IMG/VR virus record: IMGVR_UViG_3300017659_000001
Source of the DNA: a virus
Length of the DNA stretch: 53,456 nucleotides
Strand: one strand, 5' to 3'
Below are positions 1 to 53,456 of this stretch, piece after piece (within the stretch, counting starts at the first letter, position 1; every line of letters starts with the position of its first letter). Both the position numbers and the translations under genes were made by a program. The notes beneath the pieces are model-generated. The model saw nothing but the letters and a program-made list of their open reading frames with translations, did no database searches and was not told the DNA's origin.

Positions 1-123
1 CCGGTCCACCGGATACCTCGTGCCCGGCAATACCTACCTCGCTGAGATCATCTATCCCGGCAACCGGATCGTCGTCGACTACGGCCAGCGCGAAGACCTC
101 GTCCTCCTCGCCGCGTTCAACGC
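1..123. repeat. Exact 123-bp copy of 53334..53456 (terminal overlap; unit genome 53,333 bp)
   Basis: Read directly: bases 1-123 (ccggtccaccggatacctcg...gcgttcaacgc) are identical to the last 123 bases of the window. Confidence 0.97.
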
Positions 124-802
124 CGACGGCCGCGAGCTCCGCCTCGACTTCGTGGCCGACGACTGGGTCGACATCGGCACCGTCGTCCGCACGTGGCCCG
201 CCCTCCCGCTCGCCGAACTGCTGAAGCTCACCGAGACCAACGCCCGCCCCGACGGCCAGCCCACGACCGGCATGCACGCCGAGGGCTACGTCATCCGCTA
301 CGCCAACGGGCTGAGGGCGAAGGCAAAGCTCGCCGAGTACGTCCGCCTCCACAAAGTCCTCACCGGGATCACCGAGCGGGACATCTGGCGCTACCTCGGC
401 ATCCAGAAGTTCGCTGGGCAGCCGCCGAAGCTCGTCGCGAAAGCCCTCGGCTGCCCCGTCGCCGAAATCGTCGCGCTCACCGACGGCGGCCGCGGCCCCC
501 TCGACGCCCTCCTGGAGCAAGTCCCCGACGAGTTCGACACGTGGGTGCGCGGCGTCGCCGCCCGCCTGGAAGACCAGGCGGCGCAGCAGGCCGACCGCGC
601 CATCGACGAGTACGCGGCGATCGCCCACCTCGCCGGAGACCGCGGCGAGTTCGCCCGCGCCGCCCAGCACATCGCCGACCCCGGGGTGCGCGCGGCGATG
701 TTCCTCGCCCTCGACGGCCGGCCGACGGGCCTGCACCTGTGGCGGTCGATCCGGCCGGAGGCGTCGACGCCGTTCGTCGCGGACGACGAGACGGGCGAGT
801 GA
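1..802 (+). CDS. RNA ligase (Rnl1/T4 RnlA-like), C-terminal part; same ORF as 52921..53456 across the circular junction (about 404 aa in total)
   Basis: The frame of ORF 20..802 stays open back to base 2 and is in phase with 52921.. through the overlap. Motifs EGYVIRY and KAKLAEY lie downstream of the KVDGS lysine motif. Confidence 0.8.
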   Translation, partial: RSTGYLVPGNTYLAEIIYPGNRIVVDYGQREDLVLLAAFNADGRELRLDFVADDWVDIGTVVRTWPALPLAELLKLTETNARPDGQPTTGMHAEGYVIRYANGLRAKAKLAEYVRLHKVLTGITERDIWRYLGIQKFAGQPPKLVAKALGCPVAEIVALTDGGRGPLDALLEQVPDEFDTWVRGVAARLEDQAAQQADRAIDEYAAIAHLAGDRGEFARAAQHIADPGVRAAMFLALDGRPTGLHLWRSIRPEASTPFVADDETGE

Positions 803-807
803 CCGCC

Positions 808-1011
808 ATGACCGCCACCCGCTGCCCCGCCTGCCCGTCCGGCATGAAAGGCCAAGGCAAGTACCTGTGCCTCGGCTGCTGGAACACCCTGCCGATGGCC
901 GCCCGCCGCGCGCTGAACCGGCGCGACAGCCGGGCGTTCACCCGCCTCCGAATGCTGCACCGGCAGATCGGCCAGGGCGTGCCGCTCGCCGAGATCCGCA
1001 TCACCGCATGA
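808..1011 (+). CDS. Small zinc-ribbon protein (67 aa)
   Basis: ATG 808 in the frame of ORF 193..1011, 6 nt after the upstream stop. CPAC...CLGC pattern. Followed by hairpin 1021..1049. Confidence 0.6.
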   Translation: MTATRCPACPSGMKGQGKYLCLGCWNTLPMAARRALNRRDSRAFTRLRMLHRQIGQGVPLAEIRITA

Positions 1012-1020
1012 ACACGCGCA

Positions 1021-1049
1021 CGGCGGCCCCGCTCGAACCGGGGCCGCCG
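1021..1049 (+). terminator. GC hairpin (11-bp perfect stem, 7-nt loop), no U-tract
   Basis: cggcggccccg-ctcgaac-cggggccgccg, read directly. Confidence 0.5.
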
Positions 1050-1083
1050 CCCGCCCACCCTCGCACGATCAAGGAGCCACCAC

Positions 1084-2049
1084 GTGACCACCGAACAGTT
1101 CGCCCGCATGCTCGCCGGTGCCGAGGTCCTCGCCGGACGCAGCGCCCTCCCGTTCGACCAACTGCCCGTTGAGGAGCAGGAGCGTCACCGTGCGGCGGCA
1201 GGCGTTCTGCTGGCCTCCGTGCACACCGACGACACGGACCTGACCGAGGCGGACGTCGACCGGATGATGGCGGCCGGAACGCCGGTGCAGATCGTGACCG
1301 CGCCGCCCTCGACGTTCGCCGCGGTGCCGTCTGCGCCCGCCGACCGGCGCGACATCAAGGCCGTCATGGGCCCCGCCGACGGCCAGCAGAAGACGCGTCT
1401 CCTCGCGGACCTCTACGCCAACACGACCCCGGTACCCGCGCCGTCCGACCGGGCCGCGCTCCGCGACCGCATCGCCGCGTTGTTCCGCTGCCCGCCGGGA
1501 GTTGAACGCCTCGGTGACGCGACGCCGGGAGAGATCGCCGACGCGGTGCTGGCCGTGCTGCCCGCGAGCCTCGACCAGGCCGCCGAGATCCGGTCAGGCG
1601 CCTTCAAGACCGCCGCGCTCTACGTCCGGGGCCACTCCGCCGACGAGCGGTACGGCCACTCCAGCATCAGCACGGCGCTGTGCATGGTGTCCGACGAGCT
1701 CGCCCGCATGGCCGACGAGACGCAGCAGCCCGAGGCGCAGCCGTGCCCGTCCCGCGAGCCGCTGATCGAAGTCCAGTGCTCGAAGCAGGAGGGGCACGAG
1801 GGGCCGCACTCGGATCAGCCGGGCCGGATCTGGTACCCCGTGCTCGACGATGAGACGCAGCAGGGCGAACCCCAGCCGGACACCCCGCGCTGCGCCCACT
1901 GCACCCACCCGAAGGGCGACCACAGCGACCGCAAGGACCACACGCCGTCGCGCATCGTGCCGCGCCGCCCGTGGTGCCACGCCTGTGACGCCGTGTGCGA
2001 CTACGACGGCCCGCCCGCTGTCGGGGCGCAGCAGCCGAAGGAGGCCTGA
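1084..2049 (+). CDS. Hypothetical protein with Cys/His-rich C-terminus (321 aa)
   Basis: ORF track. GTG start preceded by AAGGAG. C-terminal CAHCTHPKGDH...CHACDAVC. Confidence 0.75.
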   Translation: MTTEQFARMLAGAEVLAGRSALPFDQLPVEEQERHRAAAGVLLASVHTDDTDLTEADVDRMMAAGTPVQIVTAPPSTFAAVPSAPADRRDIKAVMGPADGQQKTRLLADLYANTTPVPAPSDRAALRDRIAALFRCPPGVERLGDATPGEIADAVLAVLPASLDQAAEIRSGAFKTAALYVRGHSADERYGHSSISTALCMVSDELARMADETQQPEAQPCPSREPLIEVQCSKQEGHEGPHSDQPGRIWYPVLDDETQQGEPQPDTPRCAHCTHPKGDHSDRKDHTPSRIVPRRPWCHACDAVCDYDGPPAVGAQQPKEA

Positions 2050-2053
2050 CAGC

Positions 2054-2266
2054 ATGGCCCACCCCGCAGACGAGATCATGAACGCCGCCCAGAAGCTCCG
2101 CCACCAGGCAGGGATCGTGCCGCCGCACATCGCCGACCCCCTCGCCAAAGTGCTGGAGAGCTTCGCCGCCACCCAGTTCGACCGCGAAGCGACCGTGCAG
2201 GAGACCGACGGCAGCCACCGGCGCATGCTCCGGCTCGCCCGCGCCATCAACGGCGGTCAGCCGTGA
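2054..2266 (+). CDS. Hypothetical protein (70 aa)
   Basis: ATG 2054 in the frame of ORF 1850..2266, 5 nt after the upstream stop. GTGA overlap with the next gene. Confidence 0.6.
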   Translation: MAHPADEIMNAAQKLRHQAGIVPPHIADPLAKVLESFAATQFDREATVQETDGSHRRMLRLARAINGGQP

Positions 2267-2538
2267 TCACTGAGGCCATCGACACCGCATACACGATCGC
2301 CGGAGCACTCCTCGCCTGGCTCGCAGTGATCGCGTTCATCGTCACCGTCGCCCTGTTCACCACCGTGCTCGCCGTCGCGCAAGGCGTGAAGGCCGCACGG
2401 CGCAGGCTGCGTTGGCGCAGGAACGCTGCGCAGGACGACGGCGAGGGTTTTCCCGCGACGGACGCCCCCAACGCCCCACAGAGCCACACAGGGCCCCGCT
2501 GGGCGCGCGAACCCCACGACCACCAGGAAGCAGCCTGA
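2263..2538 (+). CDS. Small membrane protein (one or two TM helices)
   Basis: ORF track. Hydrophobic stretch IAGALLAWLAVIAFIVTVALFTTVLAVA. Confidence 0.65.
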   Translation: MITEAIDTAYTIAGALLAWLAVIAFIVTVALFTTVLAVAQGVKAARRRLRWRRNAAQDDGEGFPATDAPNAPQSHTGPRWAREPHDHQEAA

Positions 2539-2870
2539 TGCCACCACGCCTCGCCCAAAACCTCCCCACCTCCCGCATCGTCGGCGCCCACATCCACGCC
2601 CTCCGCACCGCACGCGGCTGGTCCCTCCGCGAAGCCGCACGCCAGACCGCAGCCGCAGGCAAACCCATCGGCTACACCACCATCGGCCGCATCGAACGCG
2701 GCCGCGACCCAGGCCAGCCAGCCGTCGCCGTCATCGTCGACGACCTCGTAACGCTCGCCACCGTGTTCGGCGTCCGGCCCGAGCAACTCCTCACCGCGCC
2801 CGGCTGCTTCGTCTGCATGGACAAGCCGCCGGCCGGGTTCGCCTGTCGATCCTGCGGGGCCGAAGCGTGA
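2538..2870 (+). CDS. XRE-family HTH protein with C-terminal CxxC...CxxC
   Basis: ATG 2538 in the frame of ORF 2412..2870. HTH GWSLREAARQTAAAGKPIGYTTIGRIERG. C-terminal CFVC...CRSC. Confidence 0.75.
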   Translation: MPPRLAQNLPTSRIVGAHIHALRTARGWSLREAARQTAAAGKPIGYTTIGRIERGRDPGQPAVAVIVDDLVTLATVFGVRPEQLLTAPGCFVCMDKPPAGFACRSCGAEA

Positions 2871-2992
2871 TCGCCCGCGCCATCGCCGTCGGCATCATCT
2901 GCGCCCCCTTCATCAGCGCACTCCTCCTCGGCCTCCACCGAGGAGGGCGCGCCCTCACCCGCACCACACGCACCCGACGGAGAACCCGATGA
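2867..2992 (+). CDS. Possible 41-aa membrane peptide
   Basis: Hand-translated: VIARAIAVGIICAPFISALLLGLHRGG.... GTGA overlap upstream and ATGA overlap downstream. Too short for the ORF track. Confidence 0.35.
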   Translation: MIARAIAVGIICAPFISALLLGLHRGGRALTRTTRTRRRTR

Positions 2993-3714
2993 CCGACCGC
3001 CTCACCGTCGACCAGATCAACAGCGATCAACTCGACCACCTGTACGACGAACGCGACCGGCTACAGATCGCCAACCGTGCGCTCAACACCGCCACAGTCG
3101 AGACCATGGAGCGGGCAGAGACCGCCGAGGCCGAACGCGACGGCGCCTACCGCGAACGAGCCCACTTCGTCGCACTGCTCACCACCTACCACCCGGCCGC
3201 CATCGCCCCCGCCCTCGACCTCGACGAGGTCGGCTGGTGGATCGTCTACCTCACCATCGGCGGCCGCCAGTGCTCCTGGCACATCAGCCCACGAGACGCC
3301 GGCCTGTTCGCCCACGTCGAGCGCGTCGAGCCGGAGGACCCGCGCGCGCAGTGGGACGGGCACACGACCGACGCGAAGTACGCGTGGCTGCGCGAGCTCA
3401 CCGAGCTACGCGCGCCCGCGCCCGACCCGGCAGCGGCCCAAGTGACCGAGCCCGGCCATGTCGTCACCGTCGGAGGCAACCCGGCCGCCGCACACGAAGC
3501 CGTCCGGCAGATGGACGCCGACACGAGCCAGCCGCACACCGGGCTCGTCGTCCAGCCGTACCGCGACCACGGCAAGGAGAGGTGGGTGTTCCGCTGCTGG
3601 GGCACCGGCACCTGCGACGGGCTGCTCTCCCTCGACCACACCAGCCAGCAGTCCGCCGAACACGCCCGCGACCGGCACGTTCGCGAGGAACACCCCAGCG
3701 AGGAGCAGCACTGA
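2989..3714 (+). CDS. Hypothetical protein, N-terminal coiled coil (241 aa)
   Basis: ORF track. Operon-style overlaps. Confidence 0.75.
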   Translation: MTDRLTVDQINSDQLDHLYDERDRLQIANRALNTATVETMERAETAEAERDGAYRERAHFVALLTTYHPAAIAPALDLDEVGWWIVYLTIGGRQCSWHISPRDAGLFAHVERVEPEDPRAQWDGHTTDAKYAWLRELTELRAPAPDPAAAQVTEPGHVVTVGGNPAAAHEAVRQMDADTSQPHTGLVVQPYRDHGKERWVFRCWGTGTCDGLLSLDHTSQQSAEHARDRHVREEHPSEEQH

Positions 3715-4103
3715 TGGCCGTCTGTACCACCTGCCTCCAACCCGGCATCACCGCCGGCGAGCACGACTGCCCCGGCCTCGGCGACATCCAGACCACCCGC
3801 AAGCTCGGCCACGGCCTCATCGTCGACACCGCCCCGCCCCGGGCCCGAATCGCGCTGTCCGTCCTCGTCGACGCCAAGTGGGGTGCACGACTGGAACGCA
3901 ACGGCCTCGTCAACATCGGCGAACAGGTCCTCTACCAGGTGACCGGCTACGACCCGGCGTCGGCCGCGCTGCTGCTCGAACTCGTCGAGGACTGGCGGCC
4001 CCAGAAGCCGGGCCCGGCCTCGGAGGCGCAGATGGAGCGGGAGATCGCCGGACGCATCACGATCACCGACACCGCATGCGGAGAGGAGGAGTCCGGTGCC
4101 TGA
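3714..4103 (+). CDS. Hypothetical protein (129 aa)
   Basis: ATG 3714 in the frame of ORF 3237..4103, overlapping the upstream stop. Confidence 0.65.
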   Translation: MAVCTTCLQPGITAGEHDCPGLGDIQTTRKLGHGLIVDTAPPRARIALSVLVDAKWGARLERNGLVNIGEQVLYQVTGYDPASAALLLELVEDWRPQKPGPASEAQMEREIAGRITITDTACGEEESGA

Positions 4104-4695
4104 CCTGCACGACTGGATCACCCAACAAATCGACCGCCGCGAAGGCCTCGCCAAGCGCGCCGCTCACTACGGCCGACCCGACTGGCCACAACCCGCCACC
4201 GCCGTCGTCGACACCGGTGAAGACTGGCCCATCACCACCGAAGCCGGACCGATCGCCGAACACATCAGCGACAACGACCCGGCCGCCGTGCTCCGCCGGT
4301 GCGCCGCCGACCGGAAGATCCTTACCATCCACGCCCCCGCCGGCGGCAACTACGACCCGTACGCCTGCGACGGATGCGGCATCGACAGCGAGTACGGCCA
4401 CGAAGTCCGGCACACCAACGACTGCGAAACCCTTCAGGCCCTGGCCGAGGGGTACGGGCTCACCGAGGAGCAGCGCGCGGAGTTGGACCGGCCCGAGCCA
4501 GAGCCGCGTCAACGCCCGCTCGGCGGGGGCTTCATCACCGACGCGCTCGCCGAGGCCATGTACGGGAAGCTGATCGCCACGTTCGTCAACGCTCGCCCGC
4601 TGGAGCCGACACCCGTCGAGAAGGCGATCACCATCCTCGGCCCGGAGTTGAAGAAGATCAGCGGGTACGTGCCCATCGCCAAGGAGCAGCCGTAG
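4096..4695 (+). CDS. DUF6221-like protein (family recalled from memory)
   Basis: ORF track. LHDWITQQIDRREGLAKRAA...DPAAVLRRCAADRKIL...CDGCG...CETLQALAEGYG parallels the gene at 4850..5311. Confidence 0.7.
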   Translation: MPDLHDWITQQIDRREGLAKRAAHYGRPDWPQPATAVVDTGEDWPITTEAGPIAEHISDNDPAAVLRRCAADRKILTIHAPAGGNYDPYACDGCGIDSEYGHEVRHTNDCETLQALAEGYGLTEEQRAELDRPEPEPRQRPLGGGFITDALAEAMYGKLIATFVNARPLEPTPVEKAITILGPELKKISGYVPIAKEQP

Positions 4696-4780
4696 CCGCG
4701 TTGTCAGACCCGCCACGTACGCTGCACCCGCTGCCCGCGTTCCCGCTGGCTCGCGACAGGCAGCGCTGCCCCGCACAACA

Positions 4781-4815
4781 CAGCGCCCCGACCGTCAACC
4801 CCGGCCGGGGCGCTG
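4781..4815. terminator. Bidirectional hairpin between convergent genes (10-bp perfect stem)
   Basis: cagcgccccg...cggggcgctg, read directly. Confidence 0.6.
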
Positions 4816-4849
4816 CTGCGTTGCGGGGATCAACCCCAGGTGGTGTCGC

Positions 4850-5311
4850 TCACGGTGCCCACTCCTCTGCCTCGTAGCCAGGGCGGTCAGCGTACGCCGA
4901 CGCGAGCAGGCGCAGCGTCTTGCAGGGGAACTCCTGATCACAGGTGGCGCACTCGAACCCTTTCGCGTCCGGCGTGTCCCACTTGGGCCCCGGTCGCTTG
5001 TAGTGCCAGCGCACGATCTTCTGCTTGGCGTCGATCTCCCGCAGCACCCGAGCCGGATCATGCGCAGCGATGAACGCCCGGTCCGCGTCGCTCACGTGCA
5101 AGCCCCACGCGTCGTGGCCCCAGCCCGCCAGCACCTCGACAAGGTCACGACCCTCGTAGCCGTCGTGCCCCACGCGGACGAGGGTGGGCCCGTTCTGGTC
5201 CCACACGTCCGTCTCCGGGGTCCACTCCCATGGCCCCGGAGTGGCGGCCCGCGCGATCCGTTCGTCCTCGTCAAGCTGGGCCGTCAGCCACACAAGATCC
5301 ACGCCGCTCAC
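4850..5311 (-). CDS. DUF6221-like protein (153 aa)
   Basis: GTG 5311 in the frame of ORF 4850..5623, with a GTGA overlap on 5308..5595. LVWLTAQLDEDERIARAA...DPARVLREIDAKQKIV...LLASAYADRPGYEAEEW. Confidence 0.75.
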   Translation of the reverse strand: MSGVDLVWLTAQLDEDERIARAATPGPWEWTPETDVWDQNGPTLVRVGHDGYEGRDLVEVLAGWGHDAWGLHVSDADRAFIAAHDPARVLREIDAKQKIVRWHYKRPGPKWDTPDAKGFECATCDQEFPCKTLRLLASAYADRPGYEAEEWAP

Positions 5312-5595
5312 TCCTCGGTCTTCCTTGGCCGGTTCTTCCCCGACCCCGAGTAGCCCTTCACGATGTCCTGCACCGTGCTGAAGCTGATGTCGAGATCCGC
5401 GCCAACGGTGCGCAGCGACGCGCCCGGCCGTGCGAGCAGCTCTTGCACCGCCTGCTGCCGCGCCTCCTTGAGCCCTTTGTTCTGACCCGGCAGGGCCTTC
5501 AGTACTTCGCCGAGGGCGCGCGCTCTCTCGGCTGGGTCGGCGATCTCCTTGAGCGCGTCGATGGCATCGAACACCCGTTGCGCCTCCTCCGTCAC
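5308..5595 (-). CDS. HTH DNA-binding protein (95 aa)
   Basis: ORF track. C-terminal ASLRTVGADLDISFSTVQDIVKG. Palindrome in its upstream region. Confidence 0.75.
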   Translation of the reverse strand: MTEEAQRVFDAIDALKEIADPAERARALGEVLKALPGQNKGLKEARQQAVQELLARPGASLRTVGADLDISFSTVQDIVKGYSGSGKNRPRKTEE

Positions 5596-5632
5596 ACCCG
5601 GCCCCTTCTCTCGGGCGGGCCACTGGCCAAAG

Positions 5633-5651
5633 TGTAGGGGGTTCCCCTACA
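5633..5651. promoter_or_regulatory. Perfect palindrome TGTAGGGG-gtt-CCCCTACA in a divergent promoter region
   Basis: Read directly, 38 nt upstream of the 5595 start codon. Confidence 0.5.
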
Positions 5652-5759
5652 GTGCTGGAAGTGGCACCGCGCTACTGACGCAAGAAGCCCCCGGCCCGGC
5701 GCTGCGAACGCCACATGGACCGGGGGCGCCCACCTTCAACCGTGACGAAGAGGCAGGCA

Positions 5760-5987
5760 ATGCCCGAGAGTATCGATCAACCCGCCCAGCAGCCCACCCC
5801 CGCGCTCGACGCCTACGCCGCCGCATCCCAGAACTGCCGCGACATCGCCACCGAAGTCGGCATCCGCAACTGCGACGACGACCCCAACTGGCGCGCCGCC
5901 GAACGCGACGCCAACACCCGCTTCGACGAGGCCATCACCGCCGGACACAACGCCGACGAGGTCCTGAAGGCGGGGCGGGCCAAGTGA
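5760..5987 (+). CDS. Hypothetical protein (75 aa)
   Basis: ATG 5760 in ORF 5715..5987, preceded by GAAGAGG. Confidence 0.55.
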   Translation: MPESIDQPAQQPTPALDAYAAASQNCRDIATEVGIRNCDDDPNWRAAERDANTRFDEAITAGHNADEVLKAGRAK

Positions 5988-6133
5988 GCGAGCAGCCCGA
6001 GTGCGACCTGACGCCGCAGCCGAACCAGATCCTGAGCGAGCCCGCCACCGTCGCCGCCTGCCAACAGGACTACGCCGACGGCGCCGACGTCCGCCAGACC
6101 ATGGCGCAGCAGGAAGCCCAGGTGCGCCGCTGA
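5984..6133 (+). CDS. Hypothetical protein (49 aa)
   Basis: GTG 5984 with a GTGA overlap, in the frame of ORF 5549..6133. Confidence 0.4.
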   Translation: MSEQPECDLTPQPNQILSEPATVAACQQDYADGADVRQTMAQQEAQVRR

Positions 6134-6333
6134 TGCCGGACACCTTCAAGGGCGAGTGGCACCGGCCCCGCAACAGCAAGCACCACGACCGCCAAAGCGG
6201 CCACTCACAACGCCAACTCCAAGACCGCGCCTCGTTCGACAACGAACCCGCGACCGGCTGCGGCGCCCTCTTCCTCCTGCTCCTGGCCGCCCTCGCCACA
6301 GCCGCAGCAGCCATCGGGCTCGCCCTCACCTGA
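6133..6333 (+). CDS. Tail-anchored small membrane protein (66 aa)
   Basis: ATG 6133 in ORF 6001..6333. C-terminal GALFLLLLAALATAAAAIGLAL. Confidence 0.5.
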   Translation: MPDTFKGEWHRPRNSKHHDRQSGHSQRQLQDRASFDNEPATGCGALFLLLLAALATAAAAIGLALT

Positions 6334-6345
6334 CCGCCCAGACCG

Positions 6346-6379
6346 CCGGGCCCCGCGACAATCCCCCCGCGGGGCCCGG
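6346..6379 (+). terminator. GC hairpin (12-bp perfect stem)
   Basis: ccgggccccgcg-acaatccccc-cgcggggcccgg, read directly. Confidence 0.55.
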
Positions 6380-6405
6380 CCCATCTCCCGCCACCGGAGA
6401 CCACC

Positions 6406-7200
6406 GTGAAGACCCTGCTGCAACGCCTCCGACACCGCGCGACGCCCCACCCGGGACGCCCGTCCCACACCGCGTCTCACCGCGTCCCATGGTGGGTGCG
6501 CTGGTTCACCAACGCGGGACGCCCCATCGTCGCCGTCGTCGTCCTCATCATGTGCGCCCCCGGCGAGCACCACCTCGCCAAGCTCGCCGGATGGGACGGG
6601 CGTCTCGCCTGGGGCATGGCCGCCGTCCTCGCCGCCTACGCGGGCATCGCAGCGTCCGTCGCGTCCAACCGGCCGGCCAAGTCGCCAGGCAAGGTGAGCG
6701 CGGTCGTCGGTGCGTTCGTCTCACTCGGTGCGGCGATGGCGGCTCAGCCCGTCTCACACCTGTTCGTCACCGGCTGGTTCTCCGCTGATCCGCGGCCCCC
6801 GGCGCTGCTTGTCGTGGTCGTCTCGTGCGTCCCGCCGCTGGTGTTCGGGCATCTGCTGCACCTCGCCGCGACCCCGGTCGCGCGCGCCGCTGAGACGGCC
6901 GTTGCCGAGCCTGCAACGCAGGCCGCGACGCCCGCCCCAGCACTGCGTCCCCGTCAGCCGGTCGTACCGCCGGGGGCCCGGCTGCTGCCCATCGTCTCCG
7001 CCGACGATGAGACGGACGCCAGCAACCCTGAGACGCACCGCTTCCTCACCACGCGCGAGGTCGCCATCCGCTACGGCAAGACCGTCTCAACGGTCCGCAC
7101 ATGGAAGAACCGGGGACAGATCGTGCCCGCGTTCATCGACCCGACGCGCGGCGCCATGTACGACCCCGAGACGCTGCCCAGCGCAGCCGCGGTCGGGTGA
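6406..7200 (+). CDS. Polytopic membrane protein (DUF2637-like, recalled from memory) with C-terminal excisionase/MerR-type HTH
   Basis: ORF track. Multiple hydrophobic helices. C-terminal LTTREVAIRYGKTVSTVRTWKNRG. Confidence 0.8.
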   Translation: MKTLLQRLRHRATPHPGRPSHTASHRVPWWVRWFTNAGRPIVAVVVLIMCAPGEHHLAKLAGWDGRLAWGMAAVLAAYAGIAASVASNRPAKSPGKVSAVVGAFVSLGAAMAAQPVSHLFVTGWFSADPRPPALLVVVVSCVPPLVFGHLLHLAATPVARAAETAVAEPATQAATPAPALRPRQPVVPPGARLLPIVSADDETDASNPETHRFLTTREVAIRYGKTVSTVRTWKNRGQIVPAFIDPTRGAMYDPETLPSAAAVG

Positions 7201-7205
7201 GACGC

Positions 7206-7679
7206 GTGCCTGAGACGGGCGACTGGTGGAACGACCTCTACCGCGACGACGCCACGAAGCCCGCCAAGCAGCCCCCGGCCGACGACGAACCCGACGACGC
7301 CCCGGATGGGCCCGGCTGGTTCGCCCCCCAGCCCGACTACTACCCCCACCCCCACCTGCCCGCCGCGCTCACCCACGCACCCGAACGCGCAGCAGCCGCA
7401 CTCAGCCCGAAGACCCGCGCCGCGCTGTACAACATCAGCGCCGCCGCAGCCGGATGGGGCCTCGGCCTCTACCACCAGTGCGCGCATGCCATCGCCGACT
7501 GCGGCCAGCAGACCAGCACCGCAGGCGGCCTCACCCTCGGCATCGGCGCCTGCCTCCTCATCGCCCACCTGTGGGACCGGCGCACCCGCCACTGGTGGCC
7601 CGGCATCGCCTGGGCCGCCCGCATCCCCCTCGCCACCACCGTCGTCGCGCTCGCCCTCTGGGCGCCCGCAGCAGCCTGA
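7206..7679 (+). CDS. Membrane protein (157 aa)
   Basis: GTG 7206 in ORF 7101..7679. N-terminal GDWWNDLY, Pro/Asp-rich linker, three hydrophobic segments. Confidence 0.65.
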   Translation: MPETGDWWNDLYRDDATKPAKQPPADDEPDDAPDGPGWFAPQPDYYPHPHLPAALTHAPERAAAALSPKTRAALYNISAAAAGWGLGLYHQCAHAIADCGQQTSTAGGLTLGIGACLLIAHLWDRRTRHWWPGIAWAARIPLATTVVALALWAPAAA

Positions 7680-7693
7680 CCAGGAGACCCCTA

Positions 7694-8227
7694 GTGATCA
7701 CGCAAGTCATCGCCGCCGCCCCGGCCATCAGCGTCGAGGGCGGCCGCATCCTCGGCTCCGTCGGCTCCGGCGGTATCGCGACCGCGCTCACAGTGATCCT
7801 CGTCGCCGGGATCCGCGAGCCGAAGGGCGGCGGCGGAGCAGCGCCCGCCATCGGGAAAGGAGGCAAGGCCGGCGGAGGCGGCGGCGGGAAGAAGAGCCGC
7901 ATCCGCAGGCGGCTGACCAGCGACCAAGCCCAGTGGACGGGTATCGCGGCGGGGACCTTCTACATGACCGCCGGGTCGATCTGGACGATTGGCCGGAGTC
8001 TGTCCGACGCCTACGCCGGGATGATCACCAACGGTGGGTGGGGAGAGGCCGGGATGGGTGCGGCGTCGCTGGTCCTCGCCGCGATCATGTATTTCGTTGA
8101 GCTGGCCCCGGGGAAGGCCGCGCTCACGGGCATCATCGCGGCCGGGGTATGGGCGCAGTCAGGCGGGGTCTGGGGTCTTCCGCAGGCGTTGATCCTGACC
8201 GGCGGGCATGCGATCGGCCTCACCTAA
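7694..8227 (+). CDS. Gly-rich polytopic membrane protein (177 aa)
   Basis: GTG 7694 in ORF 7226..8227. GGGGAAPAIGKGGKAGGGGGGKK loop between hydrophobic segments. Confidence 0.65.
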   Translation: MITQVIAAAPAISVEGGRILGSVGSGGIATALTVILVAGIREPKGGGGAAPAIGKGGKAGGGGGGKKSRIRRRLTSDQAQWTGIAAGTFYMTAGSIWTIGRSLSDAYAGMITNGGWGEAGMGAASLVLAAIMYFVELAPGKAALTGIIAAGVWAQSGGVWGLPQALILTGGHAIGLT

Positions 8228-8895
8228 TGAAGATCGTTAAGAGGGCAGGGGAGCGGCTCCCCCCATGGCTCACCGCCGCACTCCGCCCGATCCTCACCGT
8301 CCACGGCGCCGGCACCTCCCTCATCGAAGGCTCCCGCGCCCTGCTGCGCCGCGGCTGGGACCTGTTCGGCGAGTACGTCGACGGCTGGCAGCGGTACGCA
8401 GTCCTCGCAGCCGGCGTGTACGCGGCCGCGTACACGGCCAGCCACGCCCGGCACCTGCCCCCGTTCGCCGTGCCCGGCGCGGTCGTCGTCTGGTGCACGG
8501 CCGCCTGGTGGCACGCCCCGCCAACCCCCGTCGAGCCCGAGGAGTCTGCCCCGGCCAGCGCCCCCGCCGACAGCTTCGTCCTGTGGCTCCTCGACCTCAT
8601 GGGCGACCGGCCCGGCATCCACCTCCGCGAGCTCTACCCGGCGATGCGCCAGCTGCCTGGCCACGAGGGCCGCGACAACGCCCAGCTGCGGGCCGCCCTG
8701 CGCACCCTCGGTATCCCCGTCGAACGCACCCTCCGGCTCGGCCTCGTAGCGGGCCGCTCGGGGGTCGCCAGGGCCGCTCTCGAAGCCCTCCCCTCCCCCC
8801 ATGGAGAGCCGGGTGGAGATTTCGATGGAGACGCAGGTCAGGACACGGATTCTCCGGCCGGAGAGCAGGTTGTAGAGCGAGTGGAGAGCGCCTGA
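8227..8895 (+). CDS. Membrane protein with a possible C-terminal winged-helix domain (222 aa)
   Basis: ATG 8227 (TAATG overlap) in ORF 8149..8895. Two hydrophobic helices, then FVLWLLDLMGDRPGIHLRELY...LRAALRTLGIPV. Confidence 0.7.
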   Translation: MKIVKRAGERLPPWLTAALRPILTVHGAGTSLIEGSRALLRRGWDLFGEYVDGWQRYAVLAAGVYAAAYTASHARHLPPFAVPGAVVVWCTAAWWHAPPTPVEPEESAPASAPADSFVLWLLDLMGDRPGIHLRELYPAMRQLPGHEGRDNAQLRAALRTLGIPVERTLRLGLVAGRSGVARAALEALPSPHGEPGGDFDGDAGQDTDSPAGEQVVERVESA

Positions 8896-9146
8896 TGCCG
8901 TACGTGTACCGCTGCCGAAGATGCCGCGCCTCCAGCCCACCAGGCCCGCGCCATGACGCGGAGGCGTACCGGCAGCAGCACCGCGACGAGCGACACGGCG
9001 GCCTGGTCCCCGACGGCGAAACCCTCGACCGTGTGCCCGGCAGCACCCCGGATCCGGACGGCCGGTACGTGAGCACTACGGCGGTGGTCGGCGGTCTGGC
9101 GCTCCTGGCGCTGGCCTCGGTGATCGCGCGGGCCCTCGGCCACTGA
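8895..9146 (+). CDS. Zinc-ribbon-like, tail-anchored small protein (83 aa)
   Basis: ATG 8895 in ORF 8265..9146. CRRCR near the N-terminus. C-terminal VVGGLALLALASVIA. Confidence 0.6.
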   Translation: MPYVYRCRRCRASSPPGPRHDAEAYRQQHRDERHGGLVPDGETLDRVPGSTPDPDGRYVSTTAVVGGLALLALASVIARALGH

Positions 9147-9157
9147 CCCCACAAGCC

Positions 9158-9200
9158 CCGGGCGGGCCGCTCCATCCGCAAGAGAGCGCGGCCCGCCCGG
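9158..9200 (+). terminator. GC hairpin (13-bp perfect stem, 17-nt loop)
   Basis: ccgggcgggccgc...gcggcccgcccgg, read directly. Confidence 0.55.
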
Positions 9201-9232
9201 TCCCATCCCAACCACGAGACAGGAGCACCATC

Positions 9233-9403
9233 ATGCTCGGATTCGGCCACCAGGACGAGACCAGCAAACTCCGCGACACCGTCGACGAGCTACCCGCGCG
9301 CGTCGACCAGTGGACCGACGCCCAGCACGCCACGTTCACGACGCAGTCCGACCGCGCGATGCGCCAGCAGAACGGGGTCTCTGAGCCCGACGAGCTGACC
9401 TGA
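9233..9403 (+). CDS. Hypothetical protein (56 aa)
   Basis: Hand-translated: MLGFGHQDETSKLRDTVDELPARVDQWTDAQHATF.... AGGAG 7 nt upstream. Too short for the ORF track. Confidence 0.5.
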   Translation: MLGFGHQDETSKLRDTVDELPARVDQWTDAQHATFTTQSDRAMRQQNGVSEPDELT

Positions 9404-9430
9404 TCAGCACCACACCGGCACACTGAAGCC

Positions 9431-9464
9431 AGGCCTCGCCGCGCACCCCCCCTCGCGGCGGGGC
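9431..9464 (+). terminator. GC hairpin (12-bp stem with one G-U pair)
   Basis: ggcctcgccgcg...cgcggcggggcc, read directly. Confidence 0.4.
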
Positions 9465-9495
9465 CGCCGTACACGATCACTCCGAAAGGCCGCAC

Positions 9496-9708
9496 ATGAT
9501 CGACCGCAGTCTGTACGCCGACCTCGCGCCCGTCGCCGGTCCCCGCCGCACACCGCGACACGCTGCGGCCCGGCCGCGCCAGCACACGCCGATCGGAGCA
9601 CCCCGCAACCAGGCCGCGCAGGCACAGGCCATCGGCCGGCTGAAGCACGCCGACGGCTCGCCGAGGAAGCGGAAGGGGAAGCGGATCGCGTTCAACGCGT
9701 CCGTCTGA
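9496..9708 (+). CDS. Possible basic small protein (70 aa)
   Basis: ORF track. GAAAGG upstream. Arg/Pro-rich composition makes it uncertain. Confidence 0.35.
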   Translation: MIDRSLYADLAPVAGPRRTPRHAAARPRQHTPIGAPRNQAAQAQAIGRLKHADGSPRKRKGKRIAFNASV

Positions 9709-9722
9709 CACCGCAAGCACGG

Positions 9723-9753
9723 GGCCCCGCCGGGCAACTCGTCCGGCGGGGCC
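9723..9753 (+). terminator. GC hairpin (11-bp perfect stem, 9-nt loop)
   Basis: ggccccgccgg-gcaactcgt-ccggcggggcc, read directly. Confidence 0.55.
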
Positions 9754-9826
9754 TTCGCCATTTCCGCCCCCGGCCGCCAGCCGCCAGAGCTACGATCCCC
9801 CGCACACCGACAGTCCTGGGGGGACC

Positions 9827-10087
9827 ATGGCGAGTTACAGCGACGTACAGAAGGCCGTGCGCGTGGAGAAGCTCCGCATCTGGCTTGCGTGGCTGTGCGG
9901 GAACTTCATCCTGCTGATGATCGCGGTGGCGACGCAGCATGTGGCGGTCGTCAGCGTGGTGACGCTGGTGCTCCTCGTCGCGGGGTTCCTTGCGCTGACG
10001 GTGGCCCTGTTCCGGATGACGGGCGCCCTGAACCGGAAGGCCGATGCTGCGCGGCGTGAGGTGCTGGGGGACGACTACCCGGGCTGA
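9827..10087 (+). CDS. Two-TM membrane protein (86 aa), moron-like
   Basis: ORF track. IWLAWLCGNFILLMIAVA and VVSVVTLVLLVAGFLALTVALF. Flanked by hairpins. Confidence 0.7.
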   Translation: MASYSDVQKAVRVEKLRIWLAWLCGNFILLMIAVATQHVAVVSVVTLVLLVAGFLALTVALFRMTGALNRKADAARREVLGDDYPG

Positions 10088-10238
10088 GCGTCACCCGTTC
10101 GTGGTGGTGACAGGCCCTGCGGATGGGGCGTAGCGTCCCGGGGAGCGGCAGTCGGGGGGCGCCCCGGCATCGCAGTGCTGGGCGGTGGGTTGGAGCTGCG
10201 AACTTCCCCCACCCCGGGCTGCCGCGTGAACGTTGATC

Positions 10239-10268
10239 GGCCCCGCTCCGGGTTGTCCGGGCGGGGCC
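10239..10268. terminator. Hairpin between convergent genes
   Basis: ggccccgc(t)ccgg-gttgt-ccgggcggggcc, read directly. Confidence 0.5.
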
Positions 10269-10284
10269 GTCGTCATGCGGTGGG

Positions 10285-10512
10285 TTACTCGCTGGGGACG
10301 CAGGCGCCCATCAGGATGAACCGCCGCCAGTTGGGCCGGGGCTTGGCAACCCATCCGCAGGTGACGCAGAGGCCTTTCCAGTCGGGCGGCCCGAGGTCGG
10401 GTGCCCGGCCGGGGTCGCGGCCGGTCCAGAGGTGGCCTTTCGGTAGGCACCAGCGGGCGTATCCGTATGCCTGTCCGGCTGCCTCTCGGAGGGCGGTGAC
10501 GGGGCTGGTCAC
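10285..10512 (-). CDS. Cys-containing small protein (75 aa), third gene of the minus-strand operon
   Basis: GTG 10512 with a GTGA overlap on 10509..10709, in the frame of ORF 10285..11520. ARWC...LCVTCGW...GAC. Confidence 0.5.
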   Translation of the reverse strand: MTSPVTALREAAGQAYGYARWCLPKGHLWTGRDPGRAPDLGPPDWKGLCVTCGWVAKPRPNWRRFILMGACVPSE

Positions 10513-10709
10513 GCGGGCTCCTCGCCCGGGCGCACCGGGCCCGCAAGCGGGAACCGGGTGCGCGGAGGGCCGAACGGTACGACACGCTTGCCCGGTTCCA
10601 GAGGCGGCTGGGACTCGGCGATGAGGGCGAAGTGCTCGGCTTCGAGGTAAAGGGTGTCGACGACGCTGGGCTCCTCGCCGGGCTGGGGCTCGGGCTGCTG
10701 CTCGCTCAT
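10509..10709 (-). CDS. Acidic/Pro-rich small protein (66 aa)
   Basis: ORF track. ATGA overlap with the upstream gene. Confidence 0.55.
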   Translation of the reverse strand: MSEQQPEPQPGEEPSVVDTLYLEAEHFALIAESQPPLEPGKRVVPFGPPRTRFPLAGPVRPGEEPA

Positions 10710-10957
10710 GCGGTCTGCTCCTTCTTCGGCCGGCCACCCTTGCGCGCGCGGCGCTCGGCCAACTCCTCCTCGGCTGCGGCCAGCTCGGCGCGTTCGTGCT
10801 CGGTGCCGTGCTGCTCGATGAACGTGCGGACGTGGTCGACGAGGTCGGCGCTGCGGTCAACGCCTTGTCGCGCGGCGGCTGTTCCGTAGGCGTTCCACAT
10901 GCGGCGGGGGATGCGGAAGCGGGTGGCGAAGGTGTGGTCGGTGGTGTCGTCTGCCAT
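10706..10957 (-). CDS. Ribbon-helix-helix-like DNA-binding protein (83 aa)
   Basis: ATG 10957 in ORF 10706..10975, preceded by AAAGG. N-terminal beta-strand-like FATRFRIPRRMWNAYG followed by helices. Confidence 0.6.
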   Translation of the reverse strand: MADDTTDHTFATRFRIPRRMWNAYGTAAARQGVDRSADLVDHVRTFIEQHGTEHERAELAAAEEELAERRARKGGRPKKEQTA

Positions 10958-10993
10958 GCCTTTATGTTCCCACACGGATTTCTCAGCGCAACC

Positions 10994-11037
10994 CCTTGTG
11001 TGGGTACACGGTTACGCGTTACTGTGTACCCACAAGG
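10994..11037. promoter_or_regulatory. Large imperfect inverted repeat in a divergent intergenic region
   Basis: CCTTGTG(tg)GGTACAC-N14-GTGTACCCACAAGG, read directly. Lies between the 10957 (-) and 11059 (+) starts. Confidence 0.55.
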
Positions 11038-11058
11038 AAGCGAACGAGGGGGAACCAA

Positions 11059-11400
11059 ATGAACGCCGCAGCCACCACCCACCACACCAACTGCCTCCGC
11101 TGCGGCCGCAAGCTCACCTCGACGAAGTCCACGGCCACCGGCTACGGCCCCAAGTGCGCCGCCCACATCCGCCACTCCGCCGCCGACACCACCGACTACA
11201 AGGCCCACCAGATCACCTCCGCCCGCGAGCTCATCGAAGACGGCGCCATCGTCCCCCTCCGCAGCGTGGTGTTCATCGCCGTCAGCACCGACGGGACCGA
11301 GACCTACAAGACCGCCCCCACCGCCTGCAACTGCCCCGCCGGCCTGAAGGGCTCGCGCTGCTACCACCAGCTCGCCGCCCGCCTCCTGCTCGCGGCCTGA
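11059..11400 (+). CDS. Zinc-finger protein: CxxCGRxL...GxGPxC N-terminal motif (DUF6011-like, from memory) plus SWIM-type CxC...CxH
   Basis: ATG 11059 in ORF 10996..11400. CLRCGRKLTSTKSTATGYGPKC and CNCPAGLKGSRCYH. Confidence 0.75.
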   Translation: MNAAATTHHTNCLRCGRKLTSTKSTATGYGPKCAAHIRHSAADTTDYKAHQITSARELIEDGAIVPLRSVVFIAVSTDGTETYKTAPTACNCPAGLKGSRCYHQLAARLLLAA

Positions 11401-11412
11401 GAGGACAACCCA

Positions 11413-11580
11413 ATGAAGATCTCTATCACCCTGACCATCGACGTTGACCCCGAGCAGTGGGCCGACAACTACGGCATCGAGAAGAGCGACGTGCGTGGGG
11501 ACGTCAAGACCTACGTGCACAACGCGGTCCAGCAGGCTCCTGGCATGCAGGACGTCGACGCCGAGGTTCGCGTCCGCTGA
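11413..11580 (+). CDS. Hypothetical protein (55 aa)
   Basis: Hand-translated: MKISITLTIDVDPEQWADNYGIEKSDVRGDVKTYVHNAVQQ.... Too short for the ORF track. Confidence 0.55.
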   Translation: MKISITLTIDVDPEQWADNYGIEKSDVRGDVKTYVHNAVQQAPGMQDVDAEVRVR

Positions 11581-11730
11581 ACCGCTCGCCCGGCTCTACG
11601 GGGCCGGGCCACCGTCACCGTCCTCTACCCCGTCGACTGCCCCATCGCCCGCCGCGTCCAACTCCTCGCCGACGCGCTGGCCGCCTGACCGCCCTACGCT
11701 GAACCCGCCACCACCAACCAGGGAGAACCC

Positions 11731-11931
11731 ATGCTCATCGCCTACGACTTCGGCGACTCCGTCCACGTCCTCGACGTCGACGAGTTCGGTGTCGCACTGC
11801 CCGACTCGGCCGACGTACTGCCGCTCGACGGCGACCGGGACGAGACGCTCGACAGCGCCGGGTACCGCGTCGTCGGCGACTGGACGCTCCAGGGCGAAGC
11901 GGAGGGCGTCACCGTCGAGCGCCACGTCTGA
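11731..11931 (+). CDS. Acidic small protein (66 aa)
   Basis: ORF track. GGGAG upstream. Confidence 0.6.
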   Translation: MLIAYDFGDSVHVLDVDEFGVALPDSADVLPLDGDRDETLDSAGYRVVGDWTLQGEAEGVTVERHV

Positions 11932-12067
11932 CCCCGCGCACGCCGAAGGCCCCGATCCCGCCGCCAGGGAGATCGAGGCCTTCACCACGCGCGCACCGTC
12001 CACCAGTTGCACTCGCCGTTACCATCAAACCACGACAGACGGTAACGCAACCAGGGAGGCGACAACC

Positions 12068-12577
12068 ATGGCCAACCCCAACCAGCACTCCCGCGACGGC
12101 CGAGGCCACTACGTCCGCACCCCCGAAAGCGCACGCCGCGACGCCCGCGCCGCCGAACTCCGCGCCGAAGGCCTGAGCTACCAGCAAATCGGCGACGAAC
12201 TCGGCATCGACAAAACCAACGCCCGCATGGCCGTACGCCGCGCCCTCCGCGAAATCGTCCAAGGCCCCGCCGAAAACCTCCTCGCCCTCCACATCGAACG
12301 CCTCGAAACCCTCTACGAGCGGGCCACGGAAGTCATGGAGCGCCAGCACGTTGTCGTCTCCTACGGACAGATCATGAAAGACGAGGACGGCAACCCACTC
12401 ATCGACTCCGGGCCCGAACTCGCCGCCATCCGCGAGGCACGCGCCACCCTCGAATCGTTCCGCAAGCTCGCCGGCCTCGACGCCCCCTCCCGCGTGAGCG
12501 TCGACGCACAGCAACTCGGCGACGAGATCGCCGCTCTCCTCAACCGCGCCACCACCGATGACGGCACCAGCGGCTGA
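12068..12577 (+). CDS. terS: Terminase small subunit (HTH)
   Basis: ATG 12068 in ORF 11444..12577. LSYQQIGDELGIDKTNARMAVRRAL. Overlaps the TerL start. Confidence 0.75.
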   Translation: MANPNQHSRDGRGHYVRTPESARRDARAAELRAEGLSYQQIGDELGIDKTNARMAVRRALREIVQGPAENLLALHIERLETLYERATEVMERQHVVVSYGQIMKDEDGNPLIDSGPELAAIREARATLESFRKLAGLDAPSRVSVDAQQLGDEIAALLNRATTDDGTSG

Positions 12578-14063
12578 CGTCGCGCGGATCCGCGCCCAAG
12601 TCGACCAGCTCGTACGCGCCGGCGACACCCGGCAGCTGAAGCTCCTGCGCGATCAGTTGAAGACCCTCGTCGACCGCAACGCGCTCGCCGGCCGGACCGC
12701 GAAGTACGGGGCACATCCGGTCCGCTGGGTGGAGGAGCGCCTTAACCAGACCGTGTGGTCGAAGCAGCGGGAAATCCTCAACGCCGTCCGCGACCACCGC
12801 CGCACCGCGGTCCGCTCCGGGCATGGCGTCGGCAAGAGCTGGACGGCCGCGCTGATCGCCTGCTGGTGGCTCGACACCCACCCGCCTGGCGAAGCCTTCG
12901 TCGTCAGCACGGCGCCCACCTTCTCCCAGGTGCGGGCCATCCTCTGGCGGTACATCCGCAAGCACCACCGCGCCGGCCAGCTCGCAGGCCGCGTCAACCA
13001 GACCGAATGGCTGATCGACGACGAACTCGTCGGCTACGGCCGCAAGCCCGCCGACACCGACGCGGACGGCTTCCAGGGCATCCACGCCCGCTACGTCCTC
13101 GTCATCCTCGACGAGGCGTGCGGCATCCCCGAGCAGTTGTGGACGGCGGCGGACGCGCTGACGACCGGGCCGGACTGCCGGATCATCGCGATCGGAAACC
13201 CGGACAACGCCGCGAGCCACTTCCGCCGCGTGTGCATTCCCGGCTCCGGTTGGCATCAGCTGTCCATCAGCGCCTTCGACTCCCCGAACCTGACCGGAGA
13301 GGACGTGCCGCAGGACATGGCCGCCGCGCTCGTCGGCCGCGAGTGGGTGGAGGAGAAGGGGCGCGAGTGGGGCACAGAGAACCCGGTCTACCGCAGCAAG
13401 GTCCTCGGAGAGTTCTCCGAAGACGCCCCGAACAAGGTCGTCCGCGGCTCCGACATCGCGAAGTGCCGGGCCCCCCTGGAGAAGCCGCTGGCCGCTGACA
13501 AGCTCGTCCCCGTCGAGCTTGGCGTCGACGTCGGTGGCGGCGGAGACGAGACCGTCATCCGCGAGCGCCGCGGTGCGCGCGCCGGCCGGGAGTGGCGGGC
13601 CCACACGGACCGCCCGGAGAAGATTGCTCCGCTCGTGTTGCAGGCCCTTACGGAGTCCGGCGCGACCGCAGTGAAAGTCGACAGCATCGGCATCGGCTTC
13701 GGTGTGATCGGAGAACTCCGCAACCTCGCATCGCAGGGCAAGCACAAGGCTCAGATCGTCGCGGTGAACGTGTCGGAGAAGTCCAGCCAGCCGGACAAGT
13801 TCAAGAACCTGCGGGCGGAGATCTGGTGGGAGATCGGCCGCGGCTTGTCGGAGCGGCAGGGCTGGGATCTCAGCGAGATGGCGAACGCGGACACGACGGT
13901 GGCGCAGATGCTGGAGCCGTTGTGGGAGGTCGATGCGCAGGGCCGGATCTTTGTGGAGCCGAAGGACGAGATTCGGAAGCGGCTCGGCAGGTCGCCGGAT
14001 AACGCGGATGCGCTCCTTTTGGCATATTTTTCCGGCGCCCGAACTCGGGTGCGCTGGCTGTGA
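12558..14063 (+). CDS. terL: Terminase large subunit
   Basis: ORF track. Walker A GHGVGKSW, Walker B VLVILDEA. Nuclease-domain GVDVGGGGDE. Sits upstream of the portal. Confidence 0.95.
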   Translation: MTAPAADVARIRAQVDQLVRAGDTRQLKLLRDQLKTLVDRNALAGRTAKYGAHPVRWVEERLNQTVWSKQREILNAVRDHRRTAVRSGHGVGKSWTAALIACWWLDTHPPGEAFVVSTAPTFSQVRAILWRYIRKHHRAGQLAGRVNQTEWLIDDELVGYGRKPADTDADGFQGIHARYVLVILDEACGIPEQLWTAADALTTGPDCRIIAIGNPDNAASHFRRVCIPGSGWHQLSISAFDSPNLTGEDVPQDMAAALVGREWVEEKGREWGTENPVYRSKVLGEFSEDAPNKVVRGSDIAKCRAPLEKPLAADKLVPVELGVDVGGGGDETVIRERRGARAGREWRAHTDRPEKIAPLVLQALTESGATAVKVDSIGIGFGVIGELRNLASQGKHKAQIVAVNVSEKSSQPDKFKNLRAEIWWEIGRGLSERQGWDLSEMANADTTVAQMLEPLWEVDAQGRIFVEPKDEIRKRLGRSPDNADALLLAYFSGARTRVRWL

Positions 14064-14080
14064 TTTCTGGAGGATTTGCG

Positions 14081-14260
14081 GTGAAGTGGTCCAGTCTTGC
14101 CATTCGACTGAAGAATTTGCGGTCAGCTAGCCTGTTGACAGGAGGATTTACACTCATCTCAACTGGGCTCGGGATGCACTTCGGCCTCTGGATCGGCCTG
14201 CTCATCGCCGGAGTGCTCGCCGTCGCCTACGAGTGGCACCTGAGCCGCCCGCCGAACTGA
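14081..14260 (+). CDS. Small membrane protein in a visibly GC-poor patch (59 aa; the ORF is open from 14060)
   Basis: GGAGGA 6 nt before GTG 14081. FGLWIGLLIAGVLAVAY. Confidence 0.5.
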   Translation: MKWSSLAIRLKNLRSASLLTGGFTLISTGLGMHFGLWIGLLIAGVLAVAYEWHLSRPPN

Positions 14261-14276
14261 CAGCAAGGGAGGGACC

Positions 14277-16334
14277 GTGGGCAGAAGCTTCCTCGGATCC
14301 CTCGCCAACGCCGCAGGAAGCCTCCGCACCCGCGAAACCTCCACCCCCGTCCCCTTCGCCTCCCGCGCGCAGTCCTACGGCCGCGGGCTCTTCGGCAGCC
14401 AGCGCGGCACCACCGCCGAACTCGGCTCCATGGGCGCCGTCTCCACCGTCTTCGCCATCGTCAACCGCACCGCCAAGGCCGAGGCCGGCGTCGAGTGGGG
14501 CCTGTACCGCAAGGCGAAGAGCGGGAAGAAGGAAGACCGCACCCCGGTCACCGCGCACGCCGCGCTCGACCTGTGGAACCGGCCGAACGCCTTCTACACG
14601 CAGTCCGTATTCGTCGAAGCCGGGGCGCAGCACAAGCAGCTCACCGGGGAGCAGTGGTGGGTGATCGCCCGGGACGAGCGGGTGAACCTGCCGCTGGAGA
14701 TGTGGGTGGTGCGCCCGGACCGGATCCGCCCGGTGCCGGACCCGGAGCAGTTCCTGCTGGGCTACATGTACACCGGCCCGGACGGGCAGGAAGTGGCGCT
14801 CGGCAAGGACGACGTCATCTTCACGCGGACCCCGCACCCCACGGACCCGTACCGCGGCATCGGCCCGGTGCAGGCCCTCCTCACCGACCTCGACGCGGTG
14901 CGCTACTCGGCCGAGTGGAACCGGAACTTCTTCCTCAACTCGGCTGAGCCGGGCGGGATCATCGAAGTCCCTCAGGGACTCAGCGATCCCGACTTCGACC
15001 AGCTCCGCGACCGGTGGAACGAGCAGCACAAGGGCATCGCCAACGCACACCGTGTGGCGATCCTCGAACACGGCACGTGGAAAGACCGCAAGTTCACGCA
15101 GCGGGACATGCAGTTCGTCGAACTCCGCAACGTCTCCCGCGAGGTCATCCGCGAGGCGTTCGGCTTCCCGAAGCCCATGCTCGGCGCCGTCGACGACGTC
15201 AACCGCGCCAACGGCGACTCCGGCGAGCGGATGTTCGCCCGCTGGCTCGTCGTCCCCGACCTTGAAGCCGTCAAGGACGCGCTGAACAACCAGCTCCTCC
15301 CGCTGTACGGCGCCACAGCGCAGGGCCTGGAGTTCGACTTCGTCAACCCTGTCCCCGACGACGTGGCGACCGAGGCCACACAGCTGACCGCGCGGGCGAA
15401 CGCGGCGAAGGCGCTCGGCGAGACCGGCCTGTGGGACGCGGACGACATCCTCTCCGCCGTCGGCCTGCCGGAGATGCGGCGCGCAGCCGCCCCGGCCGCG
15501 CCGGCAGCGTCGTGGGATGAGGCGGTCGCCGGGCTCACCCGCGGCGCCCCGGTGCTGCGCAACGCCGCCACCGACCCCCTCGACCAGATGCAGAAGGATC
15601 ACGAGAGCGCCCTCACCGTGCTCCTCACCGACTTCGCGCCGATCACCGACGAGTGGATCGACCAGCTCGGCACACAGATCGAGCAGGCCATCGACGACGA
15701 TGACACGGCCGCCCTCGCCACGCTCACCCTCGACTCCACCCGGGCCGCCGACACCGTGCGGACCGCGCTCGGAGCAGCAGCGCAGCAGGCCGCGGACCGC
15801 ACGGTCGACGAAGCCCGCAGACAGGGCGCGACCGTGACGGCCCCGCAGGTTGCCGAGTCGCTGACCGCGCGCCTGCGCCCCGGGCAGATCGTCAACTTCG
15901 GTGACGAACTGGCCGCGATCGCCACCGCCGTCGCCACGCTCATCGCTTCCGGTCTCGCAGCGTCGGCGGCTCAGGAAGCCGTCCGCCGCTTCCTGCCCGG
16001 CGTATCCGGCTCGCACGTCGCGAACGCCGTGAAGAACACGCTGCGGACGCTGAAGAACGCGTTCCGTCGCGACCAGCTCGGCGGCGCTGTCCACCGGGCG
16101 CAGAACGTGGGCCGGATCGCCACCCTCGAAGCCGCGCCGGTCGCCCGGTGGGTGGCCAGCGAAAAAAACGACGGCAACGCCTGCGCCCCGTGCCGCGCCA
16201 TCGACGGCCACGAGTTCACGTCGCTTGCCGATGTCACGGCCGCCTACGGGGCCGGCCCGTATCACGCGTGTGAGGGCGGTATCCGCTGCCGGGGAACGGT
16301 GACGGCCTTCTGGGACACGACGGGAGACATCTGA
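14277..16334 (+). CDS. Portal protein fused to a Mu F/SPP1 gp7-like minor head domain
   Basis: ORF track, 685 aa, directly after the terminase. C-terminal NDGNACAPCRAIDGHEF...YHACEGGIRCRG is typical of MuF-like head proteins. Confidence 0.9.
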   Translation: MGRSFLGSLANAAGSLRTRETSTPVPFASRAQSYGRGLFGSQRGTTAELGSMGAVSTVFAIVNRTAKAEAGVEWGLYRKAKSGKKEDRTPVTAHAALDLWNRPNAFYTQSVFVEAGAQHKQLTGEQWWVIARDERVNLPLEMWVVRPDRIRPVPDPEQFLLGYMYTGPDGQEVALGKDDVIFTRTPHPTDPYRGIGPVQALLTDLDAVRYSAEWNRNFFLNSAEPGGIIEVPQGLSDPDFDQLRDRWNEQHKGIANAHRVAILEHGTWKDRKFTQRDMQFVELRNVSREVIREAFGFPKPMLGAVDDVNRANGDSGERMFARWLVVPDLEAVKDALNNQLLPLYGATAQGLEFDFVNPVPDDVATEATQLTARANAAKALGETGLWDADDILSAVGLPEMRRAAAPAAPAASWDEAVAGLTRGAPVLRNAATDPLDQMQKDHESALTVLLTDFAPITDEWIDQLGTQIEQAIDDDDTAALATLTLDSTRAADTVRTALGAAAQQAADRTVDEARRQGATVTAPQVAESLTARLRPGQIVNFGDELAAIATAVATLIASGLAASAAQEAVRRFLPGVSGSHVANAVKNTLRTLKNAFRRDQLGGAVHRAQNVGRIATLEAAPVARWVASEKNDGNACAPCRAIDGHEFTSLADVTAAYGAGPYHACEGGIRCRGTVTAFWDTTGDI

Positions 16335-17341
16335 TGCCGTTCATCGACCTGCCCGACCGCATTCCGGGCTTGCGCGCGCAGGCCCGGAGCGATCGGCCCT
16401 GGTACCGCATCACCAACCAGGCCGCCGACGAGGCGGAAGTGATGCTCTACGACGAGGTCGGATGGTTCGGTGCCACCGCCGACGAGTTCATCAACGACCT
16501 GCGTGGCATCACCGCGCCGAACATTCTGCTCAGGGTCAACAGCCCTGGCGGCAGCGTCACGGAGGGGATCGCGATAGCCAACGCGCTGCGATCTCACCCC
16601 GCAAGCGTCACGGTTCAGGTGGATGGGATCGCCGCGTCTATCGCTTCGGTGATCGCGATGGCGGGCGACCGGGTCCGAATGATGCCGAACGCGCTTCTCA
16701 TGGTGCACGAAGCGAGCGGCCTCTGTGTCGGTGACGCAGCCGAGATGATCAAGATGGCTGAGGTCCTCGGAAAGATCTCCGACAACATTGCTGGGGCCTA
16801 TGCGGCGCGCGCTGGCGGCACCGAGGCCGAATGGCGACAGGTCATGAAGAACGAGACCTGGTATCGGGGCGAAGAGGCTGTGGCGGCCGGGCTCGCGGAC
16901 GAGGTCGTGCCGACGCCAAAGCGCGGCGAGTCGGTCGCCGATCCTGCCGAGGGCGAGCCGGAGCCGGAGATGCGGAAGCAGTTTGACCTCACGGCCTACG
17001 GCTACACCGGGCCCACGCAGACGCCCGGCACGGATGCGAGCGAGACGACGCTCACCTTCAGCATCGGCGCAGCGGTAGGCGAGCAGCTCCTTGAGGCGAT
17101 GCGCGCCGAGGCGAAGGCCCGGACCGACGCGCCTGAGCCGGTCGAGCCTGCGGAGCCGGAAGCCCCAGTTGCTCCCGAGCCCCTTGCGGTCGTAGAGCCC
17201 CCCGCCGAGACCGCACCCGAAGCGGACGACTGGGCGGCCGCGGTCGCCCACCTACTCCAGCCGAAGCCCGACCCCTGGGCCGACGCATTCGCCCACCTCG
17301 TCACCCCCGACCCGTCGTCCAGCGCGGCGACAGCAGCCTGA
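16334..17341 (+). CDS. ClpP/S14-type prohead protease with scaffold-like Ala/Pro/Glu-rich C-terminus
   Basis: VNSPGGSVTEG, GIAASIASVIAMAG, MVHEASG. Lies between the portal and capsid genes. Confidence 0.9.
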   Translation: MPFIDLPDRIPGLRAQARSDRPWYRITNQAADEAEVMLYDEVGWFGATADEFINDLRGITAPNILLRVNSPGGSVTEGIAIANALRSHPASVTVQVDGIAASIASVIAMAGDRVRMMPNALLMVHEASGLCVGDAAEMIKMAEVLGKISDNIAGAYAARAGGTEAEWRQVMKNETWYRGEEAVAAGLADEVVPTPKRGESVADPAEGEPEPEMRKQFDLTAYGYTGPTQTPGTDASETTLTFSIGAAVGEQLLEAMRAEAKARTDAPEPVEPAEPEAPVAPEPLAVVEPPAETAPEADDWAAAVAHLLQPKPDPWADAFAHLVTPDPSSSAATAA

Positions 17342-17352
17342 AGGAGGCACCA

Positions 17353-18711
17353 GTGGCACCCACTCTGACCGTCCCGCGCAACGCCGACGAGCTGGAGGAC
17401 ATGCTCGGCGACACCTCGAACATCGCGAAGATCGCCGAGACGCCGGACACGTTCAAAAACTTCATCCTCGACTACGCCAAGGGCCAGGCCCGCAGCGACG
17501 CATCCATCGAGGCGCAGATCAAGGAGGAGACGCAGCGGCAGTTCGCCGAGATCCTCAAGAACGAGCAGATCGACGGGATCAACCGCCTCAACCTCGCCCC
17601 GACCTGGGACAACGGCGCGCCTGCGAACCGGTCGAAGTACTACAACCGCAAGGCGGCGGGCGCCGGCCTCGACAAGCAGTTCGGGAACTGGGCCGACTAC
17701 CTCGTCGCGACGTGGGCGGGGTCGAACACCGCGGAAGCTTTCGCGGCACGCTCGGAGATCAAGAAGATCCAGAACGCGTTCGGGTCGACCGTCCCCAGCG
17801 ACGGCGGGTTTCTGATCCCGGAGTCGCTGCGCAGCGAGCTGCTTTCGGTGCCGATGGAGAAGGGCCTCGTCCGCTCCCGCGCCCGCGTCGTGCCCATGGA
17901 AACGCTCATGGTGCCGTACCCGACGATCGACTCCACGTCGAACGCGACCAGCGTCCACGGCGGCGTCACCGGCTACTGGACCGAAGAGGGCGGCACCCTC
18001 ACCGACTCGGCTCCGCAGTTCGGCCGCATCGAGCTCCTGGCCAAGAAGTTGACGCTCTACTCGGAGATCCCCAACGAGCTGTTCCAGGACTCGCTGATCT
18101 CGCTGGAGCAGTTCATGTCGGTGTCCTACCCCGAGGCGCTGATGTGGTTCGAGGACAACGCGTTCATCGACGGCACCGGTGTCGGCCAGCCGCTCGGCTT
18201 CCTCAACGCCCCGGCCGCCGTGTCCATCGCGAAGGAGTCGGGGCAGACCGCCGCGACGATCCTGTGGGAGAACATCATCAAGGCGTACAGCCGGATGCTC
18301 CCCAGCTCCCTCGGCTCCGCAGTGTGGGTCGCGCACATCGACACGCTCCCGCAGCTCCTCACGATGGCGCTGTCCGTGGGCACCGGCGGCTCCGCGGTCT
18401 GGGTCGGCGACGGCGGCGGCGAAGGCGCCCCGCCCGTGCGGATCCTCGGCCGTCCGGTCATCTTCACCGAGAAGGTGTCCAGCGTCGGCACCGCCGGTGA
18501 CATCAACTTCGTGGACTTCGGCTACTACCTCATCGGTGACCGCCAGGCCATGCAGATGAGCTCCAGCACCGAGTTCAAGTTCGGCAACGACAAGACGGCC
18601 ATGAGGGTCATCGAGCGCGTCGACGGCACCCCGTGGATCAAGTCCGCGATCACCCCCCGCAAGGGCTCCAACACCCTGTCGCCGTTCGTGAAGGTCGCGA
18701 CCCGTTCCTGA
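17353..18711 (+). CDS. Major capsid protein (HK97-type)
   Basis: ORF track, 452 aa. AAGGAGG upstream. Follows the protease. Confidence 0.9.
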   Translation: MAPTLTVPRNADELEDMLGDTSNIAKIAETPDTFKNFILDYAKGQARSDASIEAQIKEETQRQFAEILKNEQIDGINRLNLAPTWDNGAPANRSKYYNRKAAGAGLDKQFGNWADYLVATWAGSNTAEAFAARSEIKKIQNAFGSTVPSDGGFLIPESLRSELLSVPMEKGLVRSRARVVPMETLMVPYPTIDSTSNATSVHGGVTGYWTEEGGTLTDSAPQFGRIELLAKKLTLYSEIPNELFQDSLISLEQFMSVSYPEALMWFEDNAFIDGTGVGQPLGFLNAPAAVSIAKESGQTAATILWENIIKAYSRMLPSSLGSAVWVAHIDTLPQLLTMALSVGTGGSAVWVGDGGGEGAPPVRILGRPVIFTEKVSSVGTAGDINFVDFGYYLIGDRQAMQMSSSTEFKFGNDKTAMRVIERVDGTPWIKSAITPRKGSNTLSPFVKVATRS

Positions 18712-18793
18712 CCCGGCCGGCCCCGGCCAGCAGTAACGCCCTGGCCGGGGTCCGTTCCGAAGAGGCACTCAACCCCCTCAAGGAGGGCATCTC

Positions 18794-19225
18794 ATGGAAG
18801 CACTCGGACGCACGGTGAACGTCATCTCGTTGGCGGACGGCGTGTACATCAGCCTGCGGGACTGCGGCGGTGTCGCCTTCTCCTGCTACCTGGCCGCCGC
18901 GGCGGGCGATACCTACACCCTCGTCGAGGCGAAGGACGCATCCGGGACCGGCGCGCAGAACCTCGCCGCGGTCACCCGCTACTACACGTGCACCGGCGAC
19001 GGCACCGACGCGTGGACGAAGCGCACCCAGGCTGCGGCGGCGACGGTCGTCACGGCGGCCGCGGCCACACAGAACGCGATGTGGGTGGAGATCGACGGCA
19101 CGCAGCTGTCTGACGACTACGACTACGTCAAGCTCACCTCGACCGGCGCCGGCCGGGTCGAGGCGATCGCCCGCGACCTGGTCGTGCAGCGCGCCCCCGC
19201 CAACCTGCCTGCGCTGGGGGCCTGA
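18794..19225 (+). CDS. Head-module protein, function unknown (143 aa)
   Basis: ORF track. AAGGAGGG upstream. Confidence 0.75.
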   Translation: MEALGRTVNVISLADGVYISLRDCGGVAFSCYLAAAAGDTYTLVEAKDASGTGAQNLAAVTRYYTCTGDGTDAWTKRTQAAAATVVTAAAATQNAMWVEIDGTQLSDDYDYVKLTSTGAGRVEAIARDLVVQRAPANLPALGA

Positions 19226-19227
19226 TC

Positions 19228-19686
19228 ATGAGCACTCTCATCCAGGGCGACCAGTTGCGGACACTGCTGTTCGGCACTGCGGTGTCGAAGGCGTACACGC
19301 CGCTCGTCGTCGAGACGAAGACGCTGTTCAACGTGACCGGCGGCAAGGTGCTGATCACGTCGATCGTCGGCGAGGTCACCACGGCGATCACCGCGGCGAA
19401 CACGGTGAAGCTCCAGGCGAACCCGACGGTCGGCGCCACGAAGGACCTGTGCGCGGCCACCGACATCGGGACCACGGACACCCCGGCCGGGAACCTCGTG
19501 GGCTTCCAGGGCCTGACCGGAGATTCGATCCTCACCGGGCCCGGCGCGGTCCCGACGCTGAAGCAGCCGGTCGTCGTGAACACGGGAACGATCGAGCAGG
19601 TCACGGCGACCGGCGCGGACGGCGGCATCACGTGGACGCTCACCTACGTGCCGCTCGACAACGGCGCCGCGGTGGCGGCGGCCTGA
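19228..19686 (+). CDS. Head-module protein, beta-rich, function unknown (152 aa)
   Basis: ORF track. Confidence 0.75.
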   Translation: MSTLIQGDQLRTLLFGTAVSKAYTPLVVETKTLFNVTGGKVLITSIVGEVTTAITAANTVKLQANPTVGATKDLCAATDIGTTDTPAGNLVGFQGLTGDSILTGPGAVPTLKQPVVVNTGTIEQVTATGADGGITWTLTYVPLDNGAAVAAA

Positions 19687-19687
19687 C

Positions 19688-20125
19688 ATGGCACTTCTGG
19701 TCTGCACCGACTGCACGACCCGCTACTCGGTCGGTGCAGTCCGGTGCCCGCAGTGCGGCAGTACCGAGCACGTCGAAGAAGGAGCAGGGGACATGCCGAA
19801 GATCACCGTGCACGGCGGTGCGTCGATCGCGGGCGCGTCCGTCGTGGGCGGATCGTGGTCCAACGAGGGCGACCCGGACGTATGGCCGGAGCCCGCGAGC
19901 GAGGAGGGCGGTGAGGAGTCATCGGCTGGGAGCAGCTCCTCGACATCCGACGAGACGCCATCGAGCAGGCCCGAGCCGAGCGAGACGCCGTCCCCGTCGC
20001 CTGCCCCAACGACGGCGAGCCGCTCCAAGAAGGCGGCGACGGCCAAGGGCCGTACTGCCCGTGGGACGGATGGCGGCCAGACGGAAGCTACGTCGGCGAC
20101 CGACTCCGCTGACGAGGAGGCGTAA
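19688..20125 (+). CDS. Zinc-ribbon protein with a long Ser/Pro/Glu-rich disordered tail
   Basis: ORF track. CTDC...CPQC N-terminus. Confidence 0.7.
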   Translation: MALLVCTDCTTRYSVGAVRCPQCGSTEHVEEGAGDMPKITVHGGASIAGASVVGGSWSNEGDPDVWPEPASEEGGEESSAGSSSSTSDETPSSRPEPSETPSPSPAPTTASRSKKAATAKGRTARGTDGGQTEATSATDSADEEA

Positions 20126-20536
20126 GTGTCCGTGTACCGGTCGAACGAGCTGTTCAGGGCCACCGGCCTGACCATGAACAGCTCCACCGACCACGTCACC
20201 GCCAGCACCGTCAACGACACCACGGGCCGGACCGGGGCGATCGACATCAGTCGCGTCAGCAGCGGCCTGCTCGTGGTGACCGTGGCGAACGCGCCCACCG
20301 GCTCGTCCCCAACGCTGGCCGTGTTCTTCGACGTGGCGGACGCCTACGGCACGTGGGTGCAGACGTCGTCGGCGACGTCGATCGGCGGGGCGCTCCTCAC
20401 GTCGACGGGCTACACGTACGGGCAGATCGGTACGGGCTACACGCTGACCAACCTGGGGCGGATCCGCTGGGTGGTCGGCGGCACCGCCAGTCCGACGTTC
20501 ACCGGGGTGAGCTTGTCCCTGCACGGCCGCCCCTGA
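20126..20536 (+). CDS. Head-module protein, function unknown (136 aa)
   Basis: ORF track. GAGGAGG upstream of GTG. Confidence 0.7.
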   Translation: MSVYRSNELFRATGLTMNSSTDHVTASTVNDTTGRTGAIDISRVSSGLLVVTVANAPTGSSPTLAVFFDVADAYGTWVQTSSATSIGGALLTSTGYTYGQIGTGYTLTNLGRIRWVVGGTASPTFTGVSLSLHGRP

Positions 20537-20571
20537 CCCGCGCAACGAGACCTGAGAGGAGGTGACGAGAG

Positions 20572-21633
20572 ATGACGATCCCGTTCTATGCGACCCGCGA
20601 GGAGATCAAGGCCGAGCTCGACGTGAAGGAGACAGCGCGCTCCAACGCCCGGATCGACCGTGCCCTCGCGGACGCGACCGAGGCCGTCGACGGGATGACA
20701 CACCGCACCTTCTACCCTGTGGTCGACATCCGGAAGTTCGACTGGCCGCCTCGCGCCGGCATGACGCCGTGGATTCTGCGGCTCGACGCGAACGAACTCA
20801 TCTCCGTCACCTCCCTTACCTCCGGCGGCGTGACGATCGCGTTGGGTGACTTCCTCCTGCGGCGGGCCGACGACAAGGCCGAGCCCCCGTATACGCGCAT
20901 CGAGATCAACCTCGGCGGCGACGCCAGCTTCGGCGGCGGCGACACCTACCAGCAGGACATCGTCGTCACCGGCCTGTTCGGCTACCGCAACGACGAAACC
21001 ACCCTCGGCACCACCGCCGAGGCGCTGGACGTGTCGGAGACCAGCGTGGACGTGGACGCCGCCACGTCAGCCGCGGCCGGGATCGGCTCCCTGCTGCGCG
21101 TCGACTCCGAGCGGATGGTCGTCACCGGGCGGGCGCAGCTCGACACCGGGCAGACCCTCGGCGGGAGCGGGCTGACGAACTTGAACAGCGCCACCGCGGT
21201 CACCGTGCAGAGCGGGTCCGCGTTCGCGCCGGGCGAGATCATTCTCATCGACGCGGAGAAGATGCGCGTCGACGACGTCGCGGGCAACACGCTGGTCGTG
21301 ACCCGGCCTTGGGACGGGACGACGATCGCCGCACACAGCGTGGGCGCCGCGATCTACGCGCCGCGGACCCTGACCGTGCAGCGCGGTGCGCTCGGCACCA
21401 CCGCCGCCGCGCATCTCACCGCGGCGACCGTGTATCGGTGGGATGCGCCTGGCTCTGTCCGCCAGCTCTGCGTCGCCGAGGCCCTCACCGACCTGTTGCA
21501 GGGCCGCTCCGGGTACGCGCGGACGGCTGGGTCTGGGGAGAACGAGCGGGAGATGTCCGGCCGCGGGCTGAAGGACCTCCGCGAGCGGGTGTACGCCTCG
21601 CACGGGCGCAAGGGCCGGGTGAGGTCGGTATGA
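20572..21633 (+). CDS. Head-tail connector/adaptor with a long C-terminal extension (353 aa)
   Basis: ORF track. N-terminal YATREEIKAELDV...IDRALADATEAVDGMTHRTF resembles gp6-like connectors. Confidence 0.7.
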   Translation: MTIPFYATREEIKAELDVKETARSNARIDRALADATEAVDGMTHRTFYPVVDIRKFDWPPRAGMTPWILRLDANELISVTSLTSGGVTIALGDFLLRRADDKAEPPYTRIEINLGGDASFGGGDTYQQDIVVTGLFGYRNDETTLGTTAEALDVSETSVDVDAATSAAAGIGSLLRVDSERMVVTGRAQLDTGQTLGGSGLTNLNSATAVTVQSGSAFAPGEIILIDAEKMRVDDVAGNTLVVTRPWDGTTIAAHSVGAAIYAPRTLTVQRGALGTTAAAHLTAATVYRWDAPGSVRQLCVAEALTDLLQGRSGYARTAGSGENEREMSGRGLKDLRERVYASHGRKGRVRSV

Positions 21634-22004
21634 GGCTCGACGTATCCACCACCGGCCGCGGCCCCCTCTTCGACGGCCGCGCCCGCCGCGCCGCGAACGA
21701 GTACGTCACCAGGCTGGAACGCCAACTCGCCGACGAGGGCCTGAGCATCCTCCGCGAGGAGATGCACGCCGTGTTCCGCAACCCGACGGGCTACTACGAG
21801 TCCCGCTGTGTGGTGGAGGACGGCAACAAGATCACCGACTCACGTGTCGTGTACGGGCCGTGGCTGGCTGGCATCGGCAGCCGGAACTTCCCGGTGACGA
21901 AGTTCAAGGGCTACGACCACTGGATCAAGACCCAGCACCGCCTGAACGACCGCAAGCAGGGCATCGGCGAGCGACTCCTGCGCCGTTATACGGGCCGGAT
22001 GTGA
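21630..22004 (+). CDS. Head closure/tail-joining protein (HK97 gp10-like)
   Basis: ATG 21630 in ORF 21309..22004. Assigned by position and size. Confidence 0.65.
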   Translation: MRLDVSTTGRGPLFDGRARRAANEYVTRLERQLADEGLSILREEMHAVFRNPTGYYESRCVVEDGNKITDSRVVYGPWLAGIGSRNFPVTKFKGYDHWIKTQHRLNDRKQGIGERLLRRYTGRM

Positions 22005-22010
22005 TGCGCC

Positions 22011-22469
22011 ATGTCTCTTGACCTCAACGCCTACCGCAGCGCGGCTATGTCCCACGCTCAGGGCCTCGGCCTGTTCGAGCAGGTGTTGGACCACGAGCCG
22101 GTGTCGGCGCCCGGCTCCGGTCTGATCTACGCGGTGTGGGTCGCCGATGCCGCGCCGATCCCTGCCCGGTCCGGTCTCGCCTCGGTGTCGGTGCGGCTGG
22201 AGCTGAACGGCCGGGTGTTCATGCCTGCGGACACGGAGCCGCAGGGTGACGTCGACATCGCGGTGACGGGCGCCGTGAACGGGCTGATGAACGCGTACGC
22301 GGGTGACTTCGAGCTCGGTGGGACTGTCGCGGAAGTGGACCTGCTGGGCATGTACGGCGCGCTGCTGCGGGCCCGGTTCGGCTACACGCGCCTCGACTCG
22401 ACGACGTACCGGGTGGCCACGCTCACCATCCCGCTTGTGATCAACGACGCATGGACGGAGGCCCCGTAG
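22011..22469 (+). CDS. Tail terminator-like protein
   Basis: ORF track. Lies immediately upstream of the tail tube gene. Confidence 0.65.
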   Translation: MSLDLNAYRSAAMSHAQGLGLFEQVLDHEPVSAPGSGLIYAVWVADAAPIPARSGLASVSVRLELNGRVFMPADTEPQGDVDIAVTGAVNGLMNAYAGDFELGGTVAEVDLLGMYGALLRARFGYTRLDSTTYRVATLTIPLVINDAWTEAP

Positions 22470-23221
22470 TGGCAAAAACCAGTGGGCTCGGGGACGCGCT
22501 CCTCATCGCCGGGTTCGACGCGTCTGGCGACATTCAGCAGCTCGGCAGCATCGGCGGCGGCCCGGCCCTGCTGAACGTAACGGGTATCGACAAGAGCGCG
22601 TACGAGCGCATCGGCGGTCTTCGCTCGGGCCAGTTCGAGATGACGACGTTCTTCAATCACGTCGCGGTCACCGGGGCTACGCACGAGAAGCTGTCGACGC
22701 TGCCCCGCACGGACGTGATCATGACGTACGGCCGGGGCACAACGCTCGGCGACCCAGCCGCGAGCCTGGTCGGCAAGCAGGCCAACTACGACCCCACCCG
22801 TGGGGACGACGGGATGCTCACCTTCGGGGTGTCCGCGCAGTCCAACGGCTACGGCATCGAGTGGGGCCGTCAGCTGACGGCCGGCGTGCGGACGGACACC
22901 GCGGCGACGCTCGGTACGGGCATCGACACGACTGCCTCGGCTTCGTTCGGCGGGCAAGCGTACTTGCACGTCACGGCGTTTTCCGGGACGGACGTGACCG
23001 TCAAGATCCAGGACAGTGCGGACAACGTGACGTTCGCTGACGTGGCCAGCTTCGCGTTCACGCAGGTGACTGCGGCTCCGGCGTCGGAGCGGATTGCGCT
23101 GGCCAACACGGCGACCATCCGCCGGTATGTCCGCGCGGTGACGGTGACGACGGGCGGCTTCGCCTCGGTCAGTTTCGCCGTCAACATGATCAAGAACGAT
23201 ATCGCCGGGCAGGTCTTCTGA
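22469..23221 (+). CDS. Major tail (tube) protein
   Basis: GTG 22469 in ORF 22451..23221, 250 aa. Position. Shares N-terminal motifs with 23674..24081. Confidence 0.8.
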   Translation: MAKTSGLGDALLIAGFDASGDIQQLGSIGGGPALLNVTGIDKSAYERIGGLRSGQFEMTTFFNHVAVTGATHEKLSTLPRTDVIMTYGRGTTLGDPAASLVGKQANYDPTRGDDGMLTFGVSAQSNGYGIEWGRQLTAGVRTDTAATLGTGIDTTASASFGGQAYLHVTAFSGTDVTVKIQDSADNVTFADVASFAFTQVTAAPASERIALANTATIRRYVRAVTVTTGGFASVSFAVNMIKNDIAGQVF

Positions 23222-23667
23222 TGACCATCGAACTGTCGCGGCCCGCGCCGCTCATGCGCCCCGAGGCGTACAAGACGTACGAGATGCGGTTCCCGCTCAC
23301 GACGCACTGGCGGCCCGCGACGTGCGCCGAGACGAAGTGCCCGCACTACCTGAAGGGGTGGCGGACACGGGTGGAGAACCTCACCCAGGATCTGCTGCAC
23401 GCGGCGAAGACGTCCGGCCGCCGGTACACGGTGCAGCAGGTTGCGGCGGGCGAGTCGTATCTCGTGTTCCCGGCGGGCCAGGCGTGCTTCGCGGCGTCGC
23501 GGCACCGGATCCAGCTGGACCGGCCGCCGCTGTATCTGGTCCGGGACGGGGACTGGCGGGGCAATCCGCGCCGTACGAGGGCCCGTCAGCATTTGAACCC
23601 GGGCAACTGGGTTGAGGACTTCGCCACGCATCAGCAGGCGATCGCAGACGAAATCGAGAAGGGGTGA
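23221..23667 (+). CDS. Hypothetical protein inserted between the tail-tube paralogues (148 aa)
   Basis: ORF track. Contains CAETKCPH. Confidence 0.7.
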   Translation: MTIELSRPAPLMRPEAYKTYEMRFPLTTHWRPATCAETKCPHYLKGWRTRVENLTQDLLHAAKTSGRRYTVQQVAAGESYLVFPAGQACFAASRHRIQLDRPPLYLVRDGDWRGNPRRTRARQHLNPGNWVEDFATHQQAIADEIEKG

Positions 23668-23673
23668 CCTGCC

Positions 23674-24081
23674 ATGGGCAAAGCGTCCGGGTTGGGACAA
23701 ACCACACTCAGTGTGGACGATAGCGCGGGTTCCGTGCAGGCGATCAAGAACGACATCACCAACTGGCAGATGAGCACTCCGCGCGGCGTTCAGGACGTCA
23801 CCGGCGTCGACAAGAGCGCCAACGAACGGCTCCTCCTGCTCGCCGACGGCTCCGTCACGCTGAACGGCGTCTTCAACGCGGCCTCCAACCAGTCCCACGA
23901 CGTGTTCAAGACGGTGCCCTCCACGAGCGTGCAGCGCACGGTCACACAGACCGTGAACGGCGTCACTCTCGCCATGGAGATGATCGCCACCGACTACCAG
24001 CTCACCCGCGGAGACTCCGGCGAACTCACCTTCTCCGTGCCACTTTCCCTCGCAAATGGGGCAGTTCCGACCTGGGCGTAG
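23674..24081 (+). CDS. Tail-tube paralogue (135 aa)
   Basis: ORF track. SGLGQT...VTGVDKSANERL parallels SGLGDA...VTGIDKSAYERI of 22469..23221. Confidence 0.7.
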   Translation: MGKASGLGQTTLSVDDSAGSVQAIKNDITNWQMSTPRGVQDVTGVDKSANERLLLLADGSVTLNGVFNAASNQSHDVFKTVPSTSVQRTVTQTVNGVTLAMEMIATDYQLTRGDSGELTFSVPLSLANGAVPTWA

Positions 24082-24106
24082 GCCCACGTCGCCCGGAGCG
24101 TTCCGG

Positions 24107-24144
24107 TAGCCGGGGCGCTCGATCTAAGTCACGTCCCCCGGCTA
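24107..24144 (+). terminator. Hairpin (9-bp stem) between the tube and chaperone genes; possible attenuator
   Basis: tagccgggg...ccccggcta, read directly. Confidence 0.4.
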
Positions 24145-24166
24145 TCCGCTAGACCAGGAGAACAGC

Positions 24167-24574
24167 ATGGGCTTCAAAGCGAAGCTGAAGACCTACCTCG
24201 TCCACTTCGACGAGGGCCACGAATTCCACGGCGTAGAAGCCCGCCTCCGAGGCATCACCTACGCCGAGTGGGAAGAGATGACCGGCCTCGACGGCGGCGA
24301 CGGCGACGACAACGCCGCCAAGTCTGTCCAGCGGTTCGCCGACCACCTCATCTCGTGGAACCTCGAAGACGAGCAGGACCTGCCGGTCCCGACCACCCTG
24401 GACGGCGCGAAGAGCCTCGACCACGATCTCGTCGCCGCGCTCAACAACGCGTGGATCCAAACGCTCACGGGGGTGCACGACGCTGACCCTTTGCCGGAGA
24501 GCTCGCCCTCTGGCGGGCCGTCCCTGGTGGAGTCCGTGCCGATGGAAGCACTGTCGGAGAGCCTGGCGAGCTGA
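24167..24574 (+). CDS. Tail assembly chaperone (G)
   Basis: ORF track. Immediately upstream of the tape measure gene. Confidence 0.8.
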   Translation: MGFKAKLKTYLVHFDEGHEFHGVEARLRGITYAEWEEMTGLDGGDGDDNAAKSVQRFADHLISWNLEDEQDLPVPTTLDGAKSLDHDLVAALNNAWIQTLTGVHDADPLPESSPSGGPSLVESVPMEALSESLAS

Positions 24575-24723
24575 CCCGCGCCCGGTACCTGCTCGGCCTG
24601 CTGGAGCGGTTCCCGGGCTACACCCTGTCCTCCCTGCTGGAGGAGGACACCGAGCTGATGCGCCTCGTGAAGATCGAGGAGCTTGGCGGCGCACACGACG
24701 GAGGGGAGGCGGACGATGGCTGA
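24167..24723 (+). CDS. Tail assembly chaperone G-T fusion via -1 frameshift at 24487..24493
   Basis: The -1 frame encodes ...LTRARYLLGLLERFPGYTLSSLLEEDTELMRLVKIEELG, a typical T-segment, ending at TGA 24721..24723. Confidence 0.6.
24487..24493 (+). promoter_or_regulatory. Candidate -1 slippery heptamer C_CCT_TTG
   Basis: In phase X_XXY_YYZ with the G frame. The -1 frame opens exactly here, after TGA 24484..24486, and runs to 24723. Confidence 0.55.
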
Positions 24724-27700
24724 TGATGTAGTGATCACAGTGCGGGTCAGTGACGCGACTGGCCCCGGAATCACCGCCGTGCGCCGCTCCGTCGCTCGGG
24801 TCGGCGACGACGCCAAGAAGAGCAGCGGCGGTTTCGCAGATCTGAAGGCGTCGATGCTGTCACTTGCGCCGGCCGCGGTCCCGGTGGCGGCCGCGCTGGC
24901 GCCGATCGCCGTGCATGCGGGTGCGGCCGGGCTGGCGGTGGCGGCGTTCGGTGCTGCGGTGGGCCCGCAGATCGGCAACATGAAGAGCGCGGCGGACGCG
25001 CAGAAGAAGTACACGGACGCGGTCACGAAGTTCGGGGCGGGCTCGCAGCAGGCTGTGGCCGCGCAGCAGCAGGCGGCGCAGGTGTTGGCGGGGATGCCGC
25101 AGGCGACGCAGCGGGCGGCGGCCGCATATTCGGTGCTCGGGGGCAAGTTCAAGCAGTTCTCGGACTCGACGGCGAAGTTCACGATGGTGCCGGTGGAGCA
25201 TTCGTTCGCGGTGCTCGGGGCGATCATTCCGAAGCTGACGCCGATGGTGGGGGCGACGGCGACGCAGTTGGACCGGCTGATGAAGGTGGCCGGTGGCGGG
25301 GTGAGTACGGCGGCGTTCGACTCGCTGTCGAAGAGGGTGAACGAGTTCGCGAACAGCAGCCTGAAGAGCGCCACGGACAAGGCGATCCACTTCATGCGTG
25401 TGCTGTCGGAGGGCAATGCGCACGGCCCGCTGACGAGCTTCATGGAGTATGCGCGGGAGCAGGGCCCGGCAGTGAAGGAGCTCATCACCAACATCGCGAA
25501 GGCCGTGTCAAACCTGCTGGAGGGGGCGGCGCAGGCCGGGCCGGGGATGCTGACGCTGGTGAATGCGTTCGCCAAGCTGGTGGCCAGTGTGCCGCCGGAG
25601 CTGATCGGCAACCTGATGCAGGTGTACGCCGCGTTCAAGCTGATCAAGCTGGCGGGTGCGGGCATCGCCGGGGTGGCTGGCGGTGTGCAGACGCTGGCGA
25701 CACGGATCACGACTCTGACGACGGCGTCCACTGCGGCGGGCGGCGGGCTGGCGGGGCTGCGCGCGGCGTTTGCGACGCTGGGCACTGCGGCGAAGGCGAC
25801 GGTCGTCGTGGCGGGTATCGCCGCGGTGGCGACGGTGCTGGCGAAGCTGTCCAGTCTGGGTCGTGAGGCGCCGCCGAATGTGGACCGTCTGACCACCAGC
25901 CTGGGGAAGCTGGGTGCCTCGGGGAAGACGTCGGGCGAGGCGGCCCGCCTGTTCGGGGACGACCTTGGGAAGCTCTTTGACTCGGTGCGGAACATCACCG
26001 ACCCGTCCGCGGTGGACGACATTCAGAACGGCTTGGTCAAGGTCTTCTCGCTGGGGATGGCGGATTCGACGCCGTCGAAGGACGCGAGGAAGCGGCTGGA
26101 CGCGATCGATGACGGCCTGACGAACCTGGTGCGGGGCGGGAAAGCGCAGCTCGCGGCGCAGGCGTTGAAGGATCTGTCTGCGGAGTATGGCAAGGGCGGC
26201 CGGGACGTCTCGAAGTTCACGGGGCAGATGGACGATTACAAGGCTGCTCTGGCGGACCAGGCGTTCGAGCAGAAGCTCGCTGCCGAGTCGATGGGGCTCT
26301 TCGGCACGCAGGCGCAGGCGGTGCAGGCGAAGCTCGACGCGCAGAAGGCGTCGGCGGACGGGCTGCGCCAGTCGATCATGGCGCTCAATGAGGCACACCG
26401 GTCGGCGTATGACGCAGAGACGAAGTTCGAGGCGGCGATCGACAACGCCACCAAGTCCATCAAAGACAACGGGCGAACGCTGGACGTCCATACCGAGAAG
26501 GGGCGCGCGAACCGCGACGCCCTGTCTCAGCTCGCGGCGGCCACCGAAGAGTCGGCGGCGAAGGCCAGGGAGAACAATGCGTCCTGGTCGACGATCGCGG
26601 GGATCTTCGACAAGGGCCGCAAGTCGATCTACGACAATGCGCTCGCGATCACGCACAACCGTAAGGAAGCGCAGAAGCTCACCACCACGCTGCTGAACAT
26701 GCCGAAGAGCATGTCGCTGAAGATGCGCACCGAAGACGCCGTGTCCGGCCTCAATAACGTGATCTCGGCGCTGAAGAAGACGCCGAACTCCAAGAGCATC
26801 AAGGTCAAGGCTCTGTCGGCCGACGCGATCAGCATGTTGAAGGACCTCGGCTTCACCGTGAAGAAGCTGCCCGATGGCCGTTTCAAGGTCACCTCGGACA
26901 CGAAGAACGCCCGGCTCAACATCGCTGCGGTGAAGTCGGCGCTCGCCGGGCTAAAGAGCAAGAGCCTCACGCTGTCGGCCCGTGACCGCGCCAGCGCCAC
27001 GGCGCGGGCGATCCAGGCAGCGATCGACAAGGTCCGCGGGAAGACCGTGACGATTACGACGGTGCAACACACCCTGGGCGTGCAAGGCACCGCAGGCCGC
27101 AACGCCCGCAACTACAACAACGCCAACGGCTCCGTCATGCAGTACTTCGCCGATGGCGGGACGCGGGAGCAGCACGTTGCGCAGATGGCCCCCGCGGGGT
27201 CGATGCGGGTGTGGGCGGAGCCGGAGACGGGCGGGGAGGCATACATTCCGCTCGGGTCGCAGAAGCGTGACCGTTCGATGGCGATCCTGGAAGACGTGGC
27301 TGACCGGTTCGGGTACAGCCTGGAAAAGTTCGCGAAGGGCGGTCTGTCGAAGAAGCAGAAGGCCGCGCGGGCGAAGGCCAAGGCGAAGGCGGCTACGGCC
27401 GCCGAGAACTCGGCCCGGCATGACGCGATGGGTGACCTCACCATCTCGCACTTCGGGCATATGGCCGGGTACAAGCGCAGCGAGTTCGGGTCGGCGCTGG
27501 CGAAGCCGGACAGCCTGTCGTCGCTGGTGAACTCGTTGAATCAGTGGGCTTCGATCATCAAGAAGGCCACGCACGGGGCGACCGAGAGCAAGTTGCTGAA
27601 GGCGCTGGACTCGACGGGCCGGAAGCTCCTCGGTTACGAGAAGAGCCTGACGAAGGTCACCGCGTCCCTCGACAAGGCGAAGGACAAGCTCAACTCGTTG

Positions 27701-28570
27701 AAGGACGCGGCTGCTTCGCTGTCGTCGTCGGTGAAGGGCGGTGTCCTCTCCAGCGCGAACATCACCCGGGGCGCCTCCGGCGAGGGTCCGGTCACGATGT
27801 CGTCCATCATGGGCGGCCTCACCGCGAGCAGGGACAAGGCGACCGCGTTCGCCGGCGCGCTGAAGGACCTGAAGAAGAAGGGCGTGTCGAAGGATCTGAT
27901 CCGGCAGATCGCGGAGGCCGGCATTGAGGGCGGCGGGCTGGAGACTGCGGGCGCTCTGCTGGGGGCGTCGGGGTCGGAGATCCAGTCGGCGAACCAGATG
28001 CAGGGGCAGATCAACAAGGCTGCGGGGTCCGCGGGGAAGACGACGGCGGACGCGGTGTACAAGGACGCGATCGCCCGTCAGAGCAAGATCGTGACGGCGT
28101 TGGGGAAGCAGCAGTCGAGGCTGACGACGTCGATGGACAAGCTGACGAAGGCGCTGGAGAAGTCGGTTCAGGCCGCGTTGGGGAAGAAGTCGAAGGCGGG
28201 TAAGGCGTCGGGCGGAATCGTGGGCGCGGCCGCGTCGGGCGGAGTTCGGGGCGGGCTGACGATGGTCGGCGAGCACGGCTTCGAGCTGCTGGACCTGCCA
28301 CCTGGGTCGCGGGTGCTGTCGAATCCGGACTCGCGCCGGAGGCTGGCGGCGGTTCAGGCGCCGTGGGCGTCGATGCTCAACACGCCCCGCCGCCCGGCCG
28401 GTTCCTCCGCGCGGGCCGCCAGTCCGGCCGGCGGGGACGGCCAGCCGATCGTGATCCAGGTCCGTATCGGTGAGCGCGAATTCGGCGAGCTGTGGGTGGA
28501 CGCGGGCCGGCGTGCGGTGAAAGCGCGTGGCTCGATCGAGGCGACCCTGCGGCCGCCGCGCGGCAGGTAG
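24716..28570 (+). CDS. Tape measure protein (1284 aa)
   Basis: ATG 24716 in ORF 24683..28570, preceded by GGAGGGGAGG. Ala/Gly/Lys-rich coiled-coil sequence with hydrophobic segments. Confidence 0.95.
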   Translation: MADDVVITVRVSDATGPGITAVRRSVARVGDDAKKSSGGFADLKASMLSLAPAAVPVAAALAPIAVHAGAAGLAVAAFGAAVGPQIGNMKSAADAQKKYTDAVTKFGAGSQQAVAAQQQAAQVLAGMPQATQRAAAAYSVLGGKFKQFSDSTAKFTMVPVEHSFAVLGAIIPKLTPMVGATATQLDRLMKVAGGGVSTAAFDSLSKRVNEFANSSLKSATDKAIHFMRVLSEGNAHGPLTSFMEYAREQGPAVKELITNIAKAVSNLLEGAAQAGPGMLTLVNAFAKLVASVPPELIGNLMQVYAAFKLIKLAGAGIAGVAGGVQTLATRITTLTTASTAAGGGLAGLRAAFATLGTAAKATVVVAGIAAVATVLAKLSSLGREAPPNVDRLTTSLGKLGASGKTSGEAARLFGDDLGKLFDSVRNITDPSAVDDIQNGLVKVFSLGMADSTPSKDARKRLDAIDDGLTNLVRGGKAQLAAQALKDLSAEYGKGGRDVSKFTGQMDDYKAALADQAFEQKLAAESMGLFGTQAQAVQAKLDAQKASADGLRQSIMALNEAHRSAYDAETKFEAAIDNATKSIKDNGRTLDVHTEKGRANRDALSQLAAATEESAAKARENNASWSTIAGIFDKGRKSIYDNALAITHNRKEAQKLTTTLLNMPKSMSLKMRTEDAVSGLNNVISALKKTPNSKSIKVKALSADAISMLKDLGFTVKKLPDGRFKVTSDTKNARLNIAAVKSALAGLKSKSLTLSARDRASATARAIQAAIDKVRGKTVTITTVQHTLGVQGTAGRNARNYNNANGSVMQYFADGGTREQHVAQMAPAGSMRVWAEPETGGEAYIPLGSQKRDRSMAILEDVADRFGYSLEKFAKGGLSKKQKAARAKAKAKAATAAENSARHDAMGDLTISHFGHMAGYKRSEFGSALAKPDSLSSLVNSLNQWASIIKKATHGATESKLLKALDSTGRKLLGYEKSLTKVTASLDKAKDKLNSLKDAAASLSSSVKGGVLSSANITRGASGEGPVTMSSIMGGLTASRDKATAFAGALKDLKKKGVSKDLIRQIAEAGIEGGGLETAGALLGASGSEIQSANQMQGQINKAAGSAGKTTADAVYKDAIARQSKIVTALGKQQSRLTTSMDKLTKALEKSVQAALGKKSKAGKASGGIVGAAASGGVRGGLTMVGEHGFELLDLPPGSRVLSNPDSRRRLAAVQAPWASMLNTPRRPAGSSARAASPAGGDGQPIVIQVRIGEREFGELWVDAGRRAVKARGSIEATLRPPRGR

Positions 28571-28584
28571 AGAGAGGAACGAGA

Positions 28585-29094
28585 GTGCCCTTCATTACGT
28601 GGAACGGTCCGGCTCCGACTACTGCGGCGCAGCAGTCGGTGACGACCGGCACCAGCATCAAGACGATGTTGCAGCTGGCCACGCCGTCGACGCGGCAGAT
28701 TCAGCTGCTGGAGTGGGGTTGGTCGTCGGATGACCCGCCGGGTGCGGACGGTGTGATTGAGCTGCTGCAAACCGACGTCGCTGCGACGGTGACCCAGCAC
28801 GCGGCCGCTGGTGTGCAGAACTTGGACCCGAACGGTTCGGCGTCTCTGCTGACGCTGGGCACTGCGGCGACTGGCTACACGTCGTCGGCGGAGGGCTCGA
28901 CGACCGCGAGCCGGGTGTTCGACGCGATCTCGCTGTCGTCGGTGTCTGGCGAGTCAGGGCTGTCGTACGTGCGGCAGTGGATGCCCGACGCCCGGCCGAT
29001 CATCCCCGTCTCCAAGTTTCTGCGGGTCCGCGCGACGACGCCGACCACTGCGATCGACCTGCGCTGCTACATCGTCTTCCAAGAGGTGGGCTGA
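28585..29094 (+). CDS. Small beta-rich tail-module protein, function unknown (169 aa)
   Basis: GTG 28585 in ORF 28492..29094, preceded by GAGAGAGGAA. Confidence 0.7.
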   Translation: MPFITWNGPAPTTAAQQSVTTGTSIKTMLQLATPSTRQIQLLEWGWSSDDPPGADGVIELLQTDVAATVTQHAAAGVQNLDPNGSASLLTLGTAATGYTSSAEGSTTASRVFDAISLSSVSGESGLSYVRQWMPDARPIIPVSKFLRVRATTPTTAIDLRCYIVFQEVG

Positions 29095-29097
29095 CCG

Positions 29098-31941
29098 ATG
29101 CCCACGATCGCCCCACTCGTCGCAGCGTGGAAGCGCCGCGCCCGCAACCTGCCCGGCCCGCTCGCCGGGACGGGGGAGGCCTCCAACGGGCAGCCCGTGC
29201 AGGTGGAGATGCTCGTCTCCGGCGTGTGGGTCGACATCACCGCGTACGTGATGGTGCGGGACGACAGCGGGCAGATTTCCATCACGTCAGGGATCCGCGA
29301 CGAGGGCTCGCAGACCGAGGCGGGGTCGGCCGCCCTGGAGCTCCGGGACACGGACGGGCGGTTTTCGCCGCGGAATCCGTCGGGCCCGTACTTCGGGCTG
29401 ATCGGCCGGAATACTCCGCTGCGGATCAGCGTGCCGGACGGCCTCGGCGGCAAGTCGTACCGGCTGTGGGGTGAGGTGTCGGAGTGGGCGCCGAACTGGG
29501 ACATGACGGGGACGGACGTGTGGACGGACGTGACGGTGTCGGGGATCCTGCGGCGCCTGGCGCAGGGTCCGGTCCCGGAGCGGTCGGTGATCTACGGCGC
29601 GGTGACGGATCCTCTGTCGTCGGCGGTGGTGGCGTACTGGCCGTGCGAGGACCCCACCGATTCCACTTCTCTGGCGAGTGCGCTGACGACCGGGTCGGCG
29701 ATGACGTGGACCGGCGCGCCCACCCTTGCCAGCTACGAGGGGTTCGCCGCGTCGGATCCGCTGCCGGATCTCACCACGGCCACCCTGTCCGGCGGCATCC
29801 CCAAGTACGACGACCCGACGGCCACACAGATCCGCTTCCTCGCGCACATCCCTACCGACGGCCTCTCCAACGGCAAGGTGCTGTGCGCGTTCGACCAGGT
29901 CGACTACAGCGCCGGGTCGCCGCAGTTCTGGGAGCTGTACTACAGCACCACCACCAGGTCCCTGACCATGCGGACGTGCGCGTCCGACGGCACCAACCTC
30001 GGCGCCGACCTCGCCCACGACTTCGATGTCCGCGGCCGCCTCCTCTACATCTCCGTCGAGCAGCAGGAATCCGGGACCGGTGTGACGCGGGCGCTGCGCC
30101 TGACGGACGTGACGACGGGCACGGTGTACAGCGCCACCGACACCGCGACGCTCACTCAGCTGACGCGGGTGACGAAAATCCAGTTCGGTCCGGCGTCCCG
30201 CAGCGTGGTGGGCCCGGTCGGCAGCGCGTTCCTTCCGGGGGTGGCGGTCGGGCATGTGACGGTGGAGAACGCGGTCACGGCGGTCGATGTGCTCGGCGCG
30301 CGCCTCAACCCGATCGGCGAGGCGGCCGGGCGCCGGGTTCAGCGCCTGTGCGGCGAGGAAGGGATTCCGTTCGGCTGGATCGGCGACCTCGACGACACGG
30401 TGCTGTTGGGCGCGCAGGGCAGGCAGAACACGCTGGCGCTGGTGCAGGAGGCGGTGCTCGCTGACGGCGGCCTGCTGTACGAGAACCCGATGTCGGGGCT
30501 GGGGTTCCGGGCGCGGTCGTCGCTGTACAACCAGGATGCGGCGCTCGTGCTGGACTACCCGAGCTTCAACCTGGCGCGGATTCCGGTGCCGGTGGAGGAC
30601 GACCGGTACGTCCAGAACAAGATCACGATCACCGTGGGCGGGGTGAGCGCCTCCTACGAGGAGACCGGCGGTGTCCTGTCGACGGCGTATCCGCCTGCCG
30701 GGGTGGGCCCGTACGGGCAGGACCTGACGCTGAACCTGTCCAGCACGGCGACCGCAACCTTGAAGGATCATGCGGCGTGGCGGGTGCACCTCGGCACGGT
30801 CAACGAGGCGAGGTTCCCGCAGATCAGCGTCAACCTCGCGCACTCGTCGATCACCCCGGCCATGCGGCGCGCCATCCTCGGCCTGCGCCTCGGGGACCGG
30901 ATCCAGGTGACGAACCCGCCCGCCTGGCTGCCGCCGGACACCATCGACCAGCTCGTGCTCGGCGTCGAGGAGCAGATCACCCACTTTGAGCACCGGCTGA
31001 CGTTCATGTGCGCGCCGGCGTCCCCGTACGCGGTCGGGGTGCTGGACGCGGCGTCGGCCCGCGTCGACAACGACTCGACGCTGCTGGCCGCGGTCGGTGC
31101 GGCGGACACGTCGCTGGTGGTGGTGCCTGCGGTGGCGGATGGTGCGTTGTGGACGACGGACACCGCGGATCTGCCGTTCGATGTGCGGGTGGGCGGCGAG
31201 GTCGTGCGCGTCACGAACGTCACGCCGTGGCTGGCGGATACGTTCACGCGGTCCGCGTCGAGCAGCTGGGGGACGGCGGATACGGGGCAGGCGTGGTCGG
31301 TGTCGGGTGGCAGCGCTGTCGACTATGCGGTGGCGGCGGGGGTGGGTTCGCACACGCTGACCTCGTTGAACGTGTCCCGCCGTAGCTTCACGGACACGAC
31401 GATCGTGGACTTCGACTACTACTGCGATGTCGCCGTGTCCGCGACCGCCACCGGCGGCTCGATCTTCGGCGGCCCGACCGGCCGCTACCTCGACTCCGAC
31501 AACCTCTACATGGCGAGGTTGGAGTTCGACACGTCCAGCGTGGTGACCCTGACGATCCGCAAGCGCATCGACGCAACCGAGGGTGTGCTCGGCACGTACG
31601 TCCTGCCGGGCACGTACACGTCGGGCGTCTACTACCGGGTCCGGTTCCGGATTCAGGGCGCCGTGCTTAAGGCGAAGGCGTGGCTGGCGGCGTCTGAGGT
31701 GGAGACCCCGGAGTGGCAGATCACCGCGGTGGACGGATCTATCTCCACCACCGCCTATTTCGGGGCGCGGTCGATCTTGTCGAGCGCCAACACGAACGTG
31801 AACCCGGTCGTCTCGTACGACAACGTCAATGTCGTCTCCCCGCAGACGTTCACCGTGACCCGCTCCATCAACGGCGTCACCAAGGCGCACAGCGCGGGCG
31901 AGGCCCTCTCGCTCGCCACCCCCGTATATCTCGCCCTGTAA
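29098..31941 (+). CDS. Distal tail protein (Dit) fused to a large tail-tip/fibre extension (947 aa)
   Basis: ORF track. N-terminal ITSGIRDEGSQTEAGSAALELRDTDGRFSPRNPSGPY is Dit-like. The C-terminus looks like a jelly-roll domain. Confidence 0.85.
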   Translation: MPTIAPLVAAWKRRARNLPGPLAGTGEASNGQPVQVEMLVSGVWVDITAYVMVRDDSGQISITSGIRDEGSQTEAGSAALELRDTDGRFSPRNPSGPYFGLIGRNTPLRISVPDGLGGKSYRLWGEVSEWAPNWDMTGTDVWTDVTVSGILRRLAQGPVPERSVIYGAVTDPLSSAVVAYWPCEDPTDSTSLASALTTGSAMTWTGAPTLASYEGFAASDPLPDLTTATLSGGIPKYDDPTATQIRFLAHIPTDGLSNGKVLCAFDQVDYSAGSPQFWELYYSTTTRSLTMRTCASDGTNLGADLAHDFDVRGRLLYISVEQQESGTGVTRALRLTDVTTGTVYSATDTATLTQLTRVTKIQFGPASRSVVGPVGSAFLPGVAVGHVTVENAVTAVDVLGARLNPIGEAAGRRVQRLCGEEGIPFGWIGDLDDTVLLGAQGRQNTLALVQEAVLADGGLLYENPMSGLGFRARSSLYNQDAALVLDYPSFNLARIPVPVEDDRYVQNKITITVGGVSASYEETGGVLSTAYPPAGVGPYGQDLTLNLSSTATATLKDHAAWRVHLGTVNEARFPQISVNLAHSSITPAMRRAILGLRLGDRIQVTNPPAWLPPDTIDQLVLGVEEQITHFEHRLTFMCAPASPYAVGVLDAASARVDNDSTLLAAVGAADTSLVVVPAVADGALWTTDTADLPFDVRVGGEVVRVTNVTPWLADTFTRSASSSWGTADTGQAWSVSGGSAVDYAVAAGVGSHTLTSLNVSRRSFTDTTIVDFDYYCDVAVSATATGGSIFGGPTGRYLDSDNLYMARLEFDTSSVVTLTIRKRIDATEGVLGTYVLPGTYTSGVYYRVRFRIQGAVLKAKAWLAASEVETPEWQITAVDGSISTTAYFGARSILSSANTNVNPVVSYDNVNVVSPQTFTVTRSINGVTKAHSAGEALSLATPVYLAL

Positions 31942-31951
31942 GGAGGCACCC

Positions 31952-32512
31952 ATGGCTGAGGCCTATCCGACGTATCTCGGGGGGCAGCGCATCACGGCGG
32001 CCTTCCTGCGTTCGGGGCAGGAGCAGGTGGCCCGCAAGACCGCCGACACGTCGCGGGCCGCGACCACGACGACCGTGGCCGACCCGCATTTGCAGTTCGA
32101 CGTCCTCGCGAACGCGGTGTACCGGTGGCACGGCTGGATCAAGTACGACGGGCCGACCGCCGCCGACCTCAACGTCGATTTCTCCGCGCCGTCCGGGGCG
32201 CTGGGCGAGTGGATGGCGATCGGTGCCGGCCACTCGCCGGTGATCGGGTCGTCGTCTGCGCCTGCGCTGATCACGGATACGCAGGATGCGCGCGGCTATC
32301 TGATGCGGGTGGAGACGAACGACGTCACGAGCGCGCGTTCGTACGGCTGTCTGGGGACGGGCGGGATCCCGCTGACCTTGCAGTTGAACGGGACGCTGCG
32401 GGTCGCCTCGACGGGCGGGACGTTCTCGCTGGACTGGGCGCAGCTCGTGTCGAATGCGACCGCTTGCACGCTCTACACGGATTCGTGGCTGTCGATGCTG
32501 CGGGTCGCCTGA
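31952..32512 (+). CDS. Minor tail/receptor-binding candidate (186 aa)
   Basis: ORF track. AAGGAGG upstream. Confidence 0.7.
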   Translation: MAEAYPTYLGGQRITAAFLRSGQEQVARKTADTSRAATTTTVADPHLQFDVLANAVYRWHGWIKYDGPTAADLNVDFSAPSGALGEWMAIGAGHSPVIGSSSAPALITDTQDARGYLMRVETNDVTSARSYGCLGTGGIPLTLQLNGTLRVASTGGTFSLDWAQLVSNATACTLYTDSWLSMLRVA

Positions 32513-32523
32513 GAGGGGTTGGT

Positions 32524-32721
32524 GTGGCTACCTACGTGATCACAGGGAAGAGCCCGAGTGGGGAGCCGTTGGTGTCGGTGCAGGTCGCTGCGATCAATCA
32601 GGAGCAGCACGTGGTGGACGACATCGACGTGGTCGGTGCGGTCCGCGGGTTTCTGCTGGGGCTGCCTGAGGTGGGGTCGGTGGTGGCGCAGCGGTACGAG
32701 CAGGTCATCACCGTCATATGA
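32524..32721 (+). CDS. Hypothetical protein (65 aa)
   Basis: GTG 32524 in ORF 32125..32721, after GAGAGGGG. Confidence 0.5.
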   Translation: MATYVITGKSPSGEPLVSVQVAAINQEQHVVDDIDVVGAVRGFLLGLPEVGSVVAQRYEQVITVI

Positions 32722-32735
32722 GAGAGAAGGCTGAC

Positions 32736-33632
32736 ATGGCCACACCGATGACGGCCGCTCAGGTCGTCGCCCAGCTGAAGAAGTGGGGCCTCCACCATGT
32801 GGAGATCCCCGGCTGGGCTACCCACAACCGGGCCGGGCACGGCGCTTGGGGCCCGGTGAACGGGCTCATCTGGCATCACACCGGCGCCGACGTGACCGAC
32901 GCGAAGGCGTACGCCGCGGGCACCCTGTACAACGGGCTCGCCGATCTGCCCGGCCCGCTCTGCCACTTCAGCATCGGCACCGACGGCGCCGTGTACCTGG
33001 TGGGCTGGGGCCGCGCGAACCATGCCGGCGGCGGCGATCCGGCCGTTCTCGCGCATGTGGTGAACGAGGACTACGCCGGGCAGATGCACCCGACGCGCGG
33101 CAACTTGAACGGCGTCGACGGCAACAGCCACTTCTACGGGGTGGAGATCCAGTACTCCGGCTCGCACGAGATGACCGCTGCTCAGTACGTTGCGGCACGG
33201 CGGCTGTCAGCGGCGGTCCTCGACTTCCACGGCTGGTCGGAGAAGTCCGTCATTGGGCATGGCGAGTGGTCGTCGGACAAGTGGGACCCCGGCTATGCGG
33301 CCGGGAAGATCATGGCGATGCCTGTGGTGCGGGCGGATGTGAAGGCGACACGCGCGGCTGGGCCGACGGCCAGTGTCCCGACGCCGCCGAGCACGAGCGA
33401 GGAGACCGGTATGAAGCTGTCCGACGCGGTGACGGTCGGTCCGTGGGTGAAGGCTCAGTGGCCGGACGACGTGGGGTTGCAGGACGGGGCGGTGTCGGTG
33501 AACACGGCGCTCGGCTCGACGTACGGGCATGCGCGGGCTGCGCATGAAGGTGTAGATGCGCTGCGCGCGGAGGTCGTGGATCTGCGGGCCGCGCTGGCGA
33601 AGCTGACTCAGCTGCTCACGAAGGGAGCTTGA
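32736..33632 (+). CDS. Endolysin, N-acetylmuramoyl-L-alanine amidase (amidase_2/PGRP-type) with an unassigned coiled-coil C-terminus
   Basis: ORF 32718..33632. ATG 32736 follows GAGAGAAGG. Motifs WHHTG, GWGRANHAGGG, YGVEI, VIGHGEW. Confidence 0.9.
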   Translation: MATPMTAAQVVAQLKKWGLHHVEIPGWATHNRAGHGAWGPVNGLIWHHTGADVTDAKAYAAGTLYNGLADLPGPLCHFSIGTDGAVYLVGWGRANHAGGGDPAVLAHVVNEDYAGQMHPTRGNLNGVDGNSHFYGVEIQYSGSHEMTAAQYVAARRLSAAVLDFHGWSEKSVIGHGEWSSDKWDPGYAAGKIMAMPVVRADVKATRAAGPTASVPTPPSTSEETGMKLSDAVTVGPWVKAQWPDDVGLQDGAVSVNTALGSTYGHARAAHEGVDALRAEVVDLRAALAKLTQLLTKGA

Positions 33633-33635
33633 CCC

Positions 33636-33836
33636 GTGAAGGTGTCGAAGATGTGGAAGGCGATCACCGCCGCGGTCGTTGCGGGCGGCGGGTCCCTGGT
33701 GACTGCGCTCGATGACGGCACGATCACCACGCAGGAGGGTCTCACTGCGGTGGTGGCTGTGCTCGGGGCGCTCGGTCTGACGTGGGCGGTGCCGAACCGG
33801 CAGACGGCCCGGCACGCTGCTCCGCCCATCGAGTAG
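33636..33836 (+). CDS. Holin candidate (two TM, 66 aa)
   Basis: ORF track. Directly after the endolysin. Confidence 0.65.
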   Translation: MKVSKMWKAITAAVVAGGGSLVTALDDGTITTQEGLTAVVAVLGALGLTWAVPNRQTARHAAPPIE

Positions 33837-33844
33837 GAGGTCCG

Positions 33845-34105
33845 TTGGACGCCACCACCCTCGGCGCGATGCTCGCCTGCGTGGGCGTCGTGTCCGGTTC
33901 GGTGGTGACGTTCGTCGGCAAGCGCGGCGAGGGCCGGAACGCGTTGACGGACCAGCTGCAAGAGGAGCTGACGTCGGAGCGCGCCGAGCGTAAGGCCACG
34001 CAGGTGGAGGTCGATGTCCTGCACCAGCGCAGGCGCGATGACTTGATCAGGATCACTTTGCTGGAGATAGAGATCATTCGACTCGGAGGAACCCTGCCCC
34101 CATGA
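33845..34105 (+). CDS. TM plus coiled-coil lysis-cassette protein (86 aa)
   Basis: TTG 33845 after TAGGAGG, in the frame of ORF 33782..34105. GAMLACVGVVSGSVVTFV followed by charged heptad-like sequence. Confidence 0.55.
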   Translation: MDATTLGAMLACVGVVSGSVVTFVGKRGEGRNALTDQLQEELTSERAERKATQVEVDVLHQRRRDDLIRITLLEIEIIRLGGTLPP

Positions 34106-34785
34106 CCCGTACTGAGCGCGCGATCGTGCTGCACTGGCGCGGTCTGGCCACCTTGTGCGCGATCGTCGCTCTGTTCGGGATTGCGTGGGCGACGTGGCAT
34201 CGTCTTGATGCTGATCGGGCGGCGTCTGATCGCCGGTATGCGGCGGCGACGGCGGAGGCGGACCTGCGGGGGACGGCGGTGTCGACGTTGGCGGGGGATG
34301 TGCGGGCGCTGCGTCAGCAGATCAAGTCGCGGGGTGGGACTCCGGTTGCTCCGGATCCGACGAAGGCCGTGAACAACTTGCCGGACCGGGCTGAGGTGCC
34401 GGTGCCGATCCCAGGGCCGGCCGGACCCTCGGGATCATCGGGCCCGTCCGGGGCGCCGGGCCAGGCTGGCGCGAGCGGCCAGCCCGGACCGAGCGGCGCG
34501 CCCGGCGCGGTCGGCGCGACAGGGCCTGCTGGGGTGCAGGGAGCGACGGGCCCGCGGGGCGAGCCTGGCGCGGTCGGCCCGCAGGGCGAGCAGGGCCCGA
34601 AGGGCGACACCGGCGAGCAGGGCCCGGCTGGGGAGTCGTGTCCGGACGGGTACGGCTGGCAGGCCCCGTCGTATGACCCGGATGCGCTGGTCTGCCGCAA
34701 GGACGGGGCGCCGGATCCGGGGGACAGCGAGACGCCGCAGCCGCAGGCGGCGGGGCTGGACCCGCAACGCCGTCTGTACGTGTAG
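34102..34785 (+). CDS. Membrane-anchored collagen-like (Gly-X-Y) protein
   Basis: ORF track. N-terminal LATLCAIVALFGIAWATW, about 24 uninterrupted GXY triplets, and a Cys-containing C-terminal domain. Confidence 0.8.
   Translation: MTRTERAIVLHWRGLATLCAIVALFGIAWATWHRLDADRAASDRRYAAATAEADLRGTAVSTLAGDVRALRQQIKSRGGTPVAPDPTKAVNNLPDRAEVPVPIPGPAGPSGSSGPSGAPGQAGASGQPGPSGAPGAVGATGPAGVQGATGPRGEPGAVGPQGEQGPKGDTGEQGPAGESCPDGYGWQAPSYDPDALVCRKDGAPDPGDSETPQPQAAGLDPQRRLYV
34414..34629 (+). repeat. Coding Gly-X-Y triplet repeat (about 24 units)
   Basis: GPAGPSGSSGPSGAPGQAGASGQPGPSGAPGAVGATGPAGVQGATGPRGEPGAVGPQGEQGPKGDTGEQGPA. Confidence 0.9.
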
Positions 34786-34867
34786 AGGGGAGGTGAGGCC
34801 GATGCTGGACGTGCTCGTGCAGATCGTCGTGTCCCTGTCGCTCTGTCTCTGAACGGCGCCATGCTGC

Positions 34868-34891
34868 GGCCCCGCACTTCGGTGCGGGGCC
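34868..34891. terminator. Bidirectional hairpin (10-bp perfect stem, ttcg loop)
   Basis: ggccccgcac-ttcg-gtgcggggcc, read directly. Confidence 0.65.
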
Positions 34892-34900
34892 TCGGTACGT

Positions 34901-35086
34901 CTACGCGGCTTCGACGATCTCGGCGCGTACGGCGGCCGCCCACTCCACCACCAGGTGCTCGTACTCGGCGCGCTCCGCTGGCGTCGTCGGCCGCCCGCCA
35001 ACGCGCTGCCACAGCGAGCGGATCGCATCGTTGATCTCGCCAGCAGACCGTACGGAACCAGGAGCACGGTCGGGTGTGGGGGGCAT
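34901..35086 (-). CDS. Possible small protein (61 aa), divergent from 35188
   Basis: ORF track. No clear Shine-Dalgarno sequence. Confidence 0.4.
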   Translation of the reverse strand: MPPTPDRAPGSVRSAGEINDAIRSLWQRVGGRPTTPAERAEYEHLVVEWAAAVRAEIVEAA

Positions 35087-35093
35087 GCGTCAA

Positions 35094-35113
35094 GTCTACG
35101 GACCCCGTAGGAC
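35094..35113. promoter_or_regulatory. GTCTAC-N7-GTAGGAC motif in a divergent promoter region
   Basis: Read directly. It shares the heptamer with 36390..36417. Confidence 0.4.
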
Positions 35114-35187
35114 GAGCCATACCCCTCCGCATACGCCACCCGCCAGCAGTACCGTGGACGCACAAACACCTTCTGGCGGGGGTACAC

Positions 35188-36393
35188 ATGAACGTTTCCA
35201 TCGGCGACCGCATCCGCAGCCTGCGCGAGTTCCGCGACCTCACACAGGAAGAACTCGCAGCCCGGGCCGGAGTCCACGTCGACACCATCCGCAAGCTCGA
35301 GCAGGGCCAACGCCAGTCAGCGCGCATCAACACCCTCCGCGCCCTCGCACGCGCCCTCGATGTCCAGCTCGAGCGCCTGGTAGGACAGCCCACCGTGACG
35401 CAGCAACTCGCAGACGACGGCGGCCTGATCGCGCTCCGCGACGCCATCCAGGACATCGGCGCCCTCCCCGGCGTCCCCACCGGTGACGACCTCGAGGACC
35501 CGCCCGACGAGCAGGCGTGGACCGACAGCGTCCGCGAAGCCACCACCACGTACTGGCACGGCGACTACTCGCGGCTCTCCGGCAGCCTGCCGCTCCTGCT
35601 GCGTGACGGCCGCGCGGTCGCACGGCAGACCCCGACCGAGCGCGTGTGGCGGCAACTCGCCCTCGCCTACCAGCTTGCCGCCTGCCTCAGCACGCAGTCC
35701 GGGCACCCGGACTGGGCGTTCGCCGCTGTCGAGAAGCAGCTCGCCGCGGCCGCCCGGGCCTCGGATCCGCTGATGGAGGGCATGGGCGTGTCCACCCTGT
35801 CGTGGGTGCTACTCAGGCAGGGCCGGTGGGAGCAGGCGCAAGACGTGGCCGTGCGGAAGGCGGACTCGCTCGAGCCCAGCTTCCGTCGGTCGACGCCGGC
35901 GCAGCTCGCCGTGTACGGCAACCTGCTGGTCGCTGCGGCGACGCCGGCCGCCCGCCGGGACGAGCGTGACGAGGCCATACAGCTTTTGACCGCGGCGGAG
36001 GCGGCGGCGGTCCGCTCGGGCCCGGTGCGGTCGTACGGGACGGCGTTCAGCGTGGTCGACGTGCGTACCCAGAAGGTGAACATCGCCCTCGCGGGGAGCG
36101 ACAACCGGCCCGATGAGGCGCTGAGGTTCTCGAGCGACGTGGTCCTCGGGGACATCACCAGGCCGGTGCACTCGGCTGCGTATCGAGTGGATGTGGCGCA
36201 GGCGCAGTACCAGACGGGCGACAGTGACGGCGCGCTGGCGACGCTCCTCGAGGTCGAGCACGATCAGCCGGAGTGGATCCGTTTTCAGACGCTGGCGGCG
36301 GCGACGGTGCGGGAGATGCTGGAGACGGAGCGCCGTCGCAGTACTCCGTTGCGGTCTCTGGCTGCGCGGCTGGGTGTGGATCCGACGCTGTAG
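35188..36393 (+). CDS. XRE HTH regulator with a ~330-aa helical (TPR-like?) C-terminal domain (401 aa)
   Basis: ATG 35188 in ORF 35074..36393. HTH LTQEELAARAGVHVDTIRKLEQGQ. The remainder is Ala/Leu/Arg-rich with no catalytic motif. Confidence 0.85.
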   Translation: MNVSIGDRIRSLREFRDLTQEELAARAGVHVDTIRKLEQGQRQSARINTLRALARALDVQLERLVGQPTVTQQLADDGGLIALRDAIQDIGALPGVPTGDDLEDPPDEQAWTDSVREATTTYWHGDYSRLSGSLPLLLRDGRAVARQTPTERVWRQLALAYQLAACLSTQSGHPDWAFAAVEKQLAAAARASDPLMEGMGVSTLSWVLLRQGRWEQAQDVAVRKADSLEPSFRRSTPAQLAVYGNLLVAAATPAARRDERDEAIQLLTAAEAAAVRSGPVRSYGTAFSVVDVRTQKVNIALAGSDNRPDEALRFSSDVVLGDITRPVHSAAYRVDVAQAQYQTGDSDGALATLLEVEHDQPEWIRFQTLAAATVREMLETERRRSTPLRSLAARLGVDPTL

Positions 36394-36417
36394 GACGGGT
36401 AGGACAACGCGTCCTAC
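36390..36417. promoter_or_regulatory. GTAGGAC-gg-GTAGGAC-aacgc-GTCCTAC: direct plus inverted heptamers overlapping the stop codon of 35188..36393
   Basis: Read directly. The perfect 7-bp palindrome arms lie at 36399..36405 and 36411..36417. Confidence 0.5.
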
Positions 36418-36566
36418 GTGGGGGAGAATTGACGGTGCGACTGGTGGCTTACGTCACTGGGCTGTGACGGTCTACGCACCTAGCGTGATCGTCATGAGCG
36501 GCGTCGGCCCGTACCCCCGCCAGGAGTTGGGCCGGCGCCGCACCACCCACAGCCCGGGAGCGAGAC

Positions 36567-36914
36567 GTGAGCGCGCAGTCGGACACAGACGCCAGCACCC
36601 GCAGCGAGGCGCTCGCCATACTCACGCTGCCCGCCATCGACAGGCTGACCGAACGGCAGGTCCGCGGCATCACCTGCATCTGGGACGTGCGGCATCCCCT
36701 CCATGCGGCTATCGCTGTCGACCTCGGGGTGCGGGAGGCGTCCCGTGCGGGCGCGCCGGTCACCTGGTATCCGCGGGCGTGCCGTTCGTGCGTGCATCTC
36801 GCCGCGTACGCCACGCTCCAGACGCATGCCGTCAACCGCGAAGAGTGTCCTGGGGATGTCGAGGCGTGCGAGACGTGCCGCGCGCTGCTGCGGTTGCTGC
36901 GGGAGACCCGATGA
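36567..36914 (+). CDS. Cys-rich protein (115 aa)
   Basis: ORF track. GGGAG upstream. Third codon positions are mostly G/C in this frame. CRSC...CPGDVEACETC. Confidence 0.6.
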   Translation: MSAQSDTDASTRSEALAILTLPAIDRLTERQVRGITCIWDVRHPLHAAIAVDLGVREASRAGAPVTWYPRACRSCVHLAAYATLQTHAVNREECPGDVEACETCRALLRLLRETR

Positions 36915-37081
36915 TGTGCGTGCGCTGCGACCAGCCCATCGCCAAGGGGCAGGTCATGGTCGTGGATGTGGAGCGTCCGACGGGGGCGGGGCTGACGGTC
37001 TACGTCCACCGGATCCTGTGCAAGCCGCTGTTGGTTCAGACGTCCCCCGAGCCGAGGCCGAGGCGGATCCGGGGGAGGTGA
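36911..37081 (+). CDS. Cys-containing small protein (56 aa)
   Basis: ATG 36911 (ATGA overlap) in the frame of ORF 36191..37081. MMCVRCDQP...HRILC. Confidence 0.5.
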   Translation: MMCVRCDQPIAKGQVMVVDVERPTGAGLTVYVHRILCKPLLVQTSPEPRPRRIRGR

Positions 37082-37270
37082 GCGGCCGCCCCCTCCCCTG
37101 GGGGGTGGCTTCCGCCGCCAGCGCCCGCCCCAGGCGCCGGCGGCGGGCCTTGGCCAGAGGGCGACGGCGGGTGAGATGTTCACACTTCACACAAAGTTTC
37201 CGTGGATATATGCAGGCCGCACCCTTCCTGTTACCCACGGTTCCCGTGTTGACTGCCATTCAGTAAGCGC

Positions 37271-37507
37271 TCACCGAAGGAGGTCGGCCGGATGCACCCC
37301 GAGGACGTGGGCGATCCGCAGGAGTGTGGAGATGCGGGCGTCGCGGTCGCCGTGCTCGATGTCCTGGAAGGCGTTGCGGCTGACGCGGGCGGCGAGGAAC
37401 ACGCTTTCCTGGGTGCGGTTCTGGCGGATCCGTTCGACGCGGATGCGGTCGCCGATGGCGCGTCGGCGTTCTTGCAGCCAGGCGTCGTCATCGGGGAGGT
37501 GGGGCAC
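37271..37507 (-). CDS. XRE-family HTH protein (78 aa)
   Basis: ORF track. RTQESVFLAARVSRNAFQDIEHG. Confidence 0.8.
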   Translation of the reverse strand: MPHLPDDDAWLQERRRAIGDRIRVERIRQNRTQESVFLAARVSRNAFQDIEHGDRDARISTLLRIAHVLGVHPADLLR

Positions 37508-37647
37508 CCATCGACACTCGATGCCAGTTGATCTTTAGTCAGCCCTGTAAACCGGGCATTCTTTGATCTTGCTCAGACTCGGCGTGCGCCCAGACCCCGC
37601 TCACGTCGTCACGGCCGAGGGACTCAGTGCGACCCTCTGCCGCCCCT

Positions 37648-37674
37648 CGCCCCGGCTGCGCCCCAGCCGGGGCG
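37648..37674 (-). terminator. GC hairpin (11-bp perfect stem, 5-nt loop)
   Basis: cgccccggctg-cgccc-cagccggggcg, read directly. Confidence 0.5.
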
Positions 37675-37686
37675 GGGGGTTATAGG

Positions 37687-37715
37687 AACCCCCGGCATCT
37701 CCCTCGCCGGGGGTT
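37687..37715 (-). terminator. GC hairpin (10-bp perfect stem, 9-nt loop)
   Basis: aacccccggc-atctccctc-gccgggggtt, read directly. Confidence 0.5.
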
Positions 37716-37722
37716 CGTCGCG

Positions 37723-37739
37723 TTCCGGAATCCTTCCGC
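37723..37739. repeat. Degenerate copy (16/17) of the attP-region direct repeat
   Basis: ttccggAatccttccgc versus ttccggGatccttccgc. Confidence 0.7.
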
Positions 37740-37749
37740 TCAGGCTGCG

Positions 37750-37771
37750 GGATTCCGGGATCCTTCCGCCC
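37750..37771. repeat. 22-bp direct repeat, copy 1 (ggattccgggatccttccgccc)
   Basis: Identical to 37939..37960. Confidence 0.9.
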
Positions 37772-37790
37772 AACACCGGAAGACGTTGCA

Positions 37791-37799
37791 ACGCAACGA
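37791..37799. promoter_or_regulatory. ACGCAACGA, the reverse complement of the TCGTTGCGT 9-mer found twice upstream of the cro-like gene
   Basis: Read directly. It sits inside the palindromic context gttgcaacgcaacg. Confidence 0.4.
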
Positions 37800-37820
37800 A
37801 ACGCATTGAACGCACCTGTC

Positions 37821-37916
37821 GTGCAGGTCAGCGACCACCCAAGGCCACGACCTCGCCACCCGTCACCCCGCAAGAACATTCAATACTGACTACACAGATC
37901 ATGTTCTGACCTGCAC
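37821..37916. repeat. 10-bp inverted repeat GTGCAGGTCA...TGACCTGCAC flanking a 76-bp AT-richer segment. TCTGACCTGC also occurs directly at 37905 and 37927.
   Basis: Read directly. Confidence 0.8.
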
Positions 37917-39143
37917 TCAACGCCCCTCTGACCTGCCCGGATTCCGGGATCCTTCCGCCCCGCCAGAAAGATTCCCCGCCGCAGCCCACGCCGCATCGAG
38001 CACCGACCGCGTCTTCTCCTCCGCCTCAGCGAACAGATGGGCGTAGATCCGCAGCGTCGTCAGGATGTCCTTGTGCCCGAGCCGCTTCTGCACGACCTTC
38101 GGGTTCTCGCCGCCCGAGATGAGCACCGACGCGTAGTGGTGACGCAACTCGTGCCAGTGCCGCGCGGCCACACCGGCCTTCCGGCAGACGCCCTTGAGCG
38201 CCGCGTCCATCGTCGACTCGGACACCGACCGCCCGTCCGGCATCGTGAAGACCAGCCCGGCCCACTCGCCGCCCGCCGGAGGCGGATACTTCGCCAGATG
38301 CGCGGCCAGGAGATCGACGGCCCGCTGCGTCAACGGCAGCGTGCGACGGCCGGCGCCGGTCTTCAGCTTGTCGAGGTACTTCCCCCGGCCGGGCTCGTAC
38401 ACAAGCTGCTCGTGGACATGCAGCATCTTGCGCAGAAAATCCACCTGTCCCACCCTGAGCCCGCGCAGCTCACCCGACCGCAGGCCCGTCAGCGCGGTCA
38501 GCTCGATCATCGCCGCCCACCGCTCGTGGTACGCGTGCGCGATGAGCTCGGTCACCTCGGCGATGTCCGGCGGGTGGACGGTGGACTGTGTCTGTGCGGG
38601 CGCACGGATCCCGGCGAACGGCGAGATGGGGATGACCCGGTCGACGACAGCCAGCTTGAACACCGACCGCACGTACCGGGCCACGAGGTTGGGGGTGCCG
38701 CCACCGAGCCCGTACTTGCTCGACAGCAGCTTCTGCCAGGCGCCGGCCTCGCTCGGCTTGATCGACCGCATCTGCCGTGTGCCCCACTCGGGGATGAGGT
38801 AGCGGTTCAGGTAGCCGCGGTACTCGCGCTCGGTCCGGCCGATGACGCCCTGTGCGGGTAGCCACGTCTTCAGGGCGAACGCTTCGACGGTGACCTTTCC
38901 GGCTTCGGGGTCCAGCCAGGATCCGTCGAGCTTGGAGCCTTCCTGCTTCGTGATCTCCTTCTCGGCCTCGGCCTGCGTCCGCCACAGCGACGTGCGTTCC
39001 TTGCCGTCGGGGCCGTCGTACCGGGCCTGCCACCGCTTGCCCTGCCCGTGGACCGACGAGGCGACCTTGCCCTTGTGCTCCCCGCACTCGGGGTCGCCAG
39101 CGTTCGGCCTGGTCTTGTGCCAGCGGTCAGCTACGTAGCCCAT
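37917..39143 (-). CDS. int: Tyrosine integrase
   Basis: ORF track, 408 aa. Catalytic box HELRHHYASVLI...LGHKDILTTLRIYAHL. Confidence 0.95.
   Translation of the reverse strand: MGYVADRWHKTRPNAGDPECGEHKGKVASSVHGQGKRWQARYDGPDGKERTSLWRTQAEAEKEITKQEGSKLDGSWLDPEAGKVTVEAFALKTWLPAQGVIGRTEREYRGYLNRYLIPEWGTRQMRSIKPSEAGAWQKLLSSKYGLGGGTPNLVARYVRSVFKLAVVDRVIPISPFAGIRAPAQTQSTVHPPDIAEVTELIAHAYHERWAAMIELTALTGLRSGELRGLRVGQVDFLRKMLHVHEQLVYEPGRGKYLDKLKTGAGRRTLPLTQRAVDLLAAHLAKYPPPAGGEWAGLVFTMPDGRSVSESTMDAALKGVCRKAGVAARHWHELRHHYASVLISGGENPKVVQKRLGHKDILTTLRIYAHLFAEAEEKTRSVLDAAWAAAGNLSGGAEGSRNPGRSEGR
37939..37960. repeat. 22-bp direct repeat, copy 2, inside the 3' end of int
   Basis: Identical to 37750..37771. 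Confidence 0.9.
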
Positions 39144-39363
39144 TGAGCACCTCGTTGATCGTGTCAGCGTCGAACCCGGCGGCCGCGAGGGCGCTGGCTG
39201 CTTCCTCGCGGACCACGGGGTCGTACTTGGCGAGCGCGTTGACGACGGCGATAGGGCTGCCGCTCATGTCGGCGATGACCACAGCGACTTTCGACGTTTT
39301 CAGGTCACTCACCACGATCACGGCTCTGCAACGAGTAGACACAGGCTGTACCCCTCCCCCCAC
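39127..39363 (-). CDS. Small protein upstream of and overlapping int (start uncertain: 39363 or 39321)
   Basis: ORF track. 17-nt overlap with the int start. Confidence 0.5.
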   Translation of the reverse strand: MGGGVQPVSTRCRAVIVVSDLKTSKVAVVIADMSGSPIAVVNALAKYDPVVREEAASALAAAGFDADTINEVLNGLRS

Positions 39364-39415
39364 CGGACGTGACCGCCCCAGGGAGACACGAGACTAGAGC
39401 AGATACGCCTCGTTG

Positions 39416-39871
39416 CTAACCGTTTCTGTTCAATCCGTTTAGTTGTGCACCATCCGTCTCGGACAGGAACCCGTGACGACGCAGATCGTCCATCGCGATC
39501 TCCACGGCTTTACGGATCTCGACGGCCGTCGCGTTGTTCGTCGCACGCACCATCGCGTTGGTGAGGATCGACTGCACCTGCTCGTCCTCGATGTCGGCCC
39601 GTACGTCCTGCCAGCCGCCCGGTGGTTCCCCGCCGGCGAGTACCGAGTCGACGGCGCCAGCGGGCCAGCCGAGCGCCTGGGCGACGGCCGCGAGGGTGTA
39701 GGGCATGCGCGCCTTGGGCACCTTGCCCGCTTCAGCGTCTTGGACGCTCTTGGTCGAGACGCCCGCCTTCTTCGCGAGTTCGTCCTGAGTCAGCCCTTGC
39801 CGCTCCCTGCTTTCTCGTAGGGCCCTGCCGAGGCGGGCCCATGTATCTGGGTCTCTGTTGATGCTGCTCAC
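39416..39871 (-). CDS. CI-like repressor (XRE HTH, 151 aa)
   Basis: GTG 39871 after GAAGGGG, in ORF 39416..40003. LTQDELAKKAGVSTKSVQDAEAG. Divergent from the cro-like gene. Confidence 0.8.
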   Translation of the reverse strand: MSSINRDPDTWARLGRALRESRERQGLTQDELAKKAGVSTKSVQDAEAGKVPKARMPYTLAAVAQALGWPAGAVDSVLAGGEPPGGWQDVRADIEDEQVQSILTNAMVRATNNATAVEIRKAVEIAMDDLRRHGFLSETDGAQLNGLNRNG

Positions 39872-40006
39872 GAAGCGCCCCTTCGTGGGTCCAAGCCAGT
39901 CAACGACCGGCAACAACAGGCAACAGAGTAGAGGCGTCAACCCCCCAACAACACTCGGGAACGCGCCATCTCCGCATGTCAGACGCTCGCCACGGATTAA
40001 CACTGC

Positions 40007-40015
40007 TCGTTGCGT
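40007..40015. promoter_or_regulatory. TCGTTGCGT operator-like 9-mer, copy 1
   Basis: Read directly, 44 nt upstream of ATG 40051. Confidence 0.45.
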
Positions 40016-40029
40016 TGCATCAACTCGCT

Positions 40030-40038
40030 TCGTTGCGT
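40030..40038. promoter_or_regulatory. TCGTTGCGT operator-like 9-mer, copy 2
   Basis: Read directly, 21 nt upstream of ATG 40051 and 23 bp from copy 1. Confidence 0.45.
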
Positions 40039-40050
40039 ATCGTTACCGCC

Positions 40051-40317
40051 ATGCAAGTCGATGGACCAAGAATCCGCCGACGGCGCGAACGCAGCGGTCT
40101 AGGCCTGCGCGCATTCGCGGGAACCGTCGGCATCTCACCCAGCCACCTCTCGCGGATCGAACGCGGGCTGCGCGCCCCGCAGCCCGAGATCCTCGCCGCG
40201 ATTGCTGAGGGGCTGGCCTGCCCGATCGAGCAGCTCGAAGGAGCACACAGCGATGAGCGAGACGAGCACAGCCTCGCCGTACATGACCACGAAGGAATTC
40301 GCGGCCCACGTCCGTAA
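40051..40317 (+). CDS. Cro-like XRE HTH protein (88 aa)
   Basis: ATG 40051 in ORF 39976..40317. LGLRAFAGTVGISPSHLSRIERG. Confidence 0.7.
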   Translation: MQVDGPRIRRRRERSGLGLRAFAGTVGISPSHLSRIERGLRAPQPEILAAIAEGLACPIEQLEGAHSDERDEHSLAVHDHEGIRGPRP

Positions 40318-40471
40318 GACGCCGGCGACGGTGCGCGGATGGCGCCACCGCGGCATTGGCCCGAGGGGGACGCGGTTCGGCAAGGACGTCCTCTACCGCC
40401 GTGACGTCGTCGAGGCGTGGCTGAAGGCCCGTGAGAACGCCGACGTGATCGGTCAGCGCGCGACCGCCTGA
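40253..40471 (+). CDS. Excisionase/MerR-type HTH protein (72 aa), Xis candidate
   Basis: ATG 40253 after GAAGGAG, in ORF 40202..40471. MTTKEFAAHVRKTPATVRGWRHRG. Confidence 0.7.
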   Translation: MSETSTASPYMTTKEFAAHVRKTPATVRGWRHRGIGPRGTRFGKDVLYRRDVVEAWLKARENADVIGQRATA

Positions 40472-40555
40472 CCAACGAAAGCGGGGCCGCCCCGGACGTG
40501 CATCCGGAACAGCCCCTCGCAACCCACTGAAGCAGAAAGCAAGGAGTGGATCGCG

Positions 40556-40957
40556 TTGAACGAATCATCTCAGACCCCGGACTCGACGATGAGAGTCCTC
40601 CCTCTCCAGCAGGCCCCGCTCCCGGACGCGGCGATGCAGCGCGTCCTCGCGCAGCAGGCGAACGCCCGGACCGTGGACTACCTGATCGACAGCACGAACC
40701 TGCCGCACCCGGTGGTCATCCCGCGGGCGGAGTCGGTGCACGTGGTGGTCGCGGATGTCGACGACTTGGGTGAGTGGCTGGTCGCGTTGGGCGGTGAGAT
40801 CCATGTGAGTCCCGCGTTCGAGGGCGTCGAAGTGTGGATGCTGCATGCCCGGACGGAGGCGCGTGAGGACGGGTCGTCGACGCAGGTGTTGGTGTCGGTG
40901 CCGGTGCCGTCGGGTGAGCTGGTCATGGACTGGATTCGTGCGGCGGTGACCCGGTGA
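40556..40957 (+). CDS. Hypothetical early protein (133 aa)
   Basis: ORF track. TTG start 9 nt after AAGGAG. Confidence 0.65.
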   Translation: MNESSQTPDSTMRVLPLQQAPLPDAAMQRVLAQQANARTVDYLIDSTNLPHPVVIPRAESVHVVVADVDDLGEWLVALGGEIHVSPAFEGVEVWMLHARTEAREDGSSTQVLVSVPVPSGELVMDWIRAAVTR

Positions 40958-41316
40958 GCGCCCCGGTGTCGCGTGACCCGCTGGTGGTGAACACGCAGGA
41001 CGGTGCGTGCTGGACGCGGCGTGCGGTGACGCGCGATGGGCGTGGCTTGTACGCGCTGGCCGAGGTGGCTGCGGACGTTCCGGTGTTGGTGCTGGCGAGG
41101 CTGTCGGAGTTGGCGGAGCACGGACTGGCGTCGATGGCGGATGCGCTGCCGATGCCGGTCGGGCCGGGTCTGGTTGCCGAGGATGTGCGGCCGCAGGTGC
41201 AGAAGCTGCGGAGCCTGCTTGCTGGTCAGCGGGCGGCGGTTGAGGACCCGCATGACGGGCCGCTCGCGCACAGCTACCGCATTCCCCAGGACCTGCCCGA
41301 GATGGGCGGCGCGTGA
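40954..41316 (+). CDS. Hypothetical early protein (120 aa)
   Basis: ORF track. GTGA overlap. Confidence 0.65.
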   Translation: MSAPVSRDPLVVNTQDGACWTRRAVTRDGRGLYALAEVAADVPVLVLARLSELAEHGLASMADALPMPVGPGLVAEDVRPQVQKLRSLLAGQRAAVEDPHDGPLAHSYRIPQDLPEMGGA

Positions 41317-41588
41317 TGGCGCACACCCACAGCCTGGCCGAATGGCTGGCGTTCCTGTCTCTCGGCTTCGGCGTTCACGGCGGTTTCTCGGTGCCGTACT
41401 TCCTGTTCGTCGAGGCCTCGCTGGCGGATTTCAACCCGCGTCCGGCGCTGGCCCGCGTGGCGGAGTCCGGTCGTGTGGACCCGCTGCTCGTGGCTGTGGT
41501 GAATGCCCGGCTGTCGCTGCGTGATGCCGCTGTGTCGGTGGCCGCGCTCCTCCTGATCCTCACCGCTCCGAAGGGCCGCACCTCATGA
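41313..41588 (+). CDS. Small membrane protein
   Basis: ORF track. WLAFLSLGFGVHGGFSVPYFLFV and AAVSVAALLLILTA. Confidence 0.6.
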   Translation: MMAHTHSLAEWLAFLSLGFGVHGGFSVPYFLFVEASLADFNPRPALARVAESGRVDPLLVAVVNARLSLRDAAVSVAALLLILTAPKGRTS

Positions 41589-41956
41589 CCACTCCCGTTG
41601 ACGGCCCGTTCCCCATCAAGGTGACGGCCACCCCGTCCGGCGCCGAACTCGACCTGTCCAGCTTCCTGTTCAAGGCCGTGTTCACCGAGCTGATCACGAA
41701 GGCCGACGACGACCCCGAGGGACTCGTCGACGAGCTGAAGGACATGGCGGACCTGCTCCGCTCGGCCGTCCACCAGGGCCGCGACTCGCACGCTCGGCAC
41801 GAGTTCGACGAGCGGATGAACGGGATGCTCGCCGAGTTCGCGAACGGCGGTGTGCTCCCCGTGTACGGGGAGCAGGTCGGGCGTCTGCGTGACCGGCTCG
41901 CTGAGATCGCGGCCCCGCGCCCGGTGCCCTCGCAGCAGGACCGGAGGGCGTCGTGA
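41585..41956 (+). CDS. Hypothetical early protein (123 aa)
   Basis: ORF track. ATGA overlap. Confidence 0.7.
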   Translation: MTTPVDGPFPIKVTATPSGAELDLSSFLFKAVFTELITKADDDPEGLVDELKDMADLLRSAVHQGRDSHARHEFDERMNGMLAEFANGGVLPVYGEQVGRLRDRLAEIAAPRPVPSQQDRRAS

Positions 41957-42204
41957 AGGACTTCCAGACCCCTGCGCCGCGTATCGAGCGCGCCGATGTG
42001 CCCGTGTCTCGGCTGGCTGCGGACATGAAGGCGATCGTGGCCCGGCAGCGCGCCTGTCAGATCCTCGATGAGGCTGCTGCCCGTACGACGTCTCTGTCGG
42101 GCCGGGCCGCGTACCTGCTGGATGGCTGGCTGGTTCGGCACCCCGAGGTGCCGGTGTCGACGGACGCGGACTATCCGGGCTGGACGCCGGGCGGTGCCGC
42201 ATGA
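41953..42204 (+). CDS. Hypothetical early protein (83 aa)
   Basis: ORF track. GTGA overlap. Confidence 0.6.
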   Translation: MKDFQTPAPRIERADVPVSRLAADMKAIVARQRACQILDEAAARTTSLSGRAAYLLDGWLVRHPEVPVSTDADYPGWTPGGAA

Positions 42205-42713
42205 GTGCCGCCCGTGCCCGTATCCACGCCATGTTCCAGCTCGACGAGGCCGCAGAGACGGAACTCGACGCCCGGCTCGACGCCTACCGCGCTGAGGTGC
42301 TCGCCGAGCAGCCCACCGTGTGCCAGACGTGCGGGGATCGGATCGTCCGCTTCGCGTGCACCGAGACCGGTGGCGGGTGGATGCACGACACCCCCAGCGA
42401 TGACCCGGCGGACGGTGCTGACCACGAGGCCGTCCCAGCCGCCGGAGAGAAGGCCACCCCCACGGGGGCGACGGCCACTCCCGAACTCACCGACCGACAG
42501 GCCTGGCTCCTCGCCCGCATCCGGCTCGTCGGCGGCCGCTGGAAGACCGGCCGTGTCACCACCCACTACCGCGCGCACGGCTTCGGCGCGGTCCGCACTG
42601 ACGAAGCCCGCGCCGACCTCCACGCACTCGGAGCAGCAGGGCACCTGATCAGGCACGACACGCCCGGAGTGCGCTGGTGCAGCCTCAACACCGCAGAGGA
42701 CGTGCGCCCGTGA
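42201..42713 (+). CDS. Hypothetical protein with CxxC and a possible C-terminal winged helix (170 aa)
   Basis: ORF track. Confidence 0.7.
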   Translation: MSAARARIHAMFQLDEAAETELDARLDAYRAEVLAEQPTVCQTCGDRIVRFACTETGGGWMHDTPSDDPADGADHEAVPAAGEKATPTGATATPELTDRQAWLLARIRLVGGRWKTGRVTTHYRAHGFGAVRTDEARADLHALGAAGHLIRHDTPGVRWCSLNTAEDVRP

Positions 42714-42940
42714 GTACCACCGCCAGAAAGCACGGGAACGCCATCCCGCCGATGGAGGACCACGAGCGGGTCCTCGGCCAGATCCACCGCGGCGAACTGT
42801 GGTGCGGCCCTGCTGCCGCCCGCGCGATCGCCGCTCGCCACGAAGCCGCCTACGGCACCGCCTTCACCACCCGCCCGACCACCGACGACACCGCATGGGC
42901 CGACGCCCTCACCGCACTCACCACGGGGGACCCCGCATGA
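42710..42940 (+). CDS. Hypothetical protein (76 aa)
   Basis: GTG 42710 in ORF 42677..42940. GTGA overlap. Confidence 0.55.
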   Translation: MSTTARKHGNAIPPMEDHERVLGQIHRGELWCGPAAARAIAARHEAAYGTAFTTRPTTDDTAWADALTALTTGDPA

Positions 42941-43821
42941 CCAACACGACCGTGGCCGGGGCGAGCGTCGCCCCGGCCGCCGGCCCCGACCGGATCCCCA
43001 AGCCCTCGCAGGGCTGGTACCGCGTCCCGGGCACCGATATCAAGCTCCGCCGCGTCACCACCATCCTGTCGCAGGGATTCCCCAAGCCGCAGCTCGTGTT
43101 CTGGGCCGCGAACCTCACCGCCGCCGACGCCTTCGCCACGCTGCCCCGCCTCGTCCACGCCTCCCTCCGTCCCGAGGACAAGGAGGCCGCGTACGACTGG
43201 CTGCGTAAGGGCCACATCCGAAAGAAGGACGAACGCGCAGAGATCGGCGGCGCCGTCCACGACGTCATCGAAGCCAAGGTCCTCGGCCAGCCAATCCCCG
43301 AGAGCCTGTTCACCGACGAAGAGATCGCCCCGTTCGTCGACCACTTCCTCCGCTTCGTCGAGGAATGGGAGATCGAGTTCGAGGCATCGGAGATGACCGT
43401 CGGCAACTTCACTGACGGATGGGCCGGGAAGCTCGACTACCTCTTCCGGTCCCGCCTCATCGCCCACCTGCTGAAGGTGCCGCCGCGGACGCTGTTCGTC
43501 GGCGACACGAAGACCGGCGGCGAGCTCGACGAGAAGGGCGTCTACCCGGAGGCCGGCGCGCAGATGTCCGCCTACCGCAGGGCTGAGGTCTGCTGGCTGC
43601 GCGACGGCACGCAGATTCCGATGCCCAAGTGTCATGACGTGGGAATCGTCCTGCACCTGCGGCCGGAGGGCTACCGGCCCATGCCGCTGAAGTGCGGCGA
43701 CGACGTGTACGCCGCGTTCCTTCACGTCCAGCAGGTCGCCGAGTTCCAGCGCGTCCTCGCGAAGTCCGTTGTGGGTGAGGCCCTCACCCTTCCTGCCACC
43801 AGCGAAGAGAGGGCCGCCTGA
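42937..43821 (+). CDS. PD-(D/E)XK (RecB/Cas4-like) nuclease
   Basis: ATG 42937 in ORF 42799..43821. GKLDYLF, FVGDTKTG, QMSAYRRA. Confidence 0.8.
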   Translation: MTNTTVAGASVAPAAGPDRIPKPSQGWYRVPGTDIKLRRVTTILSQGFPKPQLVFWAANLTAADAFATLPRLVHASLRPEDKEAAYDWLRKGHIRKKDERAEIGGAVHDVIEAKVLGQPIPESLFTDEEIAPFVDHFLRFVEEWEIEFEASEMTVGNFTDGWAGKLDYLFRSRLIAHLLKVPPRTLFVGDTKTGGELDEKGVYPEAGAQMSAYRRAEVCWLRDGTQIPMPKCHDVGIVLHLRPEGYRPMPLKCGDDVYAAFLHVQQVAEFQRVLAKSVVGEALTLPATSEERAA

Positions 43822-44978
43822 TGCCCATCCTCACCCTCCAGCAGCGGCTCCGGGAACTCGGCCGGATCCGCATCGGCCAGAAGGTCGCCACCGCCAAGGG
43901 CGGCACCCGGCCCGCGAAGCTCAACCAGTTCCGCCTCACCTCTCCCTCGAAGGAACTCCTCGACCGGGTCGCCGCGAAGTACGGCGGGACTGTCGCCCCG
44001 TGGACTCCCGAGGGCGGGGCCGGCCAGTTCGAGGTCATCACCGAGTCGACGCGCATGCCGATCCACGTGCCGCCGCAGCCCGTCTCCCAGTACTACGAGC
44101 TGTGGTCCGGCGGCGGGTGCCAACGCCGCTGCGACGGCGTCACCGAGCTGCTGAAGGACCGGCCATGCATCTGCGGCCCGGACCCCGAGCAGCGGTCGTG
44201 CAAGCCGACCACCCGGTTGAACGTCGTCCTCTCCGAGATCGAGGGCGTGGGGGTGTGGCGGCTGGAGTCGCACGGCTACTACGCGGCCCTCGAACTGCCG
44301 GGTGTGGCTGAGCTGCTGGCGCAGACCGGCGGCTACATCGAGGCGTTCCTCGGCCTGGAGCAGCGCACGGCGAAGCGGGACGGGCAGACCCGGCACTGGA
44401 TGGTTCCGACGATCGACGTAGCGGTGACGCCAGCGGCGCTGATGGCGGGGAATGCGTCGGTGGCGGCGGTCGCGGGTGGTCCACAGCGGGCTGCGATCGA
44501 GGCGCCGCGGCCGGACTATCTGCGGCTCGCGGCGGTGGCTGAGACGCCCGATGCGGTGCGGGAGTTGTACGAGCAGGCCGTGGCTGCGGGTCACATGAAC
44601 AAGGCGATCGCGGACGCGTTGACCGCGCGTGCCGCCGCGTTGGGTGCGCCCCGGAAGGCCCCGGTCAAGCAGACCGAGGACGGACCGCACCCGGACGACG
44701 TCCAGCGGCAGGTCAATCCGGCGGACTACGGCGACGCCCCCACGGTGCCAGCGCCGGACGACGACGGCGTGTACGAGGGCGAGGTCGTCGACGACGATCC
44801 GGCCGAAGTGCAAGAGCTCTGGTTCCAGGTCGTCGCTGCGGCCGGTGCGCGCGGTCTGGACATGGAGCAGGTGGAGGCCGGGTTCGCCCGGCTCAACGGC
44901 GGGACGCATCCGTCGTCGGGGACGGTCGCGCAGATGACCGCCTACCTCGCCGCGGTGAAGGCGGGCGAGGTCCGATGA
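43821..44978 (+). CDS. Conserved early protein with a Cys cluster (385 aa). It may be the recombination partner of the nuclease; a possible phiC31 Gp3-like family membership is weakly recalled.
   Basis: ORF track. MPILTLQQRLRELGRIRIGQ...GGGCQRRCDG...CICGPDPEQRSC. Confidence 0.85.
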   Translation: MPILTLQQRLRELGRIRIGQKVATAKGGTRPAKLNQFRLTSPSKELLDRVAAKYGGTVAPWTPEGGAGQFEVITESTRMPIHVPPQPVSQYYELWSGGGCQRRCDGVTELLKDRPCICGPDPEQRSCKPTTRLNVVLSEIEGVGVWRLESHGYYAALELPGVAELLAQTGGYIEAFLGLEQRTAKRDGQTRHWMVPTIDVAVTPAALMAGNASVAAVAGGPQRAAIEAPRPDYLRLAAVAETPDAVRELYEQAVAAGHMNKAIADALTARAAALGAPRKAPVKQTEDGPHPDDVQRQVNPADYGDAPTVPAPDDDGVYEGEVVDDDPAEVQELWFQVVAAAGARGLDMEQVEAGFARLNGGTHPSSGTVAQMTAYLAAVKAGEVR

Positions 44979-45703
44979 GCGCATGGTTCGAGGGCCGCCT
45001 GTGCGGCTTCGATCTTGAGACGACCGGCGTCGACGTCGAGAACGACCGCATCGTCACCGCGTGCGCCGTCCAGTGCGGCGGCAAGCACCCCACCCAGTCC
45101 GCCACGTGGATGGCCGACCCCGGCATCGAGATCCCCGAGGGCGCGGCGAAGGTCCACGGCATCACCACCGAGCGGGCCCGCGCCGAGGGCCGTCCGGCCG
45201 CGGAGGTCGTCGAGCAGGTCGTCGCAGCCCCGTCGCAGGTCGTCCTCTCCGGGATCCCGATCGTGGCGATGAACGCCAGCTTCGACCTGACCACGCTCGA
45301 CCGCGAAGCTCGACGGCACCAGGTGACGCCCCTCGCTGACCTCGTCGGCGACCAGCTGCGCGTGATCGACCCCCGTGTCCTCGACAAGCAGGTCAGCCGC
45401 CGCAAGGGCAAGCGCACCCTGTCGGACCTGTGCCAGCACTACGAGGTCCGGCTTGACGGCGCACACTCCTCGGACGCCGACGCAGTCGCCGCATGCCGCG
45501 TGGCCTGGCGTCTCGGCTCGACGGTGCCGCAGCTCGGCGCGATGAGCATCGCCGACCTGCATCAGGCGCAGATCAAGTGGGCTGAGTCCCAAGGCCGTTC
45601 GTTGGCCGCGTACTTCCGGCGGACGCCCGGCAAGGAGTCTTGGGCCGACGGCGTGCGCACTGAGTGGCCGCTCATCCCGCACCAGCGCGGGGAGGCCGGC
45701 TGA
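44975..45703 (+). CDS. DnaQ-like 3'-5' exonuclease (DEDDh)
   Basis: ORF track. FDLETTG, VAMNASFDL, HSSDADAVA. Confidence 0.9.
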   Translation: MSAWFEGRLCGFDLETTGVDVENDRIVTACAVQCGGKHPTQSATWMADPGIEIPEGAAKVHGITTERARAEGRPAAEVVEQVVAAPSQVVLSGIPIVAMNASFDLTTLDREARRHQVTPLADLVGDQLRVIDPRVLDKQVSRRKGKRTLSDLCQHYEVRLDGAHSSDADAVAACRVAWRLGSTVPQLGAMSIADLHQAQIKWAESQGRSLAAYFRRTPGKESWADGVRTEWPLIPHQRGEAG

Positions 45704-45987
45704 TGCCAGTTTCCCGCCGCCGGTATGACGACCTCCGCGCCCGCTACGAGGCGCAGGTCGAAGCAACCGCCGACGCCGAGCAGTCGCGTGAGGAGTCCGT
45801 TGCCGCGGCCGCCCGGGTGGCGCGCCGCTACAACGCGCTCGCCCACGTCGTCGCCATGTACGTCGTCACCGCGGAGGAGAACGGCGTCGACCTCTCCCCG
45901 GCCTCCCTGCGCGCCGCGATCGAGCGGGCCCGCATCGACCTCACCGCCGAGTACGCCCGCGCGGGCAGAGACGGAGTCACCTCATGA
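45703..45987 (+). CDS. Hypothetical protein (94 aa)
   Basis: ATG 45703 in ORF 45664..45987. Confidence 0.6.
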   Translation: MPVSRRRYDDLRARYEAQVEATADAEQSREESVAAAARVARRYNALAHVVAMYVVTAEENGVDLSPASLRAAIERARIDLTAEYARAGRDGVTS

Positions 45988-46274
45988 CCAGTCCGATTCG
46001 TGTTCTGCGGCAGATCGTCAACGGCGGCGGCCGGCACAGGCCGCGCCGCCCGCTGCTCCTGCCGGACGTACCGCTCGCCCCGCCTGCTGACCCGGCGCGG
46101 CGCGCGGCGGTGCTCGATGAGGACACGTTGGAGACGCTCCTCAACGGCGGCGACGTGGTGGCCAACGAAACGGCTCCGTGCCCGTCGTGCGAGCGGACGA
46201 CGTACCAGGCGAAGCACCGGGATGGGTCGCGCCGCTGCTGGACGTGCCGCGTGACGACGCTGGCAGGTGCGTGA
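45984..46274 (+). CDS. Zinc-ribbon protein (96 aa)
   Basis: ORF track. CPSC...CWTC. Confidence 0.6.
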   Translation: MTSPIRVLRQIVNGGGRHRPRRPLLLPDVPLAPPADPARRAAVLDEDTLETLLNGGDVVANETAPCPSCERTTYQAKHRDGSRRCWTCRVTTLAGA

Positions 46275-46591
46275 TGAACACCGCGATCAACGTCTTCATC
46301 GCGGTCGAGGCCGCGGGCTGCGCGTTCGTTCTGCTGCGGCTGCGCCGCACCCGCCGCCCCGCCCGGGGGCAGTGCGCCGGCGCGAAGGTCTGGGACACGA
46401 CGGCTGAGGCGTGGGTGCCGCTGGCGCCCGGCGCGGTCCCGGGGCCGGGCCAGATGACGGAACGCGAGATCGACGAGGCCGATGCGCTGGAGCTGCTGTA
46501 TCTGGCGCCCGCGTATGACGCCGAGCTGGCGGCCGGGTGCGACCGGCTGCTCCAGGCGATCCGCGACGAGCACCCGAAGGGGGAGCTGTGA
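46274..46591 (+). CDS. Hypothetical protein with N-terminal TM (105 aa)
   Basis: ATG 46274 in ORF 46178..46591. Confidence 0.55.
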   Translation: MNTAINVFIAVEAAGCAFVLLRLRRTRRPARGQCAGAKVWDTTAEAWVPLAPGAVPGPGQMTEREIDEADALELLYLAPAYDAELAAGCDRLLQAIRDEHPKGEL

Positions 46592-47172
46592 CCACTCTGT
46601 TCGACCTCACCCCGGCCACCCCGGCCGCCCCCGCGGCGGCCGGGCCCCGGCCCCTGGTAGTCGGCGCCGATCTGTCCCTGCGATCCACAGGCCTCGGCTC
46701 GGCCGACTGGACCGACTACGTCCGCCCCAAGAAACTGACCGGCCACCCCCGCCTCGCCTTCCTCGTCCAAGAGATCGGCTCGTTCCTCAAAACCGCCGAC
46801 CTCGTCGTCCTCGAAGGCCCCTCCTTCGGACACGCCGGGCAGGGCGGACACGAGGAACTGGCGTGGCTCCGCGGGGCGGTGCAGCACTGGCTGTGGCGCC
46901 GCGAGATCCCGTACGCCATCGTCCCGCCGTCCACGCTGAAGCTGTACTTCGCCGGGCACGGCCACGCCTCGAAGGCCCTGATGCAGAAGGCTGCGGAGCA
47001 GGTCTTCGGCCGGACCTTCGAGGGCCCGGCCGCCGGGGATGAGTGCGACGGGTTCGCGCTCGCCGCCGCGGGCTACGAGTGGCTCGACATGCCGCTGGCT
47101 GTGGTGCCGGAGCGGCAGCGGGAGGCGCTGGCTGGCTGCCAGTGGCCGGAGCGCGAGGCGGTGACCCGCTGA
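46588..47172 (+). CDS. RuvC-like Holliday junction resolvase
   Basis: GTG 46588 in ORF 46537..47172. VVGADLSLRSTG, VVLEGPSF, DECDGFALA. Confidence 0.85.
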   Translation: MTTLFDLTPATPAAPAAAGPRPLVVGADLSLRSTGLGSADWTDYVRPKKLTGHPRLAFLVQEIGSFLKTADLVVLEGPSFGHAGQGGHEELAWLRGAVQHWLWRREIPYAIVPPSTLKLYFAGHGHASKALMQKAAEQVFGRTFEGPAAGDECDGFALAAAGYEWLDMPLAVVPERQREALAGCQWPEREAVTR

Positions 47173-48047
47173 TGCCCCGACACCCCAACGCCACCCGCGA
47201 ACAGATCGAAGCCGCCCTCCGCGCAGGCAAGCCCACCCTCACCATCGCCACCGAACTCCGCGTCGACCGCGGACGCGTCCGCCGCATCCGCAACGACCTG
47301 AACCTCCCCGCGTTCGTTCCCGCCGAACAGACCCGCACCCCTCAACAGAAGTGGGCCACATACGCCCGCACCCTCAACGACGGCCACATGGAATGGACCG
47401 GCGAACGCGTCGGCACCGCCGGCACCCCGGTCATGCGCTACAAGGACCAGTGCCTCAGCCCCACCGCGCTCGCCTTCGAACTGCGGCACGGACGCCCCCC
47501 GCAGGGCTACACGATCGCCGACTGCGGGCTCAAGCACTGCATCGCACCCGACCACGTCAACGACGAACCCGGACGCCTCCAAGCCCGCCGCGCACTCCAC
47601 AACGGCGGTCCGCGGAAGCCCTGCTCGTACGGCCACGACCAGAACGAGCACGGCAAGTTCGACCCCACCGGCCGGGCGTACTGCGGCCTGTGCAAGGCCC
47701 TCCACAAACAGGAGCGCCGCGATCCGCTGGCTCCCCGGCGGGAGCGCACCCGCCCGCGGCCCACCTCGTTGGAGGACGTCTTCCACGCCCACATCGAGGA
47801 GGTCGGCGCCGGACATGTCCGATGGGCCGGACCGGTCATGCACCGTACGCCGGCCGTGAAGTTCGACGGCCGGACGGAGTCTGCGTTCCGGGTCGCGTTC
47901 CGCCTGTGTCGCGGGCGTGACCCGGAGGGGCTGGCGATGCCCACTTGCGGTGTGCCGTTGTGCGTGGCGGGCGGGCATCTGGAGGACCGGCCGATGCGGC
48001 AGTTGTCGAAGCTGCTGTTCGAGTCGATCTTCGGGGAGGCGTCGTGA
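47172..48047 (+). CDS. HTH protein carrying two degenerate HNH-like modules and a central CxxxxH...CxxC finger (291 aa)
   Basis: ATG 47172 in ORF 47043..48047. Module 1 runs GHMEWTG...ADCGLKHCIAPDHV. Module 2 runs GHVRWAG...PTCGVPLCVAGGHL. Confidence 0.8.
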   Translation: MPRHPNATREQIEAALRAGKPTLTIATELRVDRGRVRRIRNDLNLPAFVPAEQTRTPQQKWATYARTLNDGHMEWTGERVGTAGTPVMRYKDQCLSPTALAFELRHGRPPQGYTIADCGLKHCIAPDHVNDEPGRLQARRALHNGGPRKPCSYGHDQNEHGKFDPTGRAYCGLCKALHKQERRDPLAPRRERTRPRPTSLEDVFHAHIEEVGAGHVRWAGPVMHRTPAVKFDGRTESAFRVAFRLCRGRDPEGLAMPTCGVPLCVAGGHLEDRPMRQLSKLLFESIFGEAS

Positions 48048-48604
48048 GCGCCTACACCGGGCAGGTACCCGACACCGAACCCGCAGGTCAGTGGACCAAG
48101 CAAGGCCCCTGCCGCGACGACCCCGACCGCATGTACCCCGGCACCCTCGCAGCCGAGATCGAACGCGCAAAGACCGTCTGCCGCGGCTGCCCCGTCATGG
48201 AGCAGTGCCTGCAATGGGCGCTGGAGACCCGCGAGCCGTACGGCGTGTGGGGTGGCACGTCGGAGGCGGACCGGCGCGCCTACTTCCGGCGGCGCGGCTA
48301 CCACCTGAAGAACCTCGACAGCGACTTCGAGGAGGGCGCTGGCCCGGACCGCACTCTTCAGTCCCTGTGGGCTGAACGCACGCTCGCTGGCGGCGGGCAC
48401 ATGGCCTGGACGGGGTCGGTCCCGGTGAGTTTCCAGGGCCGCGTGTATACGCCGGCCCGGATCGGGTTCGAGCTGGATCGTGGCCGGGTTCCGGTGGGGA
48501 TGGTGCGGCCGACGTGCGGGGTGGGTGGGTGTGTGTTGCCTGCGCATTTGATGGATCAGGTGGAGCGGTCGCGGCGCGACGCGGCGAAGGCTCTCGCGTC
48601 GTGA
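48044..48604 (+). CDS. whiB: WhiB-family Fe-S protein fused to a third degenerate HNH-like module (186 aa)
   Basis: GTG 48044 in ORF 47945..48604. GPC...CRGCPVMEQC...GVWGG, then GHMAWTG...PTCGVGGCVLPAHL. Confidence 0.85.
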   Translation: MSAYTGQVPDTEPAGQWTKQGPCRDDPDRMYPGTLAAEIERAKTVCRGCPVMEQCLQWALETREPYGVWGGTSEADRRAYFRRRGYHLKNLDSDFEEGAGPDRTLQSLWAERTLAGGGHMAWTGSVPVSFQGRVYTPARIGFELDRGRVPVGMVRPTCGVGGCVLPAHLMDQVERSRRDAAKALAS

Positions 48605-48819
48605 GCGGCCAGCCTGCGGGTCCGGACCCGCCGCCGCTCCTCGACTGGCGTGACCCGTCGCACTGGTCGTGGACCGCGAAGCCCTGCCGGTACTGCGACA
48701 GGCCGACCAACTTGCGCGACTCGAAGCGGTCCCCGGCGCACAAGACGTGCGCGGAGGCTGCGCTGGCCCGGCAGGCCGCTGAAGCCGCCGAGTCGTACGA
48801 CGCCGAACACCTCGGCTGA
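48601..48819 (+). CDS. Small zinc-binding-like protein (72 aa)
   Basis: GTG 48601 in ORF 48514..48819. CRYC...HKTC. Confidence 0.6.
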   Translation: MSGQPAGPDPPPLLDWRDPSHWSWTAKPCRYCDRPTNLRDSKRSPAHKTCAEAALARQAAEAAESYDAEHLG

Positions 48820-48883
48820 CCACCGCCCAACCACAGCGCCCCGCCGGGCGGACACCGGCGGGGCACCCACCAAGGAGACCACG

Positions 48884-49312
48884 ATGCCCCAGCCCGACAA
48901 CACCACGACCTACCTGATCACCCCCACAGTCCTCAACCTGTTCGTCCGCGCCTTGGTCAACGAAGTCGACTACGACATCCACAAGGGCTACGAGTGCGGC
49001 GAGGAAGACGGCGAGGACCACTACCCCGAGCTCGTCATCGAGGCCGCGGAGATCCTCGGCACGATCACCGCAGGGCAGGGCGCCCCGGAGATCCCCGTCG
49101 AGGCTGCCGCGCACGTCCTGTTCCAGGAGCGGCTTGGTGGCTGGCCGCCGAGCACGTTCGCCACGAAGTTGCTGAACGCCTGGACGTCGGCTGACACGGG
49201 GAACGCCTCGCGTCTCGCTGTCGCCTTCCCCGAGTACGCCGCCGCCATCGCTCTCGTGAGGAGCGGGCAGCAGGGCGTGCAGCAGTTGCGCGCCATCGCA
49301 GGCGACTCCTGA
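48884..49312 (+). CDS. Hypothetical protein (142 aa)
   Basis: ATG 48884 after AAGGAG, in ORF 48650..49312. Confidence 0.7.
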   Translation: MPQPDNTTTYLITPTVLNLFVRALVNEVDYDIHKGYECGEEDGEDHYPELVIEAAEILGTITAGQGAPEIPVEAAAHVLFQERLGGWPPSTFATKLLNAWTSADTGNASRLAVAFPEYAAAIALVRSGQQGVQQLRAIAGDS

Positions 49313-49365
49313 CCACCTGGCCGGCGGCCGGACCCCCGGCGCATGCCCCGCGCCGCTGCCGCCAC

Positions 49366-49403
49366 CCGGGCCCGCCCGACCACCCCCCGGCGGGCGGGCC
49401 CGG
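49366..49403 (+). terminator. GC hairpin (13-bp perfect stem)
   Basis: ccgggcccgcccg...cgggcgggcccgg, read directly. Confidence 0.6.
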
Positions 49404-49429
49404 ACCCCCATCACGAGAGGAAGACACCC

Positions 49430-49645
49430 ATGACGAAGCCGCGGAAAAAGCAGTCCTCGCCCCTCAGGGGCGCTGAACGAGCAGAGATCGCACGGGAGTT
49501 GGCGGAGCTGTACGCCCTCGGCTCCACGATGCGCAGCCTCGCTGTGCGGACTGGCCGTGCGTACGGGACGGTGCGGACGCTGCTGCTGGAGGCGGGGGTC
49601 ACGCTGCGGGCGCGCGGCGGCCGCATCCGGAAGGCAGGCGCCTGA
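49430..49645 (+). CDS. Small HTH protein (71 aa)
   Basis: ATG 49430 in ORF 49343..49645. STMRSLAVRTGRAYGTVRTLLLEAG. Confidence 0.7.
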   Translation: MTKPRKKQSSPLRGAERAEIARELAELYALGSTMRSLAVRTGRAYGTVRTLLLEAGVTLRARGGRIRKAGA

Positions 49646-49896
49646 TGGCCCGCTCGATCGGCATGGCCGCCGACGCCACCGTGTTCCGCGCCGTCATCAC
49701 CAAGCAGCTCCGCAACGGCGAGACCGTCACCAACTACGAGGGCCCGTACGGGGCGATCGGCGCGGCCCGCGCCCGCGTCAGCTTCTGGACGAACTACCTC
49801 GCCGTCCGCGACGAGGACACCCAGGAGCCGACCGGCGAGAGCCGCGCGTCCGGCTACGTCGAACGCGGCACCGTCACCTGGGAGCGAGCCGGATGA
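49645..49896 (+). CDS. Hypothetical protein (83 aa)
   Basis: ORF track. TGATG and ATGA overlaps with both neighbours. Confidence 0.6.
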   Translation: MARSIGMAADATVFRAVITKQLRNGETVTNYEGPYGAIGAARARVSFWTNYLAVRDEDTQEPTGESRASGYVERGTVTWERAG

Positions 49897-50321
49897 GGTA
49901 CTTCCACGGCGGCATCCCTGACCTGAAGCCCGGCGACCTCATCACCCCGCACGCGCCGAACGTCGTCGACGGCTGCACCATCTGCGCGGCCAAGGCCGCC
50001 GGGCAACAGCCCGTCATCGAAGGCCTCGGCGTCGTCGACCCGCTCACCGAACGGGCCGACCGCGTGTACGTCACCAGCGACCGCGAGTACGCCCGCTTCT
50101 ACGCCTCGAAGTACCCGCGCGGAGACCTCTACGTCGTCGAGCCCGTCGGCGCCCTGGAGCCGTCCACCGAGGACCGGTTCGAGTCGTGGACCGCGCCGGC
50201 CGTGCGCGTGCTGACGGTCTACGACCGGTACGTCCAGCTCACCGTCAAGCAGCGGCGCGCGCTGCTGCGGCGGTGGACGGCCGCCGACATGGCGGCGGCC
50301 CTGGCCGTGCCAGCGATCTAG
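49893..50321 (+). CDS. Arr-like (rifampin ADP-ribosyltransferase family) protein (142 aa)
   Basis: ATG 49893 in ORF 49557..50321. YFHGG..DLKPGDLI, RVYVTS, DLYVVEPVGALEPSTED and SWTAPAVRVLTV parallel Arr motifs as I remember them. Confidence 0.6.
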   Translation: MRYFHGGIPDLKPGDLITPHAPNVVDGCTICAAKAAGQQPVIEGLGVVDPLTERADRVYVTSDREYARFYASKYPRGDLYVVEPVGALEPSTEDRFESWTAPAVRVLTVYDRYVQLTVKQRRALLRRWTAADMAAALAVPAI

Positions 50322-50347
50322 GCCAAACGGTTCCGCAACATCACGAA

Positions 50348-50372
50348 GCCCCGCACCAACACGGTGCGGGGC
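50348..50372. terminator. Bidirectional hairpin (10-bp perfect stem, 5-nt loop)
   Basis: gccccgcacc-aacac-ggtgcggggc, read directly. Confidence 0.65.
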
Positions 50373-50397
50373 CCGGGGCAGAGAGGAGGAGTAGGTG

Positions 50398-50610
50398 TCA
50401 GGACTTCGGGCCGGGCGCGATCCGGGCCACCCACTCACGGGTGAAGCCCGTCAGCTTCGCCATGTGCGACGGCCCCTTGCGGCGCTCGTTCCGGCCCTCG
50501 ACGAGCAGCGCGCGCACCTCTTCGTCCGCGCGGTCGAAGGCGTCTTTGGCCCGCGCGCGCTTCTTCGCGGCTGCCGAGAGCCGCTGGTCGAACTCGTCCA
50601 TGTCGCTCAT
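50398..50610 (-). CDS. Small HTH-like protein (70 aa)
   Basis: ATG 50610 in ORF 50398..50688. SHMAKLTGFTREWVARI. Confidence 0.6.
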   Translation of the reverse strand: MSDMDEFDQRLSAAAKKRARAKDAFDRADEEVRALLVEGRNERRKGPSHMAKLTGFTREWVARIAPGPKS

Positions 50611-50638
50611 GTTGCCATGCGCGGTCACAGTTCCGCTA

Positions 50639-50648
50639 CGCGATCGCG
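50639..50648. promoter_or_regulatory. 10-bp perfect palindrome CGCGATCGCG in a divergent promoter region
   Basis: Read directly. Confidence 0.3.
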
Positions 50649-50770
50649 GTATACAGTCGCGACCTGCGTGCGCGAACGGTATTCTCATCTCAAGGGTGAT
50701 CGAAAGCCACCGTGAACTGGGGGTCTATTCGACATGCCCTGATCAGCACGACCCCTGAGAGCGAGAACGA

Positions 50771-51652
50771 ATGCCGAGCCGGTTCGAGTACGAGAGAGCA
50801 GTCCGCAGCAGCGACCTCCCATCGCTCTCACGATTGCTCGCGCTCACCGTCGCCACCTGGGCAGACGTACGGACCGGCATCATCCCCGACCGGCTCACGC
50901 CTTCACTGACGACGCTGGAGTCCGCCACGGGGATGGCGCGCGCCTCGGTCCGCAAGCACCTGGACACGCTGGAGGCGGGCGGGTGGCTGAAGCGTGACCG
51001 TCCGTCGGTGGCTGCGGCCCGGGCGGAGAAGGCCCGCACCAAGTACACGATCAAGGTTCCGCGCGGCGCAGCAGTGCCCGAATCGGACGGGATTGAGCTA
51101 GGGCAGGACGCAGCCGCCACTAGGGCAGGAAATGCCCTAGACGCCCAGGAGCTAGGGCAGGAGCTGCCCCTGCCTAGGGCAGGAGACGCCCTAGCACTAG
51201 GGCAGGAGATGACCACGACTAGGGCAGGAGCTGCCCTCAGTAGTTCCAGTAGTTCCAGTAGTTCCGTTGAGTACCAACCACACGCGCCCGCCGCCGTAGC
51301 CCCCCAGTCGGGACGAGGAGAGATCCAACCCCTCATCGACGCCATGGGCGCCCGCGGCATGAACATCTCCTGGCACTTCCAAGCACCCGAGTGGATCGAA
51401 CTCCGCGACGCCATCCGCCGCGCCGGAGTCCCCGCCCTCGTCGACCACGCCGAACGCGCATGGGCCGCCGCAAAGAAGACGCCCTACAGCGCCCGCTACT
51501 TCCTCACCGGCTGGACCGGACTCCAGACGCCCACCACCTTCACCGGGCCCCGCCCCGTCGCACCCGCCAGCCCCGCCCTCGCCCGCCGCAACGCGGCCCG
51601 CGGCGTCCTCGACCAACTCACCGAACAACTCCGCGCAGGAGGCAACCCGTGA
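50771..51652 (+). CDS. Replication initiator/replisome organiser (winged HTH) containing the iteron array
   Basis: ORF track. TLESATGMARASVRKHLDTLEAGGWL. The origin repeats lie inside the gene. It is followed by a helicase-loader-like gene. Confidence 0.75.
   Translation: MPSRFEYERAVRSSDLPSLSRLLALTVATWADVRTGIIPDRLTPSLTTLESATGMARASVRKHLDTLEAGGWLKRDRPSVAAARAEKARTKYTIKVPRGAAVPESDGIELGQDAAATRAGNALDAQELGQELPLPRAGDALALGQEMTTTRAGAALSSSSSSSSSVEYQPHAPAAVAPQSGRGEIQPLIDAMGARGMNISWHFQAPEWIELRDAIRRAGVPALVDHAERAWAAAKKTPYSARYFLTGWTGLQTPTTFTGPRPVAPASPALARRNAARGVLDQLTEQLRAGGNP
51098..51229 (+). repeat. Iteron array: six direct copies of CTAGGGCAGGA plus inverted partial copies
   Basis: Copies start at 51098, 51120, 51152, 51174, 51197 and 51219. 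Inverted TGCCCTAG lies at 51133..51140 and GCCCTAG at 51188..51194. Confidence 0.85.
51239..51265 (+). repeat. Tandem 9-mer AGTAGTTCC x3, relatively AT-rich, adjacent to the iterons (possible unwinding element)
   Basis: Read directly. It encodes poly-Ser. Confidence 0.8.
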
Positions 51653-52299
51653 CCCCCGACCAAATCCCCCAACTCCTCAAGCAGGTCTCATACGCCGACC
51701 CCCGCCTCCTCCCCGAAGACCCCGCCGAAATCATGGGCATGGCCGCCCTCTGGGCCGTCGTCCTCGCAGACGTCCCCGCCAACTACGCCATGACCGCAGT
51801 CGGCCAGCACTACGCCGCCAGCCCCTACCCGATCAAGCCCTCCGACATCGCCGACCGCTGGCGCACCACCGTCCGCGACCGCATGCGGCAACACACCGGA
51901 ACCTTCGAACCCCGCGACCACCCCGACATCGACCCCGACGACGTACCCGCCTACATCGCCGCCGTCCGAGCCGAGTACGACGCCATCCGCACCGGACAAG
52001 CGCCCCCCACCCCCGTCCGCGCCATCACCAGCCGCGAAGTCCAAGAAGACGACATCCGCGCCATGCGGCAACAGGACGACCTCAAAGCGTTCATGCGCCA
52101 GGCCATCACCCAGGCCGCCACAGACAACAAGAACCGCCGCAAGGCCGTCGCCCGCTACCCCGACCTCGACGAGAAGATCCACGACCTCCCCGGCCACAAG
52201 AAGTGGTCCGGCTCCGTCGGCGGCAACCAGCGCACCGCCGCCATCGTCGCCGAGGCCGAACACCGCGCCGCAGCCGGGCAGAACGCGAGCGCCGCCTGA
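51649..52299 (+). CDS. G39P-like helicase loader candidate (216 aa)
   Basis: GTG 51649 after GCAGGAGG, in ORF 51391..52299. LLKQVSYADPRLLPED...LWAVVLADV...AVGQHYAASPYPIKPSDIADRW fits the SPP1 G39P N-terminal pattern as I remember it. Confidence 0.6.
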   Translation: MTPDQIPQLLKQVSYADPRLLPEDPAEIMGMAALWAVVLADVPANYAMTAVGQHYAASPYPIKPSDIADRWRTTVRDRMRQHTGTFEPRDHPDIDPDDVPAYIAAVRAEYDAIRTGQAPPTPVRAITSREVQEDDIRAMRQQDDLKAFMRQAITQAATDNKNRRKAVARYPDLDEKIHDLPGHKKWSGSVGGNQRTAAIVAEAEHRAAAGQNASAA

Positions 52300-52661
52300 T
52301 GCCGATCCGCCCCGAGAACCGCCACCGCTACCCGTCCGACTGGAAGACCATCAGCCTCCGCATCCGCACCGTCCGCGCGGCTGGCCGCTGCGAGTGCCGA
52401 GGGGAATGCGGGCGCGGCACCCACACCGGACGCTGCCCCAACCGCAACGGCGCCCCGGCCTACGGCACCGGCAGCCGCGTGGTGCTCACCGTCGCCCACC
52501 TCGACCACACCCCCGAGAACTGCGACCCCACCAACCTCCGCGCCATGTGCAACGGCTGCCACCTCCACTACGACCGCGACCATCACCGCGAAACCGCAGC
52601 AGCCACCCGACGCGCCGCCATCGAAGCCACGGGCCAACTCACGATCGGAGAGCCGACGTGA
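52299..52661 (+). CDS. HNH endonuclease
   Basis: ATG 52299 in ORF 52203..52661. VAHLDHTPENCDPTNLRAMCNGCHLHYD plus a CECRGEC...C zinc cluster. Confidence 0.9.
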   Translation: MPIRPENRHRYPSDWKTISLRIRTVRAAGRCECRGECGRGTHTGRCPNRNGAPAYGTGSRVVLTVAHLDHTPENCDPTNLRAMCNGCHLHYDRDHHRETAAATRRAAIEATGQLTIGEPT

Positions 52662-52879
52662 CGCCGTACGACCGCCTCATGGCCGAGGAGATCCCCGTAC
52701 GGCCGACGCCACCACCCGCACCCGGACCGCCCCGCTCGTGGACGCCCGAAGAGCAAGCACAGCACCAGGCCGACCTCCTCACAGCGATCAACGGATGGCA
52801 CTGGCAAGACGACCCCCGCGTCTCCACCCGCCGCCGCGGCCACCTCCGCCTCATCGAGACCAACACCGAAGCCGCCTGA
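52658..52879 (+). CDS. Hypothetical protein (73 aa)
   Basis: GTG 52658 (GTGA overlap) in ORF 52394..52879. Confidence 0.55.
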   Translation: MTPYDRLMAEEIPVRPTPPPAPGPPRSWTPEEQAQHQADLLTAINGWHWQDDPRVSTRRRGHLRLIETNTEAA

Positions 52880-52920
52880 CCCATCACAACGTTCGACCAA
52901 CACCACGAAACGGACACCCC

Positions 52921-53456
52921 GTGACAAGCCTCGACACCCTCATCCCACCCACCGACCTCGACGCCGCCATCCAGGCCGGCCACATCACACGCCGCCCACA
53001 CCCCACCCTGCCGCTGTCGATCTACACGTACACGCGGGCCGCCCAGTACGAGCGCGCCTGGACTCCCGCCACCCTCCGCTGCCGGGGCCTGATCGCCGAC
53101 GACAAGACCGGCGAGATCATCGGATGGCCGTTCCCGAAGTTCTTCAACGTCGGCGAGCACGCCCACGGCAACGAGTACGCGCCGCCGCTCCCGGAGGGCG
53201 AGCCGTTCGAGGTGTACGACAAGGTCGACGGATCCCTCGGCATCGTCTTCCACTACGGCGGCCGGTGGCGTGCCGCGTCGAAGGGCTCCTTCACCAGCGA
53301 GCAAGCCGCGTGGGCGCAGCAGTGGCTCGACAGCCGGTCCACCGGATACCTCGTGCCCGGCAATACCTACCTCGCTGAGATCATCTATCCCGGCAACCGG
53401 ATCGTCGTCGACTACGGCCAGCGCGAAGACCTCGTCCTCCTCGCCGCGTTCAACGC
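52921..53456 (+). CDS. RNA ligase (Rnl1/T4 RnlA-like), N-terminal part; continues at base 1 via the overlap
   Basis: Hand-translated from GTG 52921: ...LRCRGLIADDKTGEIIGWPFPKFFNVGEH...FEVYDKVDGSLGIVF.... There is no stop before the window end. It is absent from the ORF track because it is unterminated. Confidence 0.8.
   Translation, partial: MTSLDTLIPPTDLDAAIQAGHITRRPHPTLPLSIYTYTRAAQYERAWTPATLRCRGLIADDKTGEIIGWPFPKFFNVGEHAHGNEYAPPLPEGEPFEVYDKVDGSLGIVFHYGGRWRAASKGSFTSEQAAWAQQWLDSRSTGYLVPGNTYLAEIIYPGNRIVVDYGQREDLVLLAAFN
53334..53456. repeat. Exact 123-bp copy of 1..123
   Basis: Read directly. Confidence 0.97.

Follow-up and report, generated by a model that had tools for sequence, protein, structure and literature searches.

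Spreading operons of Streptomyces plasmids

Streptomyces grows as a compartmented, multi-genomic mycelium, and plasmids handle movement between its compartments with Spd proteins. The spd genes are hyper-divergent, and to our knowledge the mechanism of their products is poorly understood after decades of work.

Described spreading operons comprise spdB3-spd79-spdB2 of pSVH1, which is required for spreading, and spdB3-orf80-spdB2 of pSG5 (Thoma et al. 2015, PMC4447253; PMC11600335). SpdB2, an oligomeric membrane protein with four TM helices, binds dsDNA and is pore-forming. The Spd proteins of both plasmids are proposed to make up a multiprotein membrane DNA-translocation complex (PMC4447253; PMC11600335). 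Plasmid spreading requires TraB (PMC4447253), and in pSVH1 it stands under TraR control. With reference to Smith 1999 and Van Dessel 2005, Thoma et al. 2015 (PMC4447253) mention SpdB2 homologues in the actinophages VWB and phiC31, and the same paper voiced the idea that these homologues might spread phage DNA. As cited there, the VWB and phiC31 literature describes a single SpdB2-like gene only.

A membrane-protein operon alongside spdB2 is carried by pSNA1 (NC_002149, Streptomyces natalensis), its first gene being deposited as 'SPDB2 protein' (CAB62260). On plasmids and AICE-like elements this operon sits downstream of a divergent GntR (KorA/TraR-type) repressor gene, which in pSNA1 is KorA-like; the divergent GntR gene is 46% identical to pIJ101 KorA. 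Plasmids of the pSNA1 type also carry SpdA-binding sps palindromes. The cassette described here is what appears to be a phage-borne version of this operon. Lone phage SpdB2 homologues were already known; the new element is a whole operon shared with plasmids.

Layout of the cassette and its flanking hairpins

The window, meaning the whole 53,456-nt stretch analysed (IMGVR_UViG_3300017659_000001), contains the siphophage hallmark genes (portal, HK97-type capsid, terminase, endolysin), a tyrosine integrase gene and a Gp3-like RDF gene. It is a temperate siphophage, and its host genus is Streptomyces. The cassette lies at the end of the early/middle region, immediately 5' of the packaging genes, and comprises the following features.

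6345..6380, plus strand: 5' GC-rich hairpin, 13-bp perfect stem, 10-nt loop (-33.5 kcal/mol, z -4.7)
6406..7200, plus strand: g1 (slot 1); a disordered Pro/Ala linker joins four TM helices to a predicted C-terminal MerR/excisionase-type winged HTH
7206..7679, plus strand: g2; Pro-rich acidic N-terminal region, three C-terminal TM segments, basic RRTRHWW loop
7694..8227, plus strand: g3; best conserved of the core genes, a Gly-rich polytopic membrane protein whose TM1 is followed by a Gly/Lys-rich loop
8227..8895, plus strand: g4; two moderately hydrophobic helices, a predicted winged-helix domain at residues 113-186, and GDAGQxxDSP in an acidic tail
8895..9146, plus strand: g5; 83 aa, tail-anchored, with a C-x2-C-x18-H-x4-H zinc-finger-type motif
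9158..9200, plus strand: 3' GC-rich hairpin, 13-bp perfect stem (-35.2 kcal/mol, z -5.3)

All five ORFs listed in the initial annotation were present and intact across 6406-9146, with a coding-type GC3 of 0.86-0.91. They are packed tightly or overlap. The g1/g2 gap is 5 nt and the g2/g3 gap 14 nt, the latter with a GGAGA ribosome-binding site; the g3/g4 and g4/g5 junctions overlap as TAATG and TGATG. TM helices were called from Kyte-Doolittle hydropathy and AlphaFold2 models. Hydrophobic helices were found in all five proteins, as had been claimed, those of g4 being moderately hydrophobic.

The flanking hairpins had been called very strong, and both rank in the window's top three perfect hairpins. 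The 5' hairpin stops 26 nt short of the g1 start codon, and the 3' hairpin begins 11 nt after the g5 stop codon. In the related phages L004 and L005 hairpins occupy the same positions with different stem sequences, and equivalents of the 3' hairpin follow g5 in L004, L005 and L013. The hairpins and their conserved position are real. Their description as insulating is an interpretation, since no promoter fits in the 26 nt between the 5' hairpin and g1. About 8 comparable GC-rich hairpins occur across the window.

Relationship to plasmid and AICE operons

The concatenated cassette, used as a tblastn query, matched 15 small Streptomyces plasmids. In tblastn and pairwise blastp comparisons g2, g3 and g5 matched neighbouring plasmid genes at 38-55% identity, with E values down to 1e-50. 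Overall, g2-g5 are homologous to genes that AICE-like elements and small Streptomyces plasmids carry in the same order. The pSNA1 operon reads SpdB2, small ORF, g2, g3, g4 (frameshifted) and g5, so that both loci have a polytopic HTH protein, an optional small ORF and g2-g5 in the same order, with genes similarly packed or overlapping. Counterparts of the pSNA1 operon were found at AICE-like loci and on about 15 small plasmids of Streptomyces. Among 33 genome loci the contexts of the cassette fell into two classes.

The resemblance to Spd modules of conjugative elements had been drawn from gene architecture; with direct homology and synteny of g2-g5 to pSNA1-type operons, the kinship no longer stands on resemblance alone. 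Judged from these alignments, the cassette is very probably a homologue of the plasmid/AICE spdB2-linked operon. There are also differences. The first genes, pSNA1 spdB2 and phage g1, are not homologous, and pSNA1-type elements have a divergent GntR repressor, Rep and SpdA/sps, all of which the phage lacks. No similarity was detected between the cassette and the characterised pIJ101 proteins SpdA, SpdB, orf66 and KilB, nor to the SCP2* transfer-region genes beside the DUF2637 gene of SCP2*. The 'Spd' label for g2-g5 is a putative one, drawn from their co-operonic position with pSNA1 spdB2 and from architecture.

The pSVH1 and pSG5 operons are compared with the cassette here by their published descriptions. 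They too consist of translationally coupled small membrane-protein genes. Their four-TM, DNA-binding SpdB2 is matched in architecture by g1, and the 83-aa g5 corresponds in size and placement to Spd79 and Orf80, which are about 80 aa long. SpdB2 is encoded last in pSVH1, whereas the SpdB2-like slot is first in the phage; pSVH1 spreading uses TraB under TraR control, and the phage has neither.

The match with plasmid operons suggests that phages may have borrowed machinery that plasmids use for moving DNA through hyphae. By analogy, a role in intramycelial spread or establishment of phage DNA is proposed tentatively, as a reading somewhat short of probable.

The core proteins g2 to g5

These four genes define four conserved and so far unnamed protein families with clear motifs. 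The g2 family was present in 67 loci (jackhmmer), and g2 matched the CP108176 plasmid ORF 13762-14403 (52% identity, E 4e-41). Hydropathy and AlphaFold2 gave two strong TM segments and one weak one, in keeping with the three originally described; the GDWWNDLY motif used to name the protein is not conserved in the family, where conservation resides in the TM region and the RRTRHWW loop. The g3 family was present in 69 loci (jackhmmer), with 55% identity to the plasmid homologue (E 9e-50) and 231 database homologues, all from Streptomyces and all unnamed. For g3, first described as Gly-rich and polytopic, hydropathy and AlphaFold2 gave two strong and two weak helices.

The g4 family includes plasmid proteins of 298/299 aa (jackhmmer, E 1e-54) and VWB gp26 (Q6VY63, E 4.9e-6). 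Hydropathy of g4 was weak (one segment at 1.55, one at 1.11), and the GDAGQxxDSP motif of its acidic tail is conserved. Residues 113-186 were modelled by AlphaFold2 at pLDDT 82-95 in the order H-b-H-H-b-b. The top 30 Foldseek matches in the PDB were almost all winged-helix domains, among them histone H1, PafBC, forkhead, PadR, MarR and kleisin, at E > 0.1 in every case. The winged-helix-like C-terminus noted earlier is seen as topology in the model, and g4 is predicted to carry a cytoplasm-facing winged-helix, a putative DNA-binding fold.

In g5, the tail anchor (residues 62-78, hydropathy 2.29) is the one strong, C-terminal segment, and C7, C10, H29 and H34 are invariant over 60 homologues; the N-terminal CxxC pair first noticed in this protein belongs to that set. 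The plasmid counterpart is an 88-aa protein (43% identity, E 1e-14).

The variable first slot

Hydropathy of g1 showed four clear helices, placed at residues 29-155 in the AlphaFold2 model, and the C-terminal domain was modelled at pLDDT 91-95. Foldseek superposed this domain on BmrR, NmlR, RacA and BldC at 1.6-2.0 A. The profiles HTH_17 (PF12728) and MerR_1 (PF13411) matched 18/18 g1 family members (best E 2.7e-7), and the window's own g1 fell under the Pfam cut-off for the MerR/excisionase HTH (17.8 bits vs 21.6). From profiles and model together, the g1 C-terminus is a MerR/excisionase-type winged HTH, a predicted DNA-binding fold facing the cytoplasm, as first annotated. Membrane proteins fused to DNA-binding domains, a further feature of that annotation, are represented by g1 and by the modelled winged-helix topology of g4. 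Four TM helices plus an HTH is the architecture described for SpdB2, and binding of dsDNA by g1 is a prediction from it. The protein also matched phrog_2474 (E 4e-6), and 429 homologues were found.

The earlier assignment of g1 as DUF2637-like was rejected: PF10935 gave no match at E <= 1 for g1 and matched 0/18 family members, and hhalign with a DUF2637 alignment returned a probability of 0.1%. No homology of g1 to pSNA1 SpdB2 was detected.

Slot 1 is variable. It always encodes a polytopic membrane protein, with a C-terminal HTH where examined. Prophage L010 has a strong DUF2637 match (E 4e-39) plus an HTH, L004 a borderline DUF2637 match, and the sister phages and VWB (gp24) have a true DUF2637/SpdB2-type protein. 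The MerR-HTH family of the window's slot 1 is shared with mu1/6 gp30. In prophage L074 a g1 homologue is followed by a sequence-unrelated cassette encoding the same protein architectures, which matches the known hyper-divergence of spd genes.

Over about 45 residues the g1 domain aligns at 1.6-2.0 A with RacA of B. subtilis, BldC of Streptomyces and HTH_17 excisionases, and like them it has no MerR-type dimerisation coiled coil. Unlike the soluble RacA and BldC, g1 fuses the domain to a four-helix integral membrane part. RacA is a MerR-like chromosome-anchoring protein, and phage DNA has a known membrane tether in phi29 p16.7. In one alternative reading, the complex would likewise tether replicating or concatemeric phage DNA to the membrane through g1 and g4 and would have no between-compartment role. 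The two membrane-anchored, predicted DNA-binding folds are consistent with it. Terminase and portal genes always follow a few kb downstream of the cassette, and the solitary g1 homologue of mu1/6 lies directly 5' of the packaging genes; from this position a replication- or packaging-linked role fits equally well. A tether needs no DNA motor, which fits the absence of TraB, and spdB2 is cited in PMC4170104 as stabilising the linear plasmid SLP2, a maintenance-type effect. However, most sequenced Streptomyces phages replicate and package without the cassette genes, and the plasmid operon stands under a Kor-type repressor in a transfer/spread position, not beside rep. We regard a pure anchoring role as rather unlikely.

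Missing partners and excluded identities

As first noted, the window encodes no TraB/FtsK motor: the sole canonical Walker A in a coding-type ORF is that of the tape-measure protein, and tblastn of the window with three plasmid Tra candidates gave no match. A canonical P-loop ORF is likewise missing from the complete plasmids pSNA1 and NZ_CP108187. GntR homologues were detected neither in the window nor in any phage-type locus, and the phage has no sps site.

A lysis cassette (holin/spanin) was ruled out, since the endolysin gene (32718-33632) and the small ORF that follows it are some 24 kb distant; no cassette protein matched holin PHROG/Pfam models. The only PADLOC defence model matched was mad1, weakly, by the HTH of g1 (E 0.005); g2-g5 matched none.

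These searches bear on a second alternative, in which the cassette would remodel, or make permeable, the envelope or septa and so cause arrest of hyphal growth, block superinfection or plasmids, or prime lysis. Pocks are zones of growth retardation, and control of the plasmid operon by a Kor-type repressor is compatible with such an activity. A hairpin-bounded unit could be expressed alone, moron-like, and the fast-diversifying slot-1 gene is compatible with an arms-race function. In addition, SpdB2 permeabilises membranes, and unregulated transfer/spread genes are toxic 'kil' functions (PMC4447253). Against this stand the near-absence of PADLOC matches, the distance to the endolysin and the lack of a fitting promoter 5' of g1. 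Two DNA-binding domains and a zinc finger are also unexpected for simple exclusion or a holin. Host manipulation or exclusion is considered unlikely.

Distribution among phages

The g2-g5 core was found, in conserved order, in about 45 phage-type loci, and in 29 of these portal, terminase or capsid genes lie <=10 kb away. Across phage-type loci g3 ranges from 31 to 82% amino-acid identity and the genomic position is constant. Among 50,697 sequenced phages the core was detected only in VWB, in a partial version, and phiC31 proteins gave no match to the cassette probes. The statement that such genes are not typical of phage early regions holds for sequenced phages, where they are rare, and not for a clade of about 45 loci from uncultured phages and prophages, in which the cassette is standard.

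In VWB, gp24 is of the DUF2637 family and shares 69% identity with the L010 slot-1 protein, gp26 belongs to the g4 family, and the ORF between them (17801-18412) has the g2 architecture. These genes lie upstream of the terminase, as in the window, whereas homologues of g2, g3 and g5 were not detectable in VWB.

It is highly improbable that the cassette is a functionless plasmid/AICE fragment gained by recombination. Phages and AICEs do share integration sites and exchange modules, and the motor and repressor were left behind. Yet the five ORFs are intact with coding-type GC3, gene order is kept at a constant position in diverged loci, the flanking hairpins co-evolve, and motif residues are invariant.

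The whole spdB2-linked operon is common to plasmids, AICE-like elements and a sizeable temperate phage clade. Proteins now listed in Streptomyces as 'hypothetical proteins' or 'MerR family regulators', which number in the hundreds, would be better annotated as a result.

Proposed role in spread of phage DNA

Under the spread reading, the five proteins would come together as a complex whose probable site is the septal or lateral membrane, and for which the g1 and g4 winged helices would bind double-stranded element DNA. The complex would help the phage genome to cross hyphal compartments and establish, as proposed for plasmid Spd proteins, with the outcome that the whole mycelium, not one compartment, is infected or lysogenised. 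With no TraB in the phage, any motor would need to come from the host, as an FtsK-type translocase; alternatively, the complex would serve passively, as pore and tether. The TraB requirement of plasmid spreading counts against this role, as do the non-DUF2637 nature of g1, the missing GntR repressor and sps sites, and the weak TM segments of g4. No published mutant, pock or spreading phenotypes were found for the g2-g5 families.

A stronger form of the spread reading is quite doubtful: that the slot-1 protein and g2-g5 constitute a self-contained, TraB-free mover of dsDNA between compartments, common to phages, rolling-circle plasmids and AICEs. If true, it would represent capsid-independent spread of a viral genome through the mycelium, a conjugation-like infection route, and would be the whole transfer and spread machinery of pSNA1-type plasmids, which lack a recognisable TraB.

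The cassette bears on how a temperate phage genome reaches, and lysogenises, beyond the compartment into which it was injected, and it makes the published speculation on phage DNA spreading through hyphae directly testable. As a natural experiment, the module occurs both where a TraB-type motor is recognisable and where none is. Its DNA-binding membrane subunits are interchangeable, and the GntR repressor was missing from every phage-type locus examined.

Genes adjoining the cassette

Two further genes lie 5' of the cassette.

5308..5595, minus strand: small HTH_23 regulator gene (Pfam HTH_23, E 4.9e-6), divergent and upstream of the cassette operon
6133..6333, plus strand: 66-aa tail-anchored membrane protein, directly 5' of the 5' hairpin, 59% identical to L004 8092-8271

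In L013, L015, L017, L018 and L029, minus-strand homologues of the HTH_23 gene occur 2.4-3.5 kb upstream of g3. Its product is a possible regulator of the cassette operon, a positional analogue of plasmid KorA/TraR. A GntR-type (KorA/TraR family) identity was rejected, the family being HTH_23.

The conserved ORF at 6133-6333 adjoins the cassette and was absent from the five-gene list of the initial annotation. Its product has a hydrophobic C-terminus, GCGALFLLLLAALATAAAAIGLALT, and the gene probably belongs to the same transcription unit as the cassette.

Organization of the cassette

The cassette and its flanking hairpins are arranged as follows. The core comprises g2 to g5, and slot 1 is the position ahead of the core, occupied here by g1.

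6345-6380: 5' hairpin, 13-bp perfect stem, -33.5 kcal/mol, z -4.7
6406..7200, plus strand: g1, 5-nt gap to g2
7206..7679, plus strand: g2, 14-nt gap to g3 containing a GGAGA ribosome-binding site
7694..8227, plus strand: g3, overlapping g4 at TAATG
8227..8895, plus strand: g4, overlapping g5 at TGATG
8895..9146, plus strand: g5
9158-9200: 3' hairpin, 13-bp perfect stem, -35.2 kcal/mol, z -5.3

All five ORFs proposed in the initial annotation were recovered at exactly these coordinates. Their third-position GC content was 0.86-0.91, a range typical of real genes in a sequence with 70% GC such as the window. Both hairpins were confirmed, but the suggestion that they insulate the cassette remains an interpretation, because only 26 nt separate the end of the 5' hairpin from the g1 start codon, so that cassette transcription must pass through it. 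Approximately eight comparable GC-rich hairpins occur in the window. In two related phages (L004 and L005) hairpins were found at both equivalent positions with differing stem sequences, so that the pairing, rather than the sequence, has been maintained. When 4500-12600 was scanned for consensus promoters and terminators, no sites emerged, a result that is uninformative for high-GC Streptomyces.

Two conserved ORFs were located upstream of the 5' hairpin. The first (6008-6130) is small and 72% identical to L004 7937-8092. The second (6133-6333, 66 aa) encodes a tail-anchored membrane protein just upstream of the hairpin and is 59% identical to L004 8092-8271. The membrane-protein set thus reaches past the hairpin boundary. 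The divergent intergenic region 5596-5714 separates the plus-strand operon from a minus-strand HTH_23 gene (5308-5595), which several relatives retain upstream of the cassette. This region contains an inverted repeat at 5619-5665 (core GTGTAGGGG...CCCCTACAG) that could be an operator.

Protein architecture

Helix counts were obtained from hydropathy and two AlphaFold2 models. Hydrophobic helices, originally proposed for all five proteins, were confirmed in g1, g2, g3 and g5, while those of g4 were only moderately hydrophobic. In g1, a basic N-terminus precedes four clear TM helices, which a disordered Pro/Ala linker joins to a compact domain at the C-terminus (pLDDT 91-95). This domain superposes at 1.6-2.0 Å on MerR-family DNA-binding domains, including those of the minimal proteins RacA and BldC, and HTH_17 and MerR_1 matches were obtained in 18 of 18 g1-family members tested, in agreement with the excisionase/MerR-type HTH assigned initially. 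The accompanying description of g1 as DUF2637-like was rejected, as PF10935 was matched by no g1-family member even at E ≤ 1 and the profile-profile probability was 0.1%. The literature portrays SpdB2 as an oligomeric membrane protein with four TM helices that binds dsDNA and forms pores (PMC4447253), and g1 is best regarded as its analogue in architecture and position.

Two strong and one weak TM helices were found in g2, in keeping with the three segments first reported; the GDWWNDLY motif by which the protein had been described is not conserved, and its conserved element is instead a basic RRTRHWW loop. In g3, two strong and two weak TM helices flank a Gly/Lys-rich loop. The C-terminal domain of g4 was confidently predicted to have winged-helix topology and is the putative second DNA-binding fold of the cassette. 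Its PDB neighbours were nearly all winged-helix domains, though none was individually significant. The g5 protein carries a strong C-terminal anchor, and its Cys7, Cys10, His29 and His34 are invariant over 60 homologues and form a zinc-finger-type motif, in agreement with the tail anchor and N-terminal CxxC pair noted previously. In size and placement g5 resembles Spd79/Orf80 of pSVH1/pSG5. No curated family naming g2 to g5 was found in Pfam, NCBIfam or PADLOC; unannotated PHROGs families cover g4 and g5.

Homologues on plasmids and AICE-like elements

The concatenated cassette was searched by tblastn. Against 50,697 phage records, matches were confined to the g1 N-terminus (mu1/6 gp30 and a phage Success 'membrane protein'). 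On 15 small Streptomyces plasmids, homologues of g2 and g3 were found next to each other and in the same order. Pairwise and iterative profile comparison extended the homology to g5 (E 1e-14), and g4 belongs to the same family as plasmid proteins of 298/299 aa (E about 1e-54). The plasmid homologues are found downstream of a GntR regulator that is transcribed divergently and in pSNA1 is 46% identical to pIJ101 KorA. The plasmids also encode Rep and SpdA and contain the sps palindrome to which SpdA binds.

The pSNA1 operon opens with an HTH-bearing membrane protein of 285 aa, followed in order by an ORF of 55 aa and by g2-like, g3-like, frameshifted g4-like and g5-like genes. Its first gene was deposited as 'SPDB2 protein' (CAB62260) and the sps-containing gene as 'SPDA protein'. 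The g4 homologue (pSNA1, L001 4378-5138) is split across two reading frames, by a frameshift or else by an error in the sequencing of this 2000-era record, and the split accounts for the absence of a RefSeq annotation there. Homology and architecture support the likeness to Spd modules put forward in the initial annotation, with the exception of the DUF2637 claim for g1.

Comparisons with other transfer genes were negative. Neither g1 to g5 nor their plasmid homologues showed similarity to pIJ101 SpdA, SpdB, orf66, KilB or Tra, and the genes of 159 aa and 96 aa from the SCP2* transfer region gave no profile matches. The sps palindrome CGTCACGTGACG was absent from the window with one mismatch allowed, control plasmids being positive, and the neighbouring DUF6011 ORF (10996-11400) is not SpdA-like; a SpdA/sps link to the window was therefore rejected.

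ORFs of 150 aa or more were scanned for Walker A motifs, with pIJ101 Tra recovered as a control. No canonical Walker A ORF was found on pSNA1 (complete) or NZ_CP108187 (14,170 of 14,258 bp scanned), both of which carry the shared gene module. P-loop ORFs near the module in other plasmid/AICE loci were DnaB-like, UvrD, ABC, NB-ARC or IstB, with three (637-706 aa) left unassigned. None, these three included, gave a Pfam match to an FtsK/TraB-type family. These results would allow, at low probability, a module that operates independently of TraB.

Distribution and variability of slot 1

A locus scan using one genome per species yielded 33 Streptomyces loci, which split into two classes. Phage-type loci had a g3 identity of 56% or higher, contained g2-g3-g4-g5 and lacked a GntR gene; portal, terminase or capsid genes were detectable inside the 10-kb flank of several. 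Plasmid/AICE-type loci had a g3 identity of 32-56% and a divergent GntR gene together with Rep, SpdA and DUF2637 genes, with an integrase-like gene near two of them (L037 and L039). IMG/VR contributed 29 further viral contigs. The g2-g5 order was conserved in about 45 non-identical phage-type loci, and in view of the conservation of the cassette it is unlikely to be a functionless passenger.

Slot 1 was highly variable among phage-type loci, holding a g1-type gene in 4 and a true DUF2637 gene in 6, while the remaining loci showed ten or more further types. The 429 database homologues of g1-type proteins are annotated solely as MerR or excisionase-type HTH proteins, and some occur without the core, for example in mu1/6 and prophages L074 and L075. 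In L074 (Streptomyces sp. NBC_00444 chromosome, 6810-9068) four membrane proteins that did not match the g2-g4 profiles come after the g1 homologue. Among them are architectures that are g2-like (Pro-rich N-terminus and three TM helices), g3-like (TM helix, Gly/Lys loop, more TM helices) and g4-like (hydrophobic hairpin and soluble C-terminal domain), and the set has the appearance of a cassette that has hyper-diverged. Such matching architectures with unrelated sequences mirror the published hyper-divergence of spd genes, whose homologues are often unassignable (PMC4447253).

SpdB2-like genes in other actinophages

SpdB2 homologues have been noted in VWB and phiC31, with a suggested role in phage-DNA spread (Thoma et al., PMC4447253). 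This statement was confirmed in part, through VWB gp24, gp26 and the ORF between them. VWB gp24 belongs to the DUF2637 family and shares 69% identity with the protein in slot 1 of prophage L010, and gp26 is a g4-family member and the best viral match to g4 (E 5e-6). The intervening ORF (L073 17801-18412, 203 aa) has coding-type GC3 and the g2 architecture of a Pro-rich N-terminus and three TM helices; annotated gp25 (17668-18918, 416 aa) has apparently been called in the wrong frame. DUF2637 genes are rare in sequenced phages, being found in VWB and Gilgamesh only.

No profile matches were obtained for phiC31 gp22-26, and the 'SpdB2 homologue' cited for this phage was not identified among them. 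The N-terminus of phiC31 gp26 (L043 37213-37368) resembles the GntR-type HTH of the pSNA1 KorA-like regulator (38% over 52 aa, E 4e-7), and gp26 falls in the part of the genome to which plasmid-like genes are assigned in the literature.

The searchable literature yielded no description of a four-gene core with a variable SpdB2-like slot common to phages, rolling-circle plasmids and AICE-like elements, of the prevalence of the core in an uncultured temperate-phage clade, or of the four protein families g2 to g5. A one-line published speculation is turned into a set of genes that is defined, widespread and amenable to experiment.

Phage genome and possible function

The window is a temperate siphophage, encoding a portal, HK97-type capsid protein, large terminase, tyrosine integrase, Gp3-like recombination directionality factor and exonucleases. 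Among cultured phages, Dagobah is its closest relative by portal protein (48% identity). Homologues of several window proteins lie on separate 50-57 kb contigs, and the largest contig in the database clusters of the window's own proteins is 53,474 bp (window, 53,456 bp); it is therefore likely that the window represents a whole phage genome assembled on its own and not an integrated prophage.

The cassette is positioned at the end of the early/middle region, approximately 3.4 kb upstream of the terminase gene. A lysis-cassette reading was rejected, as the cassette is sited away from the lysis genes (endolysin, 32718-33632). As first reported, no TraB/FtsK-like translocase is encoded anywhere in the window; the phage likewise lacks a GntR gene.

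We infer that the cassette proteins may form a membrane complex binding double-stranded element DNA. Such a complex would help the phage genome to pass between hyphal compartments or to become established in them, via a host translocase or as a pore and tether, and this is the reading we tentatively prefer. The two main rivals are about equally probable, and both less so than this reading. One is a membrane anchor for replication or packaging, for which phi29 p16.7 provides a precedent. The other is host manipulation or exclusion, related to the pock and 'kil' effects that transfer genes have; PADLOC returned nothing useful for the cassette.

Other repeats in the window

A perfect 22-bp palindrome within g4 (8415-8436, CGTGTACGCGGCCGCGTACACG) is the longest in the window, and its length was reached in only 4% of Markov simulations. 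It was absent from 23 related loci, was rejected as a cis site and is treated as incidental. A palindrome with 18-nt arms (10999-11034) lies in a divergent region at the start of the DUF6011 ORF. A 13-bp perfect hairpin at 49366-49403 has a stem sequence similar to those of the cassette hairpins, and a group of GGGCAGGA...CCCTAG repeats is located at 51123-51203.

Follow-up and report, generated by a model that had tools for sequence, protein, structure and literature searches.

A candidate regulatory cassette of Streptomyces prophages with an HTH-TPR regulator, a predicted operator and a conserved three-way-junction leader RNA

The segment from about 35150 to 36566 of a 53,456-nt stretch of viral DNA (IMG/VR record IMGVR_UViG_3300017659_000001, the whole of which is called the window here) is best explained as a compact regulatory cassette that moves among Streptomyces prophages and chromosomal islets. 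It would comprise a regulator (REG), an operator abutting the stop codon of the REG gene and a leader RNA that feeds back on REG synthesis; for this explanation as a whole the probability is put at about 0.5. The conserved structured RNA, which was overlooked when the DNA was read from its letters alone (the sequence-only reading), is what sets this locus apart most clearly. This three-way-junction RNA and the complementarity of one of its loops to the REG Shine-Dalgarno region are the two new things here.

The REG gene (35188..36393, + strand) encodes a protein of 401 amino acids, with an XRE-type HTH at residues 5-64 and a TPR superhelix at about residues 108-394. The open reading frame predicted in the sequence-only reading is real, and an identical protein (P0001) is present in public data. 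Its XRE HTH was recovered by Pfam as an HTH_3 match over residues 9-63 (E 6.6e-13), and a profile search also matched HTH_31 (E 1e-11). Comparison with the PDB by sequence matched the HTHs of C.AhdI, HigA2 and SinR and gave no match outside the HTH of REG; the Sco1979-type models of NCBIfam match REG at the HTH only. The C-terminus had been described as all-helical, and in the AF2 model this is correct for ~300 residues and incorrect for one small beta-hairpin. The pLDDT of the model is 93.7 for full-length REG and 96.5 for the C-terminal part.

When full-length REG was compared with the PDB by Foldseek the top matches were the ComR structures 6hu8 and 5juf (E about 5e-5, with 4.8e-5 for the ComR match), followed by PrgX and Rap. 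The C-terminal domain alone superposed best on the Rap protein of phage phi3T (TM 0.58-0.61, rmsd 4.5-4.9), which generic TPRs equalled by E-value (about 1e-3). Fold matches ranged from E 1e-3 to 5e-5 with TM 0.3-0.6; AimR was absent from the top 50 fold matches and a search of BFVD returned nothing informative. The earlier proposal that REG joins an XRE HTH to a TPR-type sensor in an RRNPP-like layout is borne out by this comparison of models. The architectural resemblance holds because the best full-length matches are ComR-type receptors, and it holds at the level of fold class only, because the TPRs of KLC1 and APC score alike. As modelled, the TPR superhelix is a putative binding module for a peptide or protein ligand.

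The sequence-only reading knew of nothing of this kind in actinophages, a view that proved to be wrong. REG belongs to phrog_5823 over its full length (residues 1-397 align to positions 3-402 of 404, E 5e-117), homologs occur in 55 phage records and the family includes gp52 of Streptomyces phage R4. In the records gp52 and its relatives carry no annotation beyond 'transcriptional regulator' or 'DNA binding protein', and literature searches found no study of the phrog_5823/REG family. Copies of REG that are 77-90% identical were found in hundreds of Streptomyces genomes, a metagenome scan contributed only 9 extra loci, and a megablast of the region returned no match among phage records. Among loci REG is 71-89% identical and the flanking phage genes just 35-60%. 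The gene does lie, as had been noted, between the lysis genes and the integrase (endolysin at 32718..33632, integrase at 37917..39143), and in the same phage a separate CI/Cro-like pair adjoins the integrase. The same cassette was also found in a chromosomal islet with 0 phage genes within 10 kb. A divergent ORF of 61 amino acids (34901..35086, - strand) is found in only about one third of orthologous loci and is outside the conserved cassette.

The palindrome GTAGGAC-AACGC-GTCCTAC, a site to which no strand is assigned, is present at 36399..36417 after the REG stop codon, and a direct GTAGGAC overlaps the stop codon at 36390..36396 (+ strand), both as the sequence-only reading had it; the direct copy stems from a 9-bp duplication found in only a few loci. 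GTAGGAC occurs 7 times in the window against 3.4 expected, with 5 of the 7 copies inside 1.3 kb (35107-36417), and the complete palindrome is single in the window even when 2 mismatches are allowed. In 42 fetched loci, which include relatives at only 39-68% identity, the palindrome was found exactly once and directly 3' of the ortholog stop codon, with the family consensus G-TAGGAC-AACAC-GTCCTA-G. The two arms are unequal at 34 positions versus 4 compensatory changes, with a conserved spacer between them; changes that mostly affect one arm, coupled with this conservation of the spacer, fit a site for a protein better than an RNA stem. Wherever the site was readable, all proteins with 'RKLEQ' in helix 3 had TAGGAC arms. 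Altered helix 3 and altered arms occurred in the same three loci, with RTLEQ in L001, KVLER in L043 (where the site is of the type GGTGGTAC-N5-CCACCAC) and QKLEQ in L067. As the palindrome is altered only where the recognition helix is altered, it is very probably the operator of REG, a prediction made from sequence. No TAGGAC-type site follows the stop codon in L066 (39% identity).

Other copies of the motif were also considered. GTCTAC-N7-GTAGGAC (35094..35113, no strand), which had been assigned to a divergent promoter, exists but is conserved in 0 of 32 orthologous loci; it is specific to the window and probably non-functional. A copy inside the REG gene, at 35380..35386 (+ strand), had been missed. 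It is formed by the codons GTA GGA, which are rare in this gene, and is conserved as a nucleotide sequence. An in-frame GTG/ATG at codon 70 (35395), a possible internal start, follows 9 nt downstream. The TAGGAC within it (35381) was rejected as a third operator half-site, being unchanged in L043, where the operator changed.

Between the operator and the cargo genes is a conserved leader of ~100 nt (36457..36557, + strand), recognised from RNAalifold, pair counts, MFE z-scores and a covariance model. Its helices are P1 (36457-36466 with 36548-36557), P2 (36466-36493) and P3 (36498-36541). In 45 distinct sequences 86.7% of cells were paired versus 28-54% in slid controls, and 16 pairs had double changes versus 9.1 in shuffles. 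P3 was paired in 97.5% and 8 of its 12 pairs covary. The junction was reproduced by independent MFE folds (z-scores of -4.1 and -4.8), a G.U bias assigns P1 and P3 to the + strand, and the covariance model found one copy per locus. A search of 34800..37950 with Rfam cmscan at E up to 10 gave no match in 36394..36566. Two relatives at 39-41% identity keep the operator and have no recognisable P3. P2 is weakly supported, as is HP1, a tentative inverted repeat GCGAC-N11-GTCAC (36437..36457, no strand) whose pairing is better on the minus strand. A candidate kissing interaction of the P3 loop with that of HP1 (CUGGUGG) was rejected; three G-to-A changes in HP1 are uncompensated and on the + strand HP1 is poorly paired.

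The apical loop of P3 (GTACCCCCGCCAGGAGTT, 36511..36528, + strand) is complementary to the conserved 5'-UTR/Shine-Dalgarno region of REG (CTTCTGGCGGGGGTAC, 35170..35185, + strand). Its candidacy as an anti-Shine-Dalgarno for REG draws on the inverted repeat, on duplex energies and on uniqueness, the apical-loop sequence CCCCCGCCAG being found within the window only at the REG 5'-UTR/Shine-Dalgarno and in P3. The duplex in the window has 16 contiguous pairs and an energy of -37 kcal/mol, which 0 of 2000 shuffled loops equalled, and a duplex of -20 kcal/mol or stronger was found in 34 of 40 loci. Complementarity is at background level in about 15% of loci and is interrupted in L063 and L067, whereas L068 (68% identity) has a U-A to C-G double change in the pairing. 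Cognate pairs of loop and Shine-Dalgarno were beaten by just 20 of 100000 permutations, with a small margin of cognate over non-cognate pairs (1.2 kcal/mol) among sequences that share descent.

Conservation among loci starts about 45 nt upstream of the REG ATG, and beyond this the flanks of 32 loci are unrelated. Alignment of these 32 upstream flanks points to a -10-like hexamer for the REG gene, TACCGT (TAGCGT in some loci), at 35150..35155 (+ strand). An invariant TAGCGT in P2 (36481..36486, + strand), 7 nt upstream of a conserved CA, is a possible second -10 box which could start a shorter transcript without P1 and P2; analogues of it are present in the R4 and Attoomi phages. A scan of the locus for consensus promoters and terminators found neither. 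Candidates for promoter elements that compete with one another are AGGACA-N17-GAGAAT, TTGACG and TAGCGT.

The first cargo gene (36567..36914, + strand) encodes a Cys-rich protein of 115 amino acids of no known family, and its Shine-Dalgarno GGGAG (36556-36560, + strand) abuts P1. Cargo differs between loci and in some includes HATPase_c_2 or DUF6415 proteins. No cargo protein matched a PADLOC defence family or a toxin family, and neither PADLOC nor Pfam assigned a function to the Cys-rich cargo or to the 'RWL' cargo family. The micro-ORF at 36429..36467 (+ strand) had been put forward as a peptide gene, a proposal that failed. Its start is lost in 8 of 30 loci, a premature stop is present in 3 of 30, and divergence by codon position is flat (0.22/0.20/0.19 versus 0.14/0.11/0.33 in the REG gene); it is not a gene and holds HP1 and the 5' strand of P1. 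Nor is any small secreted-propeptide gene beside REG conserved among orthologous loci. Another candidate that was rejected is a leaderless upstream ORF, or N-terminal extension of the cargo, from the ATG at 36494. This ATG follows TAGCGT. Of 45 loci 19 have it, and the frame is not kept; among these 19 it shares the cargo frame in 10, against one third expected, which is not significant.

A working model can be proposed in which DNA binding, the sign of control, the transcript boundaries, the ligand and the feedback are what we infer from these observations. REG would act as a one-component regulator and bind, through its HTH and probably in dimeric form, the 19-bp palindrome adjoining the stop codon of its gene. 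When bound it would gate transcription that enters the leader and cargo from the REG gene or from a promoter nearby; repression or a roadblock is favoured because the site lies where the gene meets the leader. The leader would fold as a three-way junction with P1 ending at the cargo Shine-Dalgarno. As the P3 loop is complementary to the REG Shine-Dalgarno region, RNA bearing the leader could mask the REG ribosome-binding site, either within a read-through transcript (in cis) or in trans, and masking of this kind would link cargo expression and REG synthesis by feedback.

Since the cargo varies and the cassette is also found outside prophages, the cassette more probably controls its cargo locally than acts as an arbitrium-like switch between lysis and lysogeny. 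It is very improbable that REG is a true RRNPP/arbitrium-type receptor in which a secreted and re-imported peptide sets the lysis-lysogeny decision. The HTH plus TPR layout would suit such a receptor, as would ComR as the best full-length PDB match, phi3T Rap as the source of the best TM-score for the sensor domain, and the place of the gene in a prophage-end island running from lysis genes to integrase. However, the lysis-lysogeny role suggested by the sequence-only reading is weakened by the separate CI/Cro-like pair beside the integrase, by the sole operator in the genome, which faces variable cargo and not lytic or lysogenic genes, and by the persistence of the cassette in a chromosomal islet devoid of phage genes. 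It is weakened too by the lack of a peptide gene, no small ORF being conserved when the micro-ORF is non-coding and the 61-aa ORF is in about 1/3 of loci. The upstream flanks are also unrelated among loci, and the surveys of RRNPP proteins consulted describe a Firmicutes family, with Actinobacteria unmentioned among the hosts. The overlooked structured RNA counts against the arbitrium analogy as well.

A possibility that can be entertained tentatively is that the cassette controls a prophage 'moron' (for defence, exclusion or a toxin-like function), with REG as an XRE repressor or antitoxin-like regulator whose TPR mediates oligomerisation or recognises a protein, of the phage or of the host, and not a small signal. 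The position beside the prophage end, the constant regulator with variable cargo behind it and the islets that retain the cassette after phage loss are all in keeping with this; so are the resemblance of the REG HTH to control proteins of defence systems, e.g. capH and C proteins, and the HATPase_c_2 and DUF6415 cargo, which recalls Streptomyces XRE-associated gene sets. On the other side the cargo matches no PADLOC defence family and no toxin family, and the RNA element is left unexplained. The moron reading overlaps the cassette model and differs only in the role given to the TPR. Two further readings concern the nucleic acid. That the palindrome and P3 do no more than terminate transcription or, as hairpins, stabilise the REG mRNA, with the loop complementarity a coincidence of G+C-rich sequence, is very improbable. 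In its favour, the REG stop codon precedes both elements, P3 forms a strong G+C stem of 13 bp, and in L067 the palindrome arms changed symmetrically, which would preserve an RNA stem as well. Yet no T-run follows the palindrome or P3 and the scan found no terminator; most changes affect a single arm of the palindrome, its spacer is conserved and the arm sequences vary together with the recognition helix. Moreover, the P3 loop has 18 nt with conserved sequence, unlike that of a terminator, P2 and P3 are enclosed by P1, and no shuffled loop attains the observed duplex energy. Least probable of all, and very remote, is that the complementary 16-19-nt stretches (35167-35185 and 36511-36529) act as DNA inverted repeats, either as a looping site or as the termini of a mobile cassette, an arrangement that would account for the stronger conservation of REG compared with its neighbours. 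The repeats do flank the REG gene, which is conserved far above its flanks in a cassette found in many contexts, but conservation runs about 25 nt past the left and about 35 nt past the right repeat, neither a recombinase nor a target duplication was seen, and the right repeat is RNA-like in lying in the loop of a covarying stem.

The cassette shares with RRNPP(A) receptors (ComR, Rgg, PlcR, PrgX and AimR) an XRE-type HTH with a TPR-like superhelix of about 300 amino acids, a palindromic operator that adjoins the receptor gene and faces the regulated gene, and carriage by phages or mobile elements, as for AimR and phi3T Rap. In contrast, the REG locus is without a cognate propeptide gene and has in the downstream slot a structured RNA with an anti-Shine-Dalgarno loop; REG shows no sequence similarity outside the HTH, its TPR matches are generic and its host is an actinobacterium. 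The arbitrium system (AimR-AimP-AimX) differs in that the REG locus has no aimP-like ORF, its downstream genes vary and its cassette also exists free of phage. R4 gp52 and its relatives, phrog_5823 members over their full length with about 30% identity to REG, are likewise carried by temperate Streptomyces phages, and R4 gp52 has a short repeated site, GTGGTAC, right after the stop codon with an inverted copy in the promoter region. However, the gp52 and integrase genes are divergently arranged, the TAGGAC palindrome is missing from gp52 and the leader RNA model finds no match there.

C-rich-loop RNAs, such as the actinobacterial 6C RNA, form a stable hairpin with a loop complementary to G-rich ribosome-binding sites. 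P3 is similarly a stable hairpin with a C-rich loop against a G-rich Shine-Dalgarno, but the leader does not match the Rfam 6C model, and P3 belongs, as one arm, to a three-way junction in a neighbouring gene's leader; the target of its loop would be the adjacent REG mRNA. WhiJ-type XRE regulators of Streptomyces are about 280 amino acids long and have small partner proteins and HATPase_c_2 neighbours. They have in common with REG the XRE HTH, small uncharacterised neighbours and, in some REG loci, HATPase_c_2 or DUF6415 cargo, whereas the C-terminus of REG is a TPR and that of the WhiJ-type proteins another domain type.

It is doubtful that the cassette is a new mobile prophage switch of actinobacteria, with an RRNPP-like receptor for a conserved host-derived or diffusible signal, mutual feedback between this protein and a three-way-junction RNA encoded in cis, whose loop would be an anti-Shine-Dalgarno for the receptor, and a capacity to stand before any cargo gene, which would make it the first RRNPP-like signalling receptor outside Firmicutes. 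If the cassette model is true, a portable and conserved unit of sensor, operator and leader RNA would be common to Streptomyces prophages and islets, where it would drive uncharacterised accessory genes and give an entry to the expression of temperate actinophages in lysogens. It would add a new structured RNA motif with a testable anti-Shine-Dalgarno mechanism and would provide a candidate ligand-responsive regulator which, with its defined 19-bp operator, could serve as a genetic tool for Streptomyces. It would also be a test case for RRNPP-type HTH-TPR receptors, with a peptide or with none, outside Firmicutes.

With a G+C content of ~70%, the window is the genome of a temperate Streptomyces phage of siphovirus type, carrying genes for the large terminase (12558), portal (14277), tape measure (24683), endolysin (32718..33632), a collagen-like fibre protein (34102..34785), a tyrosine integrase on the minus strand (37917..39143) and a CI-like/Cro-like HTH pair (39416..40317); no tRNA gene was found within it. 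The collagen-like gene lies 3' of the endolysin and holin-like genes, not within the tail gene block, and its 227-aa product carries collagen triple-helix repeats (Pfam Collagen; PHROG collagen-like minor tail / tail fibre). The regulator gene (35188..36393, plus strand) encodes 401 aa, and an identical protein is present in public assemblies. The layout of an HTH with a helical C-terminal domain, proposed in the sequence-only reading, was correct: Pfam places a Cro/C1 HTH at residues 9-63, and TPR matches beyond it were sub-threshold only. The belief that no such protein was known in actinophages was mistaken, since the regulator matches phrog_5823 across its full length (E 5e-117) and homologs ~30% identical, annotated 'transcriptional regulator', are found in 55 phage records, R4, phiHau3 and phiELB20 among them. 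At E<1e-30 the wider family comprises 129 clusters (50% identity). The N-terminus of the phrog_5823 profile is also matched by the CI-like and Cro-like proteins (39416-40317) and by a stand-alone 78-aa HTH protein (37271-37507, minus strand), whose HTH is ~40% identical to that of the regulator. Between this small gene and the integrase gene lies a non-coding stretch of lower G+C (37510-37916), probably the attP region, in which short GGATTCCGGGATCCTTCCGC-like direct repeats accompany a strong hairpin (37636-37686).

AlphaFold2, supplied with a 113-sequence alignment of diverse relatives, gave a full-length model (pLDDT 93.7, pTM 0.89) in which a linker of low confidence (residues 60-80) joins the HTH to a superhelix that is entirely helical but for one small beta-hairpin; the C-terminal 307 residues modelled alone reached a pLDDT of 96.5. 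In Foldseek searches of the PDB with the full-length model ComR came first (6hu8, E 4.8e-5; also 5juf, 6qer and 5jub), followed by generic TPR domains, with phi3T Rap and PrgX further down. For the sensor domain alone the generic TPRs KLC1, BtubC and LGN were top by E-value (~1e-3), and the best superpositions were on phi3T Rap (TM 0.58-0.61, rmsd 4.5-4.9 A) and an APC/C subunit. The sole matches in PDB sequence searches were to HTH domains. A fair statement from the model is that the architecture is RRNPP-like and the fold class TPR, the likeness holding at that level only and not by demonstrated descent.

Regulators of 77-90% identity are encoded by hundreds of Streptomyces genomes, and 33 genomic, 14 IMG/VR and several metagenomic loci were fetched. 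Wherever neighbours were recognisable the gene was placed as in the window, 3' of the lysis genes and near the prophage end. Between loci the regulator is 71-89% identical, as against 39-45% for the endolysin and 35-48% for the Cys-rich downstream gene; a 61-aa divergent ORF (42-61% identity) is present in about one third of loci. Phage genes are absent from many of the loci with the cassette (~35150..36566), and in one locus checked by gene calls its neighbours are ordinary genes of the chromosome, and no phage-like gene occurs within 10 kb. In some loci a second, paralogous ~400-aa XRE regulator lies just upstream (L019, 3900-5168; L065, 1-896).

The motif GTAGGAC occurs seven times in the window, where 3.4 copies are expected, and five of these fall within 35107..36417. 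The perfect palindrome claimed at the regulator's stop codon, GTAGGAC-AACGC-GTCCTAC (36399..36417), has no second match in the window at up to two mismatches, and exact TAGGAC-N5-GTCCTA was found 42 times in the fetched loci, always singly and always directly 3' of the stop codon, whose TAG in several loci begins the half-site. Relatives of only 39-68% identity (L063, L064, L065, L068) have the same palindrome in the same position. The consensus is G-TAGGAC-AACAC-GTCCTA-G, with arms 88-100% and most of the spacer 84-88% conserved. Deviations in the arms are mostly one-sided (34 disagreements against 4 double changes), which is how a site bound by a protein, unlike an RNA stem, is expected to vary. 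Most telling is co-variation with the recognition helix. Helix 3 'DT(I/V)RKLEQ' and TAGGAC arms occur together in 44 of 46 close orthologs; the remaining two differ in both helix and arms, namely L001 (RTLEQ; right arm CCCACCAG) and L043 (KVLER; site GGTGGTAC...CCACCAC); a 52% relative, L067, has QKLEQ and TCGGAC-N5-GTCCGA. On these comparisons the palindrome is very probably the operator of the regulator. The proposed site in the divergent promoter, GTCTAC-N7-GTAGGAC (35094..35113), was found in no other locus, and upstream conservation begins only ~45 nt 5' of the ATG with a -10-like TACCGT (35150) and the 5'-UTR. One of the five clustered GTAGGAC copies, within the coding sequence (35380), had been overlooked. 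It consists of two rare A-ending codons, GTA GGA, and is retained in ~70% of loci amid variable synonymous sites, a V-to-L change in five loci leaving CTA GGA. Codon 70, in the HTH-TPR linker, is a conserved in-frame GTG/ATG located 9 nt downstream of this copy; synonymous diversity shows a mild dip only, at codons 61-93. Translation of a TPR-only isoform lacking the HTH could initiate internally here, with 35380-35397 supplying the ribosome-binding site and start.

Also overlooked was the conservation at the DNA level, in every locus, of the 170 nt between the regulator's stop codon and the next gene, where divergence is below that at the regulator's third codon positions. This stretch holds a predicted leader RNA, folded by RNAalifold into a three-way junction in which helix P1 (36457-36466 with 36548-36557) encloses P2 (36466-36493) and P3 (36498-36541); minimum free energy folds of the window and a second locus gave the identical junction (z-scores -4.1 and -4.8). 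In the alignment of 45 distinct sequences, paired cells make up 86.7%, compared with 28-54% for slid partners, and 16 pairs show double changes against 9.1 in shuffles. P3 is 97.5% paired, 8 of its 12 pairs covarying, and P1 ~88%, with 3 pairs covarying; P2 (79%) and the upstream hairpin HP1 (69%) are weak. Counts of G.U versus A.C place P1 and P3 on the plus strand, and HP1 better on the opposite one. HP1 (36437-36457, GCGAC-N11-GTCAC) is 84% paired as minus-strand RNA against 69%, has a nearly invariant loop, ACTGGTG, and may be bound by a protein or belong to an antisense transcript. A covariance model of the leader found a single copy in each locus, 3' of the regulator in every case, and no further copy in the window; it has no match in R4 or Attoomi, and Rfam holds no such family. 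P1 ends on the first G's of the Shine-Dalgarno sequence of the following gene (36556-36560). A consensus scan found no promoter. An invariant TAGCGT at 36481, with a conserved CA(T)G 7 nt downstream (36481-36496 in all), may be a second -10; upstream of the corresponding genes of R4 and Attoomi, TAnnnT stands six nucleotides from the ATG. An ATG follows TAGCGT in 19 loci, in 10 of them in frame with the downstream gene; used as a start there, it would lengthen the product by an Arg-rich segment of 22-25 aa, with the P3 hairpin as coding sequence.

The 5'-UTR and Shine-Dalgarno region of the regulator, CTTCTGGCGGGGGTAC (35170-35185), which ends 3 nt before the ATG, has its complement in the P3 loop GTACCCCCGCCAGGAGTT (36511-36528), and no further copy of the decamer CCCCCGCCAG is present in the window. 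The duplex energy in the window, -37 kcal/mol, was reached by none of 2000 shuffled loops. Energies of -20 kcal/mol or lower were computed for 34 of the 40 distinct loci, and the duplex usually ranks within the best 0-3% of random windows of its own locus; convincing complementarity is missing in ~15% of loci. Pairing-consistent changes are seen in L053 and L046 (UCCUCUGG with CCAGAGGA), in L016 (GUCA with UGAC) and in the 68% relative L068 (CCGG with CCGG, U-A to C-G). Shuffled pairings did as well as the cognate ones in only 20 of 100000 permutations, though the margin is small and the sequences share descent. From these sequence comparisons the interaction is likely but not established.

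The regulator had been proposed to sense a small ligand or peptide and to control either the downstream Cys-rich genes or the lysis-lysogeny decision. The micro-ORF noted after the palindrome (36429..36467) has lost its start codon in 8 of 30 loci and has a premature stop in 3 of 30. Its divergence by codon position is flat (0.22/0.20/0.19, against 0.14/0.11/0.33 in the regulator gene). Where the 12-codon frame stays open, in about half of the loci, conservation of the DNA and the absence of indels are the sole cause. No other conserved small ORF adjoining the regulator gene was found across loci, so that a cognate propeptide gene, the defining RRNPP feature, is lacking. The gene behind the leader, here termed cargo, varies between loci. 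In about half it encodes a ~100-aa Cys-rich protein of no known family (36567..36914 in the window), and elsewhere a ~150-aa protein of another unknown family, a DUF6415 protein or a HATPase_c_2 protein; none matched known defence families. A 56-aa Cys-containing ORF (36911-37081; MMCVRCDQ...) overlaps the end of the Cys-rich gene by 4 nt and is conserved in several loci at 41-49% identity, with no known family. The constant regulator with varying cargo, the single operator, the separate CI/Cro pair and survival outside prophages point to accessory cargo under local control rather than a phage lysis-lysogeny decision.

Under local control, the regulator would bind the palindrome at the junction of its own gene and the leader and control transcription into leader and cargo, its TPR domain receiving a ligand. 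The leader RNA would fold with P1 abutting the cargo ribosome-binding site, and the anti-SD loop of P3 could mask the regulator's ribosome-binding site, acting either in trans or, on a transcript that reads through, in cis. In this model the sign of regulation, the promoters and the ligand are inferred.

The initial observation was confirmed in part, in the HTH-TPR layout and the palindrome, and its interpretation supported in part. The surveys of RRNPP receptors consulted treat the family as one of Firmicutes, with no mention of Actinobacteria among the hosts; the regulator resembles these receptors in its HTH and TPR architecture, but is without a peptide partner gene. Its homolog in phage R4, gp52, is divergent from the R4 integrase gene. 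GTGGTAC flanks gp52, directly after the stop codon (L036, 5183-5189) and in a promoter-region palindrome, GTACCACT-N6-AGTGGTAT (3880-3905), and this half-site resembles the variant operator of L043. The regulator is an actinophage-borne HTH-TPR one-component regulator of RRNPP-like architecture with no peptide partner, coupled to a structured RNA not described before, and its interest would be high if a signal for the TPR domain or feedback by the RNA were demonstrated.

Follow-up and report, generated by a model that had tools for sequence, protein, structure and literature searches.

A predicted ADP-ribosyltransferase of a temperate Streptomyces phage is a distant homologue of Arr with a rebuilt acceptor side

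Introduction

Among small molecules, only rifamycins are so far known to be modified by ADP-ribosyltransferases (ARTs). Arr, the bacterial enzyme that inactivates rifampicin, uses NAD+ to ADP-ribosylate the C23-OH of rifamycins and confers resistance to them. The modification is carried out by Arr-1 and Arr-X, which have about 50% identity to each other, act on rifamycins in every case, and are the only characterised relatives of the protein described here. Arr enzymes are clinically relevant, for example in Mycobacterium abscessus. Proteins of the family (PF12120, NF033144; Arr-ms, 2HW2; Arr-2, 9IBA) are about 140 aa long and have a minimal ART fold plus a C-terminal helix, and the loop from Val32 to His46 contacts both NAD+ and the acceptor (10.1101/2025.02.20.639278). 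Upstream of actinomycete arr and helR lies a 19-bp inverted repeat, the rifamycin-associated element.

Relatives are also found in phages. Iyer et al. 2022 (PMC9503650) described phage members as Arr-family ARTs and proposed rifamycin or an "other diffusible compound" as their target. The family phrog_17296 includes Gordonia phage EMsquaredA gp68, Arthrobacter phage BruhMoment gp58, and Streptomyces phage TurkishDelight gp70, as well as proteins of Microbacterium cluster EC phages and of Sinorhizobium phage PBC5; members from Gordonia, Microbacterium, Arthrobacter, and Streptomyces phages are annotated as "ADP-ribosyltransferase". No biochemical test of the actinophage proteins was found in the literature searched. 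Both the family and the idea are thus already known from SEA-PHAGES annotation and from Iyer et al. 2022, and the protein reported here is an added member.

We analyzed a DNA stretch of 53,456 nucleotides (IMG/VR record IMGVR_UViG_3300017659_000001; hereafter, the window). Its source is a temperate Streptomyces phage carrying a tyrosine integrase gene (37917..39143) and HTH_3 repressor-like genes; no close relative of this lineage was found among deposited phage genomes. An initial annotation had placed three overlapping genes between two hairpins, the last of them encoding an Arr-like enzyme. The coordinates given for the hairpins and genes were all correct (Table 1).

Table 1. Features of the cassette, with positions in the window
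Feature	Coordinates	Strand	Description
5' hairpin	49366..49403	+	GC-rich; stem of 13+2 bp with a loop of 7 nt; putative insulator or terminator lacking a U-tract
71-aa HTH_58 protein	49430..49645	+	First cassette gene; basic, pI 11.7
83-aa conserved protein	49645..49896	+	Coupled translationally to both neighbours; Streptomyces phages/prophages only
142-aa Arr-clade mono-ADP-ribosyltransferase (phrog_17296), predicted	49893..50321	+	C-terminal helix at residues 118-138; CxxC insert with Cys28 and Cys31
3' hairpin	50348..50372	both	10-bp stem; putative bidirectional U-less terminator

Results and Discussion

Homology of the 142-aa protein to Arr

The product of the third gene had been aligned with Arr by eye, and this alignment was reproduced by hhalign. 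YFHGG was paired with YLHGT of Arr (His19, corresponding to phage His5), RVYVT with HIYIT (Tyr49, corresponding to Tyr59), and LYVVEPVG with IFIVEPEG; the VEPxG strand and a G-D turn are common to both proteins. The match to the Arr alignment had a probability of 95.7% (E 9.5e-9) over 105 columns and reached the C-terminal helix. The profile search suggested by the initial annotation likewise returned the Arr family, but at scores below both curated thresholds. Pfam Arr-ms was the sole match of the 142-aa protein (E 0.0024; 18.4 bits, under the gathering score of 25), and NCBIfam rifampin_ARR (NF033144) scored 15.4 bits against a cut-off of 130. Arr-ms was also matched by 20 of 35 relatives, the best at E 1.2e-4 and all under the cut-off.

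A direct phmmer search of the 142-aa protein against PDB sequences returned nothing; Arr was detected by profile and fold methods only. The top PDB sequence match of the family profile was Arr-ms (2hw2). The AF2 model had a pLDDT of 91.6, and its first three Foldseek matches in the PDB were all Arr (2hw2, E 6.4e-5; 9iaf, E 8.2e-5; 9iba, E 1.3e-2; TM 0.50) at 17-20% identity. The next matches, to cholera and LT toxins, were weak (E about 0.5), and Arr was the sole significant match by both structure and profile. The 142-aa protein is, with high confidence, an Arr-clade ART by fold and homology, and a distant homologue of Arr. The Arr-like reading held for clade membership, whereas scores below both cut-offs did not establish a rifamycin substrate.

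Active site and acceptor side

His5, Tyr59, and the pair Glu93/Asp94 are predicted to form the active site. Among 212 relatives, His5 was conserved in 98%, Gly6 in 100%, Tyr59 in 92%, Thr61 in 94%, and Tyr80 in 99%; position 93 was acidic in 89%, and Asp94 was present in 83%. The protein has an ART fold with a conserved His, Tyr, and acidic residue, as in the H-Y-[EDQ] clade. The suggestion that the His, Tyr, and acidic positions of Arr are kept was borne out for the first two and for the presence of a conserved acidic pair. However, hhalign placed Asp84 of Arr on Ser91, while Glu93-Asp94 follows three residues later, where the loop contains indels; the pair is thus only a candidate counterpart of Asp84.

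That serine, together with the scores under family thresholds, would suit an ART-fold protein that is catalytically dead and works as a decoy or by binding a ligand such as NAD+ or ADP-ribose. However, conservation of His5, Gly6, Tyr59, and Tyr80 at 92-100%, with an invariant-like Glu-Asp pair near the position of the Arr acid, is the pattern expected of an active H-Y-[ED] enzyme. We regard a dead protein as quite improbable, and the 142-aa enzyme is predicted with good confidence to be active.

The acceptor side differs from that of Arr. The extra Cys-containing insert noted earlier proved to be a true insertion of 24 residues relative to Arr; in the hhalign alignment it replaces the Val32-His46 loop, and its CxxC motif was present in 82% of relatives. 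The alpha-1 helix is different, and the loop after the acidic residues is 9 residues shorter than that of Arr. The Arr motifs WGAE (a helix) and DDPNxTxKKxPGNPTxSxR were absent from the 142-aa protein. Of the 56 positions invariant in Arr, a hand count found only about 15 retained, and these all lie within the NAD+ core. The insert has two conserved Cys only, without a conserved second pair. As a side observation, two relatives gave weak rubredoxin-like Pfam matches, and a truncated mycobacteriophage copy of the enzyme is annotated as "rubredoxin".

We also searched for the rifamycin-associated element. In a positive control with a canonical Mycolicibacterium arr, the element GGGGCTTGCGGCAAGGCCCC was recovered approximately 60 bp ahead of the gene. 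It was absent from the window with up to 3 mismatches allowed, and absent from 97 related loci. A fuzzy search gave noise; the recurrent GTGGCATGCGGCATCCCCC (4 mismatches), which 14 related prophages carry approximately 530 bp upstream, lacks an inverted-repeat structure and was judged to be conserved coding sequence. The 142-aa protein is not an Arr equivalog, since it falls below the Pfam and NCBIfam cut-offs, keeps few of the invariant positions, has the loop replaced, and lacks the element. A plausible reading, though at less than even odds, is that the subfamily has kept the NAD+-binding core of Arr while the CxxC insert and rebuilt cleft have shifted it to a different acceptor. Instead of a rifamycin, the target could be another metabolite with antiphage activity or from a competitor, a nucleotide of immune signalling, a host protein, or a nucleic acid.

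Family distribution and genomic neighbourhoods

The 142-aa protein matched phrog_17296 with an E value of 4.5e-38 (residues 2-131 against profile positions 4-125 of 125). Annotated phage members had 41-55% identity over 73-89% of the protein, with 54.7% over 89% for EMsquaredA gp68. Clustered at 50% identity, the family falls into no fewer than 656 clusters. The enzyme of the window belongs to a Streptomyces phage/prophage lineage, and its closest relatives are unannotated prophage and metagenome proteins. The phages of phrog_17296 resemble the window in carrying the gene in the early region, and EMsquaredA has an HTH gene two genes upstream; the immediate neighbours, in contrast, are unlike those in the window. 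Distant members occur in the obligately lytic Microbacterium cluster EC phages amid early DNA-metabolism and regulator genes.

No conserved gene adjoined the enzyme among approximately 88 loci, where the recurrent neighbours were generic early-region genes. No macrodomain or antitoxin was found near the enzyme and PADLOC gave no match; a conserved adjacent antitoxin or ADP-ribosyl-hydrolase of the DarTG or ParST type was not found. A Tpt1-like RNA-repair link to the downstream Rnl1-like RNA ligase was rejected because none of the other loci had an RNA ligase less than 5 kb from the enzyme. The UniRef name of one homologue, [quoted passage not shown], was not reproduced with Pfam.

Candidate acceptors

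The leading candidate acceptor, which we advance tentatively, is a small molecule of the rifamycin type or similar. This reading is inferred from the rifamycin substrates of the characterised relatives, from the soil actinomycete hosts, from the same prediction published for phage members, and from the cassette, which is bracketed by hairpins, begins with an HTH gene of its own, sits in a temperate phage, and resembles a moron-type fitness cassette.

In the proposed mechanism, the product of 49893..50321 would be a catalytically competent mono-ADP-ribosyltransferase of a phage/prophage subfamily, this subfamily and Arr being branches off a common minimal ART fold. By inference from the family, NAD+ would be held by a core of His5-Gly6, Tyr59-x-Thr61, and Tyr80-x-x-Glu-Pro-x-Gly86, and nicotinamide release would be promoted by the Glu93/Asp94 pair. 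ADP-ribose would then pass to an acceptor in a cleft rebuilt relative to Arr by the 24-residue CxxC insert in place of Val32-His46, the different alpha-1 helix, and the 9-residue-shorter loop. The acceptor would most likely be diffusible, either a rifamycin or ansamycin-type RNA-polymerase inhibitor or another metabolite of the host or a competitor, and its detoxification would remove a compound that otherwise halts phage development or harms the lysogen. The enzyme would act alone from a cassette in the early region of a temperate phage, insulated by the two hairpins, and the HTH_58 and 83-aa genes would be co-transcribed, coupled neighbours and not obligate partners.

Taken as a whole, this is our best explanation, although it falls a little short of an even chance because its weakest layer sets that figure. 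Scores below both curated Arr thresholds, retention of only about 15 of the 56 invariant positions, loss of both Arr motifs and of the NAD+/acceptor loop, and the pairing of Asp84 with Ser91 all count against it, as does the missing rifamycin-associated element in the window and the 97 related loci. In addition, early-gene placement, lytic phages included, is equally expected of a host-takeover enzyme, and the GC content of the cassette does not differ from that of the rest of the genome.

A macromolecular acceptor is somewhat less likely. In this reading the enzyme would have switched to a protein of the host or the phage (for example, RNA polymerase, a transcription factor, or a defence protein) or to a nucleic acid, DNA or RNA, and could act as an early host-takeover or counter-defence factor comparable to T4 Alt/ModA/ModB, which modify proteins, or DarT, which modifies DNA. 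Replacement of all acceptor-side elements with the NAD+ core kept, and absence of the rifamycin-associated element, are consistent with such retargeting. So is the early-region placement of members, near genes for WhiB, methylase, RusA, RecT/exonuclease, and replication, in both lytic and temperate phages; two prophages also have Acb2/Tad1-like and Acb5 anti-defence domains at a distance of a few genes. Arr itself is reported to modify proteins and to take part in the response to DNA damage. Fusions with a calcineurin-like phosphoesterase and with RecT point the same way, but these may be gene-calling artefacts.

However, a macromolecular target of known physiology has been proven for none of the characterised Arr-clade members, and the conserved partner or reversing hydrolase often needed by prophage-borne macromolecule-targeting ARTs is absent. 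The enzyme has a near-neutral pI of 6.7 and no similarity to DarT, Alt/Mod, or PADLOC models. It shares the ART superfamily fold with DarT, T4 Alt-ModA-ModB, and the cholera-type toxins, and its early phage gene context resembles that of T4 Mod/Alt, yet it has no significant sequence or structure match to any of them, has no DarG-like macrodomain partner, and carries H-Y-[ED] motifs rather than R-S-E. Like Arr, it is a stand-alone gene; unlike Arr, it is phage-borne and lies in an early-gene region.

A large family in phages and prophages of soil actinomycetes joins the Arr catalytic core to a rebuilt acceptor site. If the enzyme inactivates rifamycins, phages would be a mobile reservoir of this resistance mechanism, and phage transcription would be shielded from a blocker of the host RNA polymerase. 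If it does not, the Arr fold would have a second acceptor class; a non-rifamycin acceptor would be without precedent in the Arr clade and would add a new kind of counter-measure to those of phages. The protein is 16 kDa, and either outcome is within reach of a single purified protein.

Cassette organization and the 83-aa gene

The three genes (71, 83, and 142 aa) are translationally coupled between the two hairpins. Their overlaps, reported earlier, were confirmed as TGATG (1 nt) between the first and second and ATGA (4 nt) between the second and third. GC3 values of 0.85, 0.95, and 0.96, respectively, are typical of real coding sequence in a genome of 69.6% GC. The 71-aa protein matched Pfam PF19575 (HTH_58) with an E value of 3.2e-17 (62.6 bits, cut-off 23.8), and its gene has a Shine-Dalgarno-like GAGAGGAAG. 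An HTH_58 homologue was found less than 1 kb upstream of the enzyme gene in approximately 20 of the 88 or so related loci.

The 83-aa protein had no match in Pfam, PHROG, NCBIfam, or PADLOC, and its 98 homologues are every one "hypothetical". Its AF2 model (pLDDT 90.9) had no significant Foldseek match in the PDB; a likeness to phi29 p56, a UDG inhibitor, was weak (E above 1) and was disregarded. This protein had been suggested as a modulator or antidote of the enzyme. In a toxin-antidote pair, the ART would be the toxin and the overlapping product its antitoxin or modulator, and both the 4-nt overlap and an S. cylindrosporus prophage that keeps the order HTH - 82 aa - enzyme would fit. However, homologues of the 83-aa protein occur in 21 Streptomyces phage records, none with the enzyme, and in three prophages without the enzyme inside 2.5 kb, while among the approximately 88 enzyme-bearing loci the 83-aa family was found in one other lineage only. 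The genes upstream of the enzyme are unrelated in EMsquaredA and BruhMoment, and no toxin-antitoxin family or PADLOC match was obtained. The enzyme has no dedicated partner in the 83-aa gene, which many Streptomyces phages and prophages carry without the enzyme, and the enzyme in turn usually lacks this neighbour. The antidote suggestion did not survive this comparison, and a toxin-antidote pair is very improbable indeed.

Hairpins bracketing the cassette

Folding confirmed both hairpins described earlier, one with a 13-bp stem and one on two strands. The 5' hairpin lies 54 nt past the stop of the preceding gene (142 aa) and 27 nt ahead of the HTH start, with a folding energy of -37 kcal/mol (z = -3.93; 0 of 200 shuffles equally stable). 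The 3' hairpin lies between the convergent enzyme gene (+) and a 70-aa gene (50398..50610, -), with -24.6 kcal/mol on the + strand (z -3.9) and -25.7 kcal/mol on the - strand (z -3.1). Compared with shuffles, the stems of both are strong and non-random. No T-run followed the 5' hairpin or flanked the 3' hairpin on either side, and a scan for consensus promoters and terminators gave 0 sites and called neither hairpin. Because of these two results, both are named only as putative terminators. U-less terminators are common in high-GC actinomycetes. An Rfam search of 49000..51000 matched no RNA family. A perfect 14-bp hairpin, different from the 5' hairpin of the window, occupies the equivalent position upstream of the HTH_58 gene in the S. 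cylindrosporus prophage.

Homology and fold of the 142-aa protein

The 142-aa product of the last cassette gene drew a single Pfam match, Arr-ms, which was sub-threshold (E 0.0024; 18.4 bits, where the cut-off is 25), and its sole NCBIfam match was the rifampin_ARR equivalog, which scored 15.4 bits where 130 are required. Phrog_17296, labelled "unknown function" in PHROGs, was matched over the full length (E 4.5e-38). Close homologues numbered 160, nearly all of them unannotated proteins from Streptomyces genomes and metagenomes; an exhaustive profile search with the family returned at least 656 clusters at 50% identity. When a 35-sequence family alignment was used as a profile against PDB sequences, Arr-ms (2HW2) ranked first without reaching significance (E 0.24). 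The family was also compared, profile to profile, with an alignment of Arr homologues and the Arr-2 and Arr-ms sequences found by PDB search. This comparison gave a probability of 95.7% (E 9.5e-9, 105 columns) and recovered the blocks that the initial annotation had aligned with Arr by eye. The only significant PDB matches of the confident AlphaFold2 model (pLDDT 91.6, pTM 0.81) were three Arr structures (2hw2, E 6.4e-5; 9iaf, 8.2e-5; 9iba, 1.3e-2), all with a TM of 0.50, followed weakly by the cholera and heat-labile toxins. The modelled fold is that of an Arr-clade ADP-ribosyltransferase (ART), and the core recognition of an Arr-like enzyme in the initial annotation was correct by both profile and structure.

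The name "ADP-ribosyltransferase" is already carried by SEA-PHAGES homologues from Gordonia, Arthrobacter, Microbacterium, and Streptomyces TurkishDelight. Iyer et al. (2022; PMC9503650) proposed that such enzymes shield the host from rifamycin-like antibiotics or, alternatively, target other diffusible compounds involved in immunity; the phages they named are those recovered by our family search. No experimental work on the family came up in a literature search. Given these precedents, the window gene adds a Streptomyces phage/prophage lineage to an already known family.

Several relatives were unusual. Gene 32 of Mycobacterium phage prophiGD05-3 (3000..3224 of its locus, L004), annotated "rubredoxin", corresponds to about 60 N-terminal residues of the ART family; its product, VRYFHGGAPGLRPGD...DGCPTCEA, ends at a premature stop, and the gene is probably an ART in decay whose CxxC motif led to the wrong annotation. 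Three proteins (P0137, P0142, and P0230) are candidate fusions or gene-calling read-throughs: an ART with a calcineurin-like phosphoesterase (391 aa), a tandem ART duplication with both copies lacking CxxC (370 aa), and an ART after a RecT domain (352 aa). A Streptomyces halobius homologue (P0028, WP_248866631.1) is named [quoted passage not shown] in UniRef and had no Nmad or other Pfam match.

Differences from Arr and the active site

The 142-aa protein is not an equivalog of Arr. Genuine rifamycin ARTs are tightly conserved (58% identity between Arr-ms and Arr-2), and the Arr-1 and Arr-X groups, both of which inactivate rifamycins, share approximately 50% identity (PMC13246000), whereas the phage protein shares only 17-20% with Arr. 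By hand count from the alignments, about 15 of the 56 Arr-invariant positions were retained, all within the NAD+-binding core (H-G, G-D, Y-x-T, R-G, and V-E-P-x-G). In Arr, the D-loop analogue Val32-His46 both lines the NAD+ pocket and makes contact with acceptors (bioRxiv 10.1101/2025.02.20.639278); in the phage protein, a 24-residue insert with Cys28-x-x-Cys31 takes the place of this loop. The WGAE helix differs as well (REYARFYAS), and the signature loop DDPNxTxKKxPGNPTxSxR is nine residues shorter.

Among 212 near-full-length relatives, His5 (98%), Gly6 (100%), Tyr59 (92%), Thr61 (94%), and Tyr80 (99%) were conserved, position 93 was acidic in 89%, Asp94 was present in 83%, and the CxxC motif in 82%. 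A pattern of this kind is that of an H-Y-[ED] enzyme that is active and under selection, and such conservation makes a dead enzyme unlikely. The catalytic Asp84 of Arr aligns with Ser91; three residues on, within an indel-rich loop, is the conserved pair Glu93-Asp94, for that reason a plausible but unproven catalytic acid.

The cassette and its neighbors

The cassette coordinates in the initial annotation were exact, and both hairpins it described are real. Its claim of terminators at both ends stood less firmly, because both hairpins lack a T-tract and a consensus scan called no terminators (and no promoters) at the cassette; termination there is a reasonable inference. In a related prophage, the HTH gene is preceded at the equivalent position by a different hairpin, a perfect one of 14 bp. 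Consecutive cassette genes overlap by 1 nt and 4 nt, and the GC content of the cassette is unremarkable relative to the rest of the genome.

Coordinates of the cassette and other features of the window
Feature	Position	Strand	Remarks
Tyrosine integrase	37917..39143	-	
WhiB-like/HNH-endonuclease-like genes	47172..48047 and 48044..48604		adjacent; Pfam Whib E 6e-21; phrog_826, phrog_472
Hairpin	49366..49403		13+2 bp stem; -37 kcal/mol, z = -3.9
71-aa gene (HTH_58)	49430..49645	+	between hairpins; GC3 0.85
83-aa gene	49645..49896	+	between hairpins; GC3 0.95
142-aa gene (ART)	49893..50321	+	between hairpins; GC3 0.96
Hairpin	50348..50372		10-bp stem, folding on both strands
Convergent 70-aa gene, then divergent intergenic region	50398..50771	- (gene)	gene without family match; intergenic GC 0.62
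Rnl1-like RNA ligase	52921..53456 + 1..802		spans assembly junction; PF09511; phrog_562
Identical 123-nt termini	1..123 = 53334..53456		

Upstream lie a RuvC-like resolvase, two unknowns, and the two WhiB/HNH genes, which combine WhiB-like and HNH-endonuclease-like regions in an unusual architecture close to the cassette. Downstream are the convergent 70-aa gene, the low-GC divergent region, a replication-initiator-like gene (phrog_270/391), an HNH gene, and the RNA ligase. The low-GC region, which precedes the initiator-like gene, may hold a promoter or an origin.

Loci encoding relatives of the enzyme were gathered from genomic (31) and viral (60) sequences, along with annotated phage loci. 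Apart from the window's own copies, only one S. cylindrosporus prophage had an 83-aa homologue alongside the enzyme, and the genes directly upstream of the enzyme in Gordonia EMsquaredA and Arthrobacter BruhMoment were unrelated. The 83-aa family (98 members) is restricted to Streptomyces phages and prophages; it occurred in 21 phage records, none with the enzyme, and three prophages also carried it, again with the enzyme absent from the surrounding 2.5 kb. Because of this separate distribution, the 83-aa gene is an independent small phage gene; a toxin-antidote pair with the enzyme is essentially excluded, and the suggestion that its product acts as a modulator or antidote is not supported. 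The confident 83-aa model (pLDDT 90.9; strand-strand-helix, then three strands) had no significant PDB match, a small conserved orphan fold.

An HTH_58 gene lay within 1 kb upstream of the enzyme in about 20 of about 88 loci, often with two copies in the region, and is thus recurrent but not obligatory. Neighbor clustering across the enzyme loci returned generic early-region genes only (WhiB, C5-methylase, ParB-like, RusA, replication initiator), and Pfam and PADLOC searches found no macrodomain, antitoxin, or PADLOC family. In two prophages, Acb2/Tad1-like and Acb5 domains were encoded a few genes from the enzyme. Pfam Acb2_Tad1_hairpin and Acb5 domain genes (anti-CBASS/anti-Thoeris) lay within a few kb in three prophage regions bearing the ART or 83-aa gene (L010, 3891..4223; L009, 6619..7236; L104, 3746..5249), and such early regions may be anti-defense islands.

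Proposed function

The catalytic motif of the enzyme is conserved, and its gene stands alone; the cassette belongs to the early region of a temperate phage. The enzyme would use NAD+ to mono-ADP-ribosylate an acceptor, which would sit in a cleft unlike that of Arr. We tentatively rank first a diffusible small molecule, of rifamycin/ansamycin type or another metabolite, because every characterized relative modifies one, no partner or reversing enzyme is needed, and the hosts are soil actinomycetes. A macromolecular target, for host takeover or counter-defense, is a possibility that we place close behind, since the acceptor side of the enzyme is rebuilt, the early-gene context is common to temperate and lytic phages, and a rifamycin-responsive element is absent. 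Distant family members were found in Microbacterium cluster EC phages, which are obligately lytic (PMC7302621). The rifamycin-associated element, a marker of actinomycete arr and helR (bioRxiv 10.1101/2021.05.10.443476), was recovered, as a positive control, ahead of a canonical Mycolicibacterium arr and was found neither in the window nor in any of 97 related loci.

An identical 19-mer, GTGGCATGCGGCATCCCCC, was present about 530 bp upstream of the ART gene, at about 4440..4480, in 14 related prophage loci (L014, L019, L022, L023, L025, L026, L029, L031, L032, L035, L041, L043, L046, and L074). It is not an inverted repeat, was rejected as a rifamycin-associated element, and probably lies in conserved upstream coding sequence.

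The phage genome

The window (GC 69.6%) is an assembly, circular or terminally redundant, whose unit measures 53,333 bp once one of the identical termini is discounted. It is a temperate Streptomyces-type phage, as indicated by the tyrosine integrase, HTH_3 repressor-like genes, and a Gp3-like recombination directionality factor. No close relative was found among deposited phage genomes, and identical copies of the cassette region occurred in several soil metagenome contigs. The RNA ligase has 404 aa in contig ERZ27286444 k141_1337761. For a temperate Streptomyces phage such an enzyme is unusual, and it hints at tRNA or RNA repair against anticodon nucleases.
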